The notes below the pieces were generated by a model. That model worked only from the letters and a program-made list of their open reading frames with translations. It searched no databases and was not told the origin of the DNA. This document shows, piece after piece, positions 1 through 64,000 of a stretch of DNA of 64,000 nt (position 1 is its first letter; each line of letters begins with the position of its first letter). The stretch covers positions 5,216,001 through 5,280,000 of the forward strand of contig CBDETK010000013.1 of assembly GCA_965242865.1 (NCBI GenBank), read 5' to 3'. Source of the stretch: Candidatus Latescibacterota bacterium (GTDB taxonomy: Bacteria > Latescibacterota > UBA2968 > UBA8231). Both the position numbers and the translations under genes were made by a program.

Positions 1-423
1 GGCGATGGACTCGGCAAACTGCTGGCGCGCCTAGAGGCCGAGCTGCCCTGCGGCCCCAAGCTCTACCCGGACGACATGGTCGCCGAACAGCCCGAGCGGT
101 TTTTTGCCGCCGAGCGCATCCGCGAGGTCGCTTTTGAGCATCTCGAAGACGAGCTTCCCTACATGATCAATGTCCACCTTGAGGAATTTCGCCAGCGCAC
201 AGGCCGCAAAACGTACATTCGCGCCATTCTCTACGTCGGGCGCGAGAGCCAAAAGGGCATCGTCATCGGCAAGCGAGGAACGCGCCTGCGGTCCATCGGC
301 CGCCAAGCGCGAGCCGCCGTAGAGGAGCTACTCGACGCGCCCGTCTATATCGACCTGTGGGTAAAAGTCCGCCCAAACTGGCGCGACAAAGAGCGCGATC
401 TGCGGGAGTTTGGGTATCGCTAG
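1..423 (+). CDS. era: GTPase Era, C-terminal part with KH domain (5' end outside window)
   Basis: Frame open from base 1; EELPY-like 'LEDELPY', 'RESQKGIVIGKRG' and 'LWVKVRPNWR' are Era KH-domain signatures. Confidence 0.95.
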   Translation, partial: GDGLGKLLARLEAELPCGPKLYPDDMVAEQPERFFAAERIREVAFEHLEDELPYMINVHLEEFRQRTGRKTYIRAILYVGRESQKGIVIGKRGTRLRSIGRQARAAVEELLDAPVYIDLWVKVRPNWRDKERDLREFGYR

Positions 424-438
424 GGCAAGGCGCGGCGA

Positions 439-852
439 TTAGGACTTGAGCAACGTTATGCTCATCATTGGAAAATGTTGATCGAAGGCAAACGCTTGAT
501 CGATTCTATGCTTGCGACAAACAGCAAAACTAGTGCAATCGGTGAACGATAGTTTTACTGAATTGTATTGACAAAAAATCCGCTTGGCTTCTCCAAACAG
601 AGTACTATCAATTTTTTCGACCATTAAACTACCTGCACTTTCATAGCGTTCAATATGGTTAAGAAATTCCACGGCTAGCGCGTGATTCGCTTTACGCCGA
701 ATAAACGTTGTGGTCTCACCAATCACGTAATCTGTCGTTAAAAATTGAACGCTCTGCCTTCCTAGGTCGTCGTAAATTTTCAAAGCGTCTTCATGGTGTT
801 GATCGTTCCGATCTAAATAGGCGACCCAAGCCCCTGTATCGACAAAAATCAT
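439..852 (-). CDS. vapC: PIN-domain ribonuclease toxin (VapC family)
   Basis: 137 aa; 'IFVDTGAW', 'TTDYVIGET', 'SFTDCTSF', 'AFAFDQHF' carry the conserved acidic PIN residues; start overlaps the upstream stop (ATGA). Confidence 0.92.
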   Translation of the reverse strand: MIFVDTGAWVAYLDRNDQHHEDALKIYDDLGRQSVQFLTTDYVIGETTTFIRRKANHALAVEFLNHIERYESAGSLMVEKIDSTLFGEAKRIFCQYNSVKLSFTDCTSFAVCRKHRIDQAFAFDQHFPMMSITLLKS

Positions 853-3800
853 GGTTTTGAATCCAGCCCATAAATAATTTGGTCGTGGTTGAGAGAGCCA
901 TCGGTTCGGTCCGATTCATAGGCTCCAGCCAACTCGCGAAAAACTTCATACCCTTCTTTTCTTTTGGTGAAAATGTTGGCCGCTTCCAACTTAGGTAACT
1001 CCTTCACAATCGCCACCGTCTCCACACTCACCGCGATCACCTTCCCGAGCAGCTTGACGATGTACTGCGGATCATCCGACCGATTCGGGTCGTTGACAAT
1101 GCCGCTGCGCTCATCCGTCTTGACGGCATATTGATCGACGACCCATTCCAACGCCGACCGATTGCCCAGCCGATAGTCAAACGCCGCGGGCGGAATGCCA
1201 ACCAGCGTCAAGAAGTCGTTGTACTGAATCTGTGTCTTGTCTTTGGACAGCCGCATCTTTGCGACGCGCCAGTCGAGCGGCAAGTCTGGATCTTCAACGA
1301 ACTCAAGCTGATATTCGGGCACCTCTTCATAGCTAACGTGAATCTCGGCCAGCCGCTTTCCCGCTTTCGCATAAGCCCAAAAATTTGGCTCGTAGGGAAT
1401 GCGCGGCAATGCGCGCTTGAGATTGGCTTGATACCGAGCGCGGTATTGCGGGTGGTGCAACAAGCCATACACATAATGGAAAATGTCCCATTTGCCGATG
1501 GCGTCGTCTCGGTAGTTCAAGCGGAATCGCGCCAACGTTGTATCTGTTATGTTCTCGCGGCGGTTGATGCCGTCTGCGTCGTAAATGTAAAAGGGAAAGC
1601 ATTGGGAACTGTCGAGGGAGGTCAACGCCAAGCAGGGGATCATATCGGTGCAAAAACACCAATAAGCAGTACGGCCTCCAGCCCCCGGAACGATGATCAC
1701 CTGATTTTCCGCTTCAGTCTCTGGCGTGGGAAAAATAGACGGAAATACTCCCACTCTATCGTTCATCATTCTGTCAAAGTAAAAATTCGATTTTGTAAAG
1801 GGTCGATAGAGCGAACATCGCATTTTTTTGGGGGCGAATTCTGCGATTTTTCCGCTCTTCAGCTTATTTTTTAATGTTGAACTCCACTTGATTTTTGCGT
1901 CATCATACTCGACAAAGTCATCAACCTTCGTCTTTTTATCGGTCCGTTCCCATCTATCGACCTCTGCGTTATAAACACCAATCATCCGCTGGATCTTCGC
2001 AGCGAGCGCAGCTCGGTTAAAGTCGTACACCCAAGCGTCTCGCCCGGTATTGACGCCGCTGCTATACGTCTGAAAAATCACCGCCTCCTTGCTCTTGCCC
2101 GCCTTCGCTTCTTTGCTGCCCAGCGGAAGAAACGCAGCAAATTCCCGGTTTTGCAGCCCCTCGGTAAGCCAAGTATGTCGCTCGTCCGGTACTACCTCCT
2201 TCCATTCCACATTCCCGCAATGCCCCTTCTCATCGAGATAGCGATACTTCTCCTCCTTGCGCCAGTCCTTCTCGACACCGAAATAGAAAATTTTCGCCGC
2301 GGTCGCCGCACGATCGCTCCTTTTTACAAACAGGTTGATACTCACTCCAACCTGAATTCCAAAGACATTGTGAGTGGTCCCTGAGAGCTTTGGATTCTTG
2401 CGAACATTTCCACCCAAATCGAGCACGTATATTGCATCGAAATCGTCTGCGAGGTGTTTTCGCATCCCGTCAAACGCTATCCCATCGAGAAAACCATTAT
2501 TCGTTACAAATGCGACGATACCTTCCGCGCCGATCCGATCCGCAGCCCACCGAATCGCCTTTGTGTACGGGTCTTGTAGCTGCCTTTTAAGCGTCGCCTT
2601 AGAATCCTTGGCATACGTAGCCTTCACCCGCGCATCCATCGTCTCGTACTGCCGATTCTTGTTGTTGTCATTCTCGTTGACTTGACCGACATTGTAGGGC
2701 GGATTGCCGATAATCACAAACATCGGCGTCTCCTTCTGCCGTTCAACACGCGCCGTATTCTCCGCCGTAAATAGGGCCATTTGCACTTCTTCTGCCAACT
2801 CGAACGTATCCACCAAGCATATTCCCGCAAATGGCTGATAATATCCCATTGCCTCGTAAAATTCGTGCTCGATGTTCATGCTCGCGATGTAATACGGCAG
2901 CAACATCACCTCATTGCAGTGCAGATCGGAAGCATACTTACCTTCAAGCGAGGTCTTGCGAATCGCGCGCATCGTGCGGGCGATAAAATTGCCGGTGCCG
3001 ACAAACGGATCGATGATGTGAACGCCGGCGTCGGAAAGCGAGCGGCCAAATTCGGCCTTTAGAATGTGCTCGACACTTCGCACCATAAAATCGACGATCG
3101 ACTGCGGCGTGTACACAATCCCGTGCGTATCGGCGATCTCGACTGAAAAACCCTGAAAAAACTGCTCGTACACCGCGTTGAGGAAATGCTGCTTTTGGGC
3201 AAAGTCGCCGATAGTGCTCCCAGTGCGCTCAATCGCAGCGTAGAAGCGGTCGAGGCTTTGCAGGAAACCGGCGCGGTTAAAGGACCGCGACGTGAGGGCG
3301 TCAATAACCTTTTCGATCTCGGCGGCGATGACATTGCGGCGCGTAAAGTCTGGGTTGCTGAACACCGTGCGGAAAATCCGCTCGGTCAAAAGGTGCTGGA
3401 TGAGCATCTCCTCGACCGCTGCGTCCGCGAGGTTTGGATTGATCGACGAGCGACATTTGGCGAGAAAATCGGCAAAGGCGGTGGCAAACCCACGATTGTT
3501 TTGCCGTTCCCGCTGAATTTTCGCCGCCAACCCACGCCCGATCGCCGGCACCTTGCCCTTGAACTGCGCGACCGCCGCTTCCCATTCGGCGATCGCCTGC
3601 GGGCGGTGCGAAAAAAAGGCTGTAAGCGTCTCGATCAGCCGTTGTGGATCGGTCACATCCTCGTCTAAAACAGGCTCGCCGCGTTGCCAAAGAATCGCCC
3701 GAGCCGGCGTCTGAAACAGGATGTTGTCGCTGGGATACCCGGCCGCAAACTTGCGCTGCACCTCGGCTTGCAAGTCATCGTCCATATCCTTGGCTTCCCA

Positions 3801-4049
3801 AACCCCGTGCAGCAAGTTAAAATCGTCGATCAACGCGCCATCGACGACGATTCGCCTATTGCGACCACAAGCGATGGCATACTCGGGAACGAGCGTCCAG
3901 TTGACCTGTCGCCCACACCATTCGAGCAGTGCTTGAAACGCCGAGCGCACCGAGGTTTCATTCGTCACCCCAAGCCGCTCAAATTGCTCAAGCGATTCGT
4001 AGTACGCCTTAACGGGCTTATGCGTTGATTTGAGCTTGAGCGTCGGCAT
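849..4049 (-). CDS. Single-polypeptide restriction-modification enzyme (Type ISP/IIG-like, no helicase): PD-(D/E)XK nuclease, N6-adenine MTase, TRD, plus antitoxin-like C-terminal tail
   Basis: N-terminal 'VDG...WEAKD'; MTase motifs 'DPFVGTGNF' and 'GNPPY'; ISP-type C-terminus 'YRLGNRSALEWVVDQY...VNDPN'. Confidence 0.88.
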   Translation of the reverse strand: MPTLKLKSTHKPVKAYYESLEQFERLGVTNETSVRSAFQALLEWCGRQVNWTLVPEYAIACGRNRRIVVDGALIDDFNLLHGVWEAKDMDDDLQAEVQRKFAAGYPSDNILFQTPARAILWQRGEPVLDEDVTDPQRLIETLTAFFSHRPQAIAEWEAAVAQFKGKVPAIGRGLAAKIQRERQNNRGFATAFADFLAKCRSSINPNLADAAVEEMLIQHLLTERIFRTVFSNPDFTRRNVIAAEIEKVIDALTSRSFNRAGFLQSLDRFYAAIERTGSTIGDFAQKQHFLNAVYEQFFQGFSVEIADTHGIVYTPQSIVDFMVRSVEHILKAEFGRSLSDAGVHIIDPFVGTGNFIARTMRAIRKTSLEGKYASDLHCNEVMLLPYYIASMNIEHEFYEAMGYYQPFAGICLVDTFELAEEVQMALFTAENTARVERQKETPMFVIIGNPPYNVGQVNENDNNKNRQYETMDARVKATYAKDSKATLKRQLQDPYTKAIRWAADRIGAEGIVAFVTNNGFLDGIAFDGMRKHLADDFDAIYVLDLGGNVRKNPKLSGTTHNVFGIQVGVSINLFVKRSDRAATAAKIFYFGVEKDWRKEEKYRYLDEKGHCGNVEWKEVVPDERHTWLTEGLQNREFAAFLPLGSKEAKAGKSKEAVIFQTYSSGVNTGRDAWVYDFNRAALAAKIQRMIGVYNAEVDRWERTDKKTKVDDFVEYDDAKIKWSSTLKNKLKSGKIAEFAPKKMRCSLYRPFTKSNFYFDRMMNDRVGVFPSIFPTPETEAENQVIIVPGAGGRTAYWCFCTDMIPCLALTSLDSSQCFPFYIYDADGINRRENITDTTLARFRLNYRDDAIGKWDIFHYVYGLLHHPQYRARYQANLKRALPRIPYEPNFWAYAKAGKRLAEIHVSYEEVPEYQLEFVEDPDLPLDWRVAKMRLSKDKTQIQYNDFLTLVGIPPAAFDYRLGNRSALEWVVDQYAVKTDERSGIVNDPNRSDDPQYIVKLLGKVIAVSVETVAIVKELPKLEAANIFTKRKEGYEVFRELAGAYESDRTDGSLNHDQIIYGLDSKP

Positions 4050-4075
4050 AGCAAACCTCCATTTCAGAATCTGTC

Positions 4076-5419
4076 CTAAAACCTGCTGCGATTCAGTACG
4101 GCCCCCAGGCGCGGAAGAATCCGCGTCGGGACGAGGCGGCGATATTCATCCCAATACGCGCCATACTTTTGCTGGCAGCGCTCTTCGTCGCGCCGGGCGC
4201 GATGCAGCAGCAAAACGGTCAGAACAATCACGTAAAAATAGGGCAGGACATGCGAAAACAGGGCCGGCACCGTCCAAAAGAAGGCCGCCAAAATCTCCGG
4301 CGCGTAGTGAAAGTGCCGCGCCACGCCCCACCAACCGGACGCCAACAAAATGGTCTCTTTCTCCACGCCGTCTTCCGCGCAGTACTTGGCGACAATGAGC
4401 CGCGGCTTTTTCCCCCAGATCGTGCATTTGCCGCCCGTTGCCCGCACTACTTGACGTTGCCTATCGGCAAAGTAGTTGATCATCACCGCCCCTACTCCCA
4501 ACACCGCGATCGCGGTCGACCACGCCATACCGAGCTGATGCGGGTGATGCACCAAGTACAAAATGGGCGACGTATAAATCGCCGGCACCCACACCAAACA
4601 CCCCCAGCAAGTCATAAATCCGGCCCGGTCGTGCATGATGTCAATCGAACAGAGATAACCCGTTTCCCATACAAAAAATTTGACCAAGTAAGTCAGCATG
4701 ACGATTAGGGCCACCACCATTGAATCGCTCAAACCGCCGAGCTCGGCCTGCTTGGCCGCAAACGACAACACAATGATCGGCCACCCCATCATGCCAAAGC
4801 GACAATTGGTAAACATCTTGACGTCCCAGCCCAAGATGCGCGGGTACAGTTCCGTTCCCCAGTAATAATCGAAAATAAAATTGCCGCTCCGACCGTCCGA
4901 CCCCGAGGGAAAAAACCGGCCCTTGTAGTACAGCAACAAACAGAACGCCAAACCAAAGACATTCAACGCGCCGATAATGCCCGCAAAGTTGTCATAGACG
5001 ATCGTCGGCTCAAACCAATGGAACGCAAAGCCACCCAACAGGAACAAGCCCAGCGAAATCAAAAAACACGCCAAGCCATTGGCGCTGTACACCGGCACAT
5101 AGCCCTTCGGCGTAGTCGGCCCGCAAAAGCGCGGCCCCGGCACCACGCGCATCAACAACAATTGCACCGCAGCAAAAGTGCCGATGATTTTCCAGCCGGC
5201 CGCCGTGCCCCAGACGACCGGCTCCCAGACAGACACCAGTTTTGCAAAAAAACCAACGGCGATGACCTGCTCTACGAAAGATGCCACCGAGCCTTGGTGG
5301 TTCACATTGATCTCCCACATCAACAAGGCCGTTGAGGGGCAGCAAATCAGCAAGAACAGCGGCGCCAATGTATGGTGAAAAAGATGTCGTATTTTACTCT
5401 TCTTAGCTTGAGTATCCAT
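4076..5419 (-). CDS. Sterol delta-7 reductase (DHCR7/DWF5, ERG4/ERG24 family) membrane protein
   Basis: 'GTELYPRI', 'DIMHDRAGF..CWGCLVWVP', 'LLASGWWGVARHFHY', 'HRARRDEERCQQKYG'; multiple TM helices. Confidence 0.9.
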   Translation of the reverse strand: MDTQAKKSKIRHLFHHTLAPLFLLICCPSTALLMWEINVNHQGSVASFVEQVIAVGFFAKLVSVWEPVVWGTAAGWKIIGTFAAVQLLLMRVVPGPRFCGPTTPKGYVPVYSANGLACFLISLGLFLLGGFAFHWFEPTIVYDNFAGIIGALNVFGLAFCLLLYYKGRFFPSGSDGRSGNFIFDYYWGTELYPRILGWDVKMFTNCRFGMMGWPIIVLSFAAKQAELGGLSDSMVVALIVMLTYLVKFFVWETGYLCSIDIMHDRAGFMTCWGCLVWVPAIYTSPILYLVHHPHQLGMAWSTAIAVLGVGAVMINYFADRQRQVVRATGGKCTIWGKKPRLIVAKYCAEDGVEKETILLASGWWGVARHFHYAPEILAAFFWTVPALFSHVLPYFYVIVLTVLLLHRARRDEERCQQKYGAYWDEYRRLVPTRILPRLGAVLNRSRF

Positions 5420-5498
5420 TCGTCTGTCCCGTTTTCAGTGCCCTGCTCGTTGCTCACAAGCAAAATTAACGTAGATTTTACCCAAAAAGGAAACCTCT

Positions 5499-6806
5499 AT
5501 GAACGTCCTAGTCGTCGGCAAGGGAGGGCGCGAACACGCCCTCGTGTGGAAGTTGGCCCAGAGCCAGCGCATCGACAAACTCTACGTCGCCCCGGGCAAC
5601 CCCGGCATGGCCGCCCTCGCCGAATGCGTGGATATTCGCGTGGATACCCCGGTGGCCGAGCGCGACAAACTCGTCGGCGAAATCAAGCGCCTCGTCGCCT
5701 TTGCCCACGAGCGGCAAATCGGGCTGACCGTCGTCGGCCCAGACGACGCCCTCGCCGGCGGCATCGTCGATCGCTTCCGCGCCAGCGGCCTTGCCATCTT
5801 CGGCCCCACGGAAGCCGCCGCCCGCATCGAAAGCAGTAAAGTCTTTGCCAAAGAGCTAATGGAGCGCGTCGGCGTCCCCACCGCTCGGCACCAGAGCTTC
5901 ACTGACAGCCAAGCCGCCAGTGCTTACATCCGCGCACAGGGAGCCCCGATCGTGGTCAAGGCCAGCGGTTTAGCGGCCGGCAAGGGCGCGGTCGTCTGCC
6001 AGACCGTAGATCAAGCCCTCGTAGCCGCGCACGACATGCTCGACAAAGAGGCCCTAGGCGGAGCCGGCCACCAGATCGTCGTCGAGGAATACATGGCCGG
6101 CGAGGAAGCCTCGCTCTTTGCACTCTGCGACGGCGAGCATTTTATCACCTTGCCCCCCGCTCAAGACCACAAAGCCATCTACGAAGGCGACCAAGGCCCC
6201 AATACCGGCGGTATGGGGGCCTACGCTCCGGCACCCGCGATGACGCCGGCCTTGGTGCGCGCAGCCGAGGAGCGCGTCATCCGGCCCGTGCTCGCCGAAA
6301 TGCGCCGGCTGGGCACCCCGTACCAAGGCGTGCTGTACTGCGGGCTGATGTGCATCGACGCCAGCGTCAAAGTTGTAGAGTTCAACGCCCGCTTCGGCGA
6401 CCCCGAATGCCAAATTCTCATGCCCCTGCTCAAAACCGACCTCGTCGATTTGCTCGCGGCCGCCTGCGACGGTCGCCTAGACCAAGTGCAAGTCGAATGC
6501 ACACCCGGGGCGGCCGTCTGCGTAGTCATGGCTTCAGACGGCTATCCGGGCACTTACGAAAAAGGCTTGGAGATCCGCGGCTTGGAGGCTTTTGCCGGCC
6601 GCGACGATCTCCTCGTCTTTCACGCCGGCACCGCCCAACGCGATGGCCGCTTCTTTACCGATGGTGGCCGGGTGCTCGGGGTGACCGCTACGGACGCCGA
6701 TCTCCAAGCCGCGGTCGCCAAAGCCTACTCGGCCGTCGATCAGATCGCCTTTGACAACGCCTATTGCCGCCGCGACATCGCCTATCGGGCCTTGGGTCGC
6801 GCCTGA
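5499..6806 (+). CDS. purD: Phosphoribosylamine-glycine ligase
   Basis: 'GGREHAL', 'APGNPG', 'GLAAGKG', 'GPNTGGMGAY', 'EFNARFGDPE'. Confidence 0.97.
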   Translation: MNVLVVGKGGREHALVWKLAQSQRIDKLYVAPGNPGMAALAECVDIRVDTPVAERDKLVGEIKRLVAFAHERQIGLTVVGPDDALAGGIVDRFRASGLAIFGPTEAAARIESSKVFAKELMERVGVPTARHQSFTDSQAASAYIRAQGAPIVVKASGLAAGKGAVVCQTVDQALVAAHDMLDKEALGGAGHQIVVEEYMAGEEASLFALCDGEHFITLPPAQDHKAIYEGDQGPNTGGMGAYAPAPAMTPALVRAAEERVIRPVLAEMRRLGTPYQGVLYCGLMCIDASVKVVEFNARFGDPECQILMPLLKTDLVDLLAAACDGRLDQVQVECTPGAAVCVVMASDGYPGTYEKGLEIRGLEAFAGRDDLLVFHAGTAQRDGRFFTDGGRVLGVTATDADLQAAVAKAYSAVDQIAFDNAYCRRDIAYRALGRA

Positions 6807-6808
6807 GC

Positions 6809-7174
6809 ATGCCCAACGACGCACTCCGCCTGCGTAACATGCGCTTTTTTGCCTATCACGGGCTGTTCCCCGAAGAGACCGCGCTCGGCCAGCACTACGA
6901 AGTCGATGTGGAACTCTACGGCGACTTTCGCCGAGCGGGGCGCAACGACGACATAGACGCGGCGATCAACTATCCAGAAGTGTACTCGCTGGTGGCCGCG
7001 GCCGTAACCGGCGAGCCTTGCAAGTTGGTCGAAGCCCTGGCCGAGCGCATCGCCGAGCAGGTGGGTGCCCACTGCGCCCCGATCGAGCTCGTCGTCCGCG
7101 TCCGCAAGCCCAACCCGCCGATAGCCGCACATTTCGACGGCATTGAAGTCGAAATACACCGCTCCTATGCCTGA
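6809..7174 (+). CDS. folB: Dihydroneopterin aldolase
   Basis: 'FFAYHG..PEE..LGQ', 'INY', 'VRKPNPPI'; ATG at 6809 just after the purD stop. Confidence 0.93.
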   Translation: MPNDALRLRNMRFFAYHGLFPEETALGQHYEVDVELYGDFRRAGRNDDIDAAINYPEVYSLVAAAVTGEPCKLVEALAERIAEQVGAHCAPIELVVRVRKPNPPIAAHFDGIEVEIHRSYA

Positions 7175-7673
7175 GCGAGCTTATATCGCCATCGGCGGCA
7201 ACCTCGGCAACCGCCGGGCGTACCTCCAAGCCGGAATCAAAGAAGTCGCCGCGCTCCCCGGCACGCGCCTCGCGGCCATCTCCCGCGCCTACGAAACCCA
7301 AGCGGTGGGGCCGGTCGCGCAACCCGATTTCCTCAACGCCGTCTTTGCCATCGAAACCTCGCTCGCGCCCGCGCCCTTGCTCGCGGCCCTGCTCGCCGCA
7401 GAAAAAAAACACCAGCGCCAACGCCGCATTCGCTGGGGGCCGCGCACCCTCGACCTCGATCTGCTTCTCTATGGGGAGCGCACCGTCAACAGCGCGGCCC
7501 TGACCCTGCCGCATCCGCGCATGCACGAGCGCCGCTTTGTGCTGGTGCCCCTCTGCGAAATCGCCCCGCGTCTGCTCCATCCCATCACCGGCCGGCCATT
7601 TGCCGCGTACCTCGCCGCACTCGCTGGCGACGGAGACGCCCGCGCCGTGGCTCCTCTCGCCCCTATCCCATGA
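7167..7673 (+). CDS. folK: 2-amino-4-hydroxy-6-hydroxymethyldihydropteridine diphosphokinase
   Basis: 'IGGNLG', 'QPDFLNAV', 'RWGPRTLDLDLL', 'LPHPRMHERRFVLVPL'. Confidence 0.95.
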   Translation: MPERAYIAIGGNLGNRRAYLQAGIKEVAALPGTRLAAISRAYETQAVGPVAQPDFLNAVFAIETSLAPAPLLAALLAAEKKHQRQRRIRWGPRTLDLDLLLYGERTVNSAALTLPHPRMHERRFVLVPLCEIAPRLLHPITGRPFAAYLAALAGDGDARAVAPLAPIP

Positions 7674-8518
7674 ACCGCATCCACACAGTCGCCGCAATGC
7701 AGGCTCAGGCCGATGCTTGGCGCAGTGCTGGCCGGTGCATTGGGCTGGTGCCGACGATGGGGTTTTTGCACGAGGGGCACCTCAGTTTGGTCGATCACAG
7801 CCTCAACGCCGCAGACCGCACGGTCGTCAGCATCTTTGTCAACCCACTGCAATTCGGGCCGCAAGAAGATTTCGCTGTCTATCCACGCGATCTAGAGCGC
7901 GATCTCGACTTGCTGACTCGCCGCGGGGTGGATGCGGTTTTCCTTCCCAAACCAGCGGAATTCTATCCCGCCGATTTCTCGACCTTCGTCGGAGTCGAAG
8001 CACTAACCAAAAGCCTGTGCGGCCCCTTCCGCCCCGGGCACTTCCGCGGCGTCACGACCGTAGTGACCAAGCTGTTCACCGCCGTCAAACCGCACCTAGC
8101 TGTCTTTGGCCAGAAAGACTATCAGCAGGCGGCTATCATTAGTCGGTTGGTGCGCGATTTGAACCTAGACTTGCGCGTCGAGGTCGCTCCCACCGTGCGC
8201 GAGGCAGATGGCTTGGCCATGAGCTCGCGCAACATCCTTCTCAGCGCCGAAGAACGGTCGCGGGCATCGGCCCTGTACGACGCCCTTACCCTAGGACGAG
8301 ACCGGATCAAACACGGCGAGCGCGACGCCAGCCGGATTATAGCCGAGCTGCGGGCGCACATCGAGCGCGAGCTTAACCCGCGCATCGACTACATTGCGAT
8401 CGCCCATCCTGACACCCTCGAAGAAGTGGCCCACATCGCCGGCCCGGTCGTCATCGCCCTCGCCGTGTGCCTATCCAACGTCCGGCTGATCGACAACATC
8501 ACGGCGGGCCCCAAATGA
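7670..8518 (+). CDS. panC: Pantoate-beta-alanine ligase
   Basis: 'VPTMGFLHEGH', 'FVNPLQF', 'RPGHFRGV', 'FGQKDYQQ', 'GLAMSSRN', 'RLIDN'. Confidence 0.97.
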   Translation: MNRIHTVAAMQAQADAWRSAGRCIGLVPTMGFLHEGHLSLVDHSLNAADRTVVSIFVNPLQFGPQEDFAVYPRDLERDLDLLTRRGVDAVFLPKPAEFYPADFSTFVGVEALTKSLCGPFRPGHFRGVTTVVTKLFTAVKPHLAVFGQKDYQQAAIISRLVRDLNLDLRVEVAPTVREADGLAMSSRNILLSAEERSRASALYDALTLGRDRIKHGERDASRIIAELRAHIERELNPRIDYIAIAHPDTLEEVAHIAGPVVIALAVCLSNVRLIDNITAGPK

Positions 8519-8520
8519 AA

Positions 8521-8544
8521 AGGGACGCGCTACGGCGCGTCCCT
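8521..8544 (-). terminator. Hairpin between convergent genes, probable intrinsic terminator
   Basis: Perfect 10-bp stem AGGGACGCGC / GCGCGTCCCT with 4-nt loop; short T-run follows on the minus strand. Confidence 0.6.
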
Positions 8545-8610
8545 CATCGGCCACCCTCTTGGTTTCGGGCGCGGACCTGTGCATGTCAATCTCCTTTCGT
8601 ATTCAGCTTT

Positions 8611-9672
8611 TCAATCAAATAGCGGCGACACTTCTTGGGCCACAGTGTGCGCTGCTTCTTGGAAAAACGCATCGAGAATGGACTCGTCGTCCGGCTCAAA
8701 GTTTCTCATAAAGTTCTGATGAATGATGAGCGTCTTATCCAACACTGCTTCGTCGTTGAGTGCATCCTGTACTACCAACTGCACTTGGCAGCTTAACCTC
8801 TGTCGTTCGGCATTGAAGCGATAGAAGCCGACAACATTGGATCTGTAGAAGCCAATCATGTACCAGTTTACAATGTAATCCAAGGTGTAGCGAATGTCCT
8901 CGGTCGAGGGAGCCGTGGTCCAGCGGACGCGGCGGAACCGTTTGAGCTCGTCCAAGAGGGCCGGTCGGATCGACTCGTGCAGTGCGACTATTTTTCTTTT
9001 CGCCTTCACTTTTGGTAGCGGGGAGATATTAAAAATTCTGAAAAAGGTAGTAGTGTTTGAGCCTCTATATCCTTCAAGTAGTTGATCGACCTTGTCGGAC
9101 AAACCCTGACTGTTGCGCGTCCTGACCAACACCTTAAATCCAGTCGGGACGCTTACCATGTCCTCCTCGGGCGGATCGATTTCCACCGGCGAGCCGACGA
9201 ATGAAACCAGCAGTGCTCTTGTATAATCTACGGCTTGGAACTTGAGCAGCTTGCTTTTGCCCGCCGCTTCGGCGATGAGCGGTTCCAGCCCAACATTCTC
9301 TTCTTTCTTTAACAGGTCGCCGGCCATATCCACGACCCGCACCAAGTACGCCTTGGCCGCGCGCTCAGCAAAATGCTCGCCGTGCAGCGCGAAAAGCTGT
9401 TCGCCGAGAGCCGTGGATTTCTTGCAATGCGTCTTCAGCACTCGCAACAGCGAGACCAAGGAATCCCGGCTCGCGGCAGCCGACAATCGAGACGCGGTAC
9501 TGACCGCCGCGACGAACTCGTCCAACGTGCCCTTATCGTCTTGCTCCATGCGGTCGCGCAACTGCTCCAAAGCCACGCGCACAAAATCCGCCTCTGGTGC
9601 AGAAGTAGCGACAGCACTCGACGCCATGTAGAAAAAGACGCAAGCCGCAATGCGACGCCACGTGTTATTCAT
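8611..9672 (-). CDS. Hypothetical exported protein
   Basis: 353-aa ORF with signal-peptide-like N-terminus; no family recognised. Confidence 0.6.
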   Translation of the reverse strand: MNNTWRRIAACVFFYMASSAVATSAPEADFVRVALEQLRDRMEQDDKGTLDEFVAAVSTASRLSAAASRDSLVSLLRVLKTHCKKSTALGEQLFALHGEHFAERAAKAYLVRVVDMAGDLLKKEENVGLEPLIAEAAGKSKLLKFQAVDYTRALLVSFVGSPVEIDPPEEDMVSVPTGFKVLVRTRNSQGLSDKVDQLLEGYRGSNTTTFFRIFNISPLPKVKAKRKIVALHESIRPALLDELKRFRRVRWTTAPSTEDIRYTLDYIVNWYMIGFYRSNVVGFYRFNAERQRLSCQVQLVVQDALNDEAVLDKTLIIHQNFMRNFEPDDESILDAFFQEAAHTVAQEVSPLFD

Positions 9673-9780
9673 GCGTCGGTCTCCTTAGCGATGGGTTTGC
9701 GAGAGATGACGGCGCGAGCTAAGTACGCGCCCCTTACTTTGCGTGCGCCCAAACGCGGCGACGACTACAGGGGGTTCCTG

Positions 9781-10569
9781 TCAGAGGGCGGGTTCGGCGG
9801 TTGACAGCTTCGCGCCATTATACGCCCATTGCAAGTGGATATGGCTGGTCAAGTCTTCATAGCTGGGATACCGCTCCAGCGTCCGTTCCCAGCAATGGGG
9901 CGTCAACACGCCCTGCACCGTTTGGTAGCTATTGTAATCCGTGATCCAAGTCGGCGGCAGAAAGCCGGAATTAGCTTGCCTGAACCATTGCGCTTCCTTG
10001 GGCGTCAGCTTTTCTCGGGTCTTGGCCAACAGGGCCGTGCGGCAGTCAAAGAGCGCCTCAAAATAGGGGCCGAACTTCCGGTCATCTACCAACACGACCT
10101 CAAAGCAATCCCCGTCCCTACTGCGCTCTTGGCCGAGGTAATCCAAGGCCACGCCCTCGCCCATAAAGCGGTCAATAAAATGCCACCGAACCGCTTCGCC
10201 CCGGTGGCGCATTGCGGCCAAGTCAGGGGGCAGGATGCCTCGATACCGCCCCCAGCGATCGTCAAAAAGGGCCTCGAATATCCCGCGCTCTCGCTTGGGA
10301 TTTTTGCTCACATAAGACGGGTTGGGGACCGCAGGGTTGAACGAAACCTCTACCTTGTATCTTTCTTTGGTGGCGATAGCGCGATCTCCCCATCCCTCGT
10401 AGTGCCAAGTCGCCACCGGATACAGGTAGGGGGTCACCGGAGGTGAGCCATGGCGTCGCGTCCTTCGGGCGGCAACTGCTCGGCAACTTCGCCAAGCGGA
10501 GCGGATTCGGCGAGTTCCTGCACGAGTTGCGCTGGATCCGCCTCGACAGCCCAGGCGCATCATTTCCAA
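9781..10569 (-). CDS. Hypothetical protein, 5' end uncertain (possibly truncated or chimeric)
   Basis: C-terminal ~215 aa read as plausible protein; the N-terminal ~45 codons are Arg/Ser-rich and look off-frame. Confidence 0.4.
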   Translation of the reverse strand: MEMMRLGCRGGSSATRAGTRRIRSAWRSCRAVAARRTRRHGSPPVTPYLYPVATWHYEGWGDRAIATKERYKVEVSFNPAVPNPSYVSKNPKRERGIFEALFDDRWGRYRGILPPDLAAMRHRGEAVRWHFIDRFMGEGVALDYLGQERSRDGDCFEVVLVDDRKFGPYFEALFDCRTALLAKTREKLTPKEAQWFRQANSGFLPPTWITDYNSYQTVQGVLTPHCWERTLERYPSYEDLTSHIHLQWAYNGAKLSTAEPAL

Positions 10570-10570
10570 C

Positions 10571-12169
10571 TCACCGCACCAGCATCAACCGGCGGGTCCG
10601 CATTTCCCCGCCGACCTTCAGCACGGCCCAATACGCCCCGCTGGCCACGCGGTCCCCGCGCCACCGCGCCAAATGCTGCCCGGCCGCGAGCCGCTCCGCC
10701 ACCAAAAGGGCCATGCGTTGGCCCAAAGCATTGTAGATCGCCAGCTCGACAGCCGCTTCCCTTGTCAAGCGAAAGGGCAGGTTCACCGCGCTGTTGGCCG
10801 GGTTCGGATAAGCCGGGGCCAAGTCGCTGGCCTCGGACCGCTCCTCTCCCTGCATCGCGATGACCGTGGGCGTGACATACCGGGCCGCGAGAGCAAAATC
10901 TCCGCCCGCCAGCGAGGCTCGGCCGACGATGACCGCGGCGCTATCGGCATCCGCGACCTGCACCTGCCCGGCGTTGGCCGCGTCAAGTTCCATCGCGAGC
11001 AGTTCCCCGCGCTGGTCGCGATGGGCATGCACCCACACGGCATAATGCCCCTCGGACGCACCGGCGAAATCAACGGCTACATCGCCCGCCGAGCGAATGA
11101 CCACATTGACCGCGCCCCATTGGTTGCCAACTTCGCCAGCCAGCACCGCGAAAGGCATCTCGGGCGCAGCCATGGCAGCGGCGCGACGGCCGCGCAGGGC
11201 CTCGTACCCAACCGCGTAGTTGGCCGCGATCCACAGCCGCCAAGCTCCCTCGAAGTTCTCGACCCAGTGTTGGCTTTTGAAGGCGTCGTCAATGCCCAAA
11301 ATGCCGTTGCGCGGCTCGGCGACGATTTGGCGAATCAACTGCGGCCCATAGCGCTCGGCCAAAAACGAGGCGAACAAATAGGTCTTGCCGTAGCTCGCGG
11401 CCTCAAACGTCCAATTCGTTAGATCGACACTGGGATCCGCGAGAAAGCTCGGCACCATGCTCGGATCGGCTTCGGTAGAATCTTCGGGAGAAGCCACGAA
11501 CGTTTCGGCATACCCAGCAAGCCCTTCGTCAATCCAGCGTTCCTCGTCGGCATCTCGGCCCCAGTGGATGAGGTGCTGAAGTTCGTGCGCTAAGGTCGCG
11601 TGGGCGAGGTCGGCCCTGAAGGCCAGCTTGCCCGCGTCGAGGTAAATCGTATCGCGCCGCAATTCGGGCGACGCCCGCTCGTAGAGCCCAGCGTCGAAAT
11701 AACCGGCCACGCGCGCGTCGGGAATGTCCAAGATCAGGATGAAGATGCGGGGGTCGCTGTCCTCATCGGCCGGCTCGCCAAAGGCATCGACCGCCATGGC
11801 AAACACCCCGCGCTCGGGATCGGCCGGGGTCGCCGCGTCAAAAAGCGCGCCTAGCTTATCTACGTCCGGCTGGGCCGCAACGAGGTCCCACTGGCTTTCC
11901 TCGACGAAGATGTAGCAGTGCGTCCCCTTGTAGCGGCAGGTAGCCAACTTGAGCACGGGTTCGGTCGGCACGTAAAAGGCGCGTTGGGTCCCCACCTCAA
12001 TCGGGCCGCGCTCTTGACGGGCGTCGCCGGCCTTGGCGGCTGGCGCGGGAAAGGACGCGCGGTGCTGGTCGAGCCAGCGCGTCCCGCACATTCGCTCTTG
12101 GGCCGCGACCGCCAGCGGCAACGCGAGCAGCCACGTAGCTAAGGCCGCTTGCGAGACGAACGAGGCCAT
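10571..12169 (-). CDS. Secreted zinc metallopeptidase (M30-like) with T9SS/FlgD-type C-terminal domain
   Basis: Signal peptide from ATG 12169 (TGATG overlap with upstream stop); 'LAHELQHLIH' HExxH plus 'WIDEGLA'; 'YPNPANS...LAIYNALGQ' C-terminal domain. Confidence 0.8.
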   Translation of the reverse strand: MASFVSQAALATWLLALPLAVAAQERMCGTRWLDQHRASFPAPAAKAGDARQERGPIEVGTQRAFYVPTEPVLKLATCRYKGTHCYIFVEESQWDLVAAQPDVDKLGALFDAATPADPERGVFAMAVDAFGEPADEDSDPRIFILILDIPDARVAGYFDAGLYERASPELRRDTIYLDAGKLAFRADLAHATLAHELQHLIHWGRDADEERWIDEGLAGYAETFVASPEDSTEADPSMVPSFLADPSVDLTNWTFEAASYGKTYLFASFLAERYGPQLIRQIVAEPRNGILGIDDAFKSQHWVENFEGAWRLWIAANYAVGYEALRGRRAAAMAAPEMPFAVLAGEVGNQWGAVNVVIRSAGDVAVDFAGASEGHYAVWVHAHRDQRGELLAMELDAANAGQVQVADADSAAVIVGRASLAGGDFALAARYVTPTVIAMQGEERSEASDLAPAYPNPANSAVNLPFRLTREAAVELAIYNALGQRMALLVAERLAAGQHLARWRGDRVASGAYWAVLKVGGEMRTRRLMLVR

Positions 12170-12774
12170 CAGTAGAAATGCCGCACCACGGAGAAAACCG
12201 CACCGGCCGGCCCCACTGCGACCTTGGGGACGAAGCCTGTATGCGCTTGATCCGCGCCGGCCGTGCGCGCCGCATGAATGGCGGCCACGAGGTGATTGGC
12301 AACCACCAATCCCGTCATGTAAAGTGCCTGCCGCCGCGCCTGCTGGCTCGCATTGCGCAAGGCGCGGTAGCGCTGGCGCGACTCGTCGCGATCCCATTCC
12401 CAGAAGAAGTCCGCGTTCACAGGATAGAGCGCGGCGTCTGGGCCGTCCTCGTAGCGGGCGAACTGGTTGTGCTCCAGCCGGCTCGCATAAAACCCCAAGT
12501 CGTCGAAATAGATGCGCCCCTTGCCCTTGGGCCGTGCGCCCGCATGTTCGGCCGCATGCGCCCGGTACTGATCGCGGCGCACTTGGCCCAACCACTCAAA
12601 GCCCCAATAGCCGCCCCACAGCGCCAATTCAGCGGCCAAGAAGCCACCGCCGCCGCCACGGGCGTATTTCTGCCCCCAACCGGGCACCAATAAGGAGCGC
12701 CAAAACGCCCCTTGGGCCTGCCCGGCCTCCGCCACGCCGGGCAGCAACAAAACCAACGCAATCCAGTGCCACAT
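12169..12774 (-). CDS. Hypothetical membrane/exported protein (DUF5683-like)
   Basis: 'AFWRSLLVPGWGQKY' and 'NHLVAAIHAA' motifs; ATG at 12774. Confidence 0.65.
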   Translation of the reverse strand: MWHWIALVLLLPGVAEAGQAQGAFWRSLLVPGWGQKYARGGGGGFLAAELALWGGYWGFEWLGQVRRDQYRAHAAEHAGARPKGKGRIYFDDLGFYASRLEHNQFARYEDGPDAALYPVNADFFWEWDRDESRQRYRALRNASQQARRQALYMTGLVVANHLVAAIHAARTAGADQAHTGFVPKVAVGPAGAVFSVVRHFY

Positions 12775-12778
12775 CAGC

Positions 12779-13696
12779 TCAATCCAATGGCTTGTACGCG
12801 ACGAGCATGGGCACGCGCTGCATGACCACTGCGAAGCGCGTCCGCTGCTGCAGGGCCGCTTCGCCCGCGCCGGCCGCCCGCGCCCGCGCCACCCGCGCCG
12901 CGTCAATGGCACTGATAACGTGATTGATCAGGATAACTCCGCTTACCGTGGAGGCTCGCTTGAGAAAGCGATTGCTGTCGTTGCGTTGGCCTTCGTAGCG
13001 CAGCCGGCGCTCGGAATGGAAATTTTCGACGGAATCGACTTCGGCCCACCCGACGGGATTGCCCGTGCCGCGCCGGACTACATCGTCCCAACCCGCTACA
13101 AATTGGTCGTATTTGCCGATCAACTCGTAGTATTGCTGGACCTCGCTCGACGCACACCCGCCAAAAGCCGCACTCCTATCTAACGCGCCCGATTCTTCCC
13201 CCGCCCGTAGCTGACTTAACCAGTCTCTGCGCGCCGGAACGTAGAACTTTTCTACGTGTTCGCCGCAGGGAAGCTCGTGCGTGATCGACGAATTGTCCGA
13301 GATCGTCGAGGTGCGCCAAGCGATGTATTCTTCTGGATCCCAGTGTTCGTCGGCCACGGCCCGGAACTCTTTCTCTAGGTCGTTGCCCTTGCTCCGCCAA
13401 GCCGCCCACAAGCCCACCAGCGCAGCTTCGGCCCCCAAGAACGCCAACCCCCGCTTCTTCGACCCCGCGTACCACTCGCCCAACCCCGGCACCAGCGCAG
13501 AGAGCAAAAACGCCCGCTTCGACGACTTGCCCTGGCGCGTTTCCACGTGCGGTGCTGGTGCCGGTTCAGCGTCGCTGTCCGCCGCCCGCAGCCCCACCAA
13601 GAACGCCTGCCCTTCCTCGCTCAAAATACTCGGCAATCCCTCGGCCCAGACGCTAGTGGCCGTTAGCATCACCAGCGCGATTCCTGTCCTCGTCAT
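12779..13696 (-). CDS. Hypothetical membrane/exported protein (DUF5683-like), paralogous to the neighbour
   Basis: 'AFLLSALVPGLGEWY', 'QYYELIGKYDQFVAGWDD', 'NHVISAIDAAR'. Confidence 0.7.
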   Translation of the reverse strand: MTRTGIALVMLTATSVWAEGLPSILSEEGQAFLVGLRAADSDAEPAPAPHVETRQGKSSKRAFLLSALVPGLGEWYAGSKKRGLAFLGAEAALVGLWAAWRSKGNDLEKEFRAVADEHWDPEEYIAWRTSTISDNSSITHELPCGEHVEKFYVPARRDWLSQLRAGEESGALDRSAAFGGCASSEVQQYYELIGKYDQFVAGWDDVVRRGTGNPVGWAEVDSVENFHSERRLRYEGQRNDSNRFLKRASTVSGVILINHVISAIDAARVARARAAGAGEAALQQRTRFAVVMQRVPMLVAYKPLD

Positions 13697-13744
13697 GCTC
13701 GCTCCTTTCTACATTTGCGTATTATGACTTGCAGCCTCTGGACA

Positions 13745-13788
13745 TTGTGTCCCCGCATCCTTCCCCTTGTGTCCCCGCGTCCTCCCCC
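13745..13788. repeat. Two tandem 22-bp imperfect copies in an intergenic region
   Basis: TTGTGTCCCCGCATCCTTCCCC followed by TTGTGTCCCCGCGTCCTCCCCC (2 mismatches). Confidence 0.6.
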
Positions 13789-13869
13789 TAGTCGTCACTT
13801 CCGCAAAAGAACGTCACCTCGTGCCCTGACATGGGGCGGGAATCCACCCAATCATACAGCCCGCTGTCA

Positions 13870-15102
13870 TTATCGCAAATACGCCCGCTCCACCTTGGCA
13901 AACGCCTCCGCAATATCCGCCACCTCTTGCGCGGCAAAATTCTCGTGAATCGACAGAATGAAATGGCTCTCAACCGCGGCGACGGCGTTGGGGCAGGCAA
14001 ACTGGGCATTGCGGTCTCCCCGATAGGCCGGCAATCCCCACGGATAGTCGCTGCCCGGAAAAACCCGCCGCTCCTTAAACCAGATCGCCTCGGAGGGGAT
14101 ATAGCGATACGTGGCCGTCACCGGAATGCCCTCGGCGGCCACGGCCCGGGCAAAGCCGTCTTTTCCCACCCGGAGCTTGGCCGCATCTACGCGAAAGCGC
14201 ATAAACCAGTACGCGCCCTCGGACTCAGGCACCTGCCACCCCAGCCGCACCGCTTGGCACTCGGCAATAGCCGCGGCGATCTGCGCGGCCACCCGCCGCC
14301 GCTGGGCGACCATCGCATCGAGCTTTTTCAGTTGCACCCGCCCAATGGCGGCCGACAGGTCGTTGCCGTTGAGATTGAGCCCGGCGCGCACGTTGGAGGC
14401 CGCATCCGCATTAAAGGGCTTGCCCCGGTCGGCAAAGCGCTTGGCCTCCCAGCAAAGTTCTTGGTCGCGGGTAAAGACTACCCCGCCCTGCGGCCCGGTG
14501 GCGTGGTGCTTGCCGCTCATGGTCGAAAAGGCCGCCACCGTGCCCAGCGATCCCGCTAGCTGGCCCTTGTAGCACGCCCCGTGGGCTTGGGCGCAATCCT
14601 CAACGACCGGGATGCCGCGCTCCGCGGCGAGCGCCAGAATCGGCGTCATATCCGCGGGCTCGCCGGCAATGTGGGCCACGACAATGGCGCGGGTGTGGGG
14701 CGTTAGCACAGCCTCGATCTGGGCGGCTCCAGCGTTGAACGACCCCGGCGCGGCATCGGCGACCACGGGCACTTGGCACAACAGGGCCGCAGGCATGGCC
14801 CCACCCGGGTCCGTAATCGGCGGAATTACGACCTCGCCAGCCGCTGCGAGCTTTAAGGCCCCCAATGCCGCGTAGAGTGCCGCAGTACCCGAGTTGACCA
14901 AATCGGCGTAGCCGCCCCCCATAAACGCGGCAAACTCCCGCTCGTAAGCCAATTCCTCCGGCCCACTGTAGCCGATCGCCTCGCCGCTCGCCTGCGCCGC
15001 CGAGAACATCCCCAGCGCGGCTTGGCGTTCCTCAGCCCCAAAAAGATGCCGCTTGGGAAATGGCGTCTCGCGGACCTTGGGGCCTCCGTCTATTGCCAAC
15101 AT
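13870..15102 (-). CDS. DegT/DnrJ/EryC1/StrS family PLP-dependent aminotransferase
   Basis: 'LAIDGG', 'VNSGTAAL', 'VVEDCAQAHGA', 'FSTMSGKH'; GGAGGAG RBS. Confidence 0.9.
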   Translation of the reverse strand: MLAIDGGPKVRETPFPKRHLFGAEERQAALGMFSAAQASGEAIGYSGPEELAYEREFAAFMGGGYADLVNSGTAALYAALGALKLAAAGEVVIPPITDPGGAMPAALLCQVPVVADAAPGSFNAGAAQIEAVLTPHTRAIVVAHIAGEPADMTPILALAAERGIPVVEDCAQAHGACYKGQLAGSLGTVAAFSTMSGKHHATGPQGGVVFTRDQELCWEAKRFADRGKPFNADAASNVRAGLNLNGNDLSAAIGRVQLKKLDAMVAQRRRVAAQIAAAIAECQAVRLGWQVPESEGAYWFMRFRVDAAKLRVGKDGFARAVAAEGIPVTATYRYIPSEAIWFKERRVFPGSDYPWGLPAYRGDRNAQFACPNAVAAVESHFILSIHENFAAQEVADIAEAFAKVERAYLR

Positions 15103-15307
15103 TTGACTCCTCCCTTCCTAAACCGCGGCGGCCTTGCGCCGCCCCAGTGCAATGGTACGCGCCGCGCTTTCATCTCGGTCCCAGTCCAGACCGCCGGCAC
15201 TCCGCAAGTGCCGTTTGCCGACCTTGCCACTGGCGCGAGCGAGCGACACGCCAGTAATTTAGCCAGACCGCACCGCTCGCCGCTTACAACGTACACCGCT
15301 CCCGATT

Positions 15308-15672
15308 TGCCCAAAAGACACGATCCCTATTCCAGCCTGCGCGTCCCGCTCTTCCGGCGCTATCTCATCGCCTCCTCGCTAGTGCGGCTGGGTACGGCCG
15401 CCCAAGGTTTGGCCATCGGTTGGGAGGTGTACGACCGCACCGGCCAAGCCCTCTCCCTCGGCATGGTCGGCCTCGTCCAAGCCATCCCCATGCTGCTCTT
15501 GACCCTGCCCGCCGGGTATTTAGCCGATGTCTTCGACCGCCGCAAGCTCATGATGCTCAGCCTAGCCGGCGCGACCCTCTGCTCGCTGCCCTTGGCCGCC
15601 TTTAGCTGGTATCAGATGCCGGTCCTTTGGATGTACTGGCTGCTCTTTTTGGACTCGTCCTTCCGCCGCCTA
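15308..15672 (+). pseudogene. MFS transporter, N-terminal fragment only
   Basis: 'GWEVYDRTG..LSLGMVGL', motif A 'GYLADVFDRRKL'; MFS-like sequence stops at 'FRRL' just before the IS. Confidence 0.8.
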
Positions 15673-15691
15673 GATACCAACGCCACAATAG

Positions 15692-16580
15692 TAACTAATG
15701 GTGCTAGTGTTTTACAATCCGAACTCGGCGATAGACAATGGGACGAATCCGTTTTCATCGGGTTGGAATCCATGCCACTGCACCAGCAGGTTGAAGGCGG
15801 CCATGGCGAAGCGGAGATGGGCGGTGAAATACGCCCACGCTCGATGGGTCTGCTGCTTAAAGCGGCGGGTTCGGGTGAGCATGGAAAAGACGGTCTCAAT
15901 GAGCATCCGCTCGTTCCACGTGTTGCGAGGACAGACTTTCAGGTTGGCCGGATTACCGGCTTGGGCATGAAAGCCTGGGTCGCTGAAGAGGATCATCTGC
16001 TGTTGGAAGCGTCGGATCATCGGATGAAAGACCGTATCGTGGACTTATGCCGTATTCCAATCCCAATCGACGATCCGGCCCCACTGATTGACGATAACGC
16101 AGAGCTTACCGCCGACGATCCAACGATGATTGGAGAGCCCTTTCTTCCCAATGGCGTGCTGCGCCCGGCCTTGACGCACCGGATGGCGCAACTCAATGCC
16201 ATAGCTGTCGACCACCCCCAATGTCGTCGGCGCGGCGCGGAAGCGGTCGGTCCACTCGGCATGAGCGGCGAATAAGCGAAACAAGCGGGTGCGCGATGGT
16301 AGGCGCGGGAACCAAGTGTGCCAGTCCCGCACCAGCCCGTGGTAAAATGCCCGTTTACCCCCGCCTTTGAGCGCATACAACACCCCTAAGGTGACCACCT
16401 CACTAGGAATAAGGACGCTTGCGGGTGTTTGGGCACGTCAAGCATTTGATTGTCGATTCGGTAGAACAGGGCTATTATAAACTCGGCCGTGGTCGTCGGA
16501 ACGCTCCTGGGCTGAAAGGTTAGATACTCTCAGCGTAGGAACTACTTTGACCACGGTCAACATACTAGCACCATTAGTTA
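15692..16580 (-). mobile_element. IS982-like insertion sequence with inactivated transposase
   Basis: Perfect 17-bp terminal inverted repeats TAACTAATGGTGCTAGT (15692-15708) and ACTAGCACCATTAGTTA (16564-16580); DDE transposase with in-frame TAA at 16045-16047 and a frameshift near 16410. Confidence 0.8.
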
Positions 16581-16624
16581 ATAAGGAACCGCGCCCACCG
16601 CAGGGCCAAAAACCTGGCGACGCA

Positions 16625-17419
16625 GGTGCTGTAGCCCATTTATCGAAAGTTCATAACATATTATTTTATATGACCTTATATATTCTTTTCGGTGTTGGTA
16701 TTTTGCTGTAGTCATAAAGATGCCGTTAAGAACGGCCGGCGGCAAGGTAAGCAACGGTATCGGTGCCGAGGCTGTGGCTGTACGTATACGCAAAGTTGGT
16801 CGGGTAAAGTGCATCCGCGGATCAAGCCGATGGCGATTCTGCTGTATCTGAACGGGTTGGGCTTCCGTCGGATTGGTCAGGTGCTGGGCGTCAGCCATGT
16901 GAGTGTGCAACGCTGGTGGCGCCAGCAGGCCGAAGGGGTCCACCCGACCCGGCCGGCGGCCAGGAGCCCATTCGAGATCGTGGAATTGGACGAATTGTGG
17001 CACTGGCATGGAAAAAAAACGTCCCATCTGGCTTTGGCTTGCTGTGGATCGAGCCCGTGGACGAATCCTCGCTTGGCCGTTGGGTTCTCGTGGGCAAAAA
17101 ACCTTGAGACGCCTGATGACACAACTCGCTCCCTTTCGCATTGGGCACTTTGCCACCGACTCGTGGAAAGCCTACCGGATCCTTGCTGACCAGCACCACA
17201 TCCAGAGTAAAAAGGCAACCTACACCGTAGAGGGAGTGAATTGTCGATTCAGACACTTTTTTGCTCGGTTCCGGCGAAAAACCTTGTGCTATACCAAGAG
17301 TCTGGAGGTGCTCTATCGCAGCATCCCACTCTATGTCGACTACCTCAATACAAGAATGACAACCTAAAAATACCAACGCCTTCTTTTCTACTCGACTGTA
17401 ACCAAATTGGCACAAGCCC
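16625..17419 (+). mobile_element. IS1-family element (InsA 16692.. and InsB ..17367, junction at an A8 run)
   Basis: 'VKNG...GKQRYRCRGCG' zinc ribbon, 'ELDELW', 'IWLWLAVDR', 'TDSWKAY', 'VEGVNCRFRHF'; ends approximate, imperfect IRs. Confidence 0.82.
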
Positions 17420-17639
17420 TTGATGAGCCGTTGGGCCGCCTTATATTAAGTGAGTGGCGGTGATTAGGGCCTTCTGTACAACTCCCCTGAGTACAGTTTT
17501 GGCGGCTCCCTTCTGTTGAGGGAGCGGGCCATTGGCTCGCTTAGTTTGTTGCTCATTAAATAGCACGGAGCCGCGCTTGGGCGCGGTGCCGATTCGCTAG
17601 TTGAGCCTTTTTATAGGCTTTGACGAGACAAGTATAGGT

Positions 17640-18416
17640 ATGGGCAAAATCATCGCTATCGCCAATCAAAAAGGCGGAGTTGGCAAGACCACTACGGCCG
17701 TCAATCTCGCCGCCTGTCTGGCCCTTTCCGGGTGCCGCACCTTACTCATCGACTTAGACCCACAGGCCAATGCCACTAGCGGCTGCAACGCCGAGCTCGG
17801 CAGCAACCACGCCTCTACCTACGAGGTTTTGCTCGGCCAGTTCAGCACGGCCTCGGCAATTTTTTCCACCGATATAAAGGGCCTTTTCATAGTGCCCGGG
17901 CACATCCGGCTCGCCGGAGCCGAAGTGGAGATGGTCGCCAGCGTCGGGCGCGACAAGCGGCTGGCCCAAGCCCTGCGCCCGGTAAAGGAACAGTACGAAT
18001 TTATACTCATCGATTGCCCGCCATCTTTGGGCTTTCTCACGATCAACGCGCTAAGTGCGGCCGACTCCGTTCTCATTCCGGTGCAGTGCGAGTATTATGC
18101 CTTAGAAGGCGTGAGCAATCTCAGTAATTCCATCCGCGTCGTGCGGCACTATCTCAACCCCGACCTCGAAATCGAGGGCGTTTTACTCACTCTGTACGAC
18201 GATCGCCTGCAGCTTTGCCGCCGCGTGGCCCAAGAAGTGCGCAACCACTTTGGCGATAAGGTTTATCAGACGGTCATCAACCGCAACATCAGCTTGGCCG
18301 AGGCCCCGGGGTTTAACCAGCCCATCGCACTCTACGACGCAGCATCGAGAGGCTCCAACAACTACAACAGCTTGGTGGCCGAGTTCTGCGCCGATAGGTC
18401 CCCTATCTTAGTCTAA
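17640..18416 (+). CDS. parA: ParA/Soj family ATPase
   Basis: 'NQKGGVGKTT', 'DLDPQANAT', 'IDCPPSLG', 'PVQCEYYALEG', 'LAEAP'. Confidence 0.93.
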   Translation: MGKIIAIANQKGGVGKTTTAVNLAACLALSGCRTLLIDLDPQANATSGCNAELGSNHASTYEVLLGQFSTASAIFSTDIKGLFIVPGHIRLAGAEVEMVASVGRDKRLAQALRPVKEQYEFILIDCPPSLGFLTINALSAADSVLIPVQCEYYALEGVSNLSNSIRVVRHYLNPDLEIEGVLLTLYDDRLQLCRRVAQEVRNHFGDKVYQTVINRNISLAEAPGFNQPIALYDAASRGSNNYNSLVAEFCADRSPILV

Positions 18417-18446
18417 TTCCCGGTCTGCATTCGTTGTTCTTAATTC

Positions 18447-18474
18447 TTGACAATCGTCTTTGTTCGCCTATTAT
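18447..18474 (+). promoter_or_regulatory. Putative sigma-70 promoter of the sigma-54 activator gene
   Basis: TTGACA (18447-18452), 16-nt spacer, TATTAT (18469-18474) in an AT-rich stretch; GGAGG RBS at 18515-18519. Confidence 0.55.
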
Positions 18475-18525
18475 ATTCACTTATGTATTAAATATCCAAA
18501 TGAGAAAAAGAAAGGGAGGTTATCT

Positions 18526-19554
18526 GTGTATTCTGGTACGTCTGCCAACTCGGACGCAGCTACTCGAATGGGTGCGTCCTCCCCCTGCTGTACTAACCAT
18601 GCCGAATTTATTACCCAAAACGCCCAAGTCCGCCGCCTGTTGGCCCAAGCGGACCGGGTCGCCAAGTCTCCAGCGACCGTGCTCCTCACCGGCGAAAGCG
18701 GCACCGGCAAAGAAGTGTTGGCGCGGCGCTTGCACCGGCGCAGCCCAAGGCGCCGGGCCTCGTTTGTGCGGCTCAACTGTGCCTCGCTGCCCGAAGGCGT
18801 ATTGGAGAGCGAGCTGTTCGGGCATGAGAAAGGAGCCTTTACCGGTGCGGTCCGCCAACGCTTAGGCCGCTTTGAGCTAGCCGATCGCGGCACCTTGTTT
18901 CTCGACGAGATTGGCGCGGCCGATATGCGCGTGCAACTGCGCCTGTTGCGCGTTTTGCAAGAGCGCGAATTTGAGCGAGTCGGGGGTACGGAGACCTTGC
19001 GAGTGGATGTGCGGGTTATCGCCGCGACCAACGTCAACTTATGGGAGGAGACCCGCAAGGGAACCTTCCGCGAAGACCTCTTTTACCGGATCAACGTCGT
19101 GCCGCTAAAGCTGCCGCCGTTGCGCCAGCGCAAGGGCGACATTCCCCTGTTGATCGAATACTTTATCCGCCGCTTGGCCGCGCAAAACAGGTGCAAAATT
19201 CACGGCCTCGAGGCCGCGGCCCTAAACCACCTCTTGGCCTACCCATGGCCGGGCAATGTGCGGCAATTGGAAAACGCGCTCGAGCGCATGGTCCTCCTCG
19301 CCGGCGACAGCTTGTTGCGAGAGGAGGATGTGCCCGAAGAAATCGTCCACTGGAAGGATGAAGACGAGCCCGAACCGGGCCAGCGCGGTTTTAGAGAAGC
19401 GCGGAACTCGTTTGAGCGGCACTTTCTCTGCGATGCCCTGCACCGGCACCGCGGGGTGATTTCGCAAGTGGCCGAAGATGTGGGGCTGTCTCGCAAAAGC
19501 CTGTACGCAAAGCTAGAACACCTCGAGATCGACTACCAACACTACCGCACCTAG
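18526..19554 (+). CDS. Sigma-54-dependent transcriptional activator (AAA+ and Fis HTH, no N-terminal sensor)
   Basis: 'GESGTGKE', '[15 protein letters not shown]', 'LFLDEI', 'WPGNVRQL'; GTG start after GGAGG. Confidence 0.92.
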
Positions 19555-19561
19555 CTCACAC

Positions 19562-20620
19562 TCACAGGCGCACGGCGAGCGCGCGGCGGAATTTTGCCAT
19601 CTGGCCTTCGAGATAGGCTCGGTGCTCGCCATCGGCTGGCTCCAGTGCGAGGGCTTGGCGCATAATGGCCACCGCGTGGGCATGCCGCCCCAACAGGTGC
19701 AGCAATTCCGCATAGGTGTCCAAATACACTGGGCTTTCCGCATCGAGCTTGACCGCGCGCAGCGACAGACTTAGGGCATAGCTAAGACGCCGGCCCTCCT
19801 CCGCATAGGTCCAAGCCAAATTGTTGAGGATCAGCGGGTCGTCTGGCGCCCCGGCCAAGGCGCGCTCGTAGTATTCAATGGCGCGGTCGGGCTGGGCGCG
19901 GTCGTAATAGATGCGAGCGATGTCAACGGCACTGACGACGCCGGCTTTCAGCGCGTGGTCAAAAGTACCGGCGGCCCGTGCTGCCAGCCCCAAGCGGAGT
20001 TGGCAATCCCCCAAGGTGAGGGCGAGTTGCGGGTCATCGGGGCGGAGGCGCGCAGCCTCGCTGAGCGCGGCCTCGGCCTCGGCCAGTCGCCCTTCGGCGA
20101 TCAAGAGGCGGCCGAGTTCAAGGCGGGCGAAGAGGTGGTGCTCGTCGAGTTGAATGGCGTGGCGCAGGGCTTCTATGGCCGCGTCGAGTCGGTCCTGACG
20201 GGCATGGAGCCAGCCCTCGGTGGCCCACAGCGACGCGCTCGGGCCGTAGTCTGTGCGCAGGCGGGCGAGCAATGCTTCGGTTTGGGCAAAGCGCTCTGCT
20301 CGTTGACAGATGTCGCGCAAGGCGCTGTACAGCTCGTCGTTGTCCGGCGCCAAGGCAATGGCTTGGCCGACCAGCTCCAGCGCGGCATCCCCCTCCCCCA
20401 ATCCCAACCGGGCGAGCGCGGCGATGAGGAGCAAGCGGTCGTCCGCTCCGTCTTGGCGGATGGCTCGACGCGCTTCAACCCAAGCTTGGCCGTAGAGGCC
20501 GTTGAGCAAATAGGCCCGGGCTAGCTGGGCGTGCTCGGCTCGGTAGGCACCGCATTGCGGGTTGCTGATGACAAACGCGCCGAGCAGGGCCCAGCAAACG
20601 GCCGGTCTAGCGACGCGCAT
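19562..20620 (-). CDS. Tetratricopeptide repeat protein
   Basis: Repeated helical TPR-like units, e.g. 'AIEYYERAL...PDDPLILNNLAW'. Confidence 0.85.
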   Translation of the reverse strand: MRVARPAVCWALLGAFVISNPQCGAYRAEHAQLARAYLLNGLYGQAWVEARRAIRQDGADDRLLLIAALARLGLGEGDAALELVGQAIALAPDNDELYSALRDICQRAERFAQTEALLARLRTDYGPSASLWATEGWLHARQDRLDAAIEALRHAIQLDEHHLFARLELGRLLIAEGRLAEAEAALSEAARLRPDDPQLALTLGDCQLRLGLAARAAGTFDHALKAGVVSAVDIARIYYDRAQPDRAIEYYERALAGAPDDPLILNNLAWTYAEEGRRLSYALSLSLRAVKLDAESPVYLDTYAELLHLLGRHAHAVAIMRQALALEPADGEHRAYLEGQMAKFRRALAVRL

Positions 20621-21859
20621 TCAGAACTCGTGGCGGTACGTGTCAATGTGGAGCAGGAGGCCGATGGCGATGAGGTTGGACAGCAACGAGGAGCCGCCCG
20701 CGCTGAGAAAGGGCAGCGGCAGGCCGGTGATGGGCATGACGCCGATGGTCATGCCGATATTGATAAACACGTGGAAGGTCAGCATCGCGGCCAAGCCAAC
20801 GGCCGTCAGGCTGTAAAAGGCATTGTTGGCCACGGAGGCGATGTGCAGCGCCCGATAGATGAGAAAAAAGAACAGGCCCAGCACGATCAGGCCCATGGCA
20901 AACCCCCCTTCCTCCCCGATGACCGAGAAGATGAAGTCCGTATGGGCCACCGGCAGAAACTCGTGTTTGGTCTGCGTACCTTCTAGAAAGCCCTTGCCCG
21001 TCAGTCCGCCGGAGCCAATCGCGATCTTGGATTGGATGATGTTCCACCCAGAGCCGAGCGGGTCGCTCTCTGGATTGAAGAAGGTCATAATGCGGGCCTT
21101 CTGGTATGGGTGCAGGAAGTGCTCCAAAAAGTACACCGTGAGCAAACCGGCCGCGGTATTGATGAAAGCCATGGCTATCGTCAGCCAGAGCCGGCGCAGA
21201 AAATGGTGGATCAAGAAGGTACTGCCGATGGCGAACGCGGCGAAGATGTACGGAGTGCCGGCTTGCCACAGGGGCTCTAAAGAGCAGAGGACGCTGATCA
21301 GCGGAGAGATGACGAGGAAAATGAAGAACTTGCGCATGCCCGCCCAATAGAGCATGGGAAAAAACGGCGCACCAAAAGAAATGGCGGTCCCCAAGTCGGG
21401 CTGACGCACGATCAAGGCGATCGGAACCAAGATGAGAAATAAGGCCCCGAGAAAGCCGCCAAAGGTGTTGATGCGCTCGGCGTTGCGGTCACTCAAGTAG
21501 CGCGCCAGCGCGATGATGGTCGCGATCTTGACCAGTTCCGAAGGCTGTACCATCAGCGGCCCCAAGCGCAACCAGCGGGTGGCGTCGCCCGTGCCCCAAG
21601 CCAACACCGCGACTAGGCTCACAATGCTGGGCAAGTACAGCAGGTACGCAGCGCTGTAAATGACCTTTTCCGGGATATAGACGACAGCTAAGGCCACGCC
21701 CAAGGCCAAGATCGCGAATTGGACCTGCTTACTCCACGCGTTCTGCACGGCCGGGGAGTCGTTGTGATAGGTCGCGCTGTAGATTGCGACGATACCGAGC
21801 AGTACGGTGGCCAACGTCGCAATGAGGAGCGGGAAATCGAGCTGGCGGAGCAGGCGCAT
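20621..21859 (-). CDS. rodA: Rod shape-determining protein RodA (SEDS)
   Basis: 'QPSELVK', 'QPDLGTA', 'GSGWNIIQSKIAIGSGG', 'HTDFIFSVIGEE', 'PITGLPLPFLS'. Confidence 0.95.
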   Translation of the reverse strand: MRLLRQLDFPLLIATLATVLLGIVAIYSATYHNDSPAVQNAWSKQVQFAILALGVALAVVYIPEKVIYSAAYLLYLPSIVSLVAVLAWGTGDATRWLRLGPLMVQPSELVKIATIIALARYLSDRNAERINTFGGFLGALFLILVPIALIVRQPDLGTAISFGAPFFPMLYWAGMRKFFIFLVISPLISVLCSLEPLWQAGTPYIFAAFAIGSTFLIHHFLRRLWLTIAMAFINTAAGLLTVYFLEHFLHPYQKARIMTFFNPESDPLGSGWNIIQSKIAIGSGGLTGKGFLEGTQTKHEFLPVAHTDFIFSVIGEEGGFAMGLIVLGLFFFLIYRALHIASVANNAFYSLTAVGLAAMLTFHVFINIGMTIGVMPITGLPLPFLSAGGSSLLSNLIAIGLLLHIDTYRHEF

Positions 21860-21862
21860 GCG

Positions 21863-23641
21863 CTAAAGCACTCCGTTATCGGCTAAGAGCGTATCGGCTT
21901 GGGTGGCTTCTAAATCGAGGATGCCCTCTTGGATGCAGAACGCTTTGACGACTTCGCGCACGACCGGGCCGACGCGCTCCCCACCGCTGCCGCCCCCTTC
22001 GACCACGGCCGCGATGGCAATGGCGGGATTTTCGTACGGCGCAAAGGCCACCATCCACGCGTCGTCCTCTCGATTGGGCCGATTGGGCACTTGAGCGGTC
22101 CCGGTCTTGGCCGCGATGGCGACGCCGTCGACCCGCGCTCGGCGGCCCGTCCCGGTTTCGCTGGCTACTACCCGGCGCATGGCCTTGCGCACGATGGCGA
22201 AGGTCCGCGGCGAAATGCCCTCAATGCGCTCGCTGGGGGGCGGGGCACCGCTGATGTACGGCGTGACCAAGTAGCCACCGTTGGCAATGGCGGCCACATA
22301 GCGGGCCATCTGGATCGGCGTGGCGAGCATGGCGCCTTGGCCAATGGAGAGGTTGAGCAGGTGCCCCAAGGACCAGCCATCGTTCTCTTGGTAATACTGG
22401 CGCGAGGGCAGGAGGCCGGCGGCTTCGCCGGGATGGACGATCCCGGTCGGCTGGCCAAAGCCGAATTTGGCCGCGTACTGGTGCCACGATTCAATGCTTA
22501 TCAGCCGGGCCAAATGGTAGAAGTACACGTTGCAGGAGGTCTCGATTGCCGCGGGGAGGGTCAGGCCGCCGTGGCCGGTCCGCTTGTGGCAGCGGAACTT
22601 GCTCCGCCCCACAGTCAGCGACCCATAGCAGGGTTCAAACAAGCTCAAGGTATCGGTGACCCCGGTTTCGAGCGCGGCGATGGCACTGACCATCTTGAGC
22701 GTCGAGCCCGGTGGATACCGCCCCTGCAAGGCGCGGTTGAGGAGCACGTCTTTGCTCTGTAGCACCCGCGACCGCTCCTTTTGGGCTTGGAACGACACGA
22801 AAATGTTGGGGTCAAAGGTCGGCTTGTTGGCTAGGGCCAGCACGGCCCCGGTGCGCGGATCGAGCGCGACGAGCGCCCCGGGCAAGGTGTCGGGTAAGGC
22901 GCGTTCAGCCGCCTGTTGGACCTCCAAGTCAACAGTCAGGTGCAGGGGCGTCCCGGGCACGGGGAGTTGGTCGCGCTCTGGAAACTTCCGGCCGGTGCGA
23001 CCGGCCGCATCGATCTCGACGAACAACATGCCGTCGCGGCCGCGCAGGCTGTTCTCGTACACCTTTTCGATGCCGGTCTTGCCAATAAAGTCGCCGAGCA
23101 CGTACGCATTGTCGTTGTCGCCCTGTAGATCTTGGTCGCGGATGATGCCGATGTAACCGAGCAAGTGGGCGGCCGCCGTGCCGTAGGGATAGTAGCGCTG
23201 AGTCTCGATTTCAATGTCGAGCAGCGGCCAGTCGGCCTTGAGCCGCTCCTCTACGATCGATACCGTGCGAAAATCGACATCGCGCTTGAGGCGGATGGTG
23301 TGGTATTTGCGGCTGTACTCGCCGTCTAGGGCGGGGTCGCCGATGGCCGCGGTAAACGCGGCCGTGGCCGCGTCGAACTCCTTGGACGTGGTGCGCTCCA
23401 AGGAGACGGTGTAAAATGGCCGGGTGCGAGCCAAGATGCGGCCATCGCGGTCGTAGATCAGCCCGCGCGGGGCCTTGACGCGCCGCTGTGCAATGCGGTT
23501 TTCCTCGGACTCGCGGGCGTAGTCGGCCGAGGTGACAACTTGCAAATAAAACAGCCGCAAGACCAAAACCGCGAACAGCAAGACGACGGGCGCGAGCAGA
23601 GCGTTGAGGGGCCGGTGCTGATCTTGTTCGGGGTGCTGCAT
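21863..23641 (-). CDS. mrdA: Penicillin-binding protein 2
   Basis: 'APRGLIYDR', SxxK 'PGSTLK', SxN 'SCNVYFY', KTG 'AKTGTAQ'. Confidence 0.93.
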   Translation of the reverse strand: MQHPEQDQHRPLNALLAPVVLLFAVLVLRLFYLQVVTSADYARESEENRIAQRRVKAPRGLIYDRDGRILARTRPFYTVSLERTTSKEFDAATAAFTAAIGDPALDGEYSRKYHTIRLKRDVDFRTVSIVEERLKADWPLLDIEIETQRYYPYGTAAAHLLGYIGIIRDQDLQGDNDNAYVLGDFIGKTGIEKVYENSLRGRDGMLFVEIDAAGRTGRKFPERDQLPVPGTPLHLTVDLEVQQAAERALPDTLPGALVALDPRTGAVLALANKPTFDPNIFVSFQAQKERSRVLQSKDVLLNRALQGRYPPGSTLKMVSAIAALETGVTDTLSLFEPCYGSLTVGRSKFRCHKRTGHGGLTLPAAIETSCNVYFYHLARLISIESWHQYAAKFGFGQPTGIVHPGEAAGLLPSRQYYQENDGWSLGHLLNLSIGQGAMLATPIQMARYVAAIANGGYLVTPYISGAPPPSERIEGISPRTFAIVRKAMRRVVASETGTGRRARVDGVAIAAKTGTAQVPNRPNREDDAWMVAFAPYENPAIAIAAVVEGGGSGGERVGPVVREVVKAFCIQEGILDLEATQADTLLADNGVL

Positions 23642-23643
23642 AA

Positions 23644-24111
23644 TCAAGCGGGGAAGAGCTGGCGTTTGAGGGTTAGACCGGCGAAGAAAACCGCGTTGAC
23701 CAAGCCGGTGTACGCGGCGCGGCCCAAGATGCTGCTCACCTCAAAGGGCTGATCGGCCCCGGCCCCCACGTAGTAGATGAGGTCGTGGCAGATGACGGCT
23801 CCAAAAACCAGCGCGGTCTGGACTTGAATGCTGTCGGCTACCATGCGGGCGTGGCTGAAACCCAAGCCCGCGCCGATGAGCGACTTGGCGAGCGCGTTGA
23901 CCCCGAGAGCGGCGGGCAAGTATATATCTTGCAGGATGCCGACGCCCAGCCCCATATAGGCCCCGACCACCGGCCCGCTGCGTAGCGCGATGAAGCTCAA
24001 TGCCACGAGCAATAGATCGGGTTTGATCGACCATACCTCTAGTGAATCGACCCAAGTGGTTTGCAGGATAAAGGCCAAGGCCAGCCAGAGGATATGGCGG
24101 AACGCACGCAT
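23644..24111 (-). CDS. mreD: Rod shape-determining protein MreD
   Basis: 'IKPDLLLV', hydrophobic, directly upstream of mrdA; ATG at 24111. Confidence 0.85.
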   Translation of the reverse strand: MRAFRHILWLALAFILQTTWVDSLEVWSIKPDLLLVALSFIALRSGPVVGAYMGLGVGILQDIYLPAALGVNALAKSLIGAGLGFSHARMVADSIQVQTALVFGAVICHDLIYYVGAGADQPFEVSSILGRAAYTGLVNAVFFAGLTLKRQLFPA

Positions 24112-24112
24112 G

Positions 24113-25834
24113 TCACCGCGGGATTTGCAAGGCCGTGCCGGCTCGCAGCGTCGCCGAGAGACTGATGTTGTTTTGGCGGGCAATGTCGCGGGCGGCGAGG
24201 CCGAATTTGCGGGCGATGCCGTGCAGCGTATCGCCCCAGACCACGGTGTACACCCGCGCTCGCTCACTGGCCACCGTGAGCTGCTGACCGGGTTTAATCA
24301 GTGCCTTTTCGAGGCTGTTCCACGCCTGCAAGTCCGGGACGCTCACCGCAAACCGCCGGGCCAACTCCCACAGGGTATCGCCCGGCTGCACCGTGTAGGT
24401 CCCCTTGCCCCTTGCGGCCCTGGTGGCCTTGGCCGTGACCGGGATATAGAGAACTTGTCGCGGCCGGATGAAGTTGGGGTTTCTCAGGCTATTGGCCGCG
24501 GCAATGACGCGCGTGGGGACGCCAAAGGCTTGGGCGATATCCGAGATCGTATCGCCGCGTTGCACCCGGTACTGATGGACCGCGGCCTGCTGCGGGATCG
24601 GTAGGCTGGCGTACTGGTCGAGCAAGCGCGGCCCTTGGCCCGGCGGCACCTTCAAAACATAAGGCGGACCAGCCCCGGGCGGCGTGATGTCTTGGCGCAA
24701 CTCGGGATTGAGGTCGTGCAATGCGCGGCGCTTGATGCCCAAGAGTTTCGCGGCCGCTTTCAGATCGATGTATGGCCAGTCTTCGGGCAGGACGACTTCC
24801 TCGTACGCAAAGGCTGGCTCTTCGGCTTGGGGCTCAAAGCCAAACAGTGGTGGATCCTTGGCGATGACGGTCGCGGCCATGAAGAGCGGCACGTAGTTTT
24901 TCGTTTCGCGGGGCAGGTTGAGTTGCCAGTAGTCGTTGGTGCCGTCGCGGGCGATGGTGCGGCGGACTCGCCCCGGGCCGGCGTTGTACGCAGCCAGTGC
25001 CAAGCGCCAGTCGCCGAACTCGGCGAACAGGTCTTTTAGGTAGCGGGCCGCGGCCACGGTTGCCTTGACCGGGTCGCGCCGCTCGTCGATCCAATGGGTG
25101 CGCTTAAGGCCCATCATGCGGCCGGTATGCGCCATAAACTGCCACAAGCCCACGGCCTGCGACCGCGAATAGGCCCTGGGATTGAGGCCGCTCTCGATGA
25201 CCGCTAGGTAAAACAGGTCGCGGGGCATTCCCTCGCGCTGGAGGATATCGTCGATCAACGCGCGGTAGCGCCCGGCGCGTTGCAACCAAGTGGCAAAGGT
25301 CTTGCGACCCCGCGTCTCAAAGAAGCGGAGGCTGGCGACGACGCGGTCGTTGGCGTCGATGGGCATGTCGCAGCGGCGGGCGAGTTGGCGGATGCGGACC
25401 AAAGGCTTGGCGTCGGCCGGCAGGTGCTCCATTTTTTCCTCGGACAGCCCCTCGAGCAGCAGGTTCAAGGGGCTGTCGGCCGGCCAGTGCTCCAAGTGCG
25501 GGACCAGGTCGAGGTACGCCCGCTCAATAGCCAAGCCGAGCGCGGCGGCCTGCGCGGTATCGACGAGCGCGTCGTGTTCGTCGAGGTCGGCGAGAATGCC
25601 GAAGGCCTGGGCGAGGGCCGCTTGCGCCCGTTGGGGCTGCCCCAGCGCGTGGCTTTCGCTGGCGAGGAGCAAGTGCCAGCGCACCGTGCGGAGGTCGGCC
25701 ATATCCGGCGGCGGGTCCACAGACCGGTCCGCCGACACCCCAGGGGCCACTTGGTCAAAGCCCGACGGTCCAGCGTTTTTGCCCTGGGCACAGGCCATGA
25801 ACAGCAAGGCGATGACACAACAATACAAGCGCAT
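24113..25834 (-). CDS. mltD: Membrane-bound lytic murein transglycosylase D-like (SLT plus LysM repeats)
   Basis: 'LAVIESG', 'AVGLWQFM', 'LAAYNAG', 'ETKNYVP'; three LysM units; lipobox-like 'FMAC'. Confidence 0.9.
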   Translation of the reverse strand: MRLYCCVIALLFMACAQGKNAGPSGFDQVAPGVSADRSVDPPPDMADLRTVRWHLLLASESHALGQPQRAQAALAQAFGILADLDEHDALVDTAQAAALGLAIERAYLDLVPHLEHWPADSPLNLLLEGLSEEKMEHLPADAKPLVRIRQLARRCDMPIDANDRVVASLRFFETRGRKTFATWLQRAGRYRALIDDILQREGMPRDLFYLAVIESGLNPRAYSRSQAVGLWQFMAHTGRMMGLKRTHWIDERRDPVKATVAAARYLKDLFAEFGDWRLALAAYNAGPGRVRRTIARDGTNDYWQLNLPRETKNYVPLFMAATVIAKDPPLFGFEPQAEEPAFAYEEVVLPEDWPYIDLKAAAKLLGIKRRALHDLNPELRQDITPPGAGPPYVLKVPPGQGPRLLDQYASLPIPQQAAVHQYRVQRGDTISDIAQAFGVPTRVIAAANSLRNPNFIRPRQVLYIPVTAKATRAARGKGTYTVQPGDTLWELARRFAVSVPDLQAWNSLEKALIKPGQQLTVASERARVYTVVWGDTLHGIARKFGLAARDIARQNNISLSATLRAGTALQIPR

Positions 25835-25840
25835 GGCGGG

Positions 25841-26587
25841 TCAGTCCTCCTGCGAGACGAAAATCTGGGAGCGGACCTTGAGGGCCAAGGGGTAGTACTC
25901 CCCGATTCGCTCGGCCGCGGCTTGGGCTTGGGCCTCGGTGCGGTAGTTGCCGACTTCGATTTTGTAATAAGGTTCCTTAAAGATCACGCTGATGTCTTCG
26001 CGCTGCAGGCGCTGTTTGGCGTCGGCCACGAGGCGGCTGGCCTTGTCGTGTTCTAGGAATTGGGCGATCTGCACCTTCCAGCCAAAGGTTTTCACCGGCT
26101 CGGGCGCGGCCGGCGCGGAGGCGGCTGGGACCTCAACGACGTACGCATCGGCATAATCCGGGCCGAGCGCGGCCACCTGCTCCTTGAGCGCGGCGGCCGC
26201 GGCGCGCGTGGGGTATTGCCCTGCTTGCAGCACCGAGTGTTCGTTGCGGGCCACGAGGTGAACCTTCACCCCGAGCGCGCGTTCTAGCTCGACGCGGCGC
26301 TGGCGGGCCATCGCTTCATTGCTCAAGGCGAGCAGCTGGAGGCGATAGACCGGAGCGCGGTCTGGCACGGGGGCCGCCGGCGCGGCTGGGGGCTGGTCGC
26401 CCTCCTCGCTGTTGGGTTGGACCGGCTCGATGAGCAACGGGGCTTCGCCGAGGGTGCGCGGGTCGAACTCTTCGCCGCTCGCTGGGGCGGCATCGCCCGA
26501 CGCCGTGCGCCAGCGCGGCGCGCTCGCGCAATGGGCCGTAGCGAGCAGGGCCAGCAATAGGAGCGGATAGCTTTTATAGCTTTTCAT
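25841..26587 (-). CDS. SPOR-domain lipoprotein
   Basis: Signal peptide with Cys; two SPOR-like units ('YRLQLLA', 'WKVQIAQF', 'YYKIEVGNY'). Confidence 0.75.
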   Translation of the reverse strand: MKSYKSYPLLLLALLATAHCASAPRWRTASGDAAPASGEEFDPRTLGEAPLLIEPVQPNSEEGDQPPAAPAAPVPDRAPVYRLQLLALSNEAMARQRRVELERALGVKVHLVARNEHSVLQAGQYPTRAAAAALKEQVAALGPDYADAYVVEVPAASAPAAPEPVKTFGWKVQIAQFLEHDKASRLVADAKQRLQREDISVIFKEPYYKIEVGNYRTEAQAQAAAERIGEYYPLALKVRSQIFVSQED

Positions 26588-27624
26588 GGCTCGACCCAAG
26601 CACCCAAGGCCGGTTCGTACGGTGCGCGGGCGACGCCCTTTTCCGAGATGATCGCCGACACCAAGTCGGCGGGGGTGACGTCAAAGGCCGGGTTGTACAC
26701 CGGCACGGCGGCGGGTGCGGTGGGCTTGCCCAAGCCTTGGCGGACCTCGGCCGGGTCGCGCTTTTCAATGGGGATTTCCGCGCCCGAGGCCAAGGCCATA
26801 TCGAGGGTCGAGACCGGGGCGGCCACGTAAAAAGGGACGCGGTGCTCGCGGGCGAGGATGGCCAGCCCGTAGGTGCCTATTTTGTTGGCCACGTCGCCGT
26901 TTTTGGCGATGCGATCGGCCCCCACGATACAGCAGTCAATCGCCTCGCTGCGCAGGACGGCCGCGGCCGCATTGTCGCAGATGACCTTGACGTCGATGCC
27001 GCTCTGCATTAGCTCCCACGCGGTCAGCCGCGAACCTTGCAGCAAGGGGCGGGTTTCGTCGGCAAACACGGCGACTTTCTTGCCGGCCTCTTGAGCGGCA
27101 TAGACTACGCCCAAGGCCGTGCCGTAGTCGGCCGTGGCCAAGCCGCCGGCATTGCAGTGCGTAATGACTTGGCTGCCATCGCGCAAGAGGGCTGCGCCGT
27201 GGACGCCGATCTGGCGACAGATTTGGCGGTCTTGCTCAAAGAGGCGATGCGCGGCCGCGAGCAGGGCGTCGCAGATGGCGCGGTTGTCGCGCCCGGGATT
27301 CGCCGCCAGCACCGCCTGCATCTGATCTAAGGCCCAGAACAGGTTGACCGCGGTGGGCCGGGTGCGGGCGAGGCGGGCGATGGCCCCTTCCACGCGCCGA
27401 CAAAAGGCCGCGGGGGCGCAATCAACCGCGGCCTGAGCGCCGACCACGACGCCATACGCCGCGGCCAACCCAATGGCCGGGGCGCCGCGCACCACCAGCC
27501 CTTCAATGGCGCGGGCAATACCTTCGACTTGGCGATAGGGCGCGTACACCACCTCTTCGGGCAAGCGAGTTTGATCGAGCAGGATCAGCGCACCGTCCTG
27601 CCATCGGATCGTTTGCATCGGCAT
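26584..27624 (-). CDS. mtnA: S-methyl-5-thioribose-1-phosphate isomerase
   Basis: 'LDQTRLP', 'VRGAPAIG', 'RPTAVNL', 'THCNAGGLAT', 'ETRPLLQGSRLT', 'ANKIGTY'. Confidence 0.95.
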   Translation of the reverse strand: MPMQTIRWQDGALILLDQTRLPEEVVYAPYRQVEGIARAIEGLVVRGAPAIGLAAAYGVVVGAQAAVDCAPAAFCRRVEGAIARLARTRPTAVNLFWALDQMQAVLAANPGRDNRAICDALLAAAHRLFEQDRQICRQIGVHGAALLRDGSQVITHCNAGGLATADYGTALGVVYAAQEAGKKVAVFADETRPLLQGSRLTAWELMQSGIDVKVICDNAAAAVLRSEAIDCCIVGADRIAKNGDVANKIGTYGLAILAREHRVPFYVAAPVSTLDMALASGAEIPIEKRDPAEVRQGLGKPTAPAAVPVYNPAFDVTPADLVSAIISEKGVARAPYEPALGAWVEP

Positions 27625-27628
27625 TGCG

Positions 27629-28024
27629 TTAGAAGGTCGAAAACTCAAGGGACGGTTCGGCCGCTTCCTCGGGCGCGTCTAGCGCGGCAAAGTCCGTGCG
27701 TTGCGCGTCGCCCCACAGCCGCTCTAGGGCGTAGAAGTCGCGGGCCTCCGCGCGAAAGATGTGGACGACGAAATCGACGTAGTCGAGCAAAACCCAGCGC
27801 TGGGCATCTGTGCCCTCAATGTGCCACGGCTTTTCGCCCAGCTCGGCGAGTTGGTCCCGCACGGCATCGACGAGGCTGCGGATGTGCTGTTCAGAGGTGC
27901 TCGTGCAGATCAGGAAGTAGTCGCAGGTATCGGTTATGGCGCGCAGATCCAGCAAGGTGATTGCGAGGGCCTTTTTATCGCGTAAAATTTCTACGGCGCG
28001 GGCGATGCGCGGCTCTGGGGTCAT
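27629..28024 (-). CDS. rsfS: Ribosome silencing factor
   Basis: 'DKKA', 'DYFLICT', 'WVLLDYVDFVVHIF', 'FYALERLWGD'. Confidence 0.95.
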   Translation of the reverse strand: MTPEPRIARAVEILRDKKALAITLLDLRAITDTCDYFLICTSTSEQHIRSLVDAVRDQLAELGEKPWHIEGTDAQRWVLLDYVDFVVHIFRAEARDFYALERLWGDAQRTDFAALDAPEEAAEPSLEFSTF

Positions 28025-28042
28025 GGGCAGGTTCTCGGGGCG

Positions 28043-28504
28043 TTACGGGGCCGGGTCGAGCAGGCCAATGCGGCGATAGTCGCGCCCGATGATAATGGAG
28101 ACGCTCGCCAAGCTGAATTGGTCTCTCTGCTGCTGAATAAAATGGGGGATCCCCAAGACATCCGCCACTTGCCGGGCTTGCTCAATATCGCCGTCCAAAT
28201 CGACGACGAGGGTGTGCAGGTAATTGAAGCTCGATGCATTGCCTTCGTGAATCACGTCTAGCCCGAGGGCGCGTGCCTTTTTGCGGAGGCGGGCAGCGAT
28301 TTGCGATTCGCCGCCGCCGTTGAGGATTTCGACCCGAATGGGGCTGATCTGGGGAGTGGTTTCCGGCTTGGGAACTTCCCGTTGGAGCGTTGGCTGGGGA
28401 GGCGCGGCCGGCGGCCAGAAAGCCGCTTTGAGGAGCAGGGCTATGGCCACAACGGCCAGCCCCCATAAAATTAACTCCTGCCTGTTGGGGGTTTCTCGTT
28501 CCAT
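28043..28504 (-). CDS. LytR C-terminal domain protein
   Basis: TM helix then 'VEILNGGG', 'GNA', 'IIIGRDY'. Confidence 0.8.
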   Translation of the reverse strand: MERETPNRQELILWGLAVVAIALLLKAAFWPPAAPPQPTLQREVPKPETTPQISPIRVEILNGGGESQIAARLRKKARALGLDVIHEGNASSFNYLHTLVVDLDGDIEQARQVADVLGIPHFIQQQRDQFSLASVSIIIGRDYRRIGLLDPAP

Positions 28505-28575
28505 CGCTCCAACGTCCTTCAAATGAATAGAAAACGGCAAGTTACGTCAAGCAAACAAAGAACAAAGGAGAAAAC

Positions 28576-29529
28576 ATGGAGCTCCTGCGCGAACAAGACT
28601 TTGCCCACCGCTTGTCCACGGCTGATTTTCTCGCGGCCTGTCGCCAAGCCTTCGAGCAGTATGGCGCGGGGGTCATCGCCAATCCTCCGCGCACCGAGTC
28701 CATCCAAAAGCGCGGGCCCCTCGATTGCTTTCGCTTGGACATGCCGGCCGAGTGGCCGGGGAAGTTTCGCGTACGCAAGATCATCGAAGAGCGTTCAGAC
28801 GTGGCGACCGGGCGGCTGGCCCAGCGGGAGGCGTATATCGCATTTGAAGATCTGCAACGGGGCCGGGCGTGGCGGCTAGAGGCCGGGCACATCACGGACC
28901 AGCGCACCGGCGCGGCCGGGGCACTGGGGCTCCAGTACCTAGCGGGCGCGACGGCTATTGAGCGAATCGCGATTTTGGGGACCGGCCGGATTGCGCGGAC
29001 CTTGGCCCTATCCTGCGACGCGCTCTTTGATCTGGCCGAGATCGCCTGCACGAGCCGCCGGGCGGCGAACCGGGCGGAGTTCGCCAAAGCGGTCGGGCCG
29101 GCCCTGCGCGCGCCCCTGCGGGTGGTCGCGTCGCTAGAGTCGTGTATGGCCGGGGCCGACGCCGTGCTGACGGCCGTGCCGACGCCCCAGCCCATTTTGA
29201 CCACGGCGGGGCTGGCCCAAGTCCCGTACCTCGCGGTCATCGCCGGAGACAGCCGCACGCGCCAACTCGCGCCGGAAGTGCTCTCTGAGCGCACGGTGGT
29301 CGTCGATGTGCTCGCCCAAGCCCAGCGGTCCGGGGAGTTCCGCTTTGCGGCCGAGCAGGGCCGCGCCGAGCACATCGCCTTGGCGCGCAACCCCGAGGGC
29401 GCGGTGCTGGACATCGGTGACGCGGCCTGTGGACGAATAGGCGCGGTCGCGCCGAGCGCGGTCTATCTGACGGGAATGGGTGCGCAGGACTTGTGCGCCG
29501 CGGCCATGGTGTGCCGCCTGCTCACTTGA
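28576..29529 (+). CDS. Ornithine cyclodeaminase/mu-crystallin family protein
   Basis: 'ITDQRTGAAGAL', 'ILGTGRIA', 'TGMGAQDL'. Confidence 0.82.
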   Translation: MELLREQDFAHRLSTADFLAACRQAFEQYGAGVIANPPRTESIQKRGPLDCFRLDMPAEWPGKFRVRKIIEERSDVATGRLAQREAYIAFEDLQRGRAWRLEAGHITDQRTGAAGALGLQYLAGATAIERIAILGTGRIARTLALSCDALFDLAEIACTSRRAANRAEFAKAVGPALRAPLRVVASLESCMAGADAVLTAVPTPQPILTTAGLAQVPYLAVIAGDSRTRQLAPEVLSERTVVVDVLAQAQRSGEFRFAAEQGRAEHIALARNPEGAVLDIGDAACGRIGAVAPSAVYLTGMGAQDLCAAAMVCRLLT

Positions 29530-32353
29530 ACAACCCCGAGTACTTAAAGGTCATAATGTAGTCCTGCGAGCCTTTTTTTTTGGCGCGGGGGCGGCTGTCG
29601 TAAATATCCCAGCCAAAGCCAAAGAGAAACTGATCTTTGTAAAAGGAAACGGCCACGCCCAGCGAAATGGCCAGCGAGTTTTCGGTCGAAAGGGCTTCGA
29701 GGACATTGCCGATGGCCGTGAAATGGATGCCGGAAATCAATGGGTTATCCACGTTGTGCCAGCCGGCAAAGGCCAACCCGGGCAAGCCAATCAGGCGCTC
29801 GGTTTGGCCTTGGACCGCGTCGCCATTGCGGTCGGTATAATTGCGCCCGGGGCGGATCGTCAAAAAGGACACCAGCGGCTTGGCTTCAAATTCCCACTTC
29901 CAACCCCCGGCCTCCAAAAGCTGCGACACGGTCTGCGGCGGCCCCCCCGGGTAGCTGTGGGTCGTGATTTTGAGCCGCACTCGGCGATTGTCTTCTTCGG
30001 ACAGCCGCAAGTTGAGGTCCTCCACGAGGACGCGCTCGCCGCTCGCCTCGTAGATGGTGACCTGCTGCTTTTGGGTGCTGCCTTTTTTGGGGGCATAGTT
30101 TTCGTCGAGCAGGGTCCACTCCACGAGCATCTCGCGCCCGATTAGCGCACGCCGTAGCGAGTCGGAAATCGCAAAGGCCACCTCCACTTTGGTGCCGTCT
30201 TTTTGCACGACCGGGGTATTGTTCCAGCCGACCGCCAAGGGCTGGGGCTGCTCGCCGTGCGAGACCAAGACCTCGACAATTTGCGCCAAGTTGATGTCTG
30301 CGAGCACCCCGTGCCCCTTGTATTCGAGCGGCCGGGCGCGGTCTTTGACGTCGTTGCTGACCAACAAAACGCGCCCCCGGCGCTCGCCCAAGGCATCGGG
30401 CGCGAAAAAGAGCGCGAGGCGCGCGGACTCGCCCGGGGCCAAGGCGAATCGCGCCGGCACCACGTGGGCCTCCTCGCTTTGGGGATGCGCCTCAACTTGC
30501 AGCACGGTATCGCCGACGTTGGTGGCCACAAAGGTCCGTTCCGCCTGCTGCCCCAAGTCCACATAGCCAAAATCGACCAAGCCGGCCGGATGCAGATCAA
30601 TTTCGGCGGCCATGCCGCTGCCTTGGAGCAGGATGTCGAGCGTCGTCATCTCATGCGCGCCCAAGCCGTCTAAGCGCAAGGTCCCCGAAATCGCGCCGCG
30701 GGCCGACGGGCTGAAGGCGATGTGCAGCGGCAAGGTGCGCTGGCTGTGGGCCGGCAACAGGAACTTGTTGTCCTCGTCAATCGGGGTGTGGGCGGTAAAT
30801 TCGGGGCTCGTCGAGCGGAGCTGGTGCATCTCAAAGTCGGCGTTGCCCACATTGGCTATTTCGACGACTCGGCTGCTGCTTTGGCCGACGGCGACTCGAC
30901 CGAAATCAACGGTCGCCGGGCTGAGGGCCAAAAACTGGCCGACGCCCTGCAAGCGCACCGTCTGGCGCTGGGCTTCGACCTCGACGCGCAGGCCCGCTTG
31001 GCGCGGCCCGGCCTCTTTGGGCGAAAAACTCAGCGCGACTTGGGCGCTGGCCCCGGGCTGGACGAGGACCGAGGGCTGGACGAGACCGAATTCAACGCCC
31101 TCGTCCTCGACTAGGGCGATGTTCACCACGCCCGGCTGGCCGCCTCTGTTCCACAGCAGCAGATGCGCCTGCGCGGTCTCGCCGATGGGCACGCTGCCGA
31201 AGTCTAGGTCGTCATTGAGAATCTCGATGTGCGGCGGGCTGATTTGGCCGCGCCCCGCGAGGGGGATGGCGACCACCGCCGCCTGCGGGTCGCTGGTGTG
31301 CAAGCGCAGGACGCCGCGGTGGGGGCCTTCGCTCTGCGGCGCAAACGCCGCGCTCAGGTCGAGCCGCCCTGCGGGCGCCAAGGTGGCCGACGAGTCCGCG
31401 AACTCAAGGGCAAAGGCCGCGCCCTCCATGGCGGCGTTTTCGAGGTGCAACTCGGCTTGGCCCTGATTGAGGACGGTCACGCGGCGCGTCACACGCTGGC
31501 CCACCTCAACGGTGCCAAAGTCGAGACCCACTTGCGGGAGGGGCGAAAAGGCCGCTTGCGGCGCCAGCCCGCGCCCCCGCAGGGGGACGGACCAATCCCC
31601 CAACCCGGGCGCGGCTACCACGAATTCCGTCGCGGCCGGCCCCGCGTGGGTCGGAGTGAACGCAACGTCGATCCGCGCTTCCTCGCCGGGCGCCGGCCAA
31701 GGGCCGACGTCGCCCTCCAGCCGAAAGGGGCCTTGGGGGTCGGCCAAGGCCATCTGCCCGGCCGCCACGGGCGCGCGGCCGGTGTTTTTGACGACAATGG
31801 TCCCGGTCGCCGGTCGCCCGACCGGCACCGCGCCAAAATCCAGACCTTCGGCCGGCAAAAGCACTAGGGTCGGCACGACCGCGACCGCTTGGAGCGGCAC
31901 AATGAGATGCTCATCGGCGAATAGGGCGGCGACCTGTACGACCAGCTCGCCGGCATATTCCCCGGGCGCGGCCGCCCGGAAATGCACCTCCAAGCGGCGG
32001 ACGCTCGTAGCGCCCAAGCGCAGCGTATCCGCGGCCGCGCCAAAACCAGCGCCGCGAATGCCCACGATCACTTCGAGCGCGTCGTCTTGCAGATTTTTGA
32101 GGGAAACGGCCGCCCGCGCCTCCACGCCGACGCCGACGACGCCCAAGTCGAGTGCCTTCGGGGTCGTGGCGATGGGTTGGGCGCGCAGGATCGCGGGCAG
32201 GAGCAGGAGGGCGAACAGAACAAAAGAAGAGCGACCAACCCGCCAGAATACCGAATACAATGTTTGTCGAAGTTCCACATCGCAGAGAAGTGGAGAACTT
32301 CCTCTGGGGCATTCTTTATGCGGATTCAGGTCGCTCTTTGTCTGCCGAAACAT
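29522..32353 (-). CDS. Surface protein with tandem ASH/choice-of-anchor-D Ig-like repeats
   Basis: About six repeats of 'LDFG.V.VG......I.N.G...L......F.P...G...G.L'. Confidence 0.78.
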   Translation of the reverse strand: MFRQTKSDLNPHKECPRGSSPLLCDVELRQTLYSVFWRVGRSSFVLFALLLLPAILRAQPIATTPKALDLGVVGVGVEARAAVSLKNLQDDALEVIVGIRGAGFGAAADTLRLGATSVRRLEVHFRAAAPGEYAGELVVQVAALFADEHLIVPLQAVAVVPTLVLLPAEGLDFGAVPVGRPATGTIVVKNTGRAPVAAGQMALADPQGPFRLEGDVGPWPAPGEEARIDVAFTPTHAGPAATEFVVAAPGLGDWSVPLRGRGLAPQAAFSPLPQVGLDFGTVEVGQRVTRRVTVLNQGQAELHLENAAMEGAAFALEFADSSATLAPAGRLDLSAAFAPQSEGPHRGVLRLHTSDPQAAVVAIPLAGRGQISPPHIEILNDDLDFGSVPIGETAQAHLLLWNRGGQPGVVNIALVEDEGVEFGLVQPSVLVQPGASAQVALSFSPKEAGPRQAGLRVEVEAQRQTVRLQGVGQFLALSPATVDFGRVAVGQSSSRVVEIANVGNADFEMHQLRSTSPEFTAHTPIDEDNKFLLPAHSQRTLPLHIAFSPSARGAISGTLRLDGLGAHEMTTLDILLQGSGMAAEIDLHPAGLVDFGYVDLGQQAERTFVATNVGDTVLQVEAHPQSEEAHVVPARFALAPGESARLALFFAPDALGERRGRVLLVSNDVKDRARPLEYKGHGVLADINLAQIVEVLVSHGEQPQPLAVGWNNTPVVQKDGTKVEVAFAISDSLRRALIGREMLVEWTLLDENYAPKKGSTQKQQVTIYEASGERVLVEDLNLRLSEEDNRRVRLKITTHSYPGGPPQTVSQLLEAGGWKWEFEAKPLVSFLTIRPGRNYTDRNGDAVQGQTERLIGLPGLAFAGWHNVDNPLISGIHFTAIGNVLEALSTENSLAISLGVAVSFYKDQFLFGFGWDIYDSRPRAKKKGSQDYIMTFKYSGLFK

Positions 32354-32374
32354 ACGCTTAAATCTCTCACCATG

Positions 32375-33541
32375 TCAAGCGGAGAGAATCTGTCGCAACC
32401 CTTCGACGAGCCGGTCCATGCCCTCGGCCACGTCCTCTTGGCGCAGTGCGCCGTAAGCAACGCGCAAATAGCAGTCTGCGCTCAATCCAAAGGCGTTGCC
32501 GGGGATGACGGCGACCTTGTGGTCCCGCACCAAGCGCGTGACCACTGCCATGGCGTTGAGATCGGTTTGCAACCGCGCCAGCAAATAAAACGCGCCTTCG
32601 GCCGCCGGCACTTGGACCCGGGGGCTTAGCGCGCCGAGCCGCGCTAAGCAGAGCTGGCGGACCGCATCCATGCCCGCGAGATAGCCCTCGCAGTACGCGG
32701 CCCCGGCCGCGAGTGCCCCGAGCGCGGCGCATTGCGAGATGACCGGCGGGCATATAAGCACGGTGTCTTGAATTTTTTCCAGCGCACCTAGCAGGTGCCG
32801 CGGGGCCACGAGGTAGCCGACCCGCCAACTGGCGAGGCCGTAGGCTTTGGAAAAGGAAAAGAGCGAGATGGTGTGCTCGGCGCTGTGGGGCAGGGAGCCG
32901 GGCGAAAAGTGCCGGGCCGCGCCGTACGTGAAGTACTCGTACGCCTCGTCGGCAACGTGGTAAAGGCCCCGCTCGCAGCAGAGCCGATTGACCGCGGCCA
33001 AGTCTGCGGGCCGATACACCGCGCCCGTTGGATTGTTGGGCGAGATCGTGACAACCGCGCGGGTGCGCGGGGTGATCGCGGCCTCAATCGCGGCGAGGTC
33101 GAGCTGATAGGCTTCGTCCGTCGGCACGACGACCGCCCGGCAATTGGCCATGGCTACGGCCATTTCGTGGTTGAAGTAAAACGGCGCCATCACCACGATC
33201 TCGTCGCCCGGATCGGCCATGGCCAGCAACGCGTGGTAAAAGCCCATGTTGGAACCGGCCGTGACCATTAAGAGCTGGTCGTCGCCCACCTCAATTTGGT
33301 TCTCGGCCGCGAGCTTTTGCCGCAGTCCGGCCCTGAGTTCGGGCAGGCCGAGGGCGGCCTGATAGTGGTGCTCGGCCAGCGCGCCGCCAAAGTGGGCGAT
33401 CGCCTGCATGGCCTGGGGCGGCGGCGGGTAGTGAACCACGCCTTGGCCGAGGGAAATGGTGCCCTCGTGGTCGCGGATGAGGGCGGCCAAATACGGGATC
33501 ACCGGGCTTTGTACCGCCCGCATGCGCTTTGAGTCGAACAT
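32375..33541 (-). CDS. Class I/II PLP-dependent aminotransferase
   Basis: 'ISLGQG', 'SPNNPTG', 'ADEAYEYF', 'SFSKAYGLASWRVGY'. Confidence 0.92.
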   Translation of the reverse strand: MFDSKRMRAVQSPVIPYLAALIRDHEGTISLGQGVVHYPPPPQAMQAIAHFGGALAEHHYQAALGLPELRAGLRQKLAAENQIEVGDDQLLMVTAGSNMGFYHALLAMADPGDEIVVMAPFYFNHEMAVAMANCRAVVVPTDEAYQLDLAAIEAAITPRTRAVVTISPNNPTGAVYRPADLAAVNRLCCERGLYHVADEAYEYFTYGAARHFSPGSLPHSAEHTISLFSFSKAYGLASWRVGYLVAPRHLLGALEKIQDTVLICPPVISQCAALGALAAGAAYCEGYLAGMDAVRQLCLARLGALSPRVQVPAAEGAFYLLARLQTDLNAMAVVTRLVRDHKVAVIPGNAFGLSADCYLRVAYGALRQEDVAEGMDRLVEGLRQILSA

Positions 33542-33742
33542 GGGCTGTTGAATTCTCGCTTTATGACAGCGGTTCAAGGTATAGAATACGCCGCAAGTAC
33601 ACTACACGCCACGACCCACCGCGGCCAAATCTCACCCATACGACAGTCTCGCCCCGCACGCCGTCGCTGCCTAGCTTCTGCACGTGGAACTTTCGCTAGC
33701 GGCGAAGCGTTCAAACGCAAACGCGATTAAAGGAGAGCTATC

Positions 33743-34984
33743 ATGCTATACCGCATCGCCGCCATCGGCTTCATTTTTGCCGGCACGACCGTCGCTTGGC
33801 TCATCTTGGCGCAGGTCGTCTCCTACCGCACCCACCACCAAGACACCAAGCTCAAAGCGGCCGTGGGGCAATTGTGGGGCATCCCCCAATCCCAACTCGC
33901 TCCGCTCCTGTACTGGACCACCGAGGAAATCGTCGTCCAACCGGCCGCCGATGGCCCAGCGGTAGAGCACGTTAGGGAGCGGCGACACCTCCTGCCCCTA
34001 CAAGCGAGTCGCTTACAGGTCGATTTGCACCTCGAACACCGCCGCAAGGGCCTGCTGTGGTATCCCACCTATCAAGTGGCCCTAGACGCCACCTATACCG
34101 CGACCAACGCGACCGACCGACCCCTCGACCTGACCTTTGATCTAGCCCTGCCTAGTCCCCAAGCCGTGTACGACGATTTCACCCTGTCCCTCGACGGCCA
34201 ACCCAGCACCCCGCTGCCGCTGGCGGAAGGGCACCTGCGGCAGCCGTTGCACTTAGCGCCGGGCCAGAGCCGCCAAATCCGCCTTGCCTATCAATCGCAG
34301 GGGCTGGAACAATGGGAATACCGCTTCGGCGACCACGTCGAGCAAGTTTCCGACTTTGAGTTGACCATGCTCACGAATTTCGACGCCATTGACTTCCCGG
34401 GCCAAAGCCTGTCGCCCACCCACAAGGAGCGCACGGCCGACGGCTGGCGTCTCACCTGGCAGTACGATCGGCTGCTCACCGGGGCCGACCTCGGCATGGT
34501 CATGCCCGCCCGCCTCAACCCAGGCCCTTGGGTCCAAGACGTGACCGAGGCCGCTCCCATATCCCTCTTTCTCTTCTTCTTTGTGCTCTTCGTCTTCACC
34601 GCGGTCAAAGGCATTGATATTCACCCGATGAACTACTTCTTCATCGGCGCGGCCTTTTTCAGCTTCCACTTGCTGTTGGCCTATCTGGCCGACCACTTGC
34701 TCATCCACTACGCCTTTTTGGTAGCCGCGGCCGTGTCGGTTTTTCTAGTCGTCTCGTACATGCGGCTGGTGGTCGGCCTGCGGCTGGCCTTGGTGGAGGT
34801 GGGCTTGGCCCAATTCATTTACTTGGTCCTGTTCTCCTACACCTTCTTCTTTGTCGGCTACACCGGCTTGGCCATCACCGTCCTCTGCATCGCCACCCTG
34901 TTCGCTGCCATGCAGTTTACTGGCCGGATGGACTGGTCGGCCGCGTTTGCCCGGCCGCCGGCGTCGGCTCAGCAGTCCGAGTGA
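33743..34984 (+). CDS. CreD-like inner membrane protein
   Basis: N-terminal TM, periplasmic domain, C-terminal TMs with 'IHPMNY' and 'LLLAYLADH'. Confidence 0.75.
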   Translation: MLYRIAAIGFIFAGTTVAWLILAQVVSYRTHHQDTKLKAAVGQLWGIPQSQLAPLLYWTTEEIVVQPAADGPAVEHVRERRHLLPLQASRLQVDLHLEHRRKGLLWYPTYQVALDATYTATNATDRPLDLTFDLALPSPQAVYDDFTLSLDGQPSTPLPLAEGHLRQPLHLAPGQSRQIRLAYQSQGLEQWEYRFGDHVEQVSDFELTMLTNFDAIDFPGQSLSPTHKERTADGWRLTWQYDRLLTGADLGMVMPARLNPGPWVQDVTEAAPISLFLFFFVLFVFTAVKGIDIHPMNYFFIGAAFFSFHLLLAYLADHLLIHYAFLVAAAVSVFLVVSYMRLVVGLRLALVEVGLAQFIYLVLFSYTFFFVGYTGLAITVLCIATLFAAMQFTGRMDWSAAFARPPASAQQSE

Positions 34985-35624
34985 CGCCCCGCAACCGCGC
35001 CGACGCCTCCGTATCCAACAGATCCGTGCGGCCATCCGCCCCAATCGCACGAGCACCGAGTTTCAGCAGGTTCGCATTGGCGGGACTGTCGAGGGTGAGG
35101 AGGGGTTTGCCGGAGTCAGCAACCTTGCGGGCTAACTCCTCCGTCTTGCCAGCACGAGCGGCGTAGGCGATGAAAACCCGGCTAGCGAGCGTAACTACCA
35201 AGTCGTTTCGTTGGGCTGCCAGCTTTACCGTTGGACGGTGCTGCGACGGCGGGAAAGGCGACAGAACCAGCAGCCTTCGCTCGGCGATGGCCGGACGCCA
35301 GTCGCGGGGAACCCGCATGTTGTCAATGCTGCGAGCGGGGCATACCACGACGGGCTGGCTGCCTCGCAGCAACAGGCGCAGGCACTCCTTCTCCATGGGT
35401 GTCTGAAAGCCGCCTATTACGGGCGTCTTTGCCTCGCGCATGGCCCTCGCCAAATCGTAGGTCTTGAGGATTAGGTCGCCGGGGCAGCGGACGGAGCAGA
35501 AGAGTGCGGTGTGTTCCGAGTTGAGAATTTCGGGAGCACCGATAGCCCGCAAGCGAGGTTTGGACTTTGAGGGCAGCGGTTGGACCGCTAGCGTAGGAGT
35601 TGGGAACGACTGCATGTCTTGCAT
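34917..35624 (-). CDS. Short DprA/Smf-like (SLOG/Rossmann) protein
   Basis: 'ALFCSVRCPG', 'VIGGFQTPMEKECL..LLRG', 'AQRNDLVVTLA', 'GKTE'; C-terminus runs through the repeat into the creD-like gene. Confidence 0.75.
   Translation of the reverse strand: MQDMQSFPTPTLAVQPLPSKSKPRLRAIGAPEILNSEHTALFCSVRCPGDLILKTYDLARAMREAKTPVIGGFQTPMEKECLRLLLRGSQPVVVCPARSIDNMRVPRDWRPAIAERRLLVLSPFPPSQHRPTVKLAAQRNDLVVTLASRVFIAYAARAGKTEELARKVADSGKPLLTLDSPANANLLKLGARAIGADGRTDLLDTEASARLRGVTRTAEPTPAAGQTRPTSPSGQ
34968..35002 (+). repeat. Left 35-bp direct repeat bounding the defence island
   Basis: CTCAGCAGTCCGAGTGACGCCCCGCAACCGCGCCG; 34/35 identical to 46638-46672; contains the creD-like stop codon. Confidence 0.9.
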
Positions 35625-35642
35625 TAGGGAATGAATTGTAGA

Positions 35643-38600
35643 TCATCCGAGACGGAGCTCAACGGTGATTGCAGGTTTTCTCTTTTGTACCGTCTTCACC
35701 GCAGTGGCTACGATATTGCTTCCTGAGTCGATTTCAGGTGCTAGGCGTTGAGCCAGGCCCCGCGGGAGGAAGCCGACTTGCCCAGCCTTATGATGTACGG
35801 CGATGGCATTCGGATCTACAGGATTTTCATAATCTCGGCGCAGTTCAAGTTTATCTTCTGCTCTGACACGCCGCGCAGCTATCCAGCGGTTTTCGTAGGA
35901 TATTCCAACTACCTTCTCCTGAATAGGAAGAACTTCATGGAGCGGCCTAATTGGATTAAGTAGTGGATTGACAGCCATTCTTCCAAGTTTGTACCTGAGG
36001 TCGTTGAGTACATATCCAGTAACGCCATATTCCTGACGTAGGGAGTCGTCAGATACGCTAGACAGCCAAGTAACGAAATTCTCGTGAGAAGAAATATCCG
36101 AGACTTGCCCTTCAAAGCCTTCTGCCAATCTGCATGCAATATCCCGAGAAGTAATTCCTGCCGACATCGCCCACGAAGCCACAGGATCAGGAAGCCCATG
36201 CTTAACCATTGACGGATAGCATCGAATGTACTCCGACAGTTCTTGGATACCTAATGCCTCCTTGGAAATCCGAAACAGAGCGGAGATAATCCAAGGTAGT
36301 CGATATCCAAATAACTCTTCTATATATCCAGATATATCCTCTACAGAGTCCGCTATACTCCGTGTACTCCTAACGATTTCATTTATGGACGTTCCGTCCA
36401 ACCACAAACCAAGCAAAACCTCGGGATCACCTGCAAAATCGGTTACAGTCTGTGCCTCAGGCAAAGGAAGGCTCGCATCGAGCACTAAGCGGTTTAGGTC
36501 TTTGAGGCTATCGGAGCCGGCATTGAGAAGCAGGACACTCAACGTATCTGTGTGTGTGTCTGCGAATCTACTCAATGTTTCACAAGAGTAGCTGCTTAGA
36601 CCTGTCTGAGCATAAATTCGTCTCCATGATGCTTCAGGGGCTCGATCGAACACTTTCTCGGCAGCTAGTTGAGCGGATTTGACTAGCGGGTCAATATTTA
36701 TATTCTGAGTACGAGATTGCTGCGTTATATATGTTTTCTCCAAACTAGTGATCCATTCATAGGTGTTGGCAGCCTCAACCTCCTCTTCTACTGCAATAGC
36801 AAGTATCTCTGGATCTAGAGTCGCCGCAGCATTTTCTATCGCCTCATCGGAGATGCGCGAGGAGACGATTTGCTGGAGTAGTTGATATAGTGCGCCAGAA
36901 ACAGGCTCCAGATTCCCGATGTTTCCGTAGTGGTTGAAGTCCCTCCGATCCTTGTCATCCAGAGTTATGTGGACGACCAGTCCTTCTGTTTCCTGTCCTG
37001 CCCGACCAGCCCGACCAGCTATATTCCAGTAGTCCCGACTTGTAATTCGCCATTTCCGACGCTCTGCGTCTGTACGCCAGACGCTGTGTATTATCACGGT
37101 CCTGACAGGCAGGTTCACACCTTGAGCCAGCGTATTGGTCGCAACAATCACTTTGTAATGACCAGCACGACAGTCAATCTCAATAGCCTCTCGAACGACG
37201 TTAGGCAGCCGCCCGTGATGAGGGGCAACTCCTTGGGATAAGGCTTGTGTGACAATATGTTCTTCTCCCAACCACTCCTTTGCAAGTGCAAGAGATCTAG
37301 TCGTCTCTACACGGACAAAGTGGGGATGGACTGATTCCCCAGTTAGCTCCCTAAACCGGATCGATTTGTTGAGAATCGCGTCGCAAACACTCTCAACCCA
37401 TTTTCGTTGTGTACAGAAAACCAGAACAGGACCCTGCTCCGAAAATGTATATGCTAGTTCAGCAGCGGTATCTCCCTTAGTTAGTTTTGGGTACTTAGAG
37501 GTATTTGTGCGTCGGGTATCCTTGTTTATGAAACGGTATTGCTTCTGTGATATGGCTCCAGGAACAAATGAATCCAAATCTGAAATTTCTGAATTCCGCT
37601 CAAATAGGATTACGCCATTAGTACCTTGCCAATCAAATCGCGCTCGTCTTTGAATTGTTGGTCGCCAATCCGACATGACGGTTCTATCGGGAGAATTCGC
37701 AAGCCACGCGGCAAAGTCCTTTAGCGTCGAATCTGGGACCACGGCAGACATTACCAAGAAGCGAATCGTTGGCAATCTGTGCTTTATTCTGCTCAACAAA
37801 AGCTCGAACTTTATACCGCGACTTGCGTCATCCATGATGTGGACTTCATCTAGCACTATTAGCTTGATCTGATCTGATATGTCTGGCCGGAGGCGCAGAA
37901 CAAGGTCCAGCTTTTCGGGTGTAAGTATCAGCAAATCGGCTGTTTGTAGAAGAAATTCCTCGAATTCGTCCGACTCGTAAGAACCGATGACGACAGATGA
38001 AACTCGATAACCTAGGTCATTCAGTACCGATCCCATGCTCCTTTCAACTTCTGCTGCCAAAGCTCGATATGGAGCAACAAACACGCACTTGGCTTCGGGA
38101 TGCCGTTGAAGGGTGTCAATGATGGCCATTTCCGCTATGCGCGTCTTACCGCCGCTGGTGGGCAGGCGAACAACAGCACTGTCATCTGAACCTAAGAAGC
38201 CAGATTCAAGCACTTTTATCTGGGACGGCCACAGTTCAGTCACTCCCCTAGAGCGGGGCCTTGCAAGGAGAGTCAAGTAACGCTTCCACACTTCAGATTC
38301 TCTAGAATGGCCTTCAAGTTGAGACCAAGTGCTTCGCTTCATCATTAACGGAAGCACTGATTGAATTCCATACGCGATGTTAGAGTGCAATGGAGCACCG
38401 AGGCCGGTGAATACCTTAGTAGCCTCATCCAACAACTTCATTGCCTCATGATATGCCGATTGATCACCACTCAGGAAGAAACGGCACGCTTTGGATAACC
38501 CGTCTGCAAGAACGACTTCGCCCAACTCTAACGATAGAACATCTAAGGGCAGTTCAAGGTCTGGTGGGAACTGGAGGAGACGATTGGCAAGCTGCTCAGT

Positions 38601-39065
38601 GACAATTATCCTCCGTTGTATGAACGACGCGACAAGTGCCTGAGCATCCGCCCTCGAATCGGGTTGCGGATCGGGCAAGACTTCCTTAGCGAGGTATGCT
38701 GCGTTGGCTTGATAGCCTGCAAGTTCGTATGCTAGAGCAGCGTTGAGTAAGGCGATTGGTCTTGTTACTCCCTCGTCCAGTCTAGCCAGACTTTCCCATG
38801 CGAGCGCTAGTTGGCGCGAGTGTTTCTCATTTTCGACAGCATAGTTCGGATCAGCAAGGGTCCCCGCCTCAAGCGCGTACAAAGCAGCGGCTGAATTTCG
38901 AGCAAAGCGGTTTGCAACATAAGTCCAGTGAGGAGATCGCTGAAGCTCGCCTATGGCCTGCAATGTTGCCTTCGACCTAACCTGAGCCAGTTCGCTCTGG
39001 AATCCTCGGTCGGCCAACAAAGCCTGCATACGAAATTGCAAATCAATATGATTGTCATTGGTCAT
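35643..39065 (-). CDS. Ski2-like DEAD/DEAH helicase, Hachiman HamB-like, with C-terminal HIRAN domain
   Basis: 'LPTSGGKT', 'TPEKLD', 'DEVH', 'SAV', 'TLAQGVNLP', 'AGRAGR'; HIRAN 'VVGISYE...LELRRDYENPVDPNAIAV...QVGFLPR'. Confidence 0.85.
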   Translation of the reverse strand: MTNDNHIDLQFRMQALLADRGFQSELAQVRSKATLQAIGELQRSPHWTYVANRFARNSAAALYALEAGTLADPNYAVENEKHSRQLALAWESLARLDEGVTRPIALLNAALAYELAGYQANAAYLAKEVLPDPQPDSRADAQALVASFIQRRIIVTEQLANRLLQFPPDLELPLDVLSLELGEVVLADGLSKACRFFLSGDQSAYHEAMKLLDEATKVFTGLGAPLHSNIAYGIQSVLPLMMKRSTWSQLEGHSRESEVWKRYLTLLARPRSRGVTELWPSQIKVLESGFLGSDDSAVVRLPTSGGKTRIAEMAIIDTLQRHPEAKCVFVAPYRALAAEVERSMGSVLNDLGYRVSSVVIGSYESDEFEEFLLQTADLLILTPEKLDLVLRLRPDISDQIKLIVLDEVHIMDDASRGIKFELLLSRIKHRLPTIRFLVMSAVVPDSTLKDFAAWLANSPDRTVMSDWRPTIQRRARFDWQGTNGVILFERNSEISDLDSFVPGAISQKQYRFINKDTRRTNTSKYPKLTKGDTAAELAYTFSEQGPVLVFCTQRKWVESVCDAILNKSIRFRELTGESVHPHFVRVETTRSLALAKEWLGEEHIVTQALSQGVAPHHGRLPNVVREAIEIDCRAGHYKVIVATNTLAQGVNLPVRTVIIHSVWRTDAERRKWRITSRDYWNIAGRAGRAGQETEGLVVHITLDDKDRRDFNHYGNIGNLEPVSGALYQLLQQIVSSRISDEAIENAAATLDPEILAIAVEEEVEAANTYEWITSLEKTYITQQSRTQNINIDPLVKSAQLAAEKVFDRAPEASWRRIYAQTGLSSYSCETLSRFADTHTDTLSVLLLNAGSDSLKDLNRLVLDASLPLPEAQTVTDFAGDPEVLLGLWLDGTSINEIVRSTRSIADSVEDISGYIEELFGYRLPWIISALFRISKEALGIQELSEYIRCYPSMVKHGLPDPVASWAMSAGITSRDIACRLAEGFEGQVSDISSHENFVTWLSSVSDDSLRQEYGVTGYVLNDLRYKLGRMAVNPLLNPIRPLHEVLPIQEKVVGISYENRWIAARRVRAEDKLELRRDYENPVDPNAIAVHHKAGQVGFLPRGLAQRLAPEIDSGSNIVATAVKTVQKRKPAITVELRLG

Positions 39066-39831
39066 CCTCAACTACCTCCACGCCAAGATTTGAAAATGCC
39101 GCGTCAGCGAGTTGCCTAAGATCAGTGATTCTTGCAACGTACACATGGAGAGGTTCAAGGCCGCGATTTTCGTCTTCAAGATTTATGAGAATTTGCTCAT
39201 CCCAAGTGGCCTCTTCATGTAGGAGCACTAAGAGAAATTCATCTAGCTCAGCTTCACGATTAAAAATATAGTCTTCGATCAATTTCGTAAGAGGATTATT
39301 TGTTTCTCGCAGTTGTCGAGCCACAAAGGCCAAGGTTTCAGAATTCGCGCTATCCGCATCTTGCTGTAGCTGCTTTGTCCCTTGGACAGCTACAGCTGGA
39401 TCCTTAGTAGTGCGAAATTTAGATTCGACGAACGCTACCTTGACGAGCTTATTGTCGGAAAATCGAAATGCGATACAGTCGGTTCCGGGTAAAGTCTGAT
39501 TCGCACTCATTTTGTACCTGAGCTTTATCACAGGGATATGATAGCCTTCCACGGTCTTGAGATATTCGACGGTTAGGGCTTCCCCAAAATCGCCGCGCCT
39601 CACTGAGGACCGAGTATCGGAACGCGACCTAAGAAATTTGTCGCGAACTTTCCCGTATCCGTATCTATCTGCTACATCGGCGAGGTAGTCAGTGCCCCAA
39701 TACGAGTCTCTCATAAGATCGGCCAATTCAGTAGGCGACGGCACTGAGTTGGTCTCTTTAACGTCAGTGACCTCAAACGAAAAGTTAGAACCTGTTCGTG
39801 GAATCGGCTTTAGCCAGTTAGTTATATTCAA
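39055..39831 (-). CDS. Hachiman HamA-like (DUF1837) nuclease-fold protein
   Basis: 'RRGDFGE...IPVIKLRYK..ANQTLPGTD...VESKFR' fits the HamA GE..K..D..ExK pattern; overlaps the helicase start. Confidence 0.75.
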   Translation of the reverse strand: MNITNWLKPIPRTGSNFSFEVTDVKETNSVPSPTELADLMRDSYWGTDYLADVADRYGYGKVRDKFLRSRSDTRSSVRRGDFGEALTVEYLKTVEGYHIPVIKLRYKMSANQTLPGTDCIAFRFSDNKLVKVAFVESKFRTTKDPAVAVQGTKQLQQDADSANSETLAFVARQLRETNNPLTKLIEDYIFNREAELDEFLLVLLHEEATWDEQILINLEDENRGLEPLHVYVARITDLRQLADAAFSNLGVEVVEDDQ

Positions 39832-39867
39832 GGTGTCCCCCCGGGAGAACTCTACGGAGCCTAGCGA

Positions 39868-42800
39868 TCACTTGTCAGCTCGTTCCTGTTTATCCTCAAA
39901 AGAAGTCCTAACGACTAGCGAATGCTCTAGTTCTATTTCTTCCCACAAGTCGCTTAGCCCCAACGCTTCCAGCCATATCTTATCCGTTCGGTCAGTAATG
40001 TGACGACAACGAGCCAAGTTGAAGTTTCCTATATTCTTTCCTGCATTCAACTTAAATACTAAGTTTTCATTCATTGCATTCTGCAATTCCGGTAGAGAGG
40101 TTAAGAGACGCTTTTGTTGGCGTCCATTAAGTTGTCTTGGCCCGAACGGGGCACTTGTGAAGCTGTTCTGGGTTACGTGAAAATCATCTCCTACAGCTAT
40201 CCACCATACGAACATTATCAAGCTGTTCCCAAGAAGCATGATCAGATCTCTGTTGTCTTGCTGAAGAAATCGGACAGTTCCGTACTGAGTCTGACTTATA
40301 GGGCGAGCACCCGCACCAAATGCCGGAGGCTGCTTTACACAGAAAGTCAGCCAATTATAGGCGGTCTGCTTGAAGTGAAGAGGGTATCCTTCATTACGGC
40401 GGTGAGACAGCTCGTTCCTGAGCCGATAATCGCCACCCTCCAGTAGAGCCTCGATACTCTGCAACAGGCGGGCACTACCTATTTTAGGAACCAGTCCCTC
40501 GAACGCCTCTGGAGAGAAAACAGAGTACCACAGACGGTCAAATAACGCTGGCCGCTCGGAGTCGAACCATCGATGTAGTCGCGTAGTGAAACAACGTCTA
40601 GGCGATTTGGATGATTTATGCCCCAAGAATATCGTGTTGCGAACTCGGGTATCGAAGCTGAAAAGAGCAGATGGAATTCTTCCAAAAGATGCGAACCAAC
40701 TGAGACCGCAGTCTTGATAAAGAAGCAATCTCAGATCGGCAAAATCCGAGCTGAAGGTCAAGCTGAGTGGTACTATCATGCTGATACGTCCGTTGGCTCC
40801 GCATAAACTGAGGCTTCTCTCAACAACCATGGCGTATATATCTGGACACACTGCCGTGCGGAATCCTTTCGTGGTATATGACTCGCTCACTTTTCGTTTC
40901 GACACATACGGCGGATTCCCAACAATCACGTCAAATCCACCCCTGTGCATGACATCGTAGAACTCGACGAACCAGTGGAAGGGCTGGTGGCTGGTACGCC
41001 ATTTCTGGTAGGCAGTCTCGTCGTCAGGTTTGACGCCGTACTCGGTCGCTAAGTAGCTATCCAGCTCGCCTCGTAATCCATCAAGCCGCTCCCGCAGTTC
41101 GACCTTCGCCGCTGCAAAATCCCCCGCGTCCATGCCTTCCACCGTCTGCATACGCTGAAACATACGAAAGGCTTGGGCCGCAATCTCAGCGCGTTCCTCA
41201 ATGTCCGGCAGGGCCAACTGCTTGATCAGGTCGCCACTCAGCGTCTGTCGGATTTCCTCCAGCGAAGTAAACCCAACCAATGTGTTGCCGGGGCGGATGT
41301 TGAAATCAATGTCTGGCAGTGGCTCGATCTGGTCGTAGGTCTCCAACTGAGCGACCAACTTGAGAAACAAACGCAGCTTACATATCTCGACCGCCTCTTC
41401 CATGATGTCCACGCCGTACAGATTGTTGAGCACGATGGACTTGAGGATGAAATACCGGGAGCTGGGATGCTTCTTGACCTCCTCTAAAACGTCCCTGAAG
41501 TCGCTGAGTGTTTTTGGATGATGGGGCCGCTCTGATCGCTCAAGATCGTCGCGAAAGCCCTGCATTCCTTCCAGACATGCTGTGTAGAGCGGTTCGAGGA
41601 TATTGAGCGCGGCGAACAGGAACGCGCCAGAGCCGCACGTGGGGTCGAGCACGGACACATCGCGCATCCCATGCCAAAACGCACGCAAAAGCTCCGGCCC
41701 TTCGCTCTGGACGATGACATCCTTTGCGAATTGTTCGATGTCCAAGTTCAGAGTGATGAGGTCGTTGACGTTTTGAACCTTGCCCGAGGCGAGTTGCTCG
41801 CGGACTTCGGCGTATCGCTGGCGGCGAGCCACCACCTCGCGCCAAGTTTCGGTAGGAAGCGCGTATTCGTCAGCAGCCGGAGTGTTCCATCCGCCCCGCT
41901 TGGACACGTCATCGATTCCCGCGGCGATCTCCTCCGGTAACTCAATGGGCTGTTCTAAACGCTCGGGATCGACATCCGGTGAGTATCTCCAAGCCACTCC
42001 GTGCGCCACAGCGGGGTAGATGTACCGATCGGGATCGTCCTGCAAGAGCCGCCACACGCCGCCATCCGGCAGGAACGCCACCGGGCATTTCTTTTTGGCA
42101 GCGTCGAAGAGGAATGGGATGACCGTGTTTCGGGTGATATAGCCGGTGATGTCCTCCTTGGTGTAATAGGCCCCCATCTGCTTCTGATTGATGTACTTCT
42201 CGAAAATGTATCCGAGAACGTCGGGATTGATCTCGTTGTCTTCCCCGCGAGACCGCTCGTCTAGGTGCCAGCGGTAGCCCTCAAAGAAGGCGAACACCCT
42301 CTCGAATGCCTCGTCCGGGATACTGATGTCGGGGTTGTCGCGCTCCAAGTCGTGAACATCGAACAGGCCGCCGTTGAGGAACGGCACCTTGCCCAGCAGC
42401 GCCGCTAGCTCGGGTGCTCTTTCGGATTCCGGCTGTCCCAGCCCTTCGTGGAACAGCCGCAGCAGGAAGATGCGGTAGAACTGTTGGAACCGCCCGGCCC
42501 CGCCTTCTGTCTGTTGTACCATGTGCAGACGGTTGCGGAGATAGTCGGTGTCATCATCAAGGAAACCCTGCTTCTGGACGAAGTAGATGAACATCATGCG
42601 ATTGAGCATCAGGGATGCGTACCACTCCCGGTCCCCCTGCTCGGTGATGCCGTCGATAAAGCCTTGGAATGCGTCGAGTTCCTTCCTGAATCGCTCGTAG
42701 AACTGCTTGGTGACCTTTTCGACATCCATCGCCTGTCGGACCCGTGACGCGACCTTGGTGACGCTGAGCCCCTCTTCGCTTTCTAGGCTAAACGCGATTG

Positions 42801-43203
42801 TCTGAAGGATTTGTAGGAGACGATTGCCCTGCTGACCGCTGCGATACGGTTCCTCGCGGCAGGCGTCGGGCTTGCCACGCTCTCGCTTGACCCACTGCCA
42901 GACTTGGAGAGTGTGTTCGGCGTCGATGAAGATGATAATATGTTCGAACGCCAGCTTGGCGACTTGGCGTTCTATCTTTCGTCTGATCGGGTACGATGGG
43001 ACTGAGCCATCGGCATCCGCGCCGCAGACATAGACGACGAAACTAGCCTTCTCCGCCACAGGTTCCAGCGCGTAGTCATGCCCGTCCAGCGAGATCCGTA
43101 CCGATTCGGCCTCGTAGTGGTTCCACCCTAAGCCTTCCACAAGGAGGCTTCGGAAGTCAAAGCTGTGGAGGTATGGGCGAAGTTGATCGGTATCTGCTTG
43201 CAT
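39868..43203 (-). CDS. Large N6-adenine DNA methyltransferase (Eco57I-like MTase plus TRD)
   Basis: 'PFLNGGLF', 'LGYIFE', 'GAYYT', 'DPTCGSGAF', 'VGNPPY'; low-GC C-terminal TRD region. Confidence 0.9.
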   Translation of the reverse strand: MQADTDQLRPYLHSFDFRSLLVEGLGWNHYEAESVRISLDGHDYALEPVAEKASFVVYVCGADADGSVPSYPIRRKIERQVAKLAFEHIIIFIDAEHTLQVWQWVKRERGKPDACREEPYRSGQQGNRLLQILQTIAFSLESEEGLSVTKVASRVRQAMDVEKVTKQFYERFRKELDAFQGFIDGITEQGDREWYASLMLNRMMFIYFVQKQGFLDDDTDYLRNRLHMVQQTEGGAGRFQQFYRIFLLRLFHEGLGQPESERAPELAALLGKVPFLNGGLFDVHDLERDNPDISIPDEAFERVFAFFEGYRWHLDERSRGEDNEINPDVLGYIFEKYINQKQMGAYYTKEDITGYITRNTVIPFLFDAAKKKCPVAFLPDGGVWRLLQDDPDRYIYPAVAHGVAWRYSPDVDPERLEQPIELPEEIAAGIDDVSKRGGWNTPAADEYALPTETWREVVARRQRYAEVREQLASGKVQNVNDLITLNLDIEQFAKDVIVQSEGPELLRAFWHGMRDVSVLDPTCGSGAFLFAALNILEPLYTACLEGMQGFRDDLERSERPHHPKTLSDFRDVLEEVKKHPSSRYFILKSIVLNNLYGVDIMEEAVEICKLRLFLKLVAQLETYDQIEPLPDIDFNIRPGNTLVGFTSLEEIRQTLSGDLIKQLALPDIEERAEIAAQAFRMFQRMQTVEGMDAGDFAAAKVELRERLDGLRGELDSYLATEYGVKPDDETAYQKWRTSHQPFHWFVEFYDVMHRGGFDVIVGNPPYVSKRKVSESYTTKGFRTAVCPDIYAMVVERSLSLCGANGRISMIVPLSLTFSSDFADLRLLLYQDCGLSWFASFGRIPSALFSFDTRVRNTIFLGHKSSKSPRRCFTTRLHRWFDSERPALFDRLWYSVFSPEAFEGLVPKIGSARLLQSIEALLEGGDYRLRNELSHRRNEGYPLHFKQTAYNWLTFCVKQPPAFGAGARPISQTQYGTVRFLQQDNRDLIMLLGNSLIMFVWWIAVGDDFHVTQNSFTSAPFGPRQLNGRQQKRLLTSLPELQNAMNENLVFKLNAGKNIGNFNLARCRHITDRTDKIWLEALGLSDLWEEIELEHSLVVRTSFEDKQERADK

Positions 43204-46200
43204 CAGGCACCCCCTCTGTCTGTGTCAAAGAGTCCCAAGGAGCAGATGATTCGCGGTTCCTGGACCTCAGCGGTGTCCCTGTCCGTTACGCACAGCCGGT
43301 CATCGTTCCACAAGGCAATGACTATATCGGCAAGTTGAGCGTTGTCAATTCCACTGCGGAGCTGCCGATTTAAGGTATCGACTGCTGATTGGCGAAGGGG
43401 ATGCCGGTAAATGTCGTCGAGGGCCTTGTGTAATGAGTCAGTGTCAAACAACAGGCCCTCAATGTCGTCCGCGTACTCTTTGAGTCGGGTATAGGTGCGG
43501 AAACGTGCGCCGGAGGGCTGCCCAAGCTGGCCGCCGATTCTCTTCTCCACTTTCGCGATGTGCTTGACACCAGCGGCGACGAGTTGGTGGTGGCTATCGT
43601 GATGAGGTTGCGCGGAGGTTTCCGGCCTGCACTCTGCGGCGGAGAGGATTTCGAGTTGGGATTCGGTGATGCTCTCGCCGTTTCTGCCAACGTATGCGAG
43701 GGCGTCGTTGCCGTCTGCCGTGCGCGTGAAAACGAGGACTCCCTCCGGGCGCTGCGCGATGGGCGTGTGCTGCCGCGATGAGAACACCACGTCAGGTAGC
43801 CCAGAGATGGCTTTCTCTAGTGTTGGATCCGCGCTAATGGCGTTCTTCCATATCTGGTAGGCATAAGACGCGAGATCAACCTCGCCATCGGGGTCGCCAT
43901 CGAGAATGCCGGCCCGCTCGTGGTAGAGATTGAGAATGGTCTGATCGTCGGCCTCATCCTCGAAGAACACCTCGTCCGCGCCGACGACCTCAGCGTTTTC
44001 TTGGAGGCGCGACTTAACTCGGTTCCGAAGGTTGATAATGCGTTCGACGCCTTCGGCTGGCAGAAACGAGTAGCAAAGTATCTCCTCGGCCTGCTGGCCA
44101 ATGCGGTCAACTCGCCCAGCACGCTGGATTAGCCGGATAATGGCCCACGGCAAGTCGTAGTTCACGATTATCGAGCAGTCTTGGAGGTTTTGGCCTTCGC
44201 TCAACAGATCGGTAGAGATGACGATCCTAAGTTCTCGTTCTGGCTTAATCACGTCCTGCTTCTCGTTGCTCACCGGACTAAAACGCCACGCTATCTCCGC
44301 CGGGTTGGGCGAGTCCCCGGTAACACCTGTCATCGCTTCTACGCCCTTGCGCTCAAGCTGGCCTTCGAGATAACGGACGGTGTCGGCGAATTGGGAGAAA
44401 ACAAGCACCTTCTTGTCTGGAAAGGTCTCTATCAGGAGCTTCTGGAGAGCTTTCAGCTTGGCATCGTGCGCCGGGTTCCAATTTCCATATCTCTGGAGCA
44501 CTTGTAGGAGGGCGTCAATGTCCGACTGGAGATCGGCCTCTAATGCCTTGCCGAAAAGGTCGGGACGGAGCCAGCTAAAGCGTTTTTTGTAGCGTTTTGA
44601 ATACTCTGCGTACCCTTCGGCGGCCCGAGCCTCAAAATCGGGTGCAGTCCAAGACCCCACCTCTGTCGCTGCCGAATCTCCGACTTGGATCTCTTGCTGG
44701 TCGTCGTCAGGATCGAACATGCTTCCTTGTGCTTGGTCTATATCGGAATCGGTGAACCTAGAATCAAGCATTTCGGCATCCTGTGTACCAATCGGTAGCG
44801 GAAGGCCATTCCGAACTGCATGAAGGAATACGCAGTTCCGCAGGATGTGCCGATTCACAGACTGCAAGAAGGCCCAGCCACTGCTTTCGAGACGCTTGAA
44901 CAGATTTATCCGGCAGAACCCTATGAGCCGTTTCCCCGCTCGCGAGAGATTCTGGATGTGCTGTTTCTCCGTTGACGATGGGGGAATCGCCGGTGAATCA
45001 GCCACGTACGTACCTAGTCCGTATCGCGGCAGACTCAACGCACCGATAACATCAACCACAGCTTGGGAGTATAGTTTGGCGTACCGGTCTGTAGGGTCCG
45101 ACTCGTCAATGGTGAACTTGATGGTCTTAGGAACGCGAGTTGGGAAAAACGACTTGCTTCCGTCCTCGTAGGTCAGGTACTTCCGACTTGTCTCGGCATC
45201 GGTTTCGGCGTAGTTGTCTTGGATGAAGCTGCGCGTCCGTCGCACCATGTACAAGCGCATCAGGTCACGCCAATCATCGGCGTATTCACTGAATTCAAAA
45301 GCCGCAAGCGTTCGCGGGTTCGCTTGGTGCGTAGCACTAAAATTGACCTCGCCCAGGTCTTTGAGGAGTTGCTCCGGGCGAACGCCAAGATCCTGCTCTC
45401 CATCGACGAAGAGGCGTAGCTGGCTGGACAAGTCGAGATAGGTCTTGTTATACGGAGTCGCCGATAGCAAGATGCACTTGCTGTCGTTCTCTTGGATGTA
45501 TTCCTGTATCGCCCGGTATCGCTTGCCGCTTTTGTTGCGGAGGTTGTGGCTCTCATCAATGAGGACCAACCGATAGCGGCGGATCTTGGGCAACTCGCCG
45601 ATTACCTTGCTGAGCGAGAGAACCTGCGCCCTTAGACGGTACTGGTGTGCGTAATCCTCCCACATGCTCACGAGATTCTTGGGGCAGATTATCAGGGTCT
45701 CCAGTCCGTAGTCGTCCTCGAAGATACGGGCGACCGCCGTGGCCATCAGCGTCTTGCCAAGCCCAACCACATCGCCGATTAGGACGCCGCCGCGCTTGTT
45801 CAGGTGGAGAGCCGCTATCTTCACTGCGGCGGTCTGGAAGTCGAACATGCGGTTCCCGAAGTCTCGGGGAATCTGGAACTCGGCGAGACCTGCCCGAGCC
45901 TCGTGAGACAGGTGATAGGCCATTTTGAGATAGACCCAGTACGGTGGTATCAGATCCTGCCGTGCCCAACTCTCCTCGATAATTTTGATCAACTCTTCGG
46001 TGATGTCCATGCAGAACTTGTCGGTCCACCTATCTTCAAACCACTTGCTCAGCTTCTTACAGGCGTCTTGATCGAGCACATCCACGTTGAGTTCACCTTG
46101 GCCTGAAAGCCCCGCGAAGGTAAGATTGCTGCTGCCAAGATACCCCACCACGGGACTAACGGGATCGGAGCGAAAACACAGGTATAGCTTTGCGTGAAGT

Positions 46201-46607
46201 GGGTGCCTGAGAAAGAGTTTGACCGCTACTTTGCCAGCCCTGAGCTGGCTGACCAGTCGTTGCAAGGCGGCTTCGTCGTTGTTTGTCGGTACACCAGTCA
46301 CCAACTGATCGCGAAACTCTTCAGCGCAACGCTGTTTCAGGCGAATCGCGGCTTGGTTGTCAATGCCCCGATTATCCAGCGGACTGAACATTTCGCGGAG
46401 CTCGTCATGTGGAAGCCTGTGCATACCCACCAGCACACGTGCTTGGTTGCCTTCCGGCCAGCGCTCTATGTATGAGTCAATGTTCTTCCATCCGCGCAAG
46501 TTGAAGTATCCGACGCAGAAGTCTGCGCGAGCGGACAGCCCTAGAGTCGTCTGGAGAACGGGCAGAAGAGTGGAGTCAGGCGTCAGGTTGTCGAGAATTT
46601 GCGGCAT
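43203..46607 (-). CDS. PLD-nuclease plus SNF2-family helicase
   Basis: 'LHAKLY...GSSNLT' PLD motif; 'DVVGLGKT', 'DESH', 'SATP', 'SEGQNLQ', 'QRAGRVDR'; TGATG coupling to the MTase. Confidence 0.9.
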   Translation of the reverse strand: MPQILDNLTPDSTLLPVLQTTLGLSARADFCVGYFNLRGWKNIDSYIERWPEGNQARVLVGMHRLPHDELREMFSPLDNRGIDNQAAIRLKQRCAEEFRDQLVTGVPTNNDEAALQRLVSQLRAGKVAVKLFLRHPLHAKLYLCFRSDPVSPVVGYLGSSNLTFAGLSGQGELNVDVLDQDACKKLSKWFEDRWTDKFCMDITEELIKIIEESWARQDLIPPYWVYLKMAYHLSHEARAGLAEFQIPRDFGNRMFDFQTAAVKIAALHLNKRGGVLIGDVVGLGKTLMATAVARIFEDDYGLETLIICPKNLVSMWEDYAHQYRLRAQVLSLSKVIGELPKIRRYRLVLIDESHNLRNKSGKRYRAIQEYIQENDSKCILLSATPYNKTYLDLSSQLRLFVDGEQDLGVRPEQLLKDLGEVNFSATHQANPRTLAAFEFSEYADDWRDLMRLYMVRRTRSFIQDNYAETDAETSRKYLTYEDGSKSFFPTRVPKTIKFTIDESDPTDRYAKLYSQAVVDVIGALSLPRYGLGTYVADSPAIPPSSTEKQHIQNLSRAGKRLIGFCRINLFKRLESSGWAFLQSVNRHILRNCVFLHAVRNGLPLPIGTQDAEMLDSRFTDSDIDQAQGSMFDPDDDQQEIQVGDSAATEVGSWTAPDFEARAAEGYAEYSKRYKKRFSWLRPDLFGKALEADLQSDIDALLQVLQRYGNWNPAHDAKLKALQKLLIETFPDKKVLVFSQFADTVRYLEGQLERKGVEAMTGVTGDSPNPAEIAWRFSPVSNEKQDVIKPERELRIVISTDLLSEGQNLQDCSIIVNYDLPWAIIRLIQRAGRVDRIGQQAEEILCYSFLPAEGVERIINLRNRVKSRLQENAEVVGADEVFFEDEADDQTILNLYHERAGILDGDPDGEVDLASYAYQIWKNAISADPTLEKAISGLPDVVFSSRQHTPIAQRPEGVLVFTRTADGNDALAYVGRNGESITESQLEILSAAECRPETSAQPHHDSHHQLVAAGVKHIAKVEKRIGGQLGQPSGARFRTYTRLKEYADDIEGLLFDTDSLHKALDDIYRHPLRQSAVDTLNRQLRSGIDNAQLADIVIALWNDDRLCVTDRDTAEVQEPRIICSLGLFDTDRGGA

Positions 46608-46631
46608 GGCTTGGGCTGTCTTGGAATAAAG

Positions 46632-47531
46632 CTACTCCTCAGCAGTCCGAGTGACGCCCTGCAACCGCGCCGGCACCCCCACCGGCACTCCGCCGCGACA
46701 CACCACCGGAAAGTGCGGGCCGGCCTCGGCCATGGGCGCGCCGTCGGGCAAATCGACGAACTGCTTCATCAGGTGCTCGCCGCTTTGATCAAAACGCGCC
46801 GCGCCGGTCATGTAGTGGATGGCAATGGCGCGCCGGGGCCGGTGCGACTGATTGAAGGGCGAGCCGTGCCAAGTCAGGGAATGATGGAAGGAGACTTCCC
46901 CGCGCAACACCGGCCACGGCCGAGCCTCAACCTCGTCAATCTCGGCGTCGGCGGGCGGGGTAAAGCCCTGCAAGTCCTTGAAGTTTTCCAACAGCGACAA
47001 ATTGCCCTGCGTGCGCAAAAACGCAATCTGGTTGCCCCACTTGTGGCTGCCGGGCACCATCCACATACAGCCGTTGTCCTCGGTCGCGTCGTCCAAGGGA
47101 ATCCACGCCGAGACCGGCGTCATCGGCTTGATGATCGGCCACAAGGGCGCGTCTTGGTGCCAGTAAGTGGAGCCGCCGTAACGGGCGGGTTTGTACTGGA
47201 TCTGGTCGTGCCAGACCATGAGGTCGTCGTGGCCGGTGAGTTGGCTGATCCCGCGGACGACGGCCGGGTGGTAAATCAGCCGCTCCCAAGCCGGCGCAGC
47301 TTCCCAGATATTGACAATCTGCCACACCGGATGCTCGCTGACGCCGGCCCCGCCGGCTAGGTCGCGGAAGGATACTGGCCGCGCCTCGCCCACGGCAAAG
47401 CCGTCCGGGCCTTTGGCCAAAATTTCGTCGAGCGCGTCGCTCAATTCGCCTAATTCCTCGTCGGAGAGCACGCGCCCGCCGTTGAGAAAGCCGTTGCGGT
47501 GGAATGCGTCAATCTGTGCTTGTGCGAGCAT
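46632..47531 (-). CDS. Phytanoyl-CoA dioxygenase family protein
   Basis: 'WHQD', 'WIPLDDA..DNGCMWMVPGSH', 'HHSLTWHGS', 'RRA'. Confidence 0.9.
   Translation of the reverse strand: MLAQAQIDAFHRNGFLNGGRVLSDEELGELSDALDEILAKGPDGFAVGEARPVSFRDLAGGAGVSEHPVWQIVNIWEAAPAWERLIYHPAVVRGISQLTGHDDLMVWHDQIQYKPARYGGSTYWHQDAPLWPIIKPMTPVSAWIPLDDATEDNGCMWMVPGSHKWGNQIAFLRTQGNLSLLENFKDLQGFTPPADAEIDEVEARPWPVLRGEVSFHHSLTWHGSPFNQSHRPRRAIAIHYMTGAARFDQSGEHLMKQFVDLPDGAPMAEAGPHFPVVCRGGVPVGVPARLQGVTRTAEE
46638..46672 (+). repeat. Right 35-bp direct repeat bounding the defence island
   Basis: CTCAGCAGTCCGAGTGACGCCCTGCAACCGCGCCG, inside the 3' end of the PhyH gene. Confidence 0.9.
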
Positions 47532-47557
47532 CGTCCATCCTTTCGGGGTAAAGCGTC

Positions 47558-50047
47558 TTACTGCATTCGCCGGAGCAGCTCGCCCCGCGCCTCGTTGAAC
47601 AGGCCAATCAGCCGCTGGCGGATCGCCTCGTCGCGGAAAACGCCCATCCGCTCGGCCCAAGCGATGCCGCCGTCAAGGTGCGTCAGCAGGTACTGACCCT
47701 CGGCCGGCACAAAGGCCCCGCGTCGGCCCACGTCGATGTAAATCGGCGAGGAATGGGCCATCACCGGACCAGCGTCCGTGTAGTGCGGCCCCCAGCAGCG
47801 CGCCGCAACCCAGCAGGAGCGCTCGGCCTTGAGCGCGAACCGCAGCTCGATCTGCCGGGCAGCCGGGGCGACCACCTCGCGTGCCACGGACGCGCCATTG
47901 CAAATGAGCTCCAGCCCGGCAAGCGGCCAAACGCTTTCGGCCACCGCCACGACCTCGACCGTGCCGCCGGTGCCGGGCAGGTCCAGTTCCTCGCCCATCT
48001 CCCGGCCCTCGACCGTTAGGTCGATCATCGCGCCGGTGCTGGCAAACGCTTGGCCGCGGCGCACGGCTTGGCACCAGTTGGCAAAGGTAAACTCCTCGCC
48101 GGCGCGCAGTTTGACGTACGTGCGCGAGCCGCCCAAAATGCGGCCGTTGGACATCTTGTCCGTGCCACCGACCAGCGGCAGCTTCTGGCCCACGTTGAGC
48201 CAGCGGTAGTAGCCTTGCTCGGCCGAGCTGATCTTTTCGCCCTCCCAAACCCAGCACATCTCGCCGGCGTCGGCGTGGCCCAAGACGATGTTGGCCGCGT
48301 TTTCAAAATCGGGCAGCGGTATGTGCGGCATAACGACCAACCCGCCCTGCTTTTTGCACTCCTCGGCCCAATCGGCCATCAGCGCATCCACGGACCCGCC
48401 GACCCAATCCTCGCTGGCGCCGCCAGTGCAGATGGGCGCGACCAGTTCCTTGAGCCCGAGCAGGCTGATGTGGCCGAGCACGTGCTGCCGGTTTTCTTGG
48501 CTGACCCAAACCAAGTGGTTGTCGCTGCTAGTCGGGGCCAAGCCGCCGGTAAACTCCTCCCACGAGGTAAAGAGCCGGCCCCACTGGCTGGCCAACAGAT
48601 GCACCACATTGAGGTCTTCGGCCTCGGCCTCTAAGTGGGCCGACTGGGAGGACAGGAAATGCACGTGGGTATCCCCCGAATAGTAGCCGCGCTGCTTCAT
48701 GTCCAAGGCGCGTTTGACCTTGAGCGTCAGGGCGCGCTGACCGGGCTTGATCTCGACTCGCTGGCGCAGCGGCTGGTACTCAAAGCCGCGCACGACTTCG
48801 GCGTACACCGGGCCGATGGGCAAGTCGATCTGGCAGGTGCCGTCGATGTAAGCGTAGGGCACGCCCCCGGTCTTGCAATCGCCGCCCACGTCCTCAAACC
48901 ACGCCACATTGACGTCGGCTTGGTGCCCGTGCGGGGCCAGATAGGCCCCGTGCTCCGAGCGGAAGTGGACGCGGGTTCCCACGGGCTGGCCGGTGTCCGC
49001 GTCCTCAACCCGCACGTGGACCCACTGCTTGCCGGTGGGGGCGACGACCTCGATTCGCACCTTGCCTTGGGCGACTTTCTTCTCTTTGAGCACCTCGCCC
49101 CAGCCGATGCGCTCTTCGACATCGTCTCCGGCCTTAATCGCGAGCTGACCGGCGGCTGAGCCGTGGATTTCCAGATAGCCGCCGGCAACTGCTGCTTGGC
49201 CGCCTCGGCCCCAGCCGGCTTCCTCGGAAGTGAGAAAATCCGCGCTCGGCACCCAGAGTTGATCGCGGCGCACGATTTCGCCGCGCTCCATCGCCACTTC
49301 GGGCACTCCTTCGGCCTCGACCCGCAGGGCCACCTCCTGCCGCGCTGGCCAAGCAAAAGGATCGCCCTCCTCGTGGCAGAGCGTAAGACCGGCCACCGCG
49401 AGGGCCGCCGGGCTAGCCGCCAATACTGTGACCGCCGCAATCTCCGCGTCGGGCGCGGGATTTTCCCAGTCGTAGAGCCACCAGCCCTGCAAGTCGCTGC
49501 CCTCGCGGGTAAAAGCCCCGGTCTGCACCATGCCATAGCCGTGCTCGCGACTGTCTAGCGGCACGGAGTAGAAGTGGCGGCAATTGCGGCAGAGAAAGGG
49601 ATGGTGCCCCCAAGGGACCTGCGCGTCGTGGATTTCAAAGCGGCGGCGCAGCGGCTGCTCAACGGTGTGGCCATCGGCATAGCGGACGTGATAGGTTCCG
49701 ATTGCCTCGCCCGTGCCTTCGACCGTGGTCGAGGCCCCCGGCACCGGCGCACAAGCGTGGGCGTAGAGGATGCGACGCGCCTTGGCATGTATCGGAATCT
49801 CGGCCGCTTCGCGCACCGCGCCCCCGGCCTTTTGCGCGACCAACACCACGGCCTTGGCCGCCCCGGCCGCGGCCAAGCGAAAGGGCACCCCCCAAAACTG
49901 CTGCTCGCCCCAAGGCAGCCCCACGAGCGGGGTATGGTCGGGCGCGTCGGCGGGTGCCGGCCACAGCAGGCCGCCTTCGGACTCAACATTGCCGACGCCG
50001 GCATTATACGCTGCACTCAGGTCCAACGGCACAAATGCGTCGCTCAT
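47558..50047 (-). CDS. CehA/McbA-family metallohydrolase
   Basis: 'SGDTHVH', 'QENRQHVLGH', 'GGTDKMS', 'AHSSPIY'. Confidence 0.75.
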   Translation of the reverse strand: MSDAFVPLDLSAAYNAGVGNVESEGGLLWPAPADAPDHTPLVGLPWGEQQFWGVPFRLAAAGAAKAVVLVAQKAGGAVREAAEIPIHAKARRILYAHACAPVPGASTTVEGTGEAIGTYHVRYADGHTVEQPLRRRFEIHDAQVPWGHHPFLCRNCRHFYSVPLDSREHGYGMVQTGAFTREGSDLQGWWLYDWENPAPDAEIAAVTVLAASPAALAVAGLTLCHEEGDPFAWPARQEVALRVEAEGVPEVAMERGEIVRRDQLWVPSADFLTSEEAGWGRGGQAAVAGGYLEIHGSAAGQLAIKAGDDVEERIGWGEVLKEKKVAQGKVRIEVVAPTGKQWVHVRVEDADTGQPVGTRVHFRSEHGAYLAPHGHQADVNVAWFEDVGGDCKTGGVPYAYIDGTCQIDLPIGPVYAEVVRGFEYQPLRQRVEIKPGQRALTLKVKRALDMKQRGYYSGDTHVHFLSSQSAHLEAEAEDLNVVHLLASQWGRLFTSWEEFTGGLAPTSSDNHLVWVSQENRQHVLGHISLLGLKELVAPICTGGASEDWVGGSVDALMADWAEECKKQGGLVVMPHIPLPDFENAANIVLGHADAGEMCWVWEGEKISSAEQGYYRWLNVGQKLPLVGGTDKMSNGRILGGSRTYVKLRAGEEFTFANWCQAVRRGQAFASTGAMIDLTVEGREMGEELDLPGTGGTVEVVAVAESVWPLAGLELICNGASVAREVVAPAARQIELRFALKAERSCWVAARCWGPHYTDAGPVMAHSSPIYIDVGRRGAFVPAEGQYLLTHLDGGIAWAERMGVFRDEAIRQRLIGLFNEARGELLRRMQ

Positions 50048-50116
50048 TGCGGTTTCCTTTCTAACGGTGAAGGGCCGCTCAATATATTCCGGCCAGAATT
50101 CCCGAACAAGGCGGCC

Positions 50117-50251
50117 TCAGTGCGGCACCCCTAATTGGTGCATCCGGCGGTGAATCTCCGCCCGCGCTTGGTGGAAGGGCCGCTCCAGATAGGCGAGGTG
50201 ATCCGCCTCGCCGTGGTGGTGCGTGACGGCGTCGCGCAGATGTCGGAGCAT
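50117..50251 (-). pseudogene. Short remnant resembling a CehA/McbA-type C-terminus
   Basis: MLRHLRDAVTHHHGEADHLAYLERPFHQARAEIHRRMHQLGVPH; 'F..AR.E..RRM' matches the end of the adjacent hydrolase. Confidence 0.45.
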
Positions 50252-50280
50252 CTAGCACCGAATGCACACCGCGCCGCGCC

Positions 50281-51192
50281 CTAGGCCCGGTACGGCTCGC
50301 CCGTGCGCCGCAGCTTCTTGGTCACCGCGATCTGACAGGTCGCGTACCCGCCCATGTAGCCGGTGGCAAAGCCTGGGCGCGCATCCCCAATGGTGCCGAC
50401 GATCATGTTGGCGTATTCGTACGTGGTGTCGTAGCGGTCGCAGATCAGGGCCACCATTTCGAGCCAAGCCGCTTTGAGCGCGTCGCCCCACTCGGCCGCC
50501 CGCGCACTCGTGAGGTATTCCTCGGCGTCTTCCACAACCCGAGTCGTCTCCACCACCGGGCTGCTGGTGGGAAACCCGGGCGAGCGATTGACCTTGAGCG
50601 TGATGGCCGAGTCGATCTCAACGCCGGCCCCAGTCAACTCGCCGTCGCCCATGCGCGCATGGACATCGCCCAACGACAGCAATCCCCCGGGCTTTTGTGC
50701 GCGGATGTGGACGGTGCTGCCGGGCTGGATGGCGTTGAAATCCATGTTGCCGCCGTGATCTATGGCGTTGGGGGCCCACGATTCGAGCTGGACGACGCCG
50801 ATCATGGGCCGCACCGGCACGACAAAATCCGGCGGAAAGTGGATCAGTCCGTCGCGCACCGGGGCCACGCAGCGCCAATTGCCCCAGTTGGGACCGCCGT
50901 TGCGGTAGAAGCCGTAGGGGCCGACCTCAATAGCGATGATCTCGATGGCGACCCAATCGTCCGGCTCAATGCCCTCGATGAGAAAGGGGCCGCCGGGGCG
51001 GGCGTAGCGGCGATGGCTCTCCCCAGAAGTAATCATGCCGGCGCGGGTCTCGCCGGCCGCTTCAAAGTCGTTGTCCGCTCCGCCAATGGTCTCGATGAGG
51101 ACGGTTTCGCCGAGTGCCAACGTGCCGCGCACTTGGCCGATTGCCGGGTCGTCCGGTCCGCTGTAATGGGGGGTGCGGGTAAAGCGACGCAT
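50281..51192 (-). CDS. Acetamidase/formamidase family protein
   Basis: 'GPFLIEG', 'PMIGV', 'HGGNMD', 'LSLGDVHARMGDGEL'. Confidence 0.88.
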   Translation of the reverse strand: MRRFTRTPHYSGPDDPAIGQVRGTLALGETVLIETIGGADNDFEAAGETRAGMITSGESHRRYARPGGPFLIEGIEPDDWVAIEIIAIEVGPYGFYRNGGPNWGNWRCVAPVRDGLIHFPPDFVVPVRPMIGVVQLESWAPNAIDHGGNMDFNAIQPGSTVHIRAQKPGGLLSLGDVHARMGDGELTGAGVEIDSAITLKVNRSPGFPTSSPVVETTRVVEDAEEYLTSARAAEWGDALKAAWLEMVALICDRYDTTYEYANMIVGTIGDARPGFATGYMGGYATCQIAVTKKLRRTGEPYRA

Positions 51193-51238
51193 ACGCGATC
51201 TCCTTTGGAAAATTGGGGCGGTGGGTACGTGGCAATCC

Positions 51239-52033
51239 CTAGTGCCGCTCGGCAAACGGAAAGGTCCCGTCGTACCCGAGCGCGGCCATGGCCGGCAGGG
51301 GCGAGCTGACAAAGGGAATCCCCGGGAACATGGGCGTCTGCTGGTAGTGTAGCACCACGTTGCAGCGGATGGGGGCGTCGGCCTCTTCCCGCAGCTTCGC
51401 GCCCTGATGCGGGATGTGGCTGAAGAACACCACGGCGTCGCCGGTCATGGGATGGAGGTGGATGTGCTCCTGTCGATCGCACCACTGGTAAAAGGGGTTG
51501 TCGGAATTGTACCCGCCTAGGTGGCGGATTTCTTCTGGCAGGGCGTTGTGGCAGAAGTTGTTGATAAAGGTCAAACGCCCGGTCTCGGGCGCGTTGTCCG
51601 TCAGGTAAAACGTGGTGTTTATGCACAGGGGCCGCAGCGCGTGCCGCGCCTCGTCGGGCGCGTCCCAATAATAGCCAAAGTCCTTGTGCCATTCTTGGGT
51701 ATAAGCCCCCGGATTGATGTGTGCCCGAAAGCTCCGCAACTGACATTGCCGCCCGAGCATGGCCTGCAAATACGGCGCGACCGAGGAGTGGCCGACCATG
51801 GGCCGAGCCAGCTCGGGTTCCTGTTCCAGCAAGTGGTCAAAAGCCACATTGCCCACCTCGTTGCTAATGTCCCATTCCCGCCGCTCGTACTTCCGCACCA
51901 AGCACGCCCGCCAAGCCAGCACCTCGTCTTCGGGCAGCGCGTTGCGCACCAATAGAAAGCCGTGCCGGTCGAGCGCGTCGAGTTGGTCGTCGAGCGCGGG
52001 AATTTGGGCCGTATCGGCGATGATTTCGCTCAT
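51239..52033 (-). CDS. Phytanoyl-CoA dioxygenase family protein
   Basis: 'QEWHKD', 'FYLTD', 'GDAVVFFSHIPHQG'; AAGGAG RBS before ATG 52033. Confidence 0.8.
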   Translation of the reverse strand: MSEIIADTAQIPALDDQLDALDRHGFLLVRNALPEDEVLAWRACLVRKYERREWDISNEVGNVAFDHLLEQEPELARPMVGHSSVAPYLQAMLGRQCQLRSFRAHINPGAYTQEWHKDFGYYWDAPDEARHALRPLCINTTFYLTDNAPETGRLTFINNFCHNALPEEIRHLGGYNSDNPFYQWCDRQEHIHLHPMTGDAVVFFSHIPHQGAKLREEADAPIRCNVVLHYQQTPMFPGIPFVSSPLPAMAALGYDGTFPFAERH

Positions 52034-52133
52034 GGGAAAGCTCCTTTCTATACTAGGGTTGTGTTGTATAGCAATCCTAAATGCCTTGAAAGCATGGAAT
52101 GTTGATCGGCGCAGTCTTTTTTGCATTGAGGTG

Positions 52134-52496
52134 TCATTTGTATGTTGCGGCCGGGTTTCCGATTGGCCACTCCCGCAACAGAACGTCACCCCGTGCTCCG
52201 ACACGAGGCGGGAATCCAGAAAAGGACCAAGCCGAATCAGAAACTGAAACCCTAATGTTAAGAACGCTTCTAAAGTTAATCTCTAACGCTTCGCTCAATC
52301 TCCGCTGCCAACCACCGGAAAGCGGCCAATTTGTACTCGAAAGTTTCTTGGGAGGATGCGGCAGGAGACGCAAGTCGGCGAACTCCGCTTGGATGGGAAT
52401 CACACCGCAGAACTGGCGCAATAGCCAAGTGAGAATCGGTAAGAGGGCGCGATCAGACGATCCATCCGCCACTAGCGTATAGCGCAGTCGCTGCAT
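52134..52496 (-). pseudogene. Truncated partner of the AAA ATPase (Toprim/DUF4276-like N-terminus)
   Basis: 'YTLVADGSSDRALLPIL' start; after 'PPKKLS' the sequence loses family character and lacks the expected DxD/'EAWLL'-type motifs. Confidence 0.55.
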
Positions 52497-52511
52497 TCGA
52501 CGCCAATTCCA

Positions 52512-53942
52512 CTATGAAGTAAACGGAAGTAGTTGCCGCATATCGTCCCTATCCACTACCCGCTTCTTTCTTGCTGCTTCTGCATATTTCTTAGGCAACA
52601 CCGGATTCAGATAGGGGAGCAGATCGCCGAGAGCGGCGTCTTCGCTCATGTTGCGCCAAGTGTCGGACAGGCAGAGGAAATGGGCCTTTTTGTAGCAGCG
52701 TCCCTCCGCGTCTAGATCCTCTCTTGCCTTTACGAATACGACGCTCTCGTCCGGGACTTGCTGGAATACTGCGGGCGAGTGGGTATTGACGATCACTTGG
52801 CGCAGGGGGTTGTCCTCCCCAACAGGCTCTTGGGTATCCACCGCAATATCCCTAAGCAGTTGCAGTATGGCCGGAATCCGCGCCGGATGAATGCCGTTTT
52901 CTGGCTCTTCCAAACAAAGCACCCCCTGTATATGCGGGTCGCTCTCCAAGACAGCGAGTGCGAGGAAGCGCAAGGTGCCATCCGACAGGGCGCGGGCTGG
53001 ATGAAAGGTCCCCTCCTCGTTTTTTACATATAAAGTCAATAGCTCCCGTTTCTCATCCGGCTCTATGCGGATATCATGCACACCGTCAATGAGTTCGGCC
53101 AAGCGGTTGGCGATCTGGCTATATACCTTTTGGTCATGGCGACCCAAGCGATACAGCGTAGCCGCCAAATACCGGCCATCGGCTCCTAAGTGCGTAGGAG
53201 CACCAAATTCATCGGGCCTTCTCAGGGCCGAAGGCTCCAGTTGCAGCATCTGCCAAGATTCCATCTCGCGGCGAGCGGCTAACACCGTAGGGCTTTCCGC
53301 TGCATTGGCGATGGAAAGCACCGTGCGCGGCAGGTGATCAGCCGACCGGGGCAAAGGACGACCGCTGCTGCCGCCATCCTGATGTAGCTTTATGACTCTG
53401 TTCTCGCCCTCGCCAGCGGTTGAAATGAAGGGAACAGGGCGCTTGCCGCACACGGCGGATTTGCGCCAGTCCTTTGCGCTGTGGGGAAACAAAAGGTGTT
53501 GGGAGGCGTCGCGTTGGGCGATGGGGACCAATTCTTCTCGGACGATAGCCAGAGCACCTCGCACCAAGCTGTCGTCCGTCTCTCGGTAGGCCAGATCTAG
53601 GGAATAGCGCAAAAACGTAATACTGGCCTCGGCCTCCTGCCCCAAGTCGTCAATGGCCCGCCGAGGGACGATCATCTCGGCCTCAAAGGTTATGCGCTCG
53701 GCATAGTGATCGCCCACGCGGTGGAAAAGGTCGCGCACAGGTGCTGTGCGGCTGTCTTGGTCGCGCACGGCCGCGGCGGCCTCCATAAGCGTACCATTGG
53801 CCAGCGCACTCAGAAACCGAATAGCGTCGAACAGGTTTGACTTACCCACCCCATTCGGCCCAACGACACAGGTAAACGGCCCGAGAGCCAAATCCACCTC
53901 TACCAAATTTTTGAAATTAGAGACTTTTAGGCGGGTCAACAT
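52512..53942 (-). CDS. ABC/AAA_21-type ATPase (defence-associated)
   Basis: 'NFKN', Walker A 'GPNGVGKSN', signature 'LSDGT', Walker B 'LEEPENGIHP', H-loop 'NTHSP'. Confidence 0.88.
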   Translation of the reverse strand: MLTRLKVSNFKNLVEVDLALGPFTCVVGPNGVGKSNLFDAIRFLSALANGTLMEAAAAVRDQDSRTAPVRDLFHRVGDHYAERITFEAEMIVPRRAIDDLGQEAEASITFLRYSLDLAYRETDDSLVRGALAIVREELVPIAQRDASQHLLFPHSAKDWRKSAVCGKRPVPFISTAGEGENRVIKLHQDGGSSGRPLPRSADHLPRTVLSIANAAESPTVLAARREMESWQMLQLEPSALRRPDEFGAPTHLGADGRYLAATLYRLGRHDQKVYSQIANRLAELIDGVHDIRIEPDEKRELLTLYVKNEEGTFHPARALSDGTLRFLALAVLESDPHIQGVLCLEEPENGIHPARIPAILQLLRDIAVDTQEPVGEDNPLRQVIVNTHSPAVFQQVPDESVVFVKAREDLDAEGRCYKKAHFLCLSDTWRNMSEDAALGDLLPYLNPVLPKKYAEAARKKRVVDRDDMRQLLPFTS

Positions 53943-54069
53943 AGGTCATCTCCTCATTGGTTCATCCTCGATCTCGCCCGAGGCAGAATGTCCAATAATA
54001 GGCAATTGGCCCTACCGCCGCCTCGTTCTTAGCTTAAACAAATACCCGCACTTAACGATAGGAGCTATC

Positions 54070-54810
54070 ATGGTCGAAACCAACGACATCCAACGCCCCC
54101 CCAAAGACCTCATCGCCGCCCTCGCCTCCATCTCCAGCGCGACTGCGGCCGGCGAACTCGCCCGCTTGGGCATCCGCGACCCCCACATCCAAGGGCCGGT
54201 GGCCCGCACCCCGGGCAAGCACATCGTCGGCCCGGCTCTGACCTTGCAGTTCATGCCGAAGCGCGAAGACCAATACTCGGTGGACGAATACGCCGACCCA
54301 GAAAAGCAGCTCCACCGCCACGCGCTCTACCACACCCAACCCGGCGACATCATCGTCGTCGATGCGCGCGGCGATATGCACAGCGGGGTTTTCGGCGAAA
54401 TGATGCTCACCTTCTTCATGGGGCGCGGCGGCCAAGGCGCGGTCATCGACGGCTGCATCCGCGACTTTCCCAAGGTGCTCGAAGACCTCGACCTCGGGCT
54501 TTGGCTGCGCGGCACCACCCCCAACTTCCACACCCAAACCAACATCTTCCCCTTTGCCGTCAACGTGCCCATCGCCTGCGGCGACACCTTAGTTATGCCC
54601 GGCGACATCATCGTCGCCGACGACGACGGCGCCACCGTCGTCCCGGCCCAGCTCGCCCCCGAATTGACCGAAAAGGCCCAAGCCCACGCCGAGTGGGAGG
54701 ACTTTAGCCGCATGAAGCTGGCCGAGGGGGGGCACCTACGCAAGTACTACCCCCTCAGCGAAGAGGCCCGCGCCGAATACGAAGCGTGGCGGGCAGAACA
54801 GGAACAATAG
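54070..54810 (+). CDS. RraA/HMG-aldolase family protein
   Basis: 'GPALTLQFMP', 'GVFGEMM', 'IDGCIRD', 'PGDIIVADDDG'. Confidence 0.88.
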   Translation: MVETNDIQRPPKDLIAALASISSATAAGELARLGIRDPHIQGPVARTPGKHIVGPALTLQFMPKREDQYSVDEYADPEKQLHRHALYHTQPGDIIVVDARGDMHSGVFGEMMLTFFMGRGGQGAVIDGCIRDFPKVLEDLDLGLWLRGTTPNFHTQTNIFPFAVNVPIACGDTLVMPGDIIVADDDGATVVPAQLAPELTEKAQAHAEWEDFSRMKLAEGGHLRKYYPLSEEARAEYEAWRAEQEQ

Positions 54811-54811
54811 C

Positions 54812-56596
54812 ATGGCTCCGCGTCCCAACATCGTCTTCGTCCTCACCGACGACCAAGGCTACGGCGACTTGGGTTGCCACGACAACAGTGCCATCCGCAC
54901 GCCCTGCCTCGACCGCTTCCACCGCGACGCCGTGCGCTTCACCGATTACCACGTCGGCTCCACCTGCGCCCCCACCCGCGCCGGCCTGCTCACCGGGCAC
55001 TACTGCAATAGCGCGGGCGTTTGGCACACCATCGGCGGACGCTCCCTGTTGCGTAGCGACGAGTGGACTCTCGCGGACGCGCTCGCGGGCGTTGGCTACC
55101 GCACCGGCCACTTCGGCAAGTGGCACCTCGGCGACAGCCCCCCGTACCGTCCGCACGAGCGCGGCTTCGCCGAATCCGTTTTTCACGCGGGCGGCGGCAT
55201 CGGCAACACCGGCGACGCTTGGGGCAACGACTACTTTGACGACACCTATTTCAAAAACGGCGTCCCCACGCGGTACGAGGGCTACTGCACGGACGTGTTC
55301 TTCCGCGAGGGCCGGCGCTTTATCCAAGAAAACGCCGACCGGCCCTTTTTCTGCTACATCGCCACCAACGCGCCGCACGGGCCGCTCAACGTCGAGCCGC
55401 GCTACGTCGAGCCATACCGCGACAGCACCCCGCACGAAGCCCGCGCCCGGTTCTACGGCATGATCACCAACATCGACGAAAACTTTGGCCGCTTGCAAGA
55501 CGCCCTCGACGAGCTGGGAATCGCCGATAATACCATCCTGATCTTTATGACCGACAACGGCACGGCCACGGGCGTCGAATTAGACGCTGATCAATTCCCC
55601 CGCGAAGGGCCGGGGAGCTACAACGCTGGCATGCGCGGCAAAAAAGGCTCCCCGTACGAAGGCGGGCACCGCGTACCCTTTCTCATCCGCTACCCCAACG
55701 GGCACATTGCCGGCGGCCGCGACATTGACGCGCTGACCAGCTACGTGGATTTCATGCCGACCCTGCTCGACTTGTGCGAGGTGGAAGTCCCGGCCGGCCG
55801 CACCTTCCACGGCCAGAGCCTAGGGCCGCTGCTGCGCGGCGCGGACGACGCAGCTTGGGCCGAGCGCGTCCACGTCTGCGACACCCAGCGCGTGGCCGCT
55901 CCGGTCAAGTGGCGCAAGAGCGCGGTGATGAAGGGCAAGTGGCGGCTCATCGATGGCCGTGCGCTCTACGATCTCGGCACCGACCCCGGCCAGCGGCTAG
56001 ATGTGGCCGCGGCGCATCCCGCAATCGTCGCCGACCTGCGCGCCGCGTACGATGACTGGTGGACGCTGGTGTCCGCCCAGTTCGACCGCGACGAACCCAT
56101 AGCTTTGGGCGGGGACGACCAATCGGTCAAGCTCACCACCCACGACATCCGCAATGAGGCCTGCAGTGCTGTCTGGAATCAGCGGCAAGTCCGCGCCGGG
56201 CAGGTCGCGAGTGGTTTTTGGGCCGTTGAGGTCAAAGAGGCGGGCCGCTACCAAATCGAGCTGCGGCGCTGGCCCGAGGAAACCGGCTACGCGCTAGCAG
56301 CGGGCATTGAGGGCGACGACAGCGGCTGGTATCGCGCCGGCATCCAGCCCAAGGAGGCCCCGGCCTACGAGGGGGGAGTCGCCCTCGCGCTCGGCTGGGC
56401 GCAGCTAACCATCGGCGGCCAGAATCTCCAGCGCGAAGTCGATCCCGACGCGCCGAGTGCCTGTTTTGAGCTCGATCTGGCCGCTGGCCCCGGCCGGCTC
56501 TACGCCTCGTTCTACGACCACGCCGAGCGGACCATCGCCCCGTATTACGTGTACGTGCAGCGGCTGAAAGGGGCACCATGCGCATCGGCATCGTAG
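54812..56596 (+). CDS. Arylsulfatase
   Basis: 'PNIVFVLTDDQG', formylglycine motif 'CAPTRAGLLTG', 'GKWHLG', 'TDNG', 'EGGHRVP'. Confidence 0.93.
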   Translation: MAPRPNIVFVLTDDQGYGDLGCHDNSAIRTPCLDRFHRDAVRFTDYHVGSTCAPTRAGLLTGHYCNSAGVWHTIGGRSLLRSDEWTLADALAGVGYRTGHFGKWHLGDSPPYRPHERGFAESVFHAGGGIGNTGDAWGNDYFDDTYFKNGVPTRYEGYCTDVFFREGRRFIQENADRPFFCYIATNAPHGPLNVEPRYVEPYRDSTPHEARARFYGMITNIDENFGRLQDALDELGIADNTILIFMTDNGTATGVELDADQFPREGPGSYNAGMRGKKGSPYEGGHRVPFLIRYPNGHIAGGRDIDALTSYVDFMPTLLDLCEVEVPAGRTFHGQSLGPLLRGADDAAWAERVHVCDTQRVAAPVKWRKSAVMKGKWRLIDGRALYDLGTDPGQRLDVAAAHPAIVADLRAAYDDWWTLVSAQFDRDEPIALGGDDQSVKLTTHDIRNEACSAVWNQRQVRAGQVASGFWAVEVKEAGRYQIELRRWPEETGYALAAGIEGDDSGWYRAGIQPKEAPAYEGGVALALGWAQLTIGGQNLQREVDPDAPSACFELDLAAGPGRLYASFYDHAERTIAPYYVYVQRLKGAPCASAS

Positions 56597-57579
56597 GCAT
56601 CCACTATGGGCACATCGGCGGCATGATCCAATCCGCCTTGCAGGCCGCAAACGGCCAGATCGTCGGCTTGGTCGAAAACGACGACGCGCTCTGTGCGCGC
56701 TACGCCTCCATCCCCCGCTTTGCCACCGTGGACGACCTGATCGACCGCGCCCGGCCCGAGCTAATCCTCGAAGGCTTGATTCACCCCGAGAAAACCGCGC
56801 TCGTAGAAACCTGCGCCCGCGCCGGCATTCACCTGCTCCTCGACAAACCCCTGTGCCGCACGCTCAGCGACTGGGAGCGCATGCGCCGCGCGGTCGCGGC
56901 CAACCCGATCCACGTATCCATGTGGTTCACTTCGCGCAGCTACCCGCCGTTCATCGCCCTGCGCCAAGCCATCCTCGACGGTGCCCTCGGGACCATCGCC
57001 AGCCTCATTTCCACGCACCCGCACAAGCTCAACCGCGCCACCGCTCCGGCTTGGTATTTCGATCCCAACCAGTACACAGGTGCGTTCCACGACCTCGCGT
57101 GTCACGGCGTCGATCAAATCCGCTGGCTCACCGGCACCGAATGCGTGGGCGTCCACGCCCTCGCCACCTGCAAGCGGTTTGCGGCTGAGCCGCGCTTAGA
57201 CGACCACGTACAGGCTTCCTTTGAGCTAGCCGACGGCGCGTTGGCGACCCTCACCGCCGACTGGCTCACGCCCCGAGCCGCGCCCTCGTTTGGCGACACC
57301 CGCTTCATCATCATGGGCACGGCTGGCTCGGCCCACCTGCGCGCCTATGCCGACGACCACCTGCTCATCGCTACCGACGACCGCCCCCCGTACGCGCCCG
57401 AGTTGCCCGCCGACCAAAGCGGCGCGTTCGTCGCCAACCTGATCGACGCCATTGAACGCGGCACCGCCCCGTTCATCCCCACCCGCTCGGTGTTCGCCAC
57501 CGCCCAAGCCTGCTTGCTGGCCCAAGAGTCGGCCCGGCAGGGGGGCGCGTTCCTCCGCATTCCGCCGTTTGAGCTATGA
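56578..57579 (+). CDS. Gfo/Idh/MocA family oxidoreductase
   Basis: 'IGIVG', 'LDKPL', 'DLACHGVDQIRWLTG'. Confidence 0.85.
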   Translation: MRIGIVGIHYGHIGGMIQSALQAANGQIVGLVENDDALCARYASIPRFATVDDLIDRARPELILEGLIHPEKTALVETCARAGIHLLLDKPLCRTLSDWERMRRAVAANPIHVSMWFTSRSYPPFIALRQAILDGALGTIASLISTHPHKLNRATAPAWYFDPNQYTGAFHDLACHGVDQIRWLTGTECVGVHALATCKRFAAEPRLDDHVQASFELADGALATLTADWLTPRAAPSFGDTRFIIMGTAGSAHLRAYADDHLLIATDDRPPYAPELPADQSGAFVANLIDAIERGTAPFIPTRSVFATAQACLLAQESARQGGAFLRIPPFEL

Positions 57580-57670
57580 ATACGCGGTGGGCTTTGCCGG
57601 ACACGGGAAACTACGTAGCTAGATCGTTTTTCGATAATCACCAAACGTTCTAACCGCAAGAGGTATCGTT

Positions 57671-57943
57671 ATGCACGTAAAAGTTTTCAAAGCACGAACG
57701 CCTCAAGTACCAGGTACATTCACCTTTCTCGTCATTCCCATAGAGAAAGACGCGGATAGTGTTCCGGCCAACATTCGCAACAAGCTCGGGGAACTCGTGG
57801 AATTTAAGCATCTTGACATCAGGCCTGGGGAGAAGCGGATTGGGGCGAACGTTGATAAAATTCTGAGACAAATTTATAAAAACGGCTATGCTATCCAGCG
57901 AACCGAAGTGAATATCCGGGAATACGCTATGGGCGACACCTGA
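57671..57943 (+). CDS. Small protein, YcgL-domain-like
   Basis: 'VP..I...LG.....LD......RIGANVDKILRQI...GYAIQ' resembles YcgL; lower GC than its neighbours. Confidence 0.5.
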   Translation: MHVKVFKARTPQVPGTFTFLVIPIEKDADSVPANIRNKLGELVEFKHLDIRPGEKRIGANVDKILRQIYKNGYAIQRTEVNIREYAMGDT

Positions 57944-57962
57944 TACCGGAGCCAAAAACGCC

Positions 57963-58337
57963 GTGTCCACCGCACTCATCGACCCAAAAAAGCACCGCCA
58001 GCTCTTCCTCGACAGCCGCGCCTTAGTCGCCGAGCAAGGCACCACCCGCACCCTGCACCCGCCCAAAAGGTGCGGCCCTCTCATCACCGACCGCATCCAA
58101 AGCCGCAGTGCGCCCTTGTGGAACCCGGACGAGGTGCGCTACGAGTGGTGGTACAACGGCCCGCCGGTCCGCTTGGCCATCTCTGGCGATGGCGAGCACT
58201 GGGAACAGCCCTCTCTCGGGCTTTACGAGTGGAACGGCAGCAAAGACAACAACATCGCCTGCGACCCCAACGGCCCAAGCCTGTACCACATCGTCCGCGA
58301 TGAGTGCTGCTCCGTGCAAGTTGTGGCGGCAAGGTAA
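57963..58337 (+). pseudogene. Fragment of a glycoside-hydrolase-like beta-propeller protein
   Basis: 'RQLFLD', 'LAISGDGEHWEQPSLGLYEWNGSKDNNI' then an abrupt end. Confidence 0.55.
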
Positions 58338-58366
58338 CGCTCGGCCCTCGACGGTAACAGGTTCGG

Positions 58367-58630
58367 CTACCCCGCAAACACCTTGATCGCTATCGTCAAG
58401 AGCAAGCCCATCGTCGTCACCCACATGCCTATCATCGTGCCGACTAGCCAGCGAAAGTCCCGCCGGTGGCTGCTCTCCAAGCGGCTCATGCGAGCCTCTA
58501 AGCTGTCCTTGAAGCTAGTCATGCGAGCCTCCAAGTTGCCGAGGCGGTCGTTGATCTGCTCAATGATTCCTTCTAGGCGGCCAATGCGGTCGCCGTAGTC
58601 AAAGGGGGAACGTTCTGCCATGCCTGCCAT
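58367..58630 (-). CDS. Small coiled-coil protein with C-terminal TM helix (DUF1640-like)
   Basis: 11-aa repeat LEARMTSFKDS / LEARMSRLESS, then 'DFRWLVGTMIGMW'. Confidence 0.65.
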   Translation of the reverse strand: MAGMAERSPFDYGDRIGRLEGIIEQINDRLGNLEARMTSFKDSLEARMSRLESSHRRDFRWLVGTMIGMWVTTMGLLLTIAIKVFAG

Positions 58631-58706
58631 CTCCTGCTCGATAGATTCAATATACTCGCCGACGGATACCTCTCCAAAAGCAAAATGCGGGCCAGCAGCC
58701 TTATCT

Positions 58707-60659
58707 TTAGCGCACCAACGTCATCTTCCCGGTCCGCACCTCGCCCATAGTGGCCAAGCGATACAAGTACACGCCGCTGGCCACGGCCCGCCCGGCAGCG
58801 TCGCGCCCGTCCCAGCGCGCCTCGTGCCACCCCGGGGCAGCCACGCCCTGCACGAGGGTCCGCACCGGCTGGCCGTTTAGGGCATAGACCGCTAAATGCA
58901 CCGGCGCGGACGCGGGGAGCGCGTAGCCAATCGCGGTCGCCGCGTTGAACGGGTTGGGGTAATTGGCGGCCAACGCCAAGGCGACCGGCTGGGACGCGGC
59001 TGCGGGGCGCACGGCCGTCGGCGTCGGCCCCACAATCCGCAGCTCGTCGAACCAGAACTGGACCCCGTCTAACGAATGGTGCTCGGCCACGATGTCGAAG
59101 CGGTCGACCGCCTGCCAGTCGAACGCGCCCACCGGCTCGAACCACTCGCGTTCCCAAGCTCCGTGCTCGGCGAGGTCGCGCAAGGGGATGCGCACCGCGT
59201 GCCACGCGCCATCCCACGGCGCGACTTGCTCGTCTAGGGTGTAGCGCACGCGCCACGGGCGGTCGTCCGGGTCGGACGTATCCGTATCGACCAAGCGAAT
59301 GTCAAACGACGCCCCGGGCGTATCTCCCCGCACCCAGAACTCAATCGCATAGCCCGTTGCGGTCAACGCGGACAGGTCCTTGAACGGCTTGAAGTCGAAG
59401 CCAATGAACCCATAGAGCGGCGCCCCGGTCCAGCGAATGCAGTAGCGGCCCACCGCAGGCGTCGCCTCGGCGTAGTAATCAACCGCGCCCGGCCCAAGGT
59501 GGTTGGACTCAACGAGGTGCGGGCCGAGGAAATCGTCGTAGAGCACAAACCCCTGCTGGGCTGGCTCGACGACAAAATCCCGTTGCGGTGGCACGGTCAG
59601 GCCCAACGCCTCCAACAGCGGCACGTTTAGGTCAAATTCAAACAACTCGCTCGACCCGCGCTCGAACAACCCAAAACCGCCGCGGTAATCCCACGTGGTC
59701 CACGCAATGCCGCGGGCCTCCAAGTGCTGCCGCACCCCCTCGTACCACGAGACGCGGTCGCCGGGGTCGCTATTGGGGCTGTACACCCCAAATTCCCCAC
59801 AAAACAGGGGCACGCCGCGATCCTTGCCAAAGGCCGCGGCCTCGTCGATTAGCAGGCGCACCTGCGCGATGGTGCCCTCTTGGCTGTAATTGCCCAGTGC
59901 TTGGCCGACCCAAGTGCCCAGCAAGGACGGGGGCAACGCCGGCATGCGCGCCCGGTCGTAGGGAAAGGGCACGCCGCGCAGCGGGACCAAGGAGGGATCG
60001 ACCCAGCCCGCGCCTTGGTGGGTAAAGACAAAAGGCTCGTAAAAGTGAAACGTGTACACGAGGTTGTCGTCGGCAAAGACCGGCATCTGGTGCAGGTTGC
60101 GGAAGCTGTTCCAGTTGGCCGGGCCAACCACGATCGCGTGTTGCCGATCCACCTGCCGGATCGCGTCGATCACCTGCTGCTGGATCGCGTTCCACGCCGC
60201 GTCGCTGATGCCGTGCGGCTCGTTGAGGATCTCGTAGTAAAGCTGGGCTGGATGCGCGGCAAAGTGGGCGGCGAGTTGGGTCCACACCGGCACTAAGACC
60301 TCGCCGATGTCCGGGGCCGTGCTCACGGCCGGGTCAAACGCGTGGTTGTCCAAGATCAGCTGTAGCCCCAACTCGCTGGCCCAATCTGCGATTTGCTCGA
60401 GAAAAACGTAGAGCAAGGGGTCGATGCGGTAGTCTGGCGGGCCGCTGGTCATGGCATGCAGATTGATCGGCAGGCGCACCACGTCGCAACCGAGTTGTTG
60501 GATCTGCGCCAAGTCGGCGCGGCCAAACTTGGCAAAGTGGACGCTCTGCACACTCGACGCTTGCAGCCAATTGGTCAGGTTGACGCCCCGGCTAAATGGC
60601 GTCTCAGCACCCCCCGCCGCAATGGGCCACCCCAAAAGCAGGAGCCAAATTTTTCGCAT
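58707..60659 (-). CDS. Secreted GH5 glycoside hydrolase with CBM-like and T9SS/FlgD C-terminal domains
   Basis: 'RGVNL', 'VRLP', 'ILDNH', 'EILNEP', 'FHFYEP', 'CGEFG'; 'NYPNPFN...WDGRD..G..VASGVY'. Confidence 0.9.
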   Translation of the reverse strand: MRKIWLLLLGWPIAAGGAETPFSRGVNLTNWLQASSVQSVHFAKFGRADLAQIQQLGCDVVRLPINLHAMTSGPPDYRIDPLLYVFLEQIADWASELGLQLILDNHAFDPAVSTAPDIGEVLVPVWTQLAAHFAAHPAQLYYEILNEPHGISDAAWNAIQQQVIDAIRQVDRQHAIVVGPANWNSFRNLHQMPVFADDNLVYTFHFYEPFVFTHQGAGWVDPSLVPLRGVPFPYDRARMPALPPSLLGTWVGQALGNYSQEGTIAQVRLLIDEAAAFGKDRGVPLFCGEFGVYSPNSDPGDRVSWYEGVRQHLEARGIAWTTWDYRGGFGLFERGSSELFEFDLNVPLLEALGLTVPPQRDFVVEPAQQGFVLYDDFLGPHLVESNHLGPGAVDYYAEATPAVGRYCIRWTGAPLYGFIGFDFKPFKDLSALTATGYAIEFWVRGDTPGASFDIRLVDTDTSDPDDRPWRVRYTLDEQVAPWDGAWHAVRIPLRDLAEHGAWEREWFEPVGAFDWQAVDRFDIVAEHHSLDGVQFWFDELRIVGPTPTAVRPAAASQPVALALAANYPNPFNAATAIGYALPASAPVHLAVYALNGQPVRTLVQGVAAPGWHEARWDGRDAAGRAVASGVYLYRLATMGEVRTGKMTLVR

Positions 60660-60761
60660 GATCCAATCCTCCGTTTCGCGCTCCGCCTATCATCGCTTTT
60701 TTGCGCCCAAAGTCAAGGAGCCGTACCTTCCCCCGACCTTTGATCGCATAGGAGCCGCGCC

Positions 60762-62021
60762 ATGCAAATCACCACCATCGAAGTCATTCCCTTGCGCCTT
60801 CCCTACGAGGAGCGCATCCGCAAAGCGTTCTACCACTTCGGCATGACCGAAGAGCTGACCGTGTACAAATTCCACACCGACACCGGGCTGGTAGGCTTGG
60901 GGGAAAACCCCGGGCCGCCCTTTGAGCAGCGCGTGCTCGACGCCTATCTCGGCACCCATCCCTTTGACCACGTCATGGGCACCGGGCGCTTCAACCTCGA
61001 CATGGCCTGTTACGACCTGATGGGCCAACACCTCGGGCTGCCGGCGCACAAGCTGATGGGCCAACAGCGGCGGGAGTGGGTGAGCATGGGGTGGTGGATG
61101 CCCTGCATGTCGCCCGAGGACTCGGCCGCTGAGGTGCGCGAAGCGGCCGCGTGCGGCTATCGCGGGCTGAAGTGCAAGGCCCGCGCCTTTTACGACGTGG
61201 TCGAGCAAGCCCACGCCATGCAGGAGGCGGCCCCGCCCGACTTCCGCCTTGAATTCGACTTCAACGGCGCGCTCGTCAACGTCGAAAGAGCCTTGCCCAT
61301 CCTGCGCCAGCTAGAGCAGGTCCCCATCGTCAAAGGAATCGAAGAGCCGATCTTCGCCTACGACCTCGCAGGCTGGCGACGCCTCCGCCAACAGATCCGC
61401 ATTCCCTTCTATCTCCACGGCGTCAGCACGATTTTCGACGGCCCTTCGCGCCAGCCTTCGGGCCCTTGGCTCGGGCTGCGTGCCGGCGATTTCGACGGCG
61501 CGCTCTGTAGCCACGAGACCATCCGCAACGCGCTGGCCGCTTCTTGGGCCTTTGCCGCGGCCAATACCCCGATTCTCTTGCAATACGTCGGCACCGGCAT
61601 CACCGCGGCCTTCGCCTGCCACCTCGGCGCGGTCATGCACACGGCCACCCTGCCGGGCGTAACGGCCCATCACACCTACGCAGACGACCTGATCGTCGAG
61701 CCGCATCCCGTCCAACGCGGCTTTATGCAGGTGCCCACCGGCCCGGGCTTGGGGGTCGAGCTAGACGAGGACGCGATCGCGCGCTACCGCGATGTGCCCG
61801 CGCCGCCGTGGCCGCGCCACTTCTCGGTCGTAACCCTCCCCGGCGGCCTCAAACACTACTACCGCGACCTGCGCCAAGCCGAGTGCCTCATGAAACAAGG
61901 CGTTGACGAAGCCTTCGCCCCGGGCGTCCGCCTCACCGAGCGCGAAGACGATGGCAGCGCAGCCTTCGACCAGCTCTGGCGCACCCTCCAAGACCGCGAC
62001 TGGCCCATCTGGCGCCAGTAG
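60762..62021 (+). CDS. Mandelate racemase/muconate lactonizing enzyme family protein
   Basis: 'TDTGLVGLGE', 'MACYDLMG', KxK 'LKCK', 'DFN', 'EEP', 'GPGLGVELDE'. Confidence 0.88.
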   Translation: MQITTIEVIPLRLPYEERIRKAFYHFGMTEELTVYKFHTDTGLVGLGENPGPPFEQRVLDAYLGTHPFDHVMGTGRFNLDMACYDLMGQHLGLPAHKLMGQQRREWVSMGWWMPCMSPEDSAAEVREAAACGYRGLKCKARAFYDVVEQAHAMQEAAPPDFRLEFDFNGALVNVERALPILRQLEQVPIVKGIEEPIFAYDLAGWRRLRQQIRIPFYLHGVSTIFDGPSRQPSGPWLGLRAGDFDGALCSHETIRNALAASWAFAAANTPILLQYVGTGITAAFACHLGAVMHTATLPGVTAHHTYADDLIVEPHPVQRGFMQVPTGPGLGVELDEDAIARYRDVPAPPWPRHFSVVTLPGGLKHYYRDLRQAECLMKQGVDEAFAPGVRLTEREDDGSAAFDQLWRTLQDRDWPIWRQ

Positions 62022-62027
62022 TGATTG

Positions 62028-62209
62028 GCCCCCGTGCCAATCAGCCCCCGTGCCAATCAGCCCCCGTGCCAATCAGCCCCCGTGCCAATCAGCCCCTGTG
62101 CCAATCAGCCCCCGTGCCAATCAGCCCCCGTGCCAATCAGCCCCTGTGCCAATCAGCCCCCGTGCCAATCAGCCCCTGTGCCAATCACCCGCCGTGCCAA
62201 TCACCCGCC
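62028..62209 (+). repeat. Tandem repeat, 16-bp unit x 11 plus a partial unit
   Basis: Unit GCCCCCGTGCCAATCA; units 5, 8 and 10 are GCCCCTGTGCCAATCA; unit 11 is CCCGCCGTGCCAATCA; no spacers. Confidence 0.95.
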
Positions 62210-62266
62210 TCATCCTCCCATCGTCGAGGAGAAACCCAAGGTCCATTCCGCCGAGGAGCTTCCGCA

Positions 62267-63844
62267 ATGCGCTTTTTTAATACGAGCGGTCCGGTGGTGG
62301 CCGCGGATCACTACTGCATTCCGCCCTTGGACCGGCTGAACCTTTCCGAGGTGCGCCGGTTCGTCCGCGAAAAACGCTACTTTGTCCTGTACGCGCCGCG
62401 CCAGACCGGCAAGACATCGGTCCTGCTGACGCTGCGCGACCTGCTCAACGCCGAAGGCGACTATCGCTGCGTGTATGTCAACGTGGAAGGCGGGCAGGCC
62501 GGGCGCGAGGATGCCGAACAGGTGGTGCGCACCATTTTGGGCACCTTGGCGTTGCGAGCGAGCGCGACGCTGGGCGACGAATTTCTGCTCGCGGTCTGGT
62601 CGAGCATCTTAGCCGAGTTCGGGCCGCACGCTGCGCTGCAAGTGGCCCTGACGCGCTGGGCCGAGGCCCACCCCAAGCCCTTGGTGCTGCTGATCGACGA
62701 AATCGACGCGCTGCTGGGCGACGCGCTGCTGTCGGTGCTGCGGCAGTTGCGCGCCGGCTACGATTTGCGGCCAGCGGGGTTTCCGCAGAGCGTGGTGCTG
62801 TGCGGGGTGCGGGATGTGCGCGATTACCGGATTCAATCTACTGCGGAGCAGGTGCTTATCGCCGGGGGCAGCGCGTTCAACATTAAGGCGCGGTCGTTGC
62901 GGTTGGGCGACTTTTCTCGGGCGGAGGTCGTAGCACTGCTAAGGCAGCACACCGCGGCGACCGGACAGCCCTTTACCCCGGACGCTTTAGAGACCATCTG
63001 GCGGCAGACCCAAGGGCAGCCGTGGCTGGTCAATGCGCTGGCTTACGAGACCTGCTTTGCCGGCGCGTTGGCCGAAGCGTGGCATCGTCCCGTCGCCGCC
63101 GAGGCGATCCTCGCCGCGCAAGAGCAACTCATCCTGCGACGCGAGACGCACTTGGATCAGTTGGCCGACAAGCTCAAGGAAGAGCGGGTGCGGCGGGTGG
63201 TTGAGCCGCTGTTGAGCGGAAGCGAGGTGCGCCACTTTGCCGACCGCGACTTGGAGTACGTGCGGGATTTGGGTTTGGTCGCCCAAGATCGTCCGTTGCG
63301 CCTAGCCAATCCGATTTACACCGAGGTGGTGCCGCGCGAGCTGACGTGGGTGGTGCAAGAGGAGTTCGAGCAGGAGACCGCGTGGTATGTGGACGACAAA
63401 GGCCATCTGGAGGTGGACAAGCTGCTAACGGCGTTCCAAGCCTTCTTTCGCACGCATTCCGAGCACTGGGTTGAGCGGTTCGCGTACAAAGAAGCGGGGC
63501 CGCAGTTGCTATTGCAGGCTTTCTTACAGCGGATCGTCAACAGCGGCGGTCGGATCGAGCGCGAATATGGCCTCGGCCGGATGCGAACGGATTTGCTGAT
63601 TTTGTGGCCGCAGGGCGAGCAGACGCGCAAGGTAGTGGTCGAGTGTAAAATCCTGCACAAGAGCTTGGAGCAGACCCTTGCCGAGGGGGTGGAACAGACG
63701 GCCGAGTACATGGACCGGTGCGGGGCAAAGGCAGGTCATCTGGTGATTTTCGACCGGGACAAGGGGCGGCGTTGGGCGGACAAAGTGTTTCACGACCGTC
63801 GGGTAGCGGCCGGCGGAGTGGAGATTGACGTGTGGGGGATGTAA
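62267..63844 (+). CDS. AAA-like ATPase with C-terminal PD-(D/E)XK nuclease-like domain
   Basis: 'RFFNTSGP', 'APRQTGKT', 'LIDEID', 'GGSAFNIK', 'GQPWLVNAL', 'REYGLGRMRTDL...VVECK'; GAGGAG RBS before ATG 62267. Confidence 0.88.
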   Translation: MRFFNTSGPVVAADHYCIPPLDRLNLSEVRRFVREKRYFVLYAPRQTGKTSVLLTLRDLLNAEGDYRCVYVNVEGGQAGREDAEQVVRTILGTLALRASATLGDEFLLAVWSSILAEFGPHAALQVALTRWAEAHPKPLVLLIDEIDALLGDALLSVLRQLRAGYDLRPAGFPQSVVLCGVRDVRDYRIQSTAEQVLIAGGSAFNIKARSLRLGDFSRAEVVALLRQHTAATGQPFTPDALETIWRQTQGQPWLVNALAYETCFAGALAEAWHRPVAAEAILAAQEQLILRRETHLDQLADKLKEERVRRVVEPLLSGSEVRHFADRDLEYVRDLGLVAQDRPLRLANPIYTEVVPRELTWVVQEEFEQETAWYVDDKGHLEVDKLLTAFQAFFRTHSEHWVERFAYKEAGPQLLLQAFLQRIVNSGGRIEREYGLGRMRTDLLILWPQGEQTRKVVVECKILHKSLEQTLAEGVEQTAEYMDRCGAKAGHLVIFDRDKGRRWADKVFHDRRVAAGGVEIDVWGM

Positions 63845-64000
63845 ACCGTTCCGCATTCGAGTGGATCGCCCGGTTCCGGCGCGACCCCTTCGCGCTGCTC
63901 ATCGTCGTCCTCGCCGGGCTGGGCACCGCCCACATCCTCGTCCGCACCGCCACCTACGGCGCCGCATTCCCTTCCTACGACTCCATGGCTTTCTTGTCCA
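63832..64000 (+). CDS. Membrane protein, N-terminal part (runs off window; start uncertain)
   Basis: Open frame 'NRSAFEWIARFRRDPFALLIVVLAGLGTAHILVRTATYG' with a TM helix. Confidence 0.55.
   Translation, partial: MGDVNRSAFEWIARFRRDPFALLIVVLAGLGTAHILVRTATYGAAFPSYDSMAFLS

Follow-up and report, generated by a model that had tools for sequence, protein, structure and literature searches.

What might keep a VapC toxin silent where no antitoxin gene stands beside it, and why does the restriction-modification (RM) enzyme encoded directly before it run past the usual end of its family? Both questions are raised by one locus in the window, by which we mean the whole stretch of 64,000 nt of DNA, from a sponge-symbiont member of the Latescibacterota, that was analysed.

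Layout of the locus and class of the RM enzyme

The RM gene (849..4049, minus strand; 1066 aa, delimited from the list of open reading frames and from Pfam, PADLOC and PDB matches) is followed by vapC (439..852, minus strand; 137 aa), the product of which matches the Pfam PIN family (1.3e-13). The TGA that closes the RM gene overlaps the ATG of vapC within the tetranucleotide ATGA (849..852, minus strand), as an earlier note on this DNA had read it. Of 16 closely homologous loci, 13 show the same arrangement; the overlap suggests that translation of the two genes may be coupled. The block is bordered upstream, on the left, by a gene for a 447-aa membrane protein (4076..5419, minus strand), which ends 26 nt before the RM start and is syntenic in the related genome G139. 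On the right lies the 3′ end of a convergent gene (1..423, plus strand) that, from reading by eye, we take to be era; it is separated from the end of vapC by 15 nt and is syntenic in G139, G136 and G141. Among the open reading frames of at least 40 aa between positions 400 and 1100, all others are out-of-frame overlaps, which bears out the claim that vapC has no separate antitoxin gene beside it. An open reading frame at 791..949 (minus strand) was rejected as a gene because its frame is not open in either of the two closest relatives (L011 and L012). The GC content is 0.417 for vapC, 0.457 for the C-terminal extension (hereafter the tail), 0.534 for the body of the RM gene and 0.652 for purD, so that the tail does have a lower GC content resembling that of vapC, as had been remarked.

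An assembly artefact was rejected, since the same junction region is seen in G139 and in contigs that a different study obtained from two sponge metagenomes. These contigs span positions 439-1400 unbroken, with 13 and 22 substitutions; the tail carries neither stop codon nor frameshift in either of them, so that the stop before the tail which the earlier note had named as a possible refutation was not seen, and vapC shows one in-frame 3-nt deletion. A further run (X7) gave short pieces only and says nothing on the junction of the two genes.

[quoted passage not shown] We take the residues D70...E85-A-K87 to be the nuclease motif, and DPFVGTGNF (347-355) and NPPY (449-452) to be motifs I and IV of the methyltransferase. 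The best solved match is 7lo5_A (1029 aa; E 1.2e-202, residues 13-1019 against 6-1025), presumably DrdV, which has the equal length of 1029 aa, and we assume the window enzyme to be DrdV-like. The label Type ISP-like, given to it previously, has to be abandoned: Type ISP enzymes such as LlaGI and LlaBIII have a RecA-like ATPase/translocase domain between nuclease and methyltransferase, whereas Pfam and further family searches found no ATPase or helicase family in the protein, and LlaGI and LlaBIII are matched only over their residues 582-1403 and 746-1575, respectively. On its domain content, the enzyme is thus a single-chain type IIL/IIG enzyme, not Type ISP. Its family end is marked by the end of Type_ISP_C (residue 1000), by the PADLOC profile REase_MTase_IIG (residues 15-1019, stopping at profile position 1013 of 1024), by the match to 7lo5_A and by RM orthologues, which terminate 3-19 residues past the motif GLPxL. 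The protein continues for 46 aa past the family end.

The tail, its toxin and its carriers

The tail (residues 1021-1066; 852..989, minus strand) is conserved in a core from about residue 1032 (EGY) to 1062 and, by profile comparison, shares homology with the C-terminal ends of small VapB antitoxins of the canonical kind. When a profile of 14 tails (A1) was aligned by hhalign with nine small antitoxins, the probability was 94.5% (E 7.4e-8), the match covering 24 columns at the C-terminal end of the antitoxins, and BLASTP gave 46% identity over 24 aa with one of them (E 2e-6); the antitoxin motif that the earlier note had named is therefore real. Three of these nine proteins have weak, below-threshold PhdYefM matches, one matches RHH_1 just above threshold and the rest have no Pfam match, while their VapC partners share 33-41% identity with the VapC of the window. 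We infer that the last 35-46 residues or so of the RM enzyme may represent the C-terminal peptide with which a VapB-type antitoxin binds its toxin. Searched alone, the tail gave nothing credible in Pfam, NCBIfam or PADLOC, and a DUF2525 match (E 0.028) was dismissed as chance. A PDB sequence search with the tail and the small VapBs gave no match, and no solved structure contains this tail. No small tail-like protein was found by shared words at E <= 10, an exhaustive phmmer search with the 46-aa tail returned nine matches, seven of them C-terminal tails and two false (P0005 and P0008), and the genome itself holds no copy beyond this one. In viral contigs nothing related to the tail turned up, an absence that carries no information on phage pressure.

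The acidic residues of the PIN domain (D5, E46, D105 and D124), reported as intact before, are all present in VapC and do not vary across 12 homologues. Among solved toxins, VapC20 comes closest (5wzf_A, E 2.2e-12). In the window, in G139 and in G118 vapC is untruncated and encodes each of the four residues, and no second VapC of this clade was found in the genome. A search that started from VapC in 168 genomes of the phylum retrieved the 16 closest loci (57-88% identity). In 15 of these the tail ends the upstream open reading frame and overlaps or abuts the vapC start, and in the sixteenth an IS-like open reading frame interrupts. The survey of tails with an adjacent vapC that the earlier note had proposed thus supports a strict linkage of the tail to this VapC clade.

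The usual carrier of the tail is not an RM enzyme. It is a protein of about 600 aa which, to our knowledge, belongs to no annotated family and for which we coin the label C600. By carrier, the 43 genome loci comprise 35 related to C600, 2 RM enzymes, 1 DUF2806 protein, 1 HicB-like protein and 4 small proteins or remnants. Among 126 protein clusters, 124 of which carry the tail, 105 are C600 (72 full-length and 33 partial), 7 DUF2806, 3 RM, 3 HicB-like and 8 other (2 of them false); HTH proteins (HTH_17) are also found among the carriers. Forms of C600 with internal deletions retain either the N-terminal or the C-terminal part, and the tail is kept always. Of the 43 loci, 31 have an intact vapC and all 31 of these an intact tail, as scored by eye from the C-terminal sequences; vapC is broken or absent in 10, and the VapC of L061 bears D124Y. 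The loci and clusters were found by searching with the tail and hence cannot show vapC without it, so that only the 16 loci of the VapC-first search are unbiased in this respect. Comparison of C600 with Pfam, PADLOC, PHROG and PDB gave no match. The protein has an invariant R-x5-H (R500...H506 in alignment A5); kinship with HEPN/Abi_C was rejected (hhalign probability 0.1%, 19 Abi_C segments of the phylum against residues 380-562). In the poribacterial loci an AAA_15/AAA_21 ATPase adjoins. The DUF2806 protein is said to resemble Abi-alpha of the ‘Belisama’ system (10.1101/2024.07.02.601686).

Origin and inheritance of the fusion

At eight loci and in G102, C600 or its remnants are immediately preceded, in the same orientation, by an orthologue of the RM gene (64-71% identity). 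The two genes are joined by TAATG in L071 and separated by about 40 nt in L060, L075 and L077, and the gradient of GC content, highest in RM, lower in C600 and lowest in the tail and vapC, recurs in these RM-C600-vapC rows. The rows occur in metagenome-assembled genomes of Latescibacterota and Poribacteria, several of them from sponge metagenomes, and the linkage of RM with vapC is not confined to a single sponge-symbiont phylum. Because related genomes have an orthologous RM gene directly before C600-vapC, we read the fusion as an in-frame loss of the C600 body; most likely it is the product of a deletion in an older RM-C600-vapC row, an order of events reconstructed from the gene arrangements. 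In a FastTree phylogeny of VapC, the three RM-fused toxins are sister to all others (support 80) and are not nested among those linked to C600, so that the tree alone gives no direction from C600 to RM. Moreover, the RM gene is absent beside C600-vapC in 31 of 43 loci, and C600 and vapC are both missing downstream of 13 of the 22 RM orthologues of the phylum; the linkage with RM may therefore be mere neighbourhood within defence islands.

Four species of the genus have the fusion at a shared genomic position. In G139 the neighbouring genes are the same, the RM enzyme being 91.5% identical and the flanking genes 91-93% identical to those of the window. The dN/dS ratios are 0.20-0.26 (tail), 0.23 (RM body) and 0.36-0.54 (vapC), the pairs L058/L071 (tail) and L060/L064 (vapC) being left out as mis-registered by an offset or indel. 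The tail is under purifying selection. In G136 a single deletion took vapC together with the end of the tail, and in G141 vapC is reduced to a 37-aa remnant. Two of the five species of the genus have thus lost vapC while retaining the RM gene or part of it, which argues against an indispensable coupled function.

A proposed mechanism and its alternatives

We consider it probable that the window holds a three-gene row reduced to two, in which the C600 body has been deleted and an RM enzyme with a VapB tail silences VapC. The deletion would have left the tail in frame on the RM enzyme; only deletions keeping it in frame with a translated open reading frame would be survivable, since VapC would otherwise be unopposed. 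Translation of vapC would then proceed by re-initiation at the ATGA overlap, yielding the tailed enzyme and VapC in near-equal amounts, and the tail would occupy VapC and hold the toxin silent. The RM enzyme would thereby act as an antitoxin devoid of the usual DNA-binding domain, and a side effect would be addiction, with the RM gene tied to a toxin. That the tail binds VapC, that VapC is toxic and that the two genes are translationally coupled are presumed here from sequence comparison.

If the tail were instead made as a small protein of its own, from the TTG at 989, the RM enzyme would not be the antitoxin. The window does have an AAGGAG 9 nt ahead of this in-frame TTG. However, G139 has GAGAAG and G118 GAGAAA in its place, the TTG is replaced by CTC in G118 and so is not conserved, and no internal start codon before the tail is common to the window, G139 and G118. 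This makes a separate product hardly credible and supports the RM protein as the likely sole carrier of the tail at this locus. We also think it quite improbable that the fusion is a neutral scar of a decaying defence island, with VapC non-toxic or unexpressed and the tail functionless. Decay is common in the family, as the 10 of 43 loci with a broken or absent vapC and the D124Y of L061 attest, vapC was lost twice in the genus and its dN/dS lies above that of the tail. No RNA run containing the locus was listed, a result that counts neither for nor against expression. Against this stand the full-length vapC genes of the window, G139 and G118 with their four acidic residues, the low dN/dS of the tail, the two frames kept open in strain variants from other metagenomes, and the finding that the tail is truncated only where vapC is gone (G136).

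A guard function, proposed earlier as backup abortive infection, assigns the fusion a more active part. If a phage were to degrade, inhibit or unfold the enzyme, VapC, until then kept latent through the tail, would be set free and would stop translation, in the way PrrC acts upon inhibition of EcoprrI. The enzyme would then be the sensor of a two-layer defence that answers its destruction, unfolding or sequestration, with VapC dimers seated on, and possibly bridging, RM tails, and the cassette of tail and VapC would be a portable ‘dead-man switch’ that sponge symbionts fit to RM, C600 and DUF2806 proteins alike; we doubt this extended form, and hold the guard function itself to be unlikely. 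The linkage of RM and vapC across sponge symbionts of different phyla is consistent with it, as are the defence-like nature of other carriers, such as DUF2806 (10.1101/2024.07.02.601686), and the ATPase adjoining the poribacterial loci. RM guardians are an accepted class (PMC12707154), and the fusion has outlasted speciation under purifying selection. Yet the postulated trigger is without support, the fusion resembles the product of a deletion rather than a designed joint, RM sequence remained in G136 and G141 after vapC was lost, and ordinary small carriers of antitoxin type (HicB-like, HTH_17) bear the tail too.

The arrangement shares with canonical type II VapBC systems a PIN toxin with four acidic residues, an antitoxin element encoded just before it, with a stop codon that overlaps the start of the toxin gene, and a C-terminal peptide homologous to the small VapBs of related VapCs. 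It differs in that the element forms the final 46 residues of an enzyme of 1066 aa, whereas canonical antitoxins are small and carry an RHH, AbrB, Phd/YefM or HTH domain at their N-terminus; lacking a DNA-binding domain of its own, the element is not expected to autoregulate the operon. The multidomain antitoxins of the NetFlax network include Panacea with Phd-C as its neutralising element (PMC10440598). As in those proteins, a short C-terminal neutralising element would stand behind a large unrelated domain in several different carriers, although the carriers here are an RM enzyme, a family-less protein of about 600 aa and DUF2806, with no Panacea domain. PrrC is an RNase toxin tied to the type Ic enzyme EcoprrI (PMC1484252). 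With it and other RM guardians (PMC12707154) the locus shares an RNase toxin genetically tied to RM, which would be physically held if the tail binds. Whereas PrrC joins an ABC-ATPase to an anticodon nuclease and is embedded in a type I RM locus, VapC is a PIN protein and its partner a type II enzyme made of one chain; the tie would be a covalent antitoxin peptide on the enzyme, and no activating phage factor is known. DrdV is described as a type IIL RM enzyme that consists of one chain of 1029 aa (10.1101/2021.01.06.425610). The window enzyme has the same order of nuclease, connector, methyltransferase and target-recognition domain and matches 7lo5_A over its full length, but it bears 46 extra C-terminal residues of probable antitoxin origin and a putatively coupled toxin gene. 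In the parts of the literature covered no description of such an architecture was found; supplementary tables (PMC10440598, PMC11980606), which may list antitoxin architectures, lay outside this scope.

C600, a sizeable unannotated family, is brought to light by this locus, and the RM tail with VapC makes a simple candidate for an ‘RM guardian’ of the covalent kind. Should VapC be neutralised by the tail, this would be a natural antitoxin of about 35 aa working from the ends of unrelated large proteins, RM enzymes included. The smallest part of a VapB family that neutralises a toxin would then become directly testable, and the case would show how addiction to a toxin filters the deletions that a genome can survive.

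The fused enzyme and its junction with vapC

Two ORFs occupy the minus strand at 439-4049, one encoding the restriction-modification (RM) enzyme (849..4049, 1066 aa) and the other a VapC with a Pfam PIN domain (439..852, 137 aa). Its domains place the RM protein among the single-chain restriction-modification enzymes. Pfam recognises ISP_coupler (residues 165-280), N6_Mtase and Type_ISP_C (658-1000, E 9.8e-101), the PADLOC type IIG model spans residues 15-1019 and stops at profile position 1013 of 1024, and the sequence has strings that we read as a nuclease motif (D...EAK) and as motifs I and IV of the methyltransferase. The best solved match, 7lo5_A (1029 aa; residues 13-1019 aligned, E 1.2e-202), is presumably DrdV. 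The DrdV preprint describes a type IIL protein of 1029 residues with nuclease, connector, methyltransferase and TRD, which cleaves as a DNA-bound tetramer (10.1101/2021.01.06.425610). LlaGI and LlaBIII, both Type ISP, are matched only over their residues 582-1403 and 746-1575, and no ATPase family turned up, which places the enzyme outside Type ISP, unlike the 'Type ISP-like' label of the earlier note.

Residues 1021-1066, hereafter the tail, lie past the end of every model and orthologue; the paralogue in the same genome and the RM orthologues end 3-19 residues past 'GLPxL', in agreement with the earlier note, which had placed about 46 aa beyond the usual end. RM with tail occurs in three protein clusters of a 5.8-billion-cluster collection. 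The identical fusion, between the same neighbours, stands on a closed chromosome from this genus (G139), with 91.5% identity in RM and 91-93% in the flanking genes. Contigs of two sponge metagenomes from a different study cross the junction in one piece, with substitutions only, no stop codon arising from any of them. The fused tail is thereby confirmed as a real observation. In the window a Shine-Dalgarno-like AAGGAG precedes an in-frame TTG; this arrangement is not conserved, and in this genus the tail is thus translated with the RM enzyme.

Other features noticed from the sequence alone were also borne out. VapC, whose nearest solved relative is VapC20, has the acidic PIN residues D5, E46, D105 and D124; its ATG overlaps the RM TGA (ATGA); GC declines along the pair (RM body 0.534, tail 0.457, vapC 0.417); and just 15 nt lie between the end of vapC and a convergent gene, leaving no space for a separate antitoxin gene. 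Upstream, a gene for a 447-aa membrane protein stops 26 nt short of the RM start (4050-4075; 18 nt in G139), and given so short a gap the RM-vapC pair may share the transcript of that gene; a consensus promoter scan of 4050-4075 gave nothing convincing.

The RM paralogue of this genome (G000:C13:1502815-1509063; L002, L003) is 75% identical to the window enzyme over residues 1-886 and 76% over 889-1021, has an ordinary short C-terminus without the tail, and holds an insert of about 80 aa of Pro/Thr/Asp-rich repeats in its TRD. Downstream lie genes for a SIR2_2-domain protein (E 5.5e-20) and a NACHT/STAND-like NTPase, which gives the same enzyme another possible effector pair.

The tail as a probable antitoxin element

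With VapC as query, 168 genomes of the phylum yielded 16 closest loci (57-88% identical). At 15 of these, the upstream ORF finishes with the tail motif (consensus EGYAILDELVGFxESDRTDGSVNHDExIYGLRSKP) and either overlaps the start of vapC or adjoins it directly, the pairing that the earlier note had proposed to survey. In the sixteenth (L083 / L024, G086) an IS-like ORF lies inside the tail, after ...NHDEV, and the vapC behind it, which reads intact, is alone among the close vapC genes found in having no tail next to it; no intact, still-coupled vapC without a tail was seen. More distant VapCs (33-41% identical) are paired with ordinary small antitoxins of 74-93 aa. Pfam gave hints in four of the eight scanned (one RHH_1 just over the cut-off, three weak PhdYefM under it) and no match in the other four. 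Their C-termini have in common '..D.S..HD.yLY', and a profile of 14 tails aligned to this C-terminal stretch with a probability of 94.5% (E 7.4e-8), bearing out the resemblance proposed in the earlier note; BLASTP matched the tail to one small antitoxin across 24 aa (46% identity). The toxin-binding part of type II antitoxins is their C-terminal region, and the tail would accordingly be expected to bind VapC. Our search found no solved structure that includes the tail. Homology, linkage and conservation together lend good support to the reading that the RM enzyme carries the antitoxin for VapC.

One genome per species was scanned, and the tail turned up at 43 loci, in MAGs of Latescibacterota and Poribacteria, one Nitrospinota, one Desulfobacterales and several uncultured bacteria. 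The carrier is most often an unannotated protein of about 590-640 aa, here called C600 (35 loci, 24 full-length; L052, L055, L058, L060, L062 and others), and otherwise RM (2), DUF2806 (1), a HicB-like protein (1), or small proteins or remnants (4). The tail is intact at all 31 loci with an intact vapC, a one-sided count as the loci were found by their tails. A profile search of the protein collection returned 282 clusters of at least 82 aa; the 126 proteins classified comprised full-length C600 (72), partial C600 (33), DUF2806 (7), RM (3), HicB-like (3) and others (8: two false hits, one HTH_17, two small 'MKVEAI' type, three unclassified small). Partial C600 proteins keep either the first ~250 or the last ~170 residues, with the tail always in frame. 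C600 has no match in Pfam, PADLOC, PHROGs or PDB; an R-x5-H motif is invariant in its alignment (A5), and kinship to HEPN/Abi_C was unsupported (hhalign probability 0.1%).

At L074 / L043 (G090) and in P0044, P0046, P0050, P0059, P0066, P0095 and P0099, the tail closes DUF2806 proteins of 187-359 aa and precedes vapC. From the tail on, L074 and C600-type loci share 88-92% DNA identity, indicating a recent carrier swap just upstream of 'EEGY'.

Origin and maintenance of the fusion

RM orthologues (64-71% identical over residues 1-1019) stand directly before C600 or its remnants, on the same strand, at eight of the 43 loci; a ninth has a 3' RM fragment before C600, and another RM copy is found 4.7 kb upstream of the DUF2806 carrier. 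A genome from a sister genus (G102) also has RM-C600-vapC. The RM stop touches the C600 start at L071 (TAATG) and lies ~40 nt from it at three Poribacteria loci, and GC in such rows follows the same gradient, RM > C600 > tail and vapC. The simplest history would be that the C600 body was deleted in frame, leaving RM fused at residue ~1020 to the tail. In a FastTree tree the three RM-fused VapCs form one clade (support 91), sister to all others (support 80), a position that neither proves nor contradicts this direction of events.

RM appears to have been gained or lost at one fixed site in the Poribacteria loci. Four without RM before C600 (L059, L064, L072, L076) have an AAA_15/AAA_21 ATPase (469-499 aa) and a ~167-aa protein upstream; L060 and L075 have a ~165-aa ORF before the RM gene, likened to the latter by size alone. 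The gene downstream in several such loci, read by eye, is presumably coaBC.

With RM as query, the phylum yielded 22 orthologous loci. The fused tail occurs at four, each from the window's genus, and a fifth runs into a contig end before the tail could be judged (G118, with the fusion visible on another contig); C600 or a remnant follows RM in four, and the other 13 show no C600 and no vapC downstream. RM and C600-vapC are thus separable modules, often but not always neighbours. At the same site in two further members of the genus, with the same convergent gene adjoining, one ~430-nt deletion took vapC and the end of the tail (G136, L095), and vapC is a 37-aa stump beside a whole tail and an RM frame open for just 859 aa (G141, L111); the toxin can thus go while RM sequence remains. 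Among three species with the intact fusion, dN/dS was 0.20-0.26 for the tail, 0.23 for the RM body and 0.36-0.54 for vapC.

VapC might also guard the restriction enzyme, as PrrC guards EcoprrI (PMC1484252; PMC12707154), a role that we consider unlikely for RM-tail and VapC. Among published concepts, the nearest is a multidomain antitoxin that neutralises through a small element (PMC10440598); in the literature searched, no restriction enzyme was found as carrier. The fusion does not look like a purpose-built joint, and is best seen as a deletion survivor in an RM-C600-vapC row, with toxin addiction as the filter.

Follow-up and report, generated by a model that had tools for sequence, protein, structure and literature searches.

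A conserved restriction-like gene trio and its probable Hachiman cargo in a genomic island of Candidatus Latescibacterota

An 11.7-kb low-GC island in the genome of a Candidatus Latescibacterota bacterium is filled by five intact minus-strand genes, which encode a PLD-SNF2 protein, an N6-adenine methyltransferase (MTase), HamA, HamB with a HIRAN domain and a DprA-like protein. This island is very probably composed of a conserved restriction-modification (RM)-like trio, formed by the PLD-SNF2, MTase and DprA-like genes, and an autonomous Hachiman pair, which is carried as swappable cargo in a slot of the trio. No published name for the trio was found in the literature, although the supplementary tables of the embedding and MANTIS preprints cited below may list it. 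An earlier note on this DNA had read the five genes as one layered system. Its gene identities were borne out by Pfam and PADLOC, and its account of five open reading frames (ORFs) on one strand was borne out by the ORF coordinates and junction sequences, while the single five-part system is not supported, as HamA and HamB were found in none of 80 metagenome loci and none of 20 loci of the phylum that were compared. A tightly packed operon need not be one machine.

The island and its genes

The DNA studied is a window of 64,000 nt (assembly GCA_965242865.1, contig CBDETK010000013.1, positions 5,216,001-5,280,000 of the forward strand). The island is inserted precisely at the 3' end of a PhyH gene between 43-nt direct repeats whose copies, located by a repeat search, are 91% identical (34968-35010 and 46638-46680), which confirms the earlier description of a repeat-bounded island. 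That the insertion is precise follows from an empty site in the congener G019, which aligns to both island flanks with a 35-nt overlap. The GC content is 0.48-0.59 within the island and ~0.65 outside. The features of the island and its flanks are as follows.

33743-34984, strand not given: CreD-like gene, its end overlapped by the left repeat
34917-35010, minus strand: read-through tail of the DprA-like ORF, outside the family, crossing the left repeat into remnant host DNA
34968-35010, no strand: left 43-nt repeat, which is the former PhyH 3' end and overlaps the CreD-like gene at its end
35011-35624, minus strand: DprA-like single-domain protein, native part, aa 1 to ~205 (alignment, AlphaFold, Foldseek)
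35600-40950, minus strand: low-GC block (~0.48) holding the post-NPPY part of the MTase, HamA and HamB (GC; boundaries recur in other loci)
35643-39071, minus strand: HamB, Ski2-like helicase, 1142 aa from a TTG start, with an alternative ATG at 39065 (PADLOC, solved relative)
35682-35915, minus strand: HIRAN domain in HamB, spanning aa 1053-1130 (PF08797 in Pfam scored 41 bits; cut-off 24.7)
39055-39831, minus strand: HamA, DUF1837 nuclease, 258 aa (Pfam, PADLOC, alignment to solved HamA)
39868-40914, minus strand: C-terminal part of the MTase after NPPY, aa 764-1111, first part of the low-GC exchange block
39868-43203, minus strand: MTase, whole gene, 1111 aa, Eco57I-type
40915-43203, minus strand: conserved part of the MTase, aa 1-763 (motifs, alignment, predicted complex)
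43203-46607, minus strand: predicted PLD(HKD)-SNF2 nuclease/translocase, 1134 aa (Pfam, PADLOC, conserved motifs)
46632-47660, minus strand: intact PhyH gene, its 3' end holding the right repeat
46638-46680, no strand: right 43-nt repeat, the 3' end of the intact PhyH gene (repeat search, empty-site overlap)

The five genes are the only ORFs of at least 230 aa in the island, and their successive junctions measure -1, 36, -11 and 18 nt. A promoter and terminator scan, which is uninformative for this phylum, returned 12 promoter-like sites against an expectation of 6.6 ± 2.5, and nothing convincing as an internal terminator. A link of the island to an integrase or a tRNA was considered and rejected, as Pfam found no integrase domain among the five proteins and no tRNA was found in the window.

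The first gene encodes a protein with PLDc_2, SNF2-rel_dom and Helicase_C domains (Pfam). Its single HKD motif (H138-x-K140), GSSN at residue 158, Walker A motif GLGKT at 282 and DESH at 351 are kept across 63 aligned homologues. It has no close solved relative by sequence, and it gives partial matches to the NCBIfam models DrmD and phospholipD_antiphage, far under their cut-offs, and to the PADLOC PLD_Helicase model. Its -1 junction with the MTase gene is a TGATG stop/start overlap, and the two genes are translationally coupled. The MTase has DPTCGSGAF (motif I) at aa 520 and its NPPY motif at aa 763; it matches Pfam Eco57I and MmeI_Mtase and, in part, DrmMI and NCBIfam PglX, and no solved relative was found by sequence. 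From about aa 880 onward, identity to the window sequence drops to 0.18-0.30 among 71 sequences, and this hypervariable region is presumed to be the target-recognition domain.

Several known systems resemble parts of this set. MANTIS (formerly Gao_RL; Type-2 BREX-related), with the genes MtsABCD, is described as an N6-adenine MTase with a dimeric HKD/PLD nuclease-SF2 helicase-like ATPase that restricts unmethylated DNA (bioRxiv 10.64898/2026.09.23.753747). The pairing of an MTase with a PLD nuclease-helicase recalls genes 1 and 2. However, MANTIS needs MtsA (a DUF499 AAA+ protein) and MtsB (a small DUF protein) and has no DprA-like subunit. Neither MtsA nor MtsB is in the island, no such conserved family occurs in the 80 related loci, and gene 1 matches far under the family cut-off (141 bits vs 1100). 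Class 1 DISARM (DrmD SNF2, DrmMI, DrmA, DrmB, DrmC PLD) likewise brings together SNF2 helicase, PLD nuclease and N6-adenine MTase functions, whereas here PLD and SNF2 form one polypeptide, the DrmD match reaches 128 bits against a cut-off of 610, and neither DrmA nor DrmB (YprA helicase and DUF1998) is the best match of any of the five ORFs. Type ISP and type IIG-L enzymes and PglX/BrxX share a large gamma-class N6-adenine MTase with a C-terminal recognition domain, but in the island the motor and nuclease lie on a separate polypeptide, of PLD rather than PD-ExK type, and there are no BREX core genes; the BrxC/PglY ATPase and PglZ are absent, and PglX models reach at most 80 bits against cut-offs of 400-900. 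For want of their defining partners, DISARM, BREX, MANTIS and BREX-related systems were all rejected as classifications of the island. The earlier note was right in saying that the five genes correspond neither to canonical Hachiman nor to DISARM.

The core trio and its variable slot

Conservation of the trio was assessed in a metagenome set made up of the best 80 of 466 matches, near-duplicates included, so that the counts are not independent. PLD-SNF2 lies directly upstream of the MTase on the same strand in 48 of the 49 loci that contain a complete MTase start and at least 3.6 kb of upstream sequence. Downstream of the MTase and on its strand, the DprA-like gene occurs in 37 of all 80 loci; where at least 6 kb of downstream sequence is available the count is 22 of 28, and where at least 9 kb is available it is 14 of 20, the remaining 6 of these 20 being without it. 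Within the phylum, its profile has hits in 44 of 168 genomes. A reverse search starting from the DprA-like protein recovered PLD-SNF2 and the MTase upstream in 17 of the 20 loci fetched and no partners in the other three. The DprA-like gene is therefore a usual, not an obligatory, member of the trio. Gene order and strand are fixed in loci from many environments, and all-against-all clustering of the genes from the 80 loci disclosed no further widely shared family. The window fits this pattern, with the three genes in order on one strand and HamAB in the variable stretch.

This stretch between the MTase and DprA-like genes ranges from 104 to 8884 nt in metagenome loci and from 516 to 9376 nt in loci of the phylum, and the ORFs within it are mostly on the operon strand (61/71 and 40/49 cases). 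A Pfam scan of its contents identified DarTG, CBASS parts, Gabija-like pairs, GmrSD, MTaX1-HNH, PIN and others, together with several conserved occupants that have no Pfam match. HamA and HamB occur in 0/80 MTase-bearing metagenome loci and in 0/20 loci of the phylum fetched via the DprA-like protein, and the slot itself holds them in 0/97 cases. The count of the co-occurrence of all five families, which the earlier note had proposed as a check, thus marks the Ham pair as sporadic cargo. The slot could be mined for defence genes not yet known.

When loci are compared in pairs, nucleotide homology breaks off at MTase aa 761-764 for 17 of 24 pairs, and for 36 of 38 pairs it sets in again between -19 and +31 residues relative to the start of the DprA-like protein. 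In the window, GC shifts coincide with both of these boundaries, with a drop at ~40950; homology to G146 ends at 35629, and that to the congeners G001 and G023 at 35571. As judged from these alignments, the exchanged unit, newly delimited here, extends from the NPPY motif of the MTase to the start of the DprA-like gene. The homology break at NPPY shows where the alleles become unrelated; it does not locate the crossover. A swapped unit of this extent would include the host's own DNA-recognition domain, and specificity and cargo would change in one step.

Nesting of defence genes within other defence systems has precedents. [quoted passage not shown] The slot genes of the trio are similarly of defence type and follow the operon orientation. 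In contrast to these systems, the host is none of those four, the slot takes in the recognition domain of the host MTase, and its right border is the DprA-like gene. With the trio, the known defence systems that host other defence genes would number five.

The Hachiman pair

HamA and HamB (genes 3 and 4) make up a genuine type I Hachiman pair; the two genes overlap, and the catalytic motifs are in place. HamA matches Pfam PF08878 with 45.8 bits (cut-off 25) and PADLOC HamA1 with an E value of 3.1e-23, and aligns to solved HamA 8vx9_A (E 1.2e-6), with GTDCIAF facing GEDVIGI and ESK facing EAK, so that the D and ExK columns agree. The D118 ... E136-S-K138 residues of this motif are presumably catalytic. 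HamB lies directly adjacent, overlapping HamA by 11 nt with the ATG at 39065 and by 17 nt with the TTG start; it matches PADLOC HamB1 (E 5.7e-127), its best solved relative is HamB 8vx9_B (2.4e-60), and motifs I (GGKT at 307) and II (DEVH at 408) are intact. The pair differs from type I Hachiman in the C-terminal HIRAN domain of HamB and in its location within another system's operon. HIRAN domains bind 3' ends. A literature search for Hachiman with HIRAN turned up no discussion of the fusion.

The nearest HamAB-HIRAN pairs outside the genus are in five Chloroflexota loci (66-70% amino acid identity), and none of these five has PLD-SNF2, MTase or DprA-like genes within 10 kb. Within the genus, G001 and G023 have kept HamAB alone at the same PhyH site, along with a decayed 5' stub of the DprA-like gene and the island's upstream spacer, having retained HamAB after loss of the core. 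In G013 the same five-gene arrangement occurs with proteins ~20% diverged from those of the island, and the arrangement was already present in the shared ancestor.

These observations bear on the layered system of the earlier note, in which an RM-like module would cut unmethylated DNA and Hachiman would answer the resulting ends or serve as an abortive backup. The single strand and close spacing of the five genes, as well as the ancestral arrangement shared with G013, speak for it. Hachiman is, moreover, reported to be activated by DNA damage, with 3' single-stranded DNA (ssDNA) entering HamB proposed as the trigger (PMC12278908), and a HIRAN domain on HamB would suit end-sensing. Against this stand the absence of HamAB from the 80 and 20 other core loci, the many unrelated, self-contained systems that occupy the slot, the close HamAB-HIRAN relatives that occur without the core, and the persistence of HamAB in G001 and G023 without it, and an integrated system is for these reasons considered unlikely. 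HamAB as autonomous cargo that is merely co-transcribed is the most likely reading, and selected co-operation with the core may nevertheless exist, given the tight coupling of the genes and their joint persistence over ~20% divergence. The HamB-HIRAN fusion agrees with the published idea that Hachiman senses 3' ssDNA and could help to test it.

The DprA-like protein and a possible mechanism of the trio

The DprA-like ORF as called spans 34917-35624 and encodes 235 aa. The final ~27 residues, which start with ARLRGVTRTAE at aa 209, are a copy of the PhyH C-terminus and of host DNA, and the relatives of the protein end at ~200-217 aa in the alignment. Since the left repeat lies inside the ORF and the relatives are shorter, the native gene ends near 35011 rather than at 34917. 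The protein has CPG at residue 47, GGFQTPMEKECLRLLLRG at 71 and RN at 139. It scores 27.8 bits against Pfam DNA_processg_A, just below the cut-off of 29.6, and its sole PADLOC match is PsyrA (5e-14, profile positions 118-296 of 398). An AlphaFold model with a pLDDT of 85.8 (>95 for aa 21-200, 56-66 for aa 200-235) gave Helicobacter pylori DprA as the top Foldseek hit (E 3.9e-11, TM 0.64-0.70), followed by ShosA 8zva (E 1.4e-8) and other SLOG families (~1e-4), and a profile search of the PDB matched DprA at 1.6e-4. The modeled structure thus has the DprA fold, a Rossmann-like domain of the SLOG superfamily. A canonical competence DprA was rejected on the basis of 19.6 bits against 191 for TIGR00732, the Pfam score below cut-off, and the single domain of ~205 aa.

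Two lines of evidence connect this protein with the MTase. In 8 of 17 longer proteins, picked from the best 150 family representatives, the DprA-like domain is fused to an MTase-like scaffold that has no NPPY, the fusion proteins measuring 688-770 aa; no such fusion was found in the 168 genomes of the phylum. In addition, the predicted complex of MTase 450-1111 with DprA-like 1-205 scored 0.79, compared with 0.31 for the best control. Of 157 solved complexes, 116 attain this mark, as do 2 of 215 mismatched pairs, a calibration that holds only roughly because own alignments were used here. At least 95% of contacts agree between runs, and partner pLDDT is at least 82. The predicted interface joins the invariant MTase residues F682, Q686, K700 and L703, in a helical stretch (aa 670-703) that forms the predicted seat, with the family-specific CPG and PMEKECL motifs of the DprA-like protein. 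Binding of the DprA-like protein to the MTase is accordingly a prediction of structural modeling. The fold is familiar from competence and from two defence pairs of toxin-antitoxin type; an MTase-bound subunit would place it in a new setting and would assign to a DprA-fold protein a testable role in a restriction-like system.

The two defence pairs, PsyrTA and ShosTA, raise the alternative that the DprA-like protein belongs to Hachiman as an accessory, acting as an antitoxin of the PsyrA or ShosA kind that restrains HamB, in which case a three-gene Hachiman would lie beside a two-gene RM module. The gene begins just 18 nt past HamB, PsyrA is the partner of a RecQ-like helicase, and ShosA is described as a DprA-like antitoxin whose dimer binds ssDNA and RecA (PMC12961424). 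PsyrA and ShosA share with the island protein a DprA fold in a defence context. The island protein differs in being a single domain without the SAM and C-terminal domains and in its predicted partner, and the island has neither a RecQ-like PsyrT, which the definition of PsyrTA calls for, nor a phosphoribosyltransferase (PRTase) ShosT. An accessory role was rejected on genomic context and is exceedingly improbable: 37 and 17 loci pair the DprA-like gene with PLD-SNF2/MTase in the absence of HamAB, the five Chloroflexota HamAB-HIRAN loci have no DprA-like gene, and both the fusions and the predicted interface involve the MTase. These gene contexts place the DprA-like protein in the PLD-SNF2/MTase module, not with Hachiman.

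The fusions and interface also bear on whether the MTase could be a solitary type IIG-like RM enzyme, with PLD-SNF2 and DprA-like genes as mere conserved neighbours in a defence island. Its match to the PADLOC REase_MTase_IIG model, a REBASE-derived 'type IIG' model, is extensive (aa 8-907, E 7.6e-289). Yet no nuclease family was found in the MTase by Pfam, nor a conserved D..ExK in its N-terminal domain among 71 sequences, and these missing matches and motifs hint that it lacks a nuclease domain. The fixed order and strand of the trio across many environments, the translational coupling of genes 1 and 2, and the ties of the MTase to the DprA-like protein make a solitary enzyme very improbable.

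Returning to the trio as an RM-like system with swappable cargo, we infer all of its enzymatic roles from the observed gene content, conservation, slot boundaries, fold and natural fusions. The MTase would mark host sites, and PLD-SNF2 would act as an ATP-driven cutter of unmarked DNA, probably dimerising to form one HKD site. The DprA-like protein, seated on the MTase helical stretch, would most likely supply an ssDNA-binding function by which the complex is gated or guided. The cassette from NPPY to the DprA-like gene would be swapped between related systems by recombination in conserved arms.

DprA is the factor that hands incoming ssDNA to RecA. A more speculative extension, which is decidedly doubtful, considers the trio as a self-diversifying platform. 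The MTase core (to NPPY) and the DprA-like gene would serve as arms for RecA-dependent exchange of 'recognition domain + cargo', the MTase-riding DprA-like protein would promote capture, and the integrase-less island would move likewise, as a circular molecule that uses homology to integrate at the 3' end of PhyH. If true, the system would encode its own specificity switch and a means to gain new defence genes.

Operon layout and conservation of the trio

The operon comprises the following five ORFs.

34917-46607, minus strand: genes 1 to 5
Gene 1, 1134 aa: PLD-SNF2 protein (PLDc_2, SNF2-related and Helicase_C); top PADLOC model 'HKD+Snf2' C3a139, 6.5e-47
Gene 2, 1111 aa: MTase, an Eco57I/MmeI-type N6-adenine methyltransferase; PADLOC REase_MTase_IIG, 7.6e-289, aa 8-907
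Gene 3, 258 aa: HamA (family scan)
Gene 4, 1142 aa: HamB with a C-terminal HIRAN domain, aa 1053-1130 (family scan)
Gene 5, 235 aa: DprA-like protein; DprA match below threshold; PADLOC PsyrA, 5e-14

The arrangement and junctions described in the earlier note were all reproduced: the stop codon of gene 1 overlaps the start of gene 2 (TGATG), 36 nt separate genes 2 and 3, genes 3 and 4 overlap by 11 nt, counted from the ATG at 39065, and 18 nt separate genes 4 and 5. Judging by this spacing, the host operon and its cargo are likely co-transcribed. The catalytic motifs of the four enzymes (genes 1-4) are all intact. HIRAN domains bind DNA ends, and that of HamB may contribute end binding.

The trio of PLD-SNF2, MTase and DprA-like protein is a real and widespread unit. 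A search of metagenome contigs with the MTase returned 466 relatives, and the best 80 of these 466 loci were analyzed, with near-duplicates among them causing the counts to overstate independence. Of the 49 loci in which 3.6 kb or more of sequence precedes a complete MTase start, 48 have a PLD-SNF2 gene (55-72% amino acid identity) directly 5' of the MTase gene and in the same orientation. Downstream, a DprA-like gene (38-66% amino acid identity) is present on the same strand at 37 of the 80 loci, at 22 of the 28 with at least 6 kb and at 14 of the 20 with at least 9 kb of downstream sequence. Clustering of all genes called in the best 80 of 466 loci gave no wider families other than a PLD-SNF2/MTase cluster (79), the DprA-like family (29, by ORF calling), a protein of ~311-384 aa encoded right after the MTase (9), a small Mrr_N protein (9) and a PLD/NgoFVII-like protein (4). 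Conversely, 44 of 168 phylum genomes matched a profile built from 28 DprA-like sequences (alignment A1) at E ≤ 1e-15. Twenty of these places were retrieved with ~17 kb upstream of each, and PLD-SNF2 and MTase genes accompany the DprA-like gene on the same strand in 17, the exceptions being loci L141, L157 and L159. The window's own genome contains a second, diverged trio on the same contig, ~1.2 Mb away (L140:9417-17533), in which PLD-SNF2, MTase and DprA-like protein are 63, 52 and 50% identical to their window counterparts at the amino acid level and the slot between the MTase and DprA-like genes holds a 137-aa PIN gene; this genome presumably runs two trio systems with differing specificities.

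The earlier note had proposed a five-gene layered system, in which Hachiman responds to, or backs up, the restriction-like module. This proposal is not supported, since the trio is conserved without HamAB: neither HamA nor HamB scored above 45 bits at any of the best 80 of 466 metagenome MTase loci, and HamAB was found at none of the 20 phylum loci retrieved through the DprA-like gene. A HamB search of genome contigs gave 14 loci, among them five from Chloroflexota (66-70% identity) that encode HamA and HamB, including the HIRAN end, and lack the trio genes within 10 kb of HamAB. One of these pairs follows a type I HsdR gene, and another adjoins a serine recombinase and an IS481-type transposase. 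The five genes amount to a conserved restriction-like system of three genes that carries Hachiman as its cargo. The trio, as far as literature searches go, has no published name.

The HsdR-linked setting also includes M78 peptidase/DUF4411. Chloroflexota HamAB-HIRAN cassettes (L014:6083-13444, L011:5666-13450 and L015:17182-21137) have a GC content of ~0.52 in genomes of 0.57-0.63, and L015 contains a second Hachiman-like pair at a distance of 4 kb.

Slot contents and the exchanged unit

The distance from MTase to DprA-like gene is 104-8884 nt (median 1565) in the metagenome loci (best 80 of 466) and 516-9376 nt in 17 phylum loci. Of the slot ORFs reaching 100 aa, 61 of 71 in the metagenome set (best 80 of 466) and 40 of 49 in the phylum set share the strand of the operon; slots without any such ORF number 6 of 37 in the former (best 80 of 466) and 1 of 17 in the latter. 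The occupants, as named by Pfam, are PLD/NgoFVII-like, Mrr_N, GmrSD, DarT with Macro, SMODS with Cap17-like, an OLD-type ATPase-TOPRIM protein with or without UvrD helicase, AbiJ-like, AbiU2, Schlafen, RES, RhuM/Fic, TIR, PIN and HEPN/nucleotidyltransferase proteins, a STAND NTPase, a radical SAM protein, an SDH protease and IS transposases, while several slot ORFs have no Pfam match. An MTaX1-HNH gene (~330 aa) stands immediately 3' of the MTase gene in 8 of 17 phylum loci, and also in L055, and is possibly a fourth component that the system often includes; the window lacks it, and HamAB occupies its place. Some loci have another, smaller slot between PLD-SNF2 and MTase, occupied by PIN, AbiEi/AbiEii (opposite strand) or PDDEXK_3 genes.

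Examples of slot genes in fetched metagenome and phylum loci (L numbers)
L144:13700-14692 and seven more phylum loci; L055:8046-9035; L141:16185-16973: MTaX1-HNH
L033:13440-14594; L041:6955-8079; L045:13322-14434; L143:3767-4897: ~370-385-aa protein following the MTase
L149:7083-8577; L155:7373-9587; L152:13411-14954; L156:13081-14380: second slot

Of the proteins of ~311-384 aa clustered at 9 loci (best 80 of 466), a form of ~370-385 aa without a Pfam match recurs right after the MTase at several loci and is a candidate for an unknown accessory or defense gene.

Across 71 aligned MTases, the C-terminal region beginning at about aa 880 is reduced to 0.18-0.30 identity with the window protein; the conservation of PLD-SNF2 is even along its length. 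Borders were mapped by pairwise nucleotide comparison of the 17 phylum loci. Homology entering the MTase gene (85-94%) ends at aa 761-764 in window numbering, at the NPPY motif (aa 763-766), in 17 of 24 pairs and continues through the MTase and MTaX1-HNH genes in the remaining 7. In 36 of 38 pairs it restarts near the beginning of the DprA-like gene, between -19 and +31 residues from the start. Within the window, GC steps coincide with both borders (~40950, at MTase aa ~751, and ~35600), and homology ends at 35629 in comparison with the related genome G146 and at 35571 with G001 and G023. On these comparisons, the MTase segment after NPPY, including the presumed recognition domain, moves together with the cargo. 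The homology break itself marks the onset of unrelated alleles, not the position of a crossover.

The DprA-like protein and a proposed mechanism

Invariant motifs of the DprA-like family are CSxxCPG, GGFxSPMExECLxxLLRG and RNxxVAALAD (alignment A1). The structural model of the window protein has a mean pLDDT of 85.8, exceeding 95 over aa 21-200, and its top match is Helicobacter pylori DprA (E 3.9e-11, TM 0.64-0.70), with the DprA proteins of S. pneumoniae and R. palustris also matched, followed by ShosA (1.4e-8) and then other SLOG families (~1e-4). A profile comparison with PDB sequences agrees weakly (DprA 1.6e-4, ShosA 0.007). Among 1.84 billion representatives, the family profile matched 5305 at E ≤ 0.001, 2508 at ≤ 1e-10 and 776 at ≤ 1e-30. 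Seventeen longer proteins were picked from the best 150 representatives, and eight of them, 688-770 aa in length (P0012, P0026, P0060, P0065, P0068, P0071, P0101 and P0105), are fusions in which an MTase N-domain and MTase core (window aa ~470-763) precede a DprA-like domain at the C-terminus; the (N/D/S)PP(Y/F/W) motif occurs in none of these eight. Two other architectures of ~450 aa (P0007, P0078) have an N-terminal half without family assignment.

Complex prediction for MTase aa 450-1111 and DprA-like aa 1-205, using our own alignments (A3 and A1), supports binding between the two proteins. The score was 0.79 (best of three controls, 0.31). Among solved complexes, 116 of 157 reach that mark, against 2 of 215 among mismatched pairs, a calibration that is rough since our own alignments were used. 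Contacts agreed by at least 95% between runs, with partner pLDDT of at least 82, and the predicted interface places MTase residues 670-703 against DprA-like residues 45-60 and 76-87, taking in invariant MTase residues (F682, Q686, K700 and L703) and DprA-like family motifs, with C47-P48-G49 and E78 on the DprA-like side.

Starting from the observed gene content, order and conservation, slot borders, fold and fusions, a most likely division of labor may be proposed. From knowledge of its family, the MTase would methylate adenine in sites recognized by its C-terminal domain. PLD-SNF2, with one HKD motif per chain, would dimerize to form a nuclease site and spend ATP on reaching or processing unmethylated DNA, by analogy with MtsD of MANTIS, reported as a dimeric HKD nuclease and ATPase acting on unmethylated DNA (bioRxiv 10.64898/2026.09.23.753747). 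More tentatively, the DprA-like protein could ride on the MTase and add single-stranded DNA binding that gates methylation or restriction, as the analogy with DprA and ShosA suggests (PMC12961424). A Hachiman in the slot would act as published for Hachiman, in which HamB is described as sensing damaged or 3' single-stranded DNA, with release of the HamA nuclease (PMC12278908).

Among described systems, MANTIS/Gao_RL and class 1 DISARM come closest; membership in either was rejected, their defining partners being absent. BREX-related systems are reported to center on DUF499 (PMC12839542). PbeA is described as another HKD-SF2 fusion, belonging to a different system, and MTaX1 as a methylase-associated domain that is possibly a reader of modified DNA (both in PMC10853773). 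[quoted passage not shown] The NPPY-to-DprA exchange unit, the MTase-like~DprA-like fusions, the predicted interface and a decay series at one chromosomal site are additions of the present analysis.

The insertion site and its state in congeners

The island has a GC content of 0.48-0.59 in surroundings of ~0.65 and is bounded by a 43-nt direct repeat with 91% identity (34968-35010 and 46638-46680). The right copy forms the 3' end of a gene of the PhyH family, and the left copy, adjoining a convergent CreD-like gene, is the former PhyH 3' end. An empty-site congener matches both flanks with an overlap of 35 nt, and the insertion is therefore precise. The DprA-like ORF lacks a stop codon of its own and reads on across the left repeat in the frame of PhyH; its relatives terminate at ~200-217 aa, and the extra tail is low-confidence in the model. 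The family scan found no integrase domain among the island's five proteins, and the 64-kb window contains no tRNA.

PLD-SNF2 starts only 24 nt (46608-46631) after the stop codon of PhyH, which lies on the same strand; in G013 the corresponding distance is ~200 nt. The operon may be transcribed by read-through from PhyH. Lying 2.5 kb off the island and unrelated to it, 29522-32353 (minus strand) encodes a 943-aa protein with repeated ASH/HYDIN-type Ig-like domains.

Both flank genes were located in 40 relatives, and on a single contig in 17 congeners. They abut in ten of these (G019, G022, G005, G002, G010, G003, G009, G012, G004 and G008) and enclose inserts of 1.6-5.9 kb in six (G001, G023, G013, G007, G011 and G014); the remaining one, G021, is ambiguous and was excluded from both groups. 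G013 carries a deleted copy of the island, retaining PLD-SNF2 aa 1-416 (92%), HamB aa 305-1142 (79%) and DprA-like aa 1-202 (85%). The inserts of G001 and G023, with a GC content of 0.47-0.50, encode HamA (74-76%) and HamB (79-81%) only. Their DNA homology corresponds to window 35571-39838, a span that takes in ~54 nt at the 5' end of the DprA-like ORF; this 5' remnant is interrupted by in-frame stops. The spacer 5' of hamA and the one that precedes PLD-SNF2 in G013 share 74% identity. From these sequence features, both inserts are read as deletion derivatives that retain Hachiman alone. At the same place, G146 has a DprA-like gene with 92% identity; upstream of it lie an MTaX1-HNH remnant, an MTase fragment and IS transposases. 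The G007 insert encodes four secreted NHL-repeat/T9SS-tail proteins and no defense genes. The CreD/PhyH junction (loci L023-L028) is a recurrent insertion site of the genus, with PhyH 3' duplications of 43, 141 or 208 nt.
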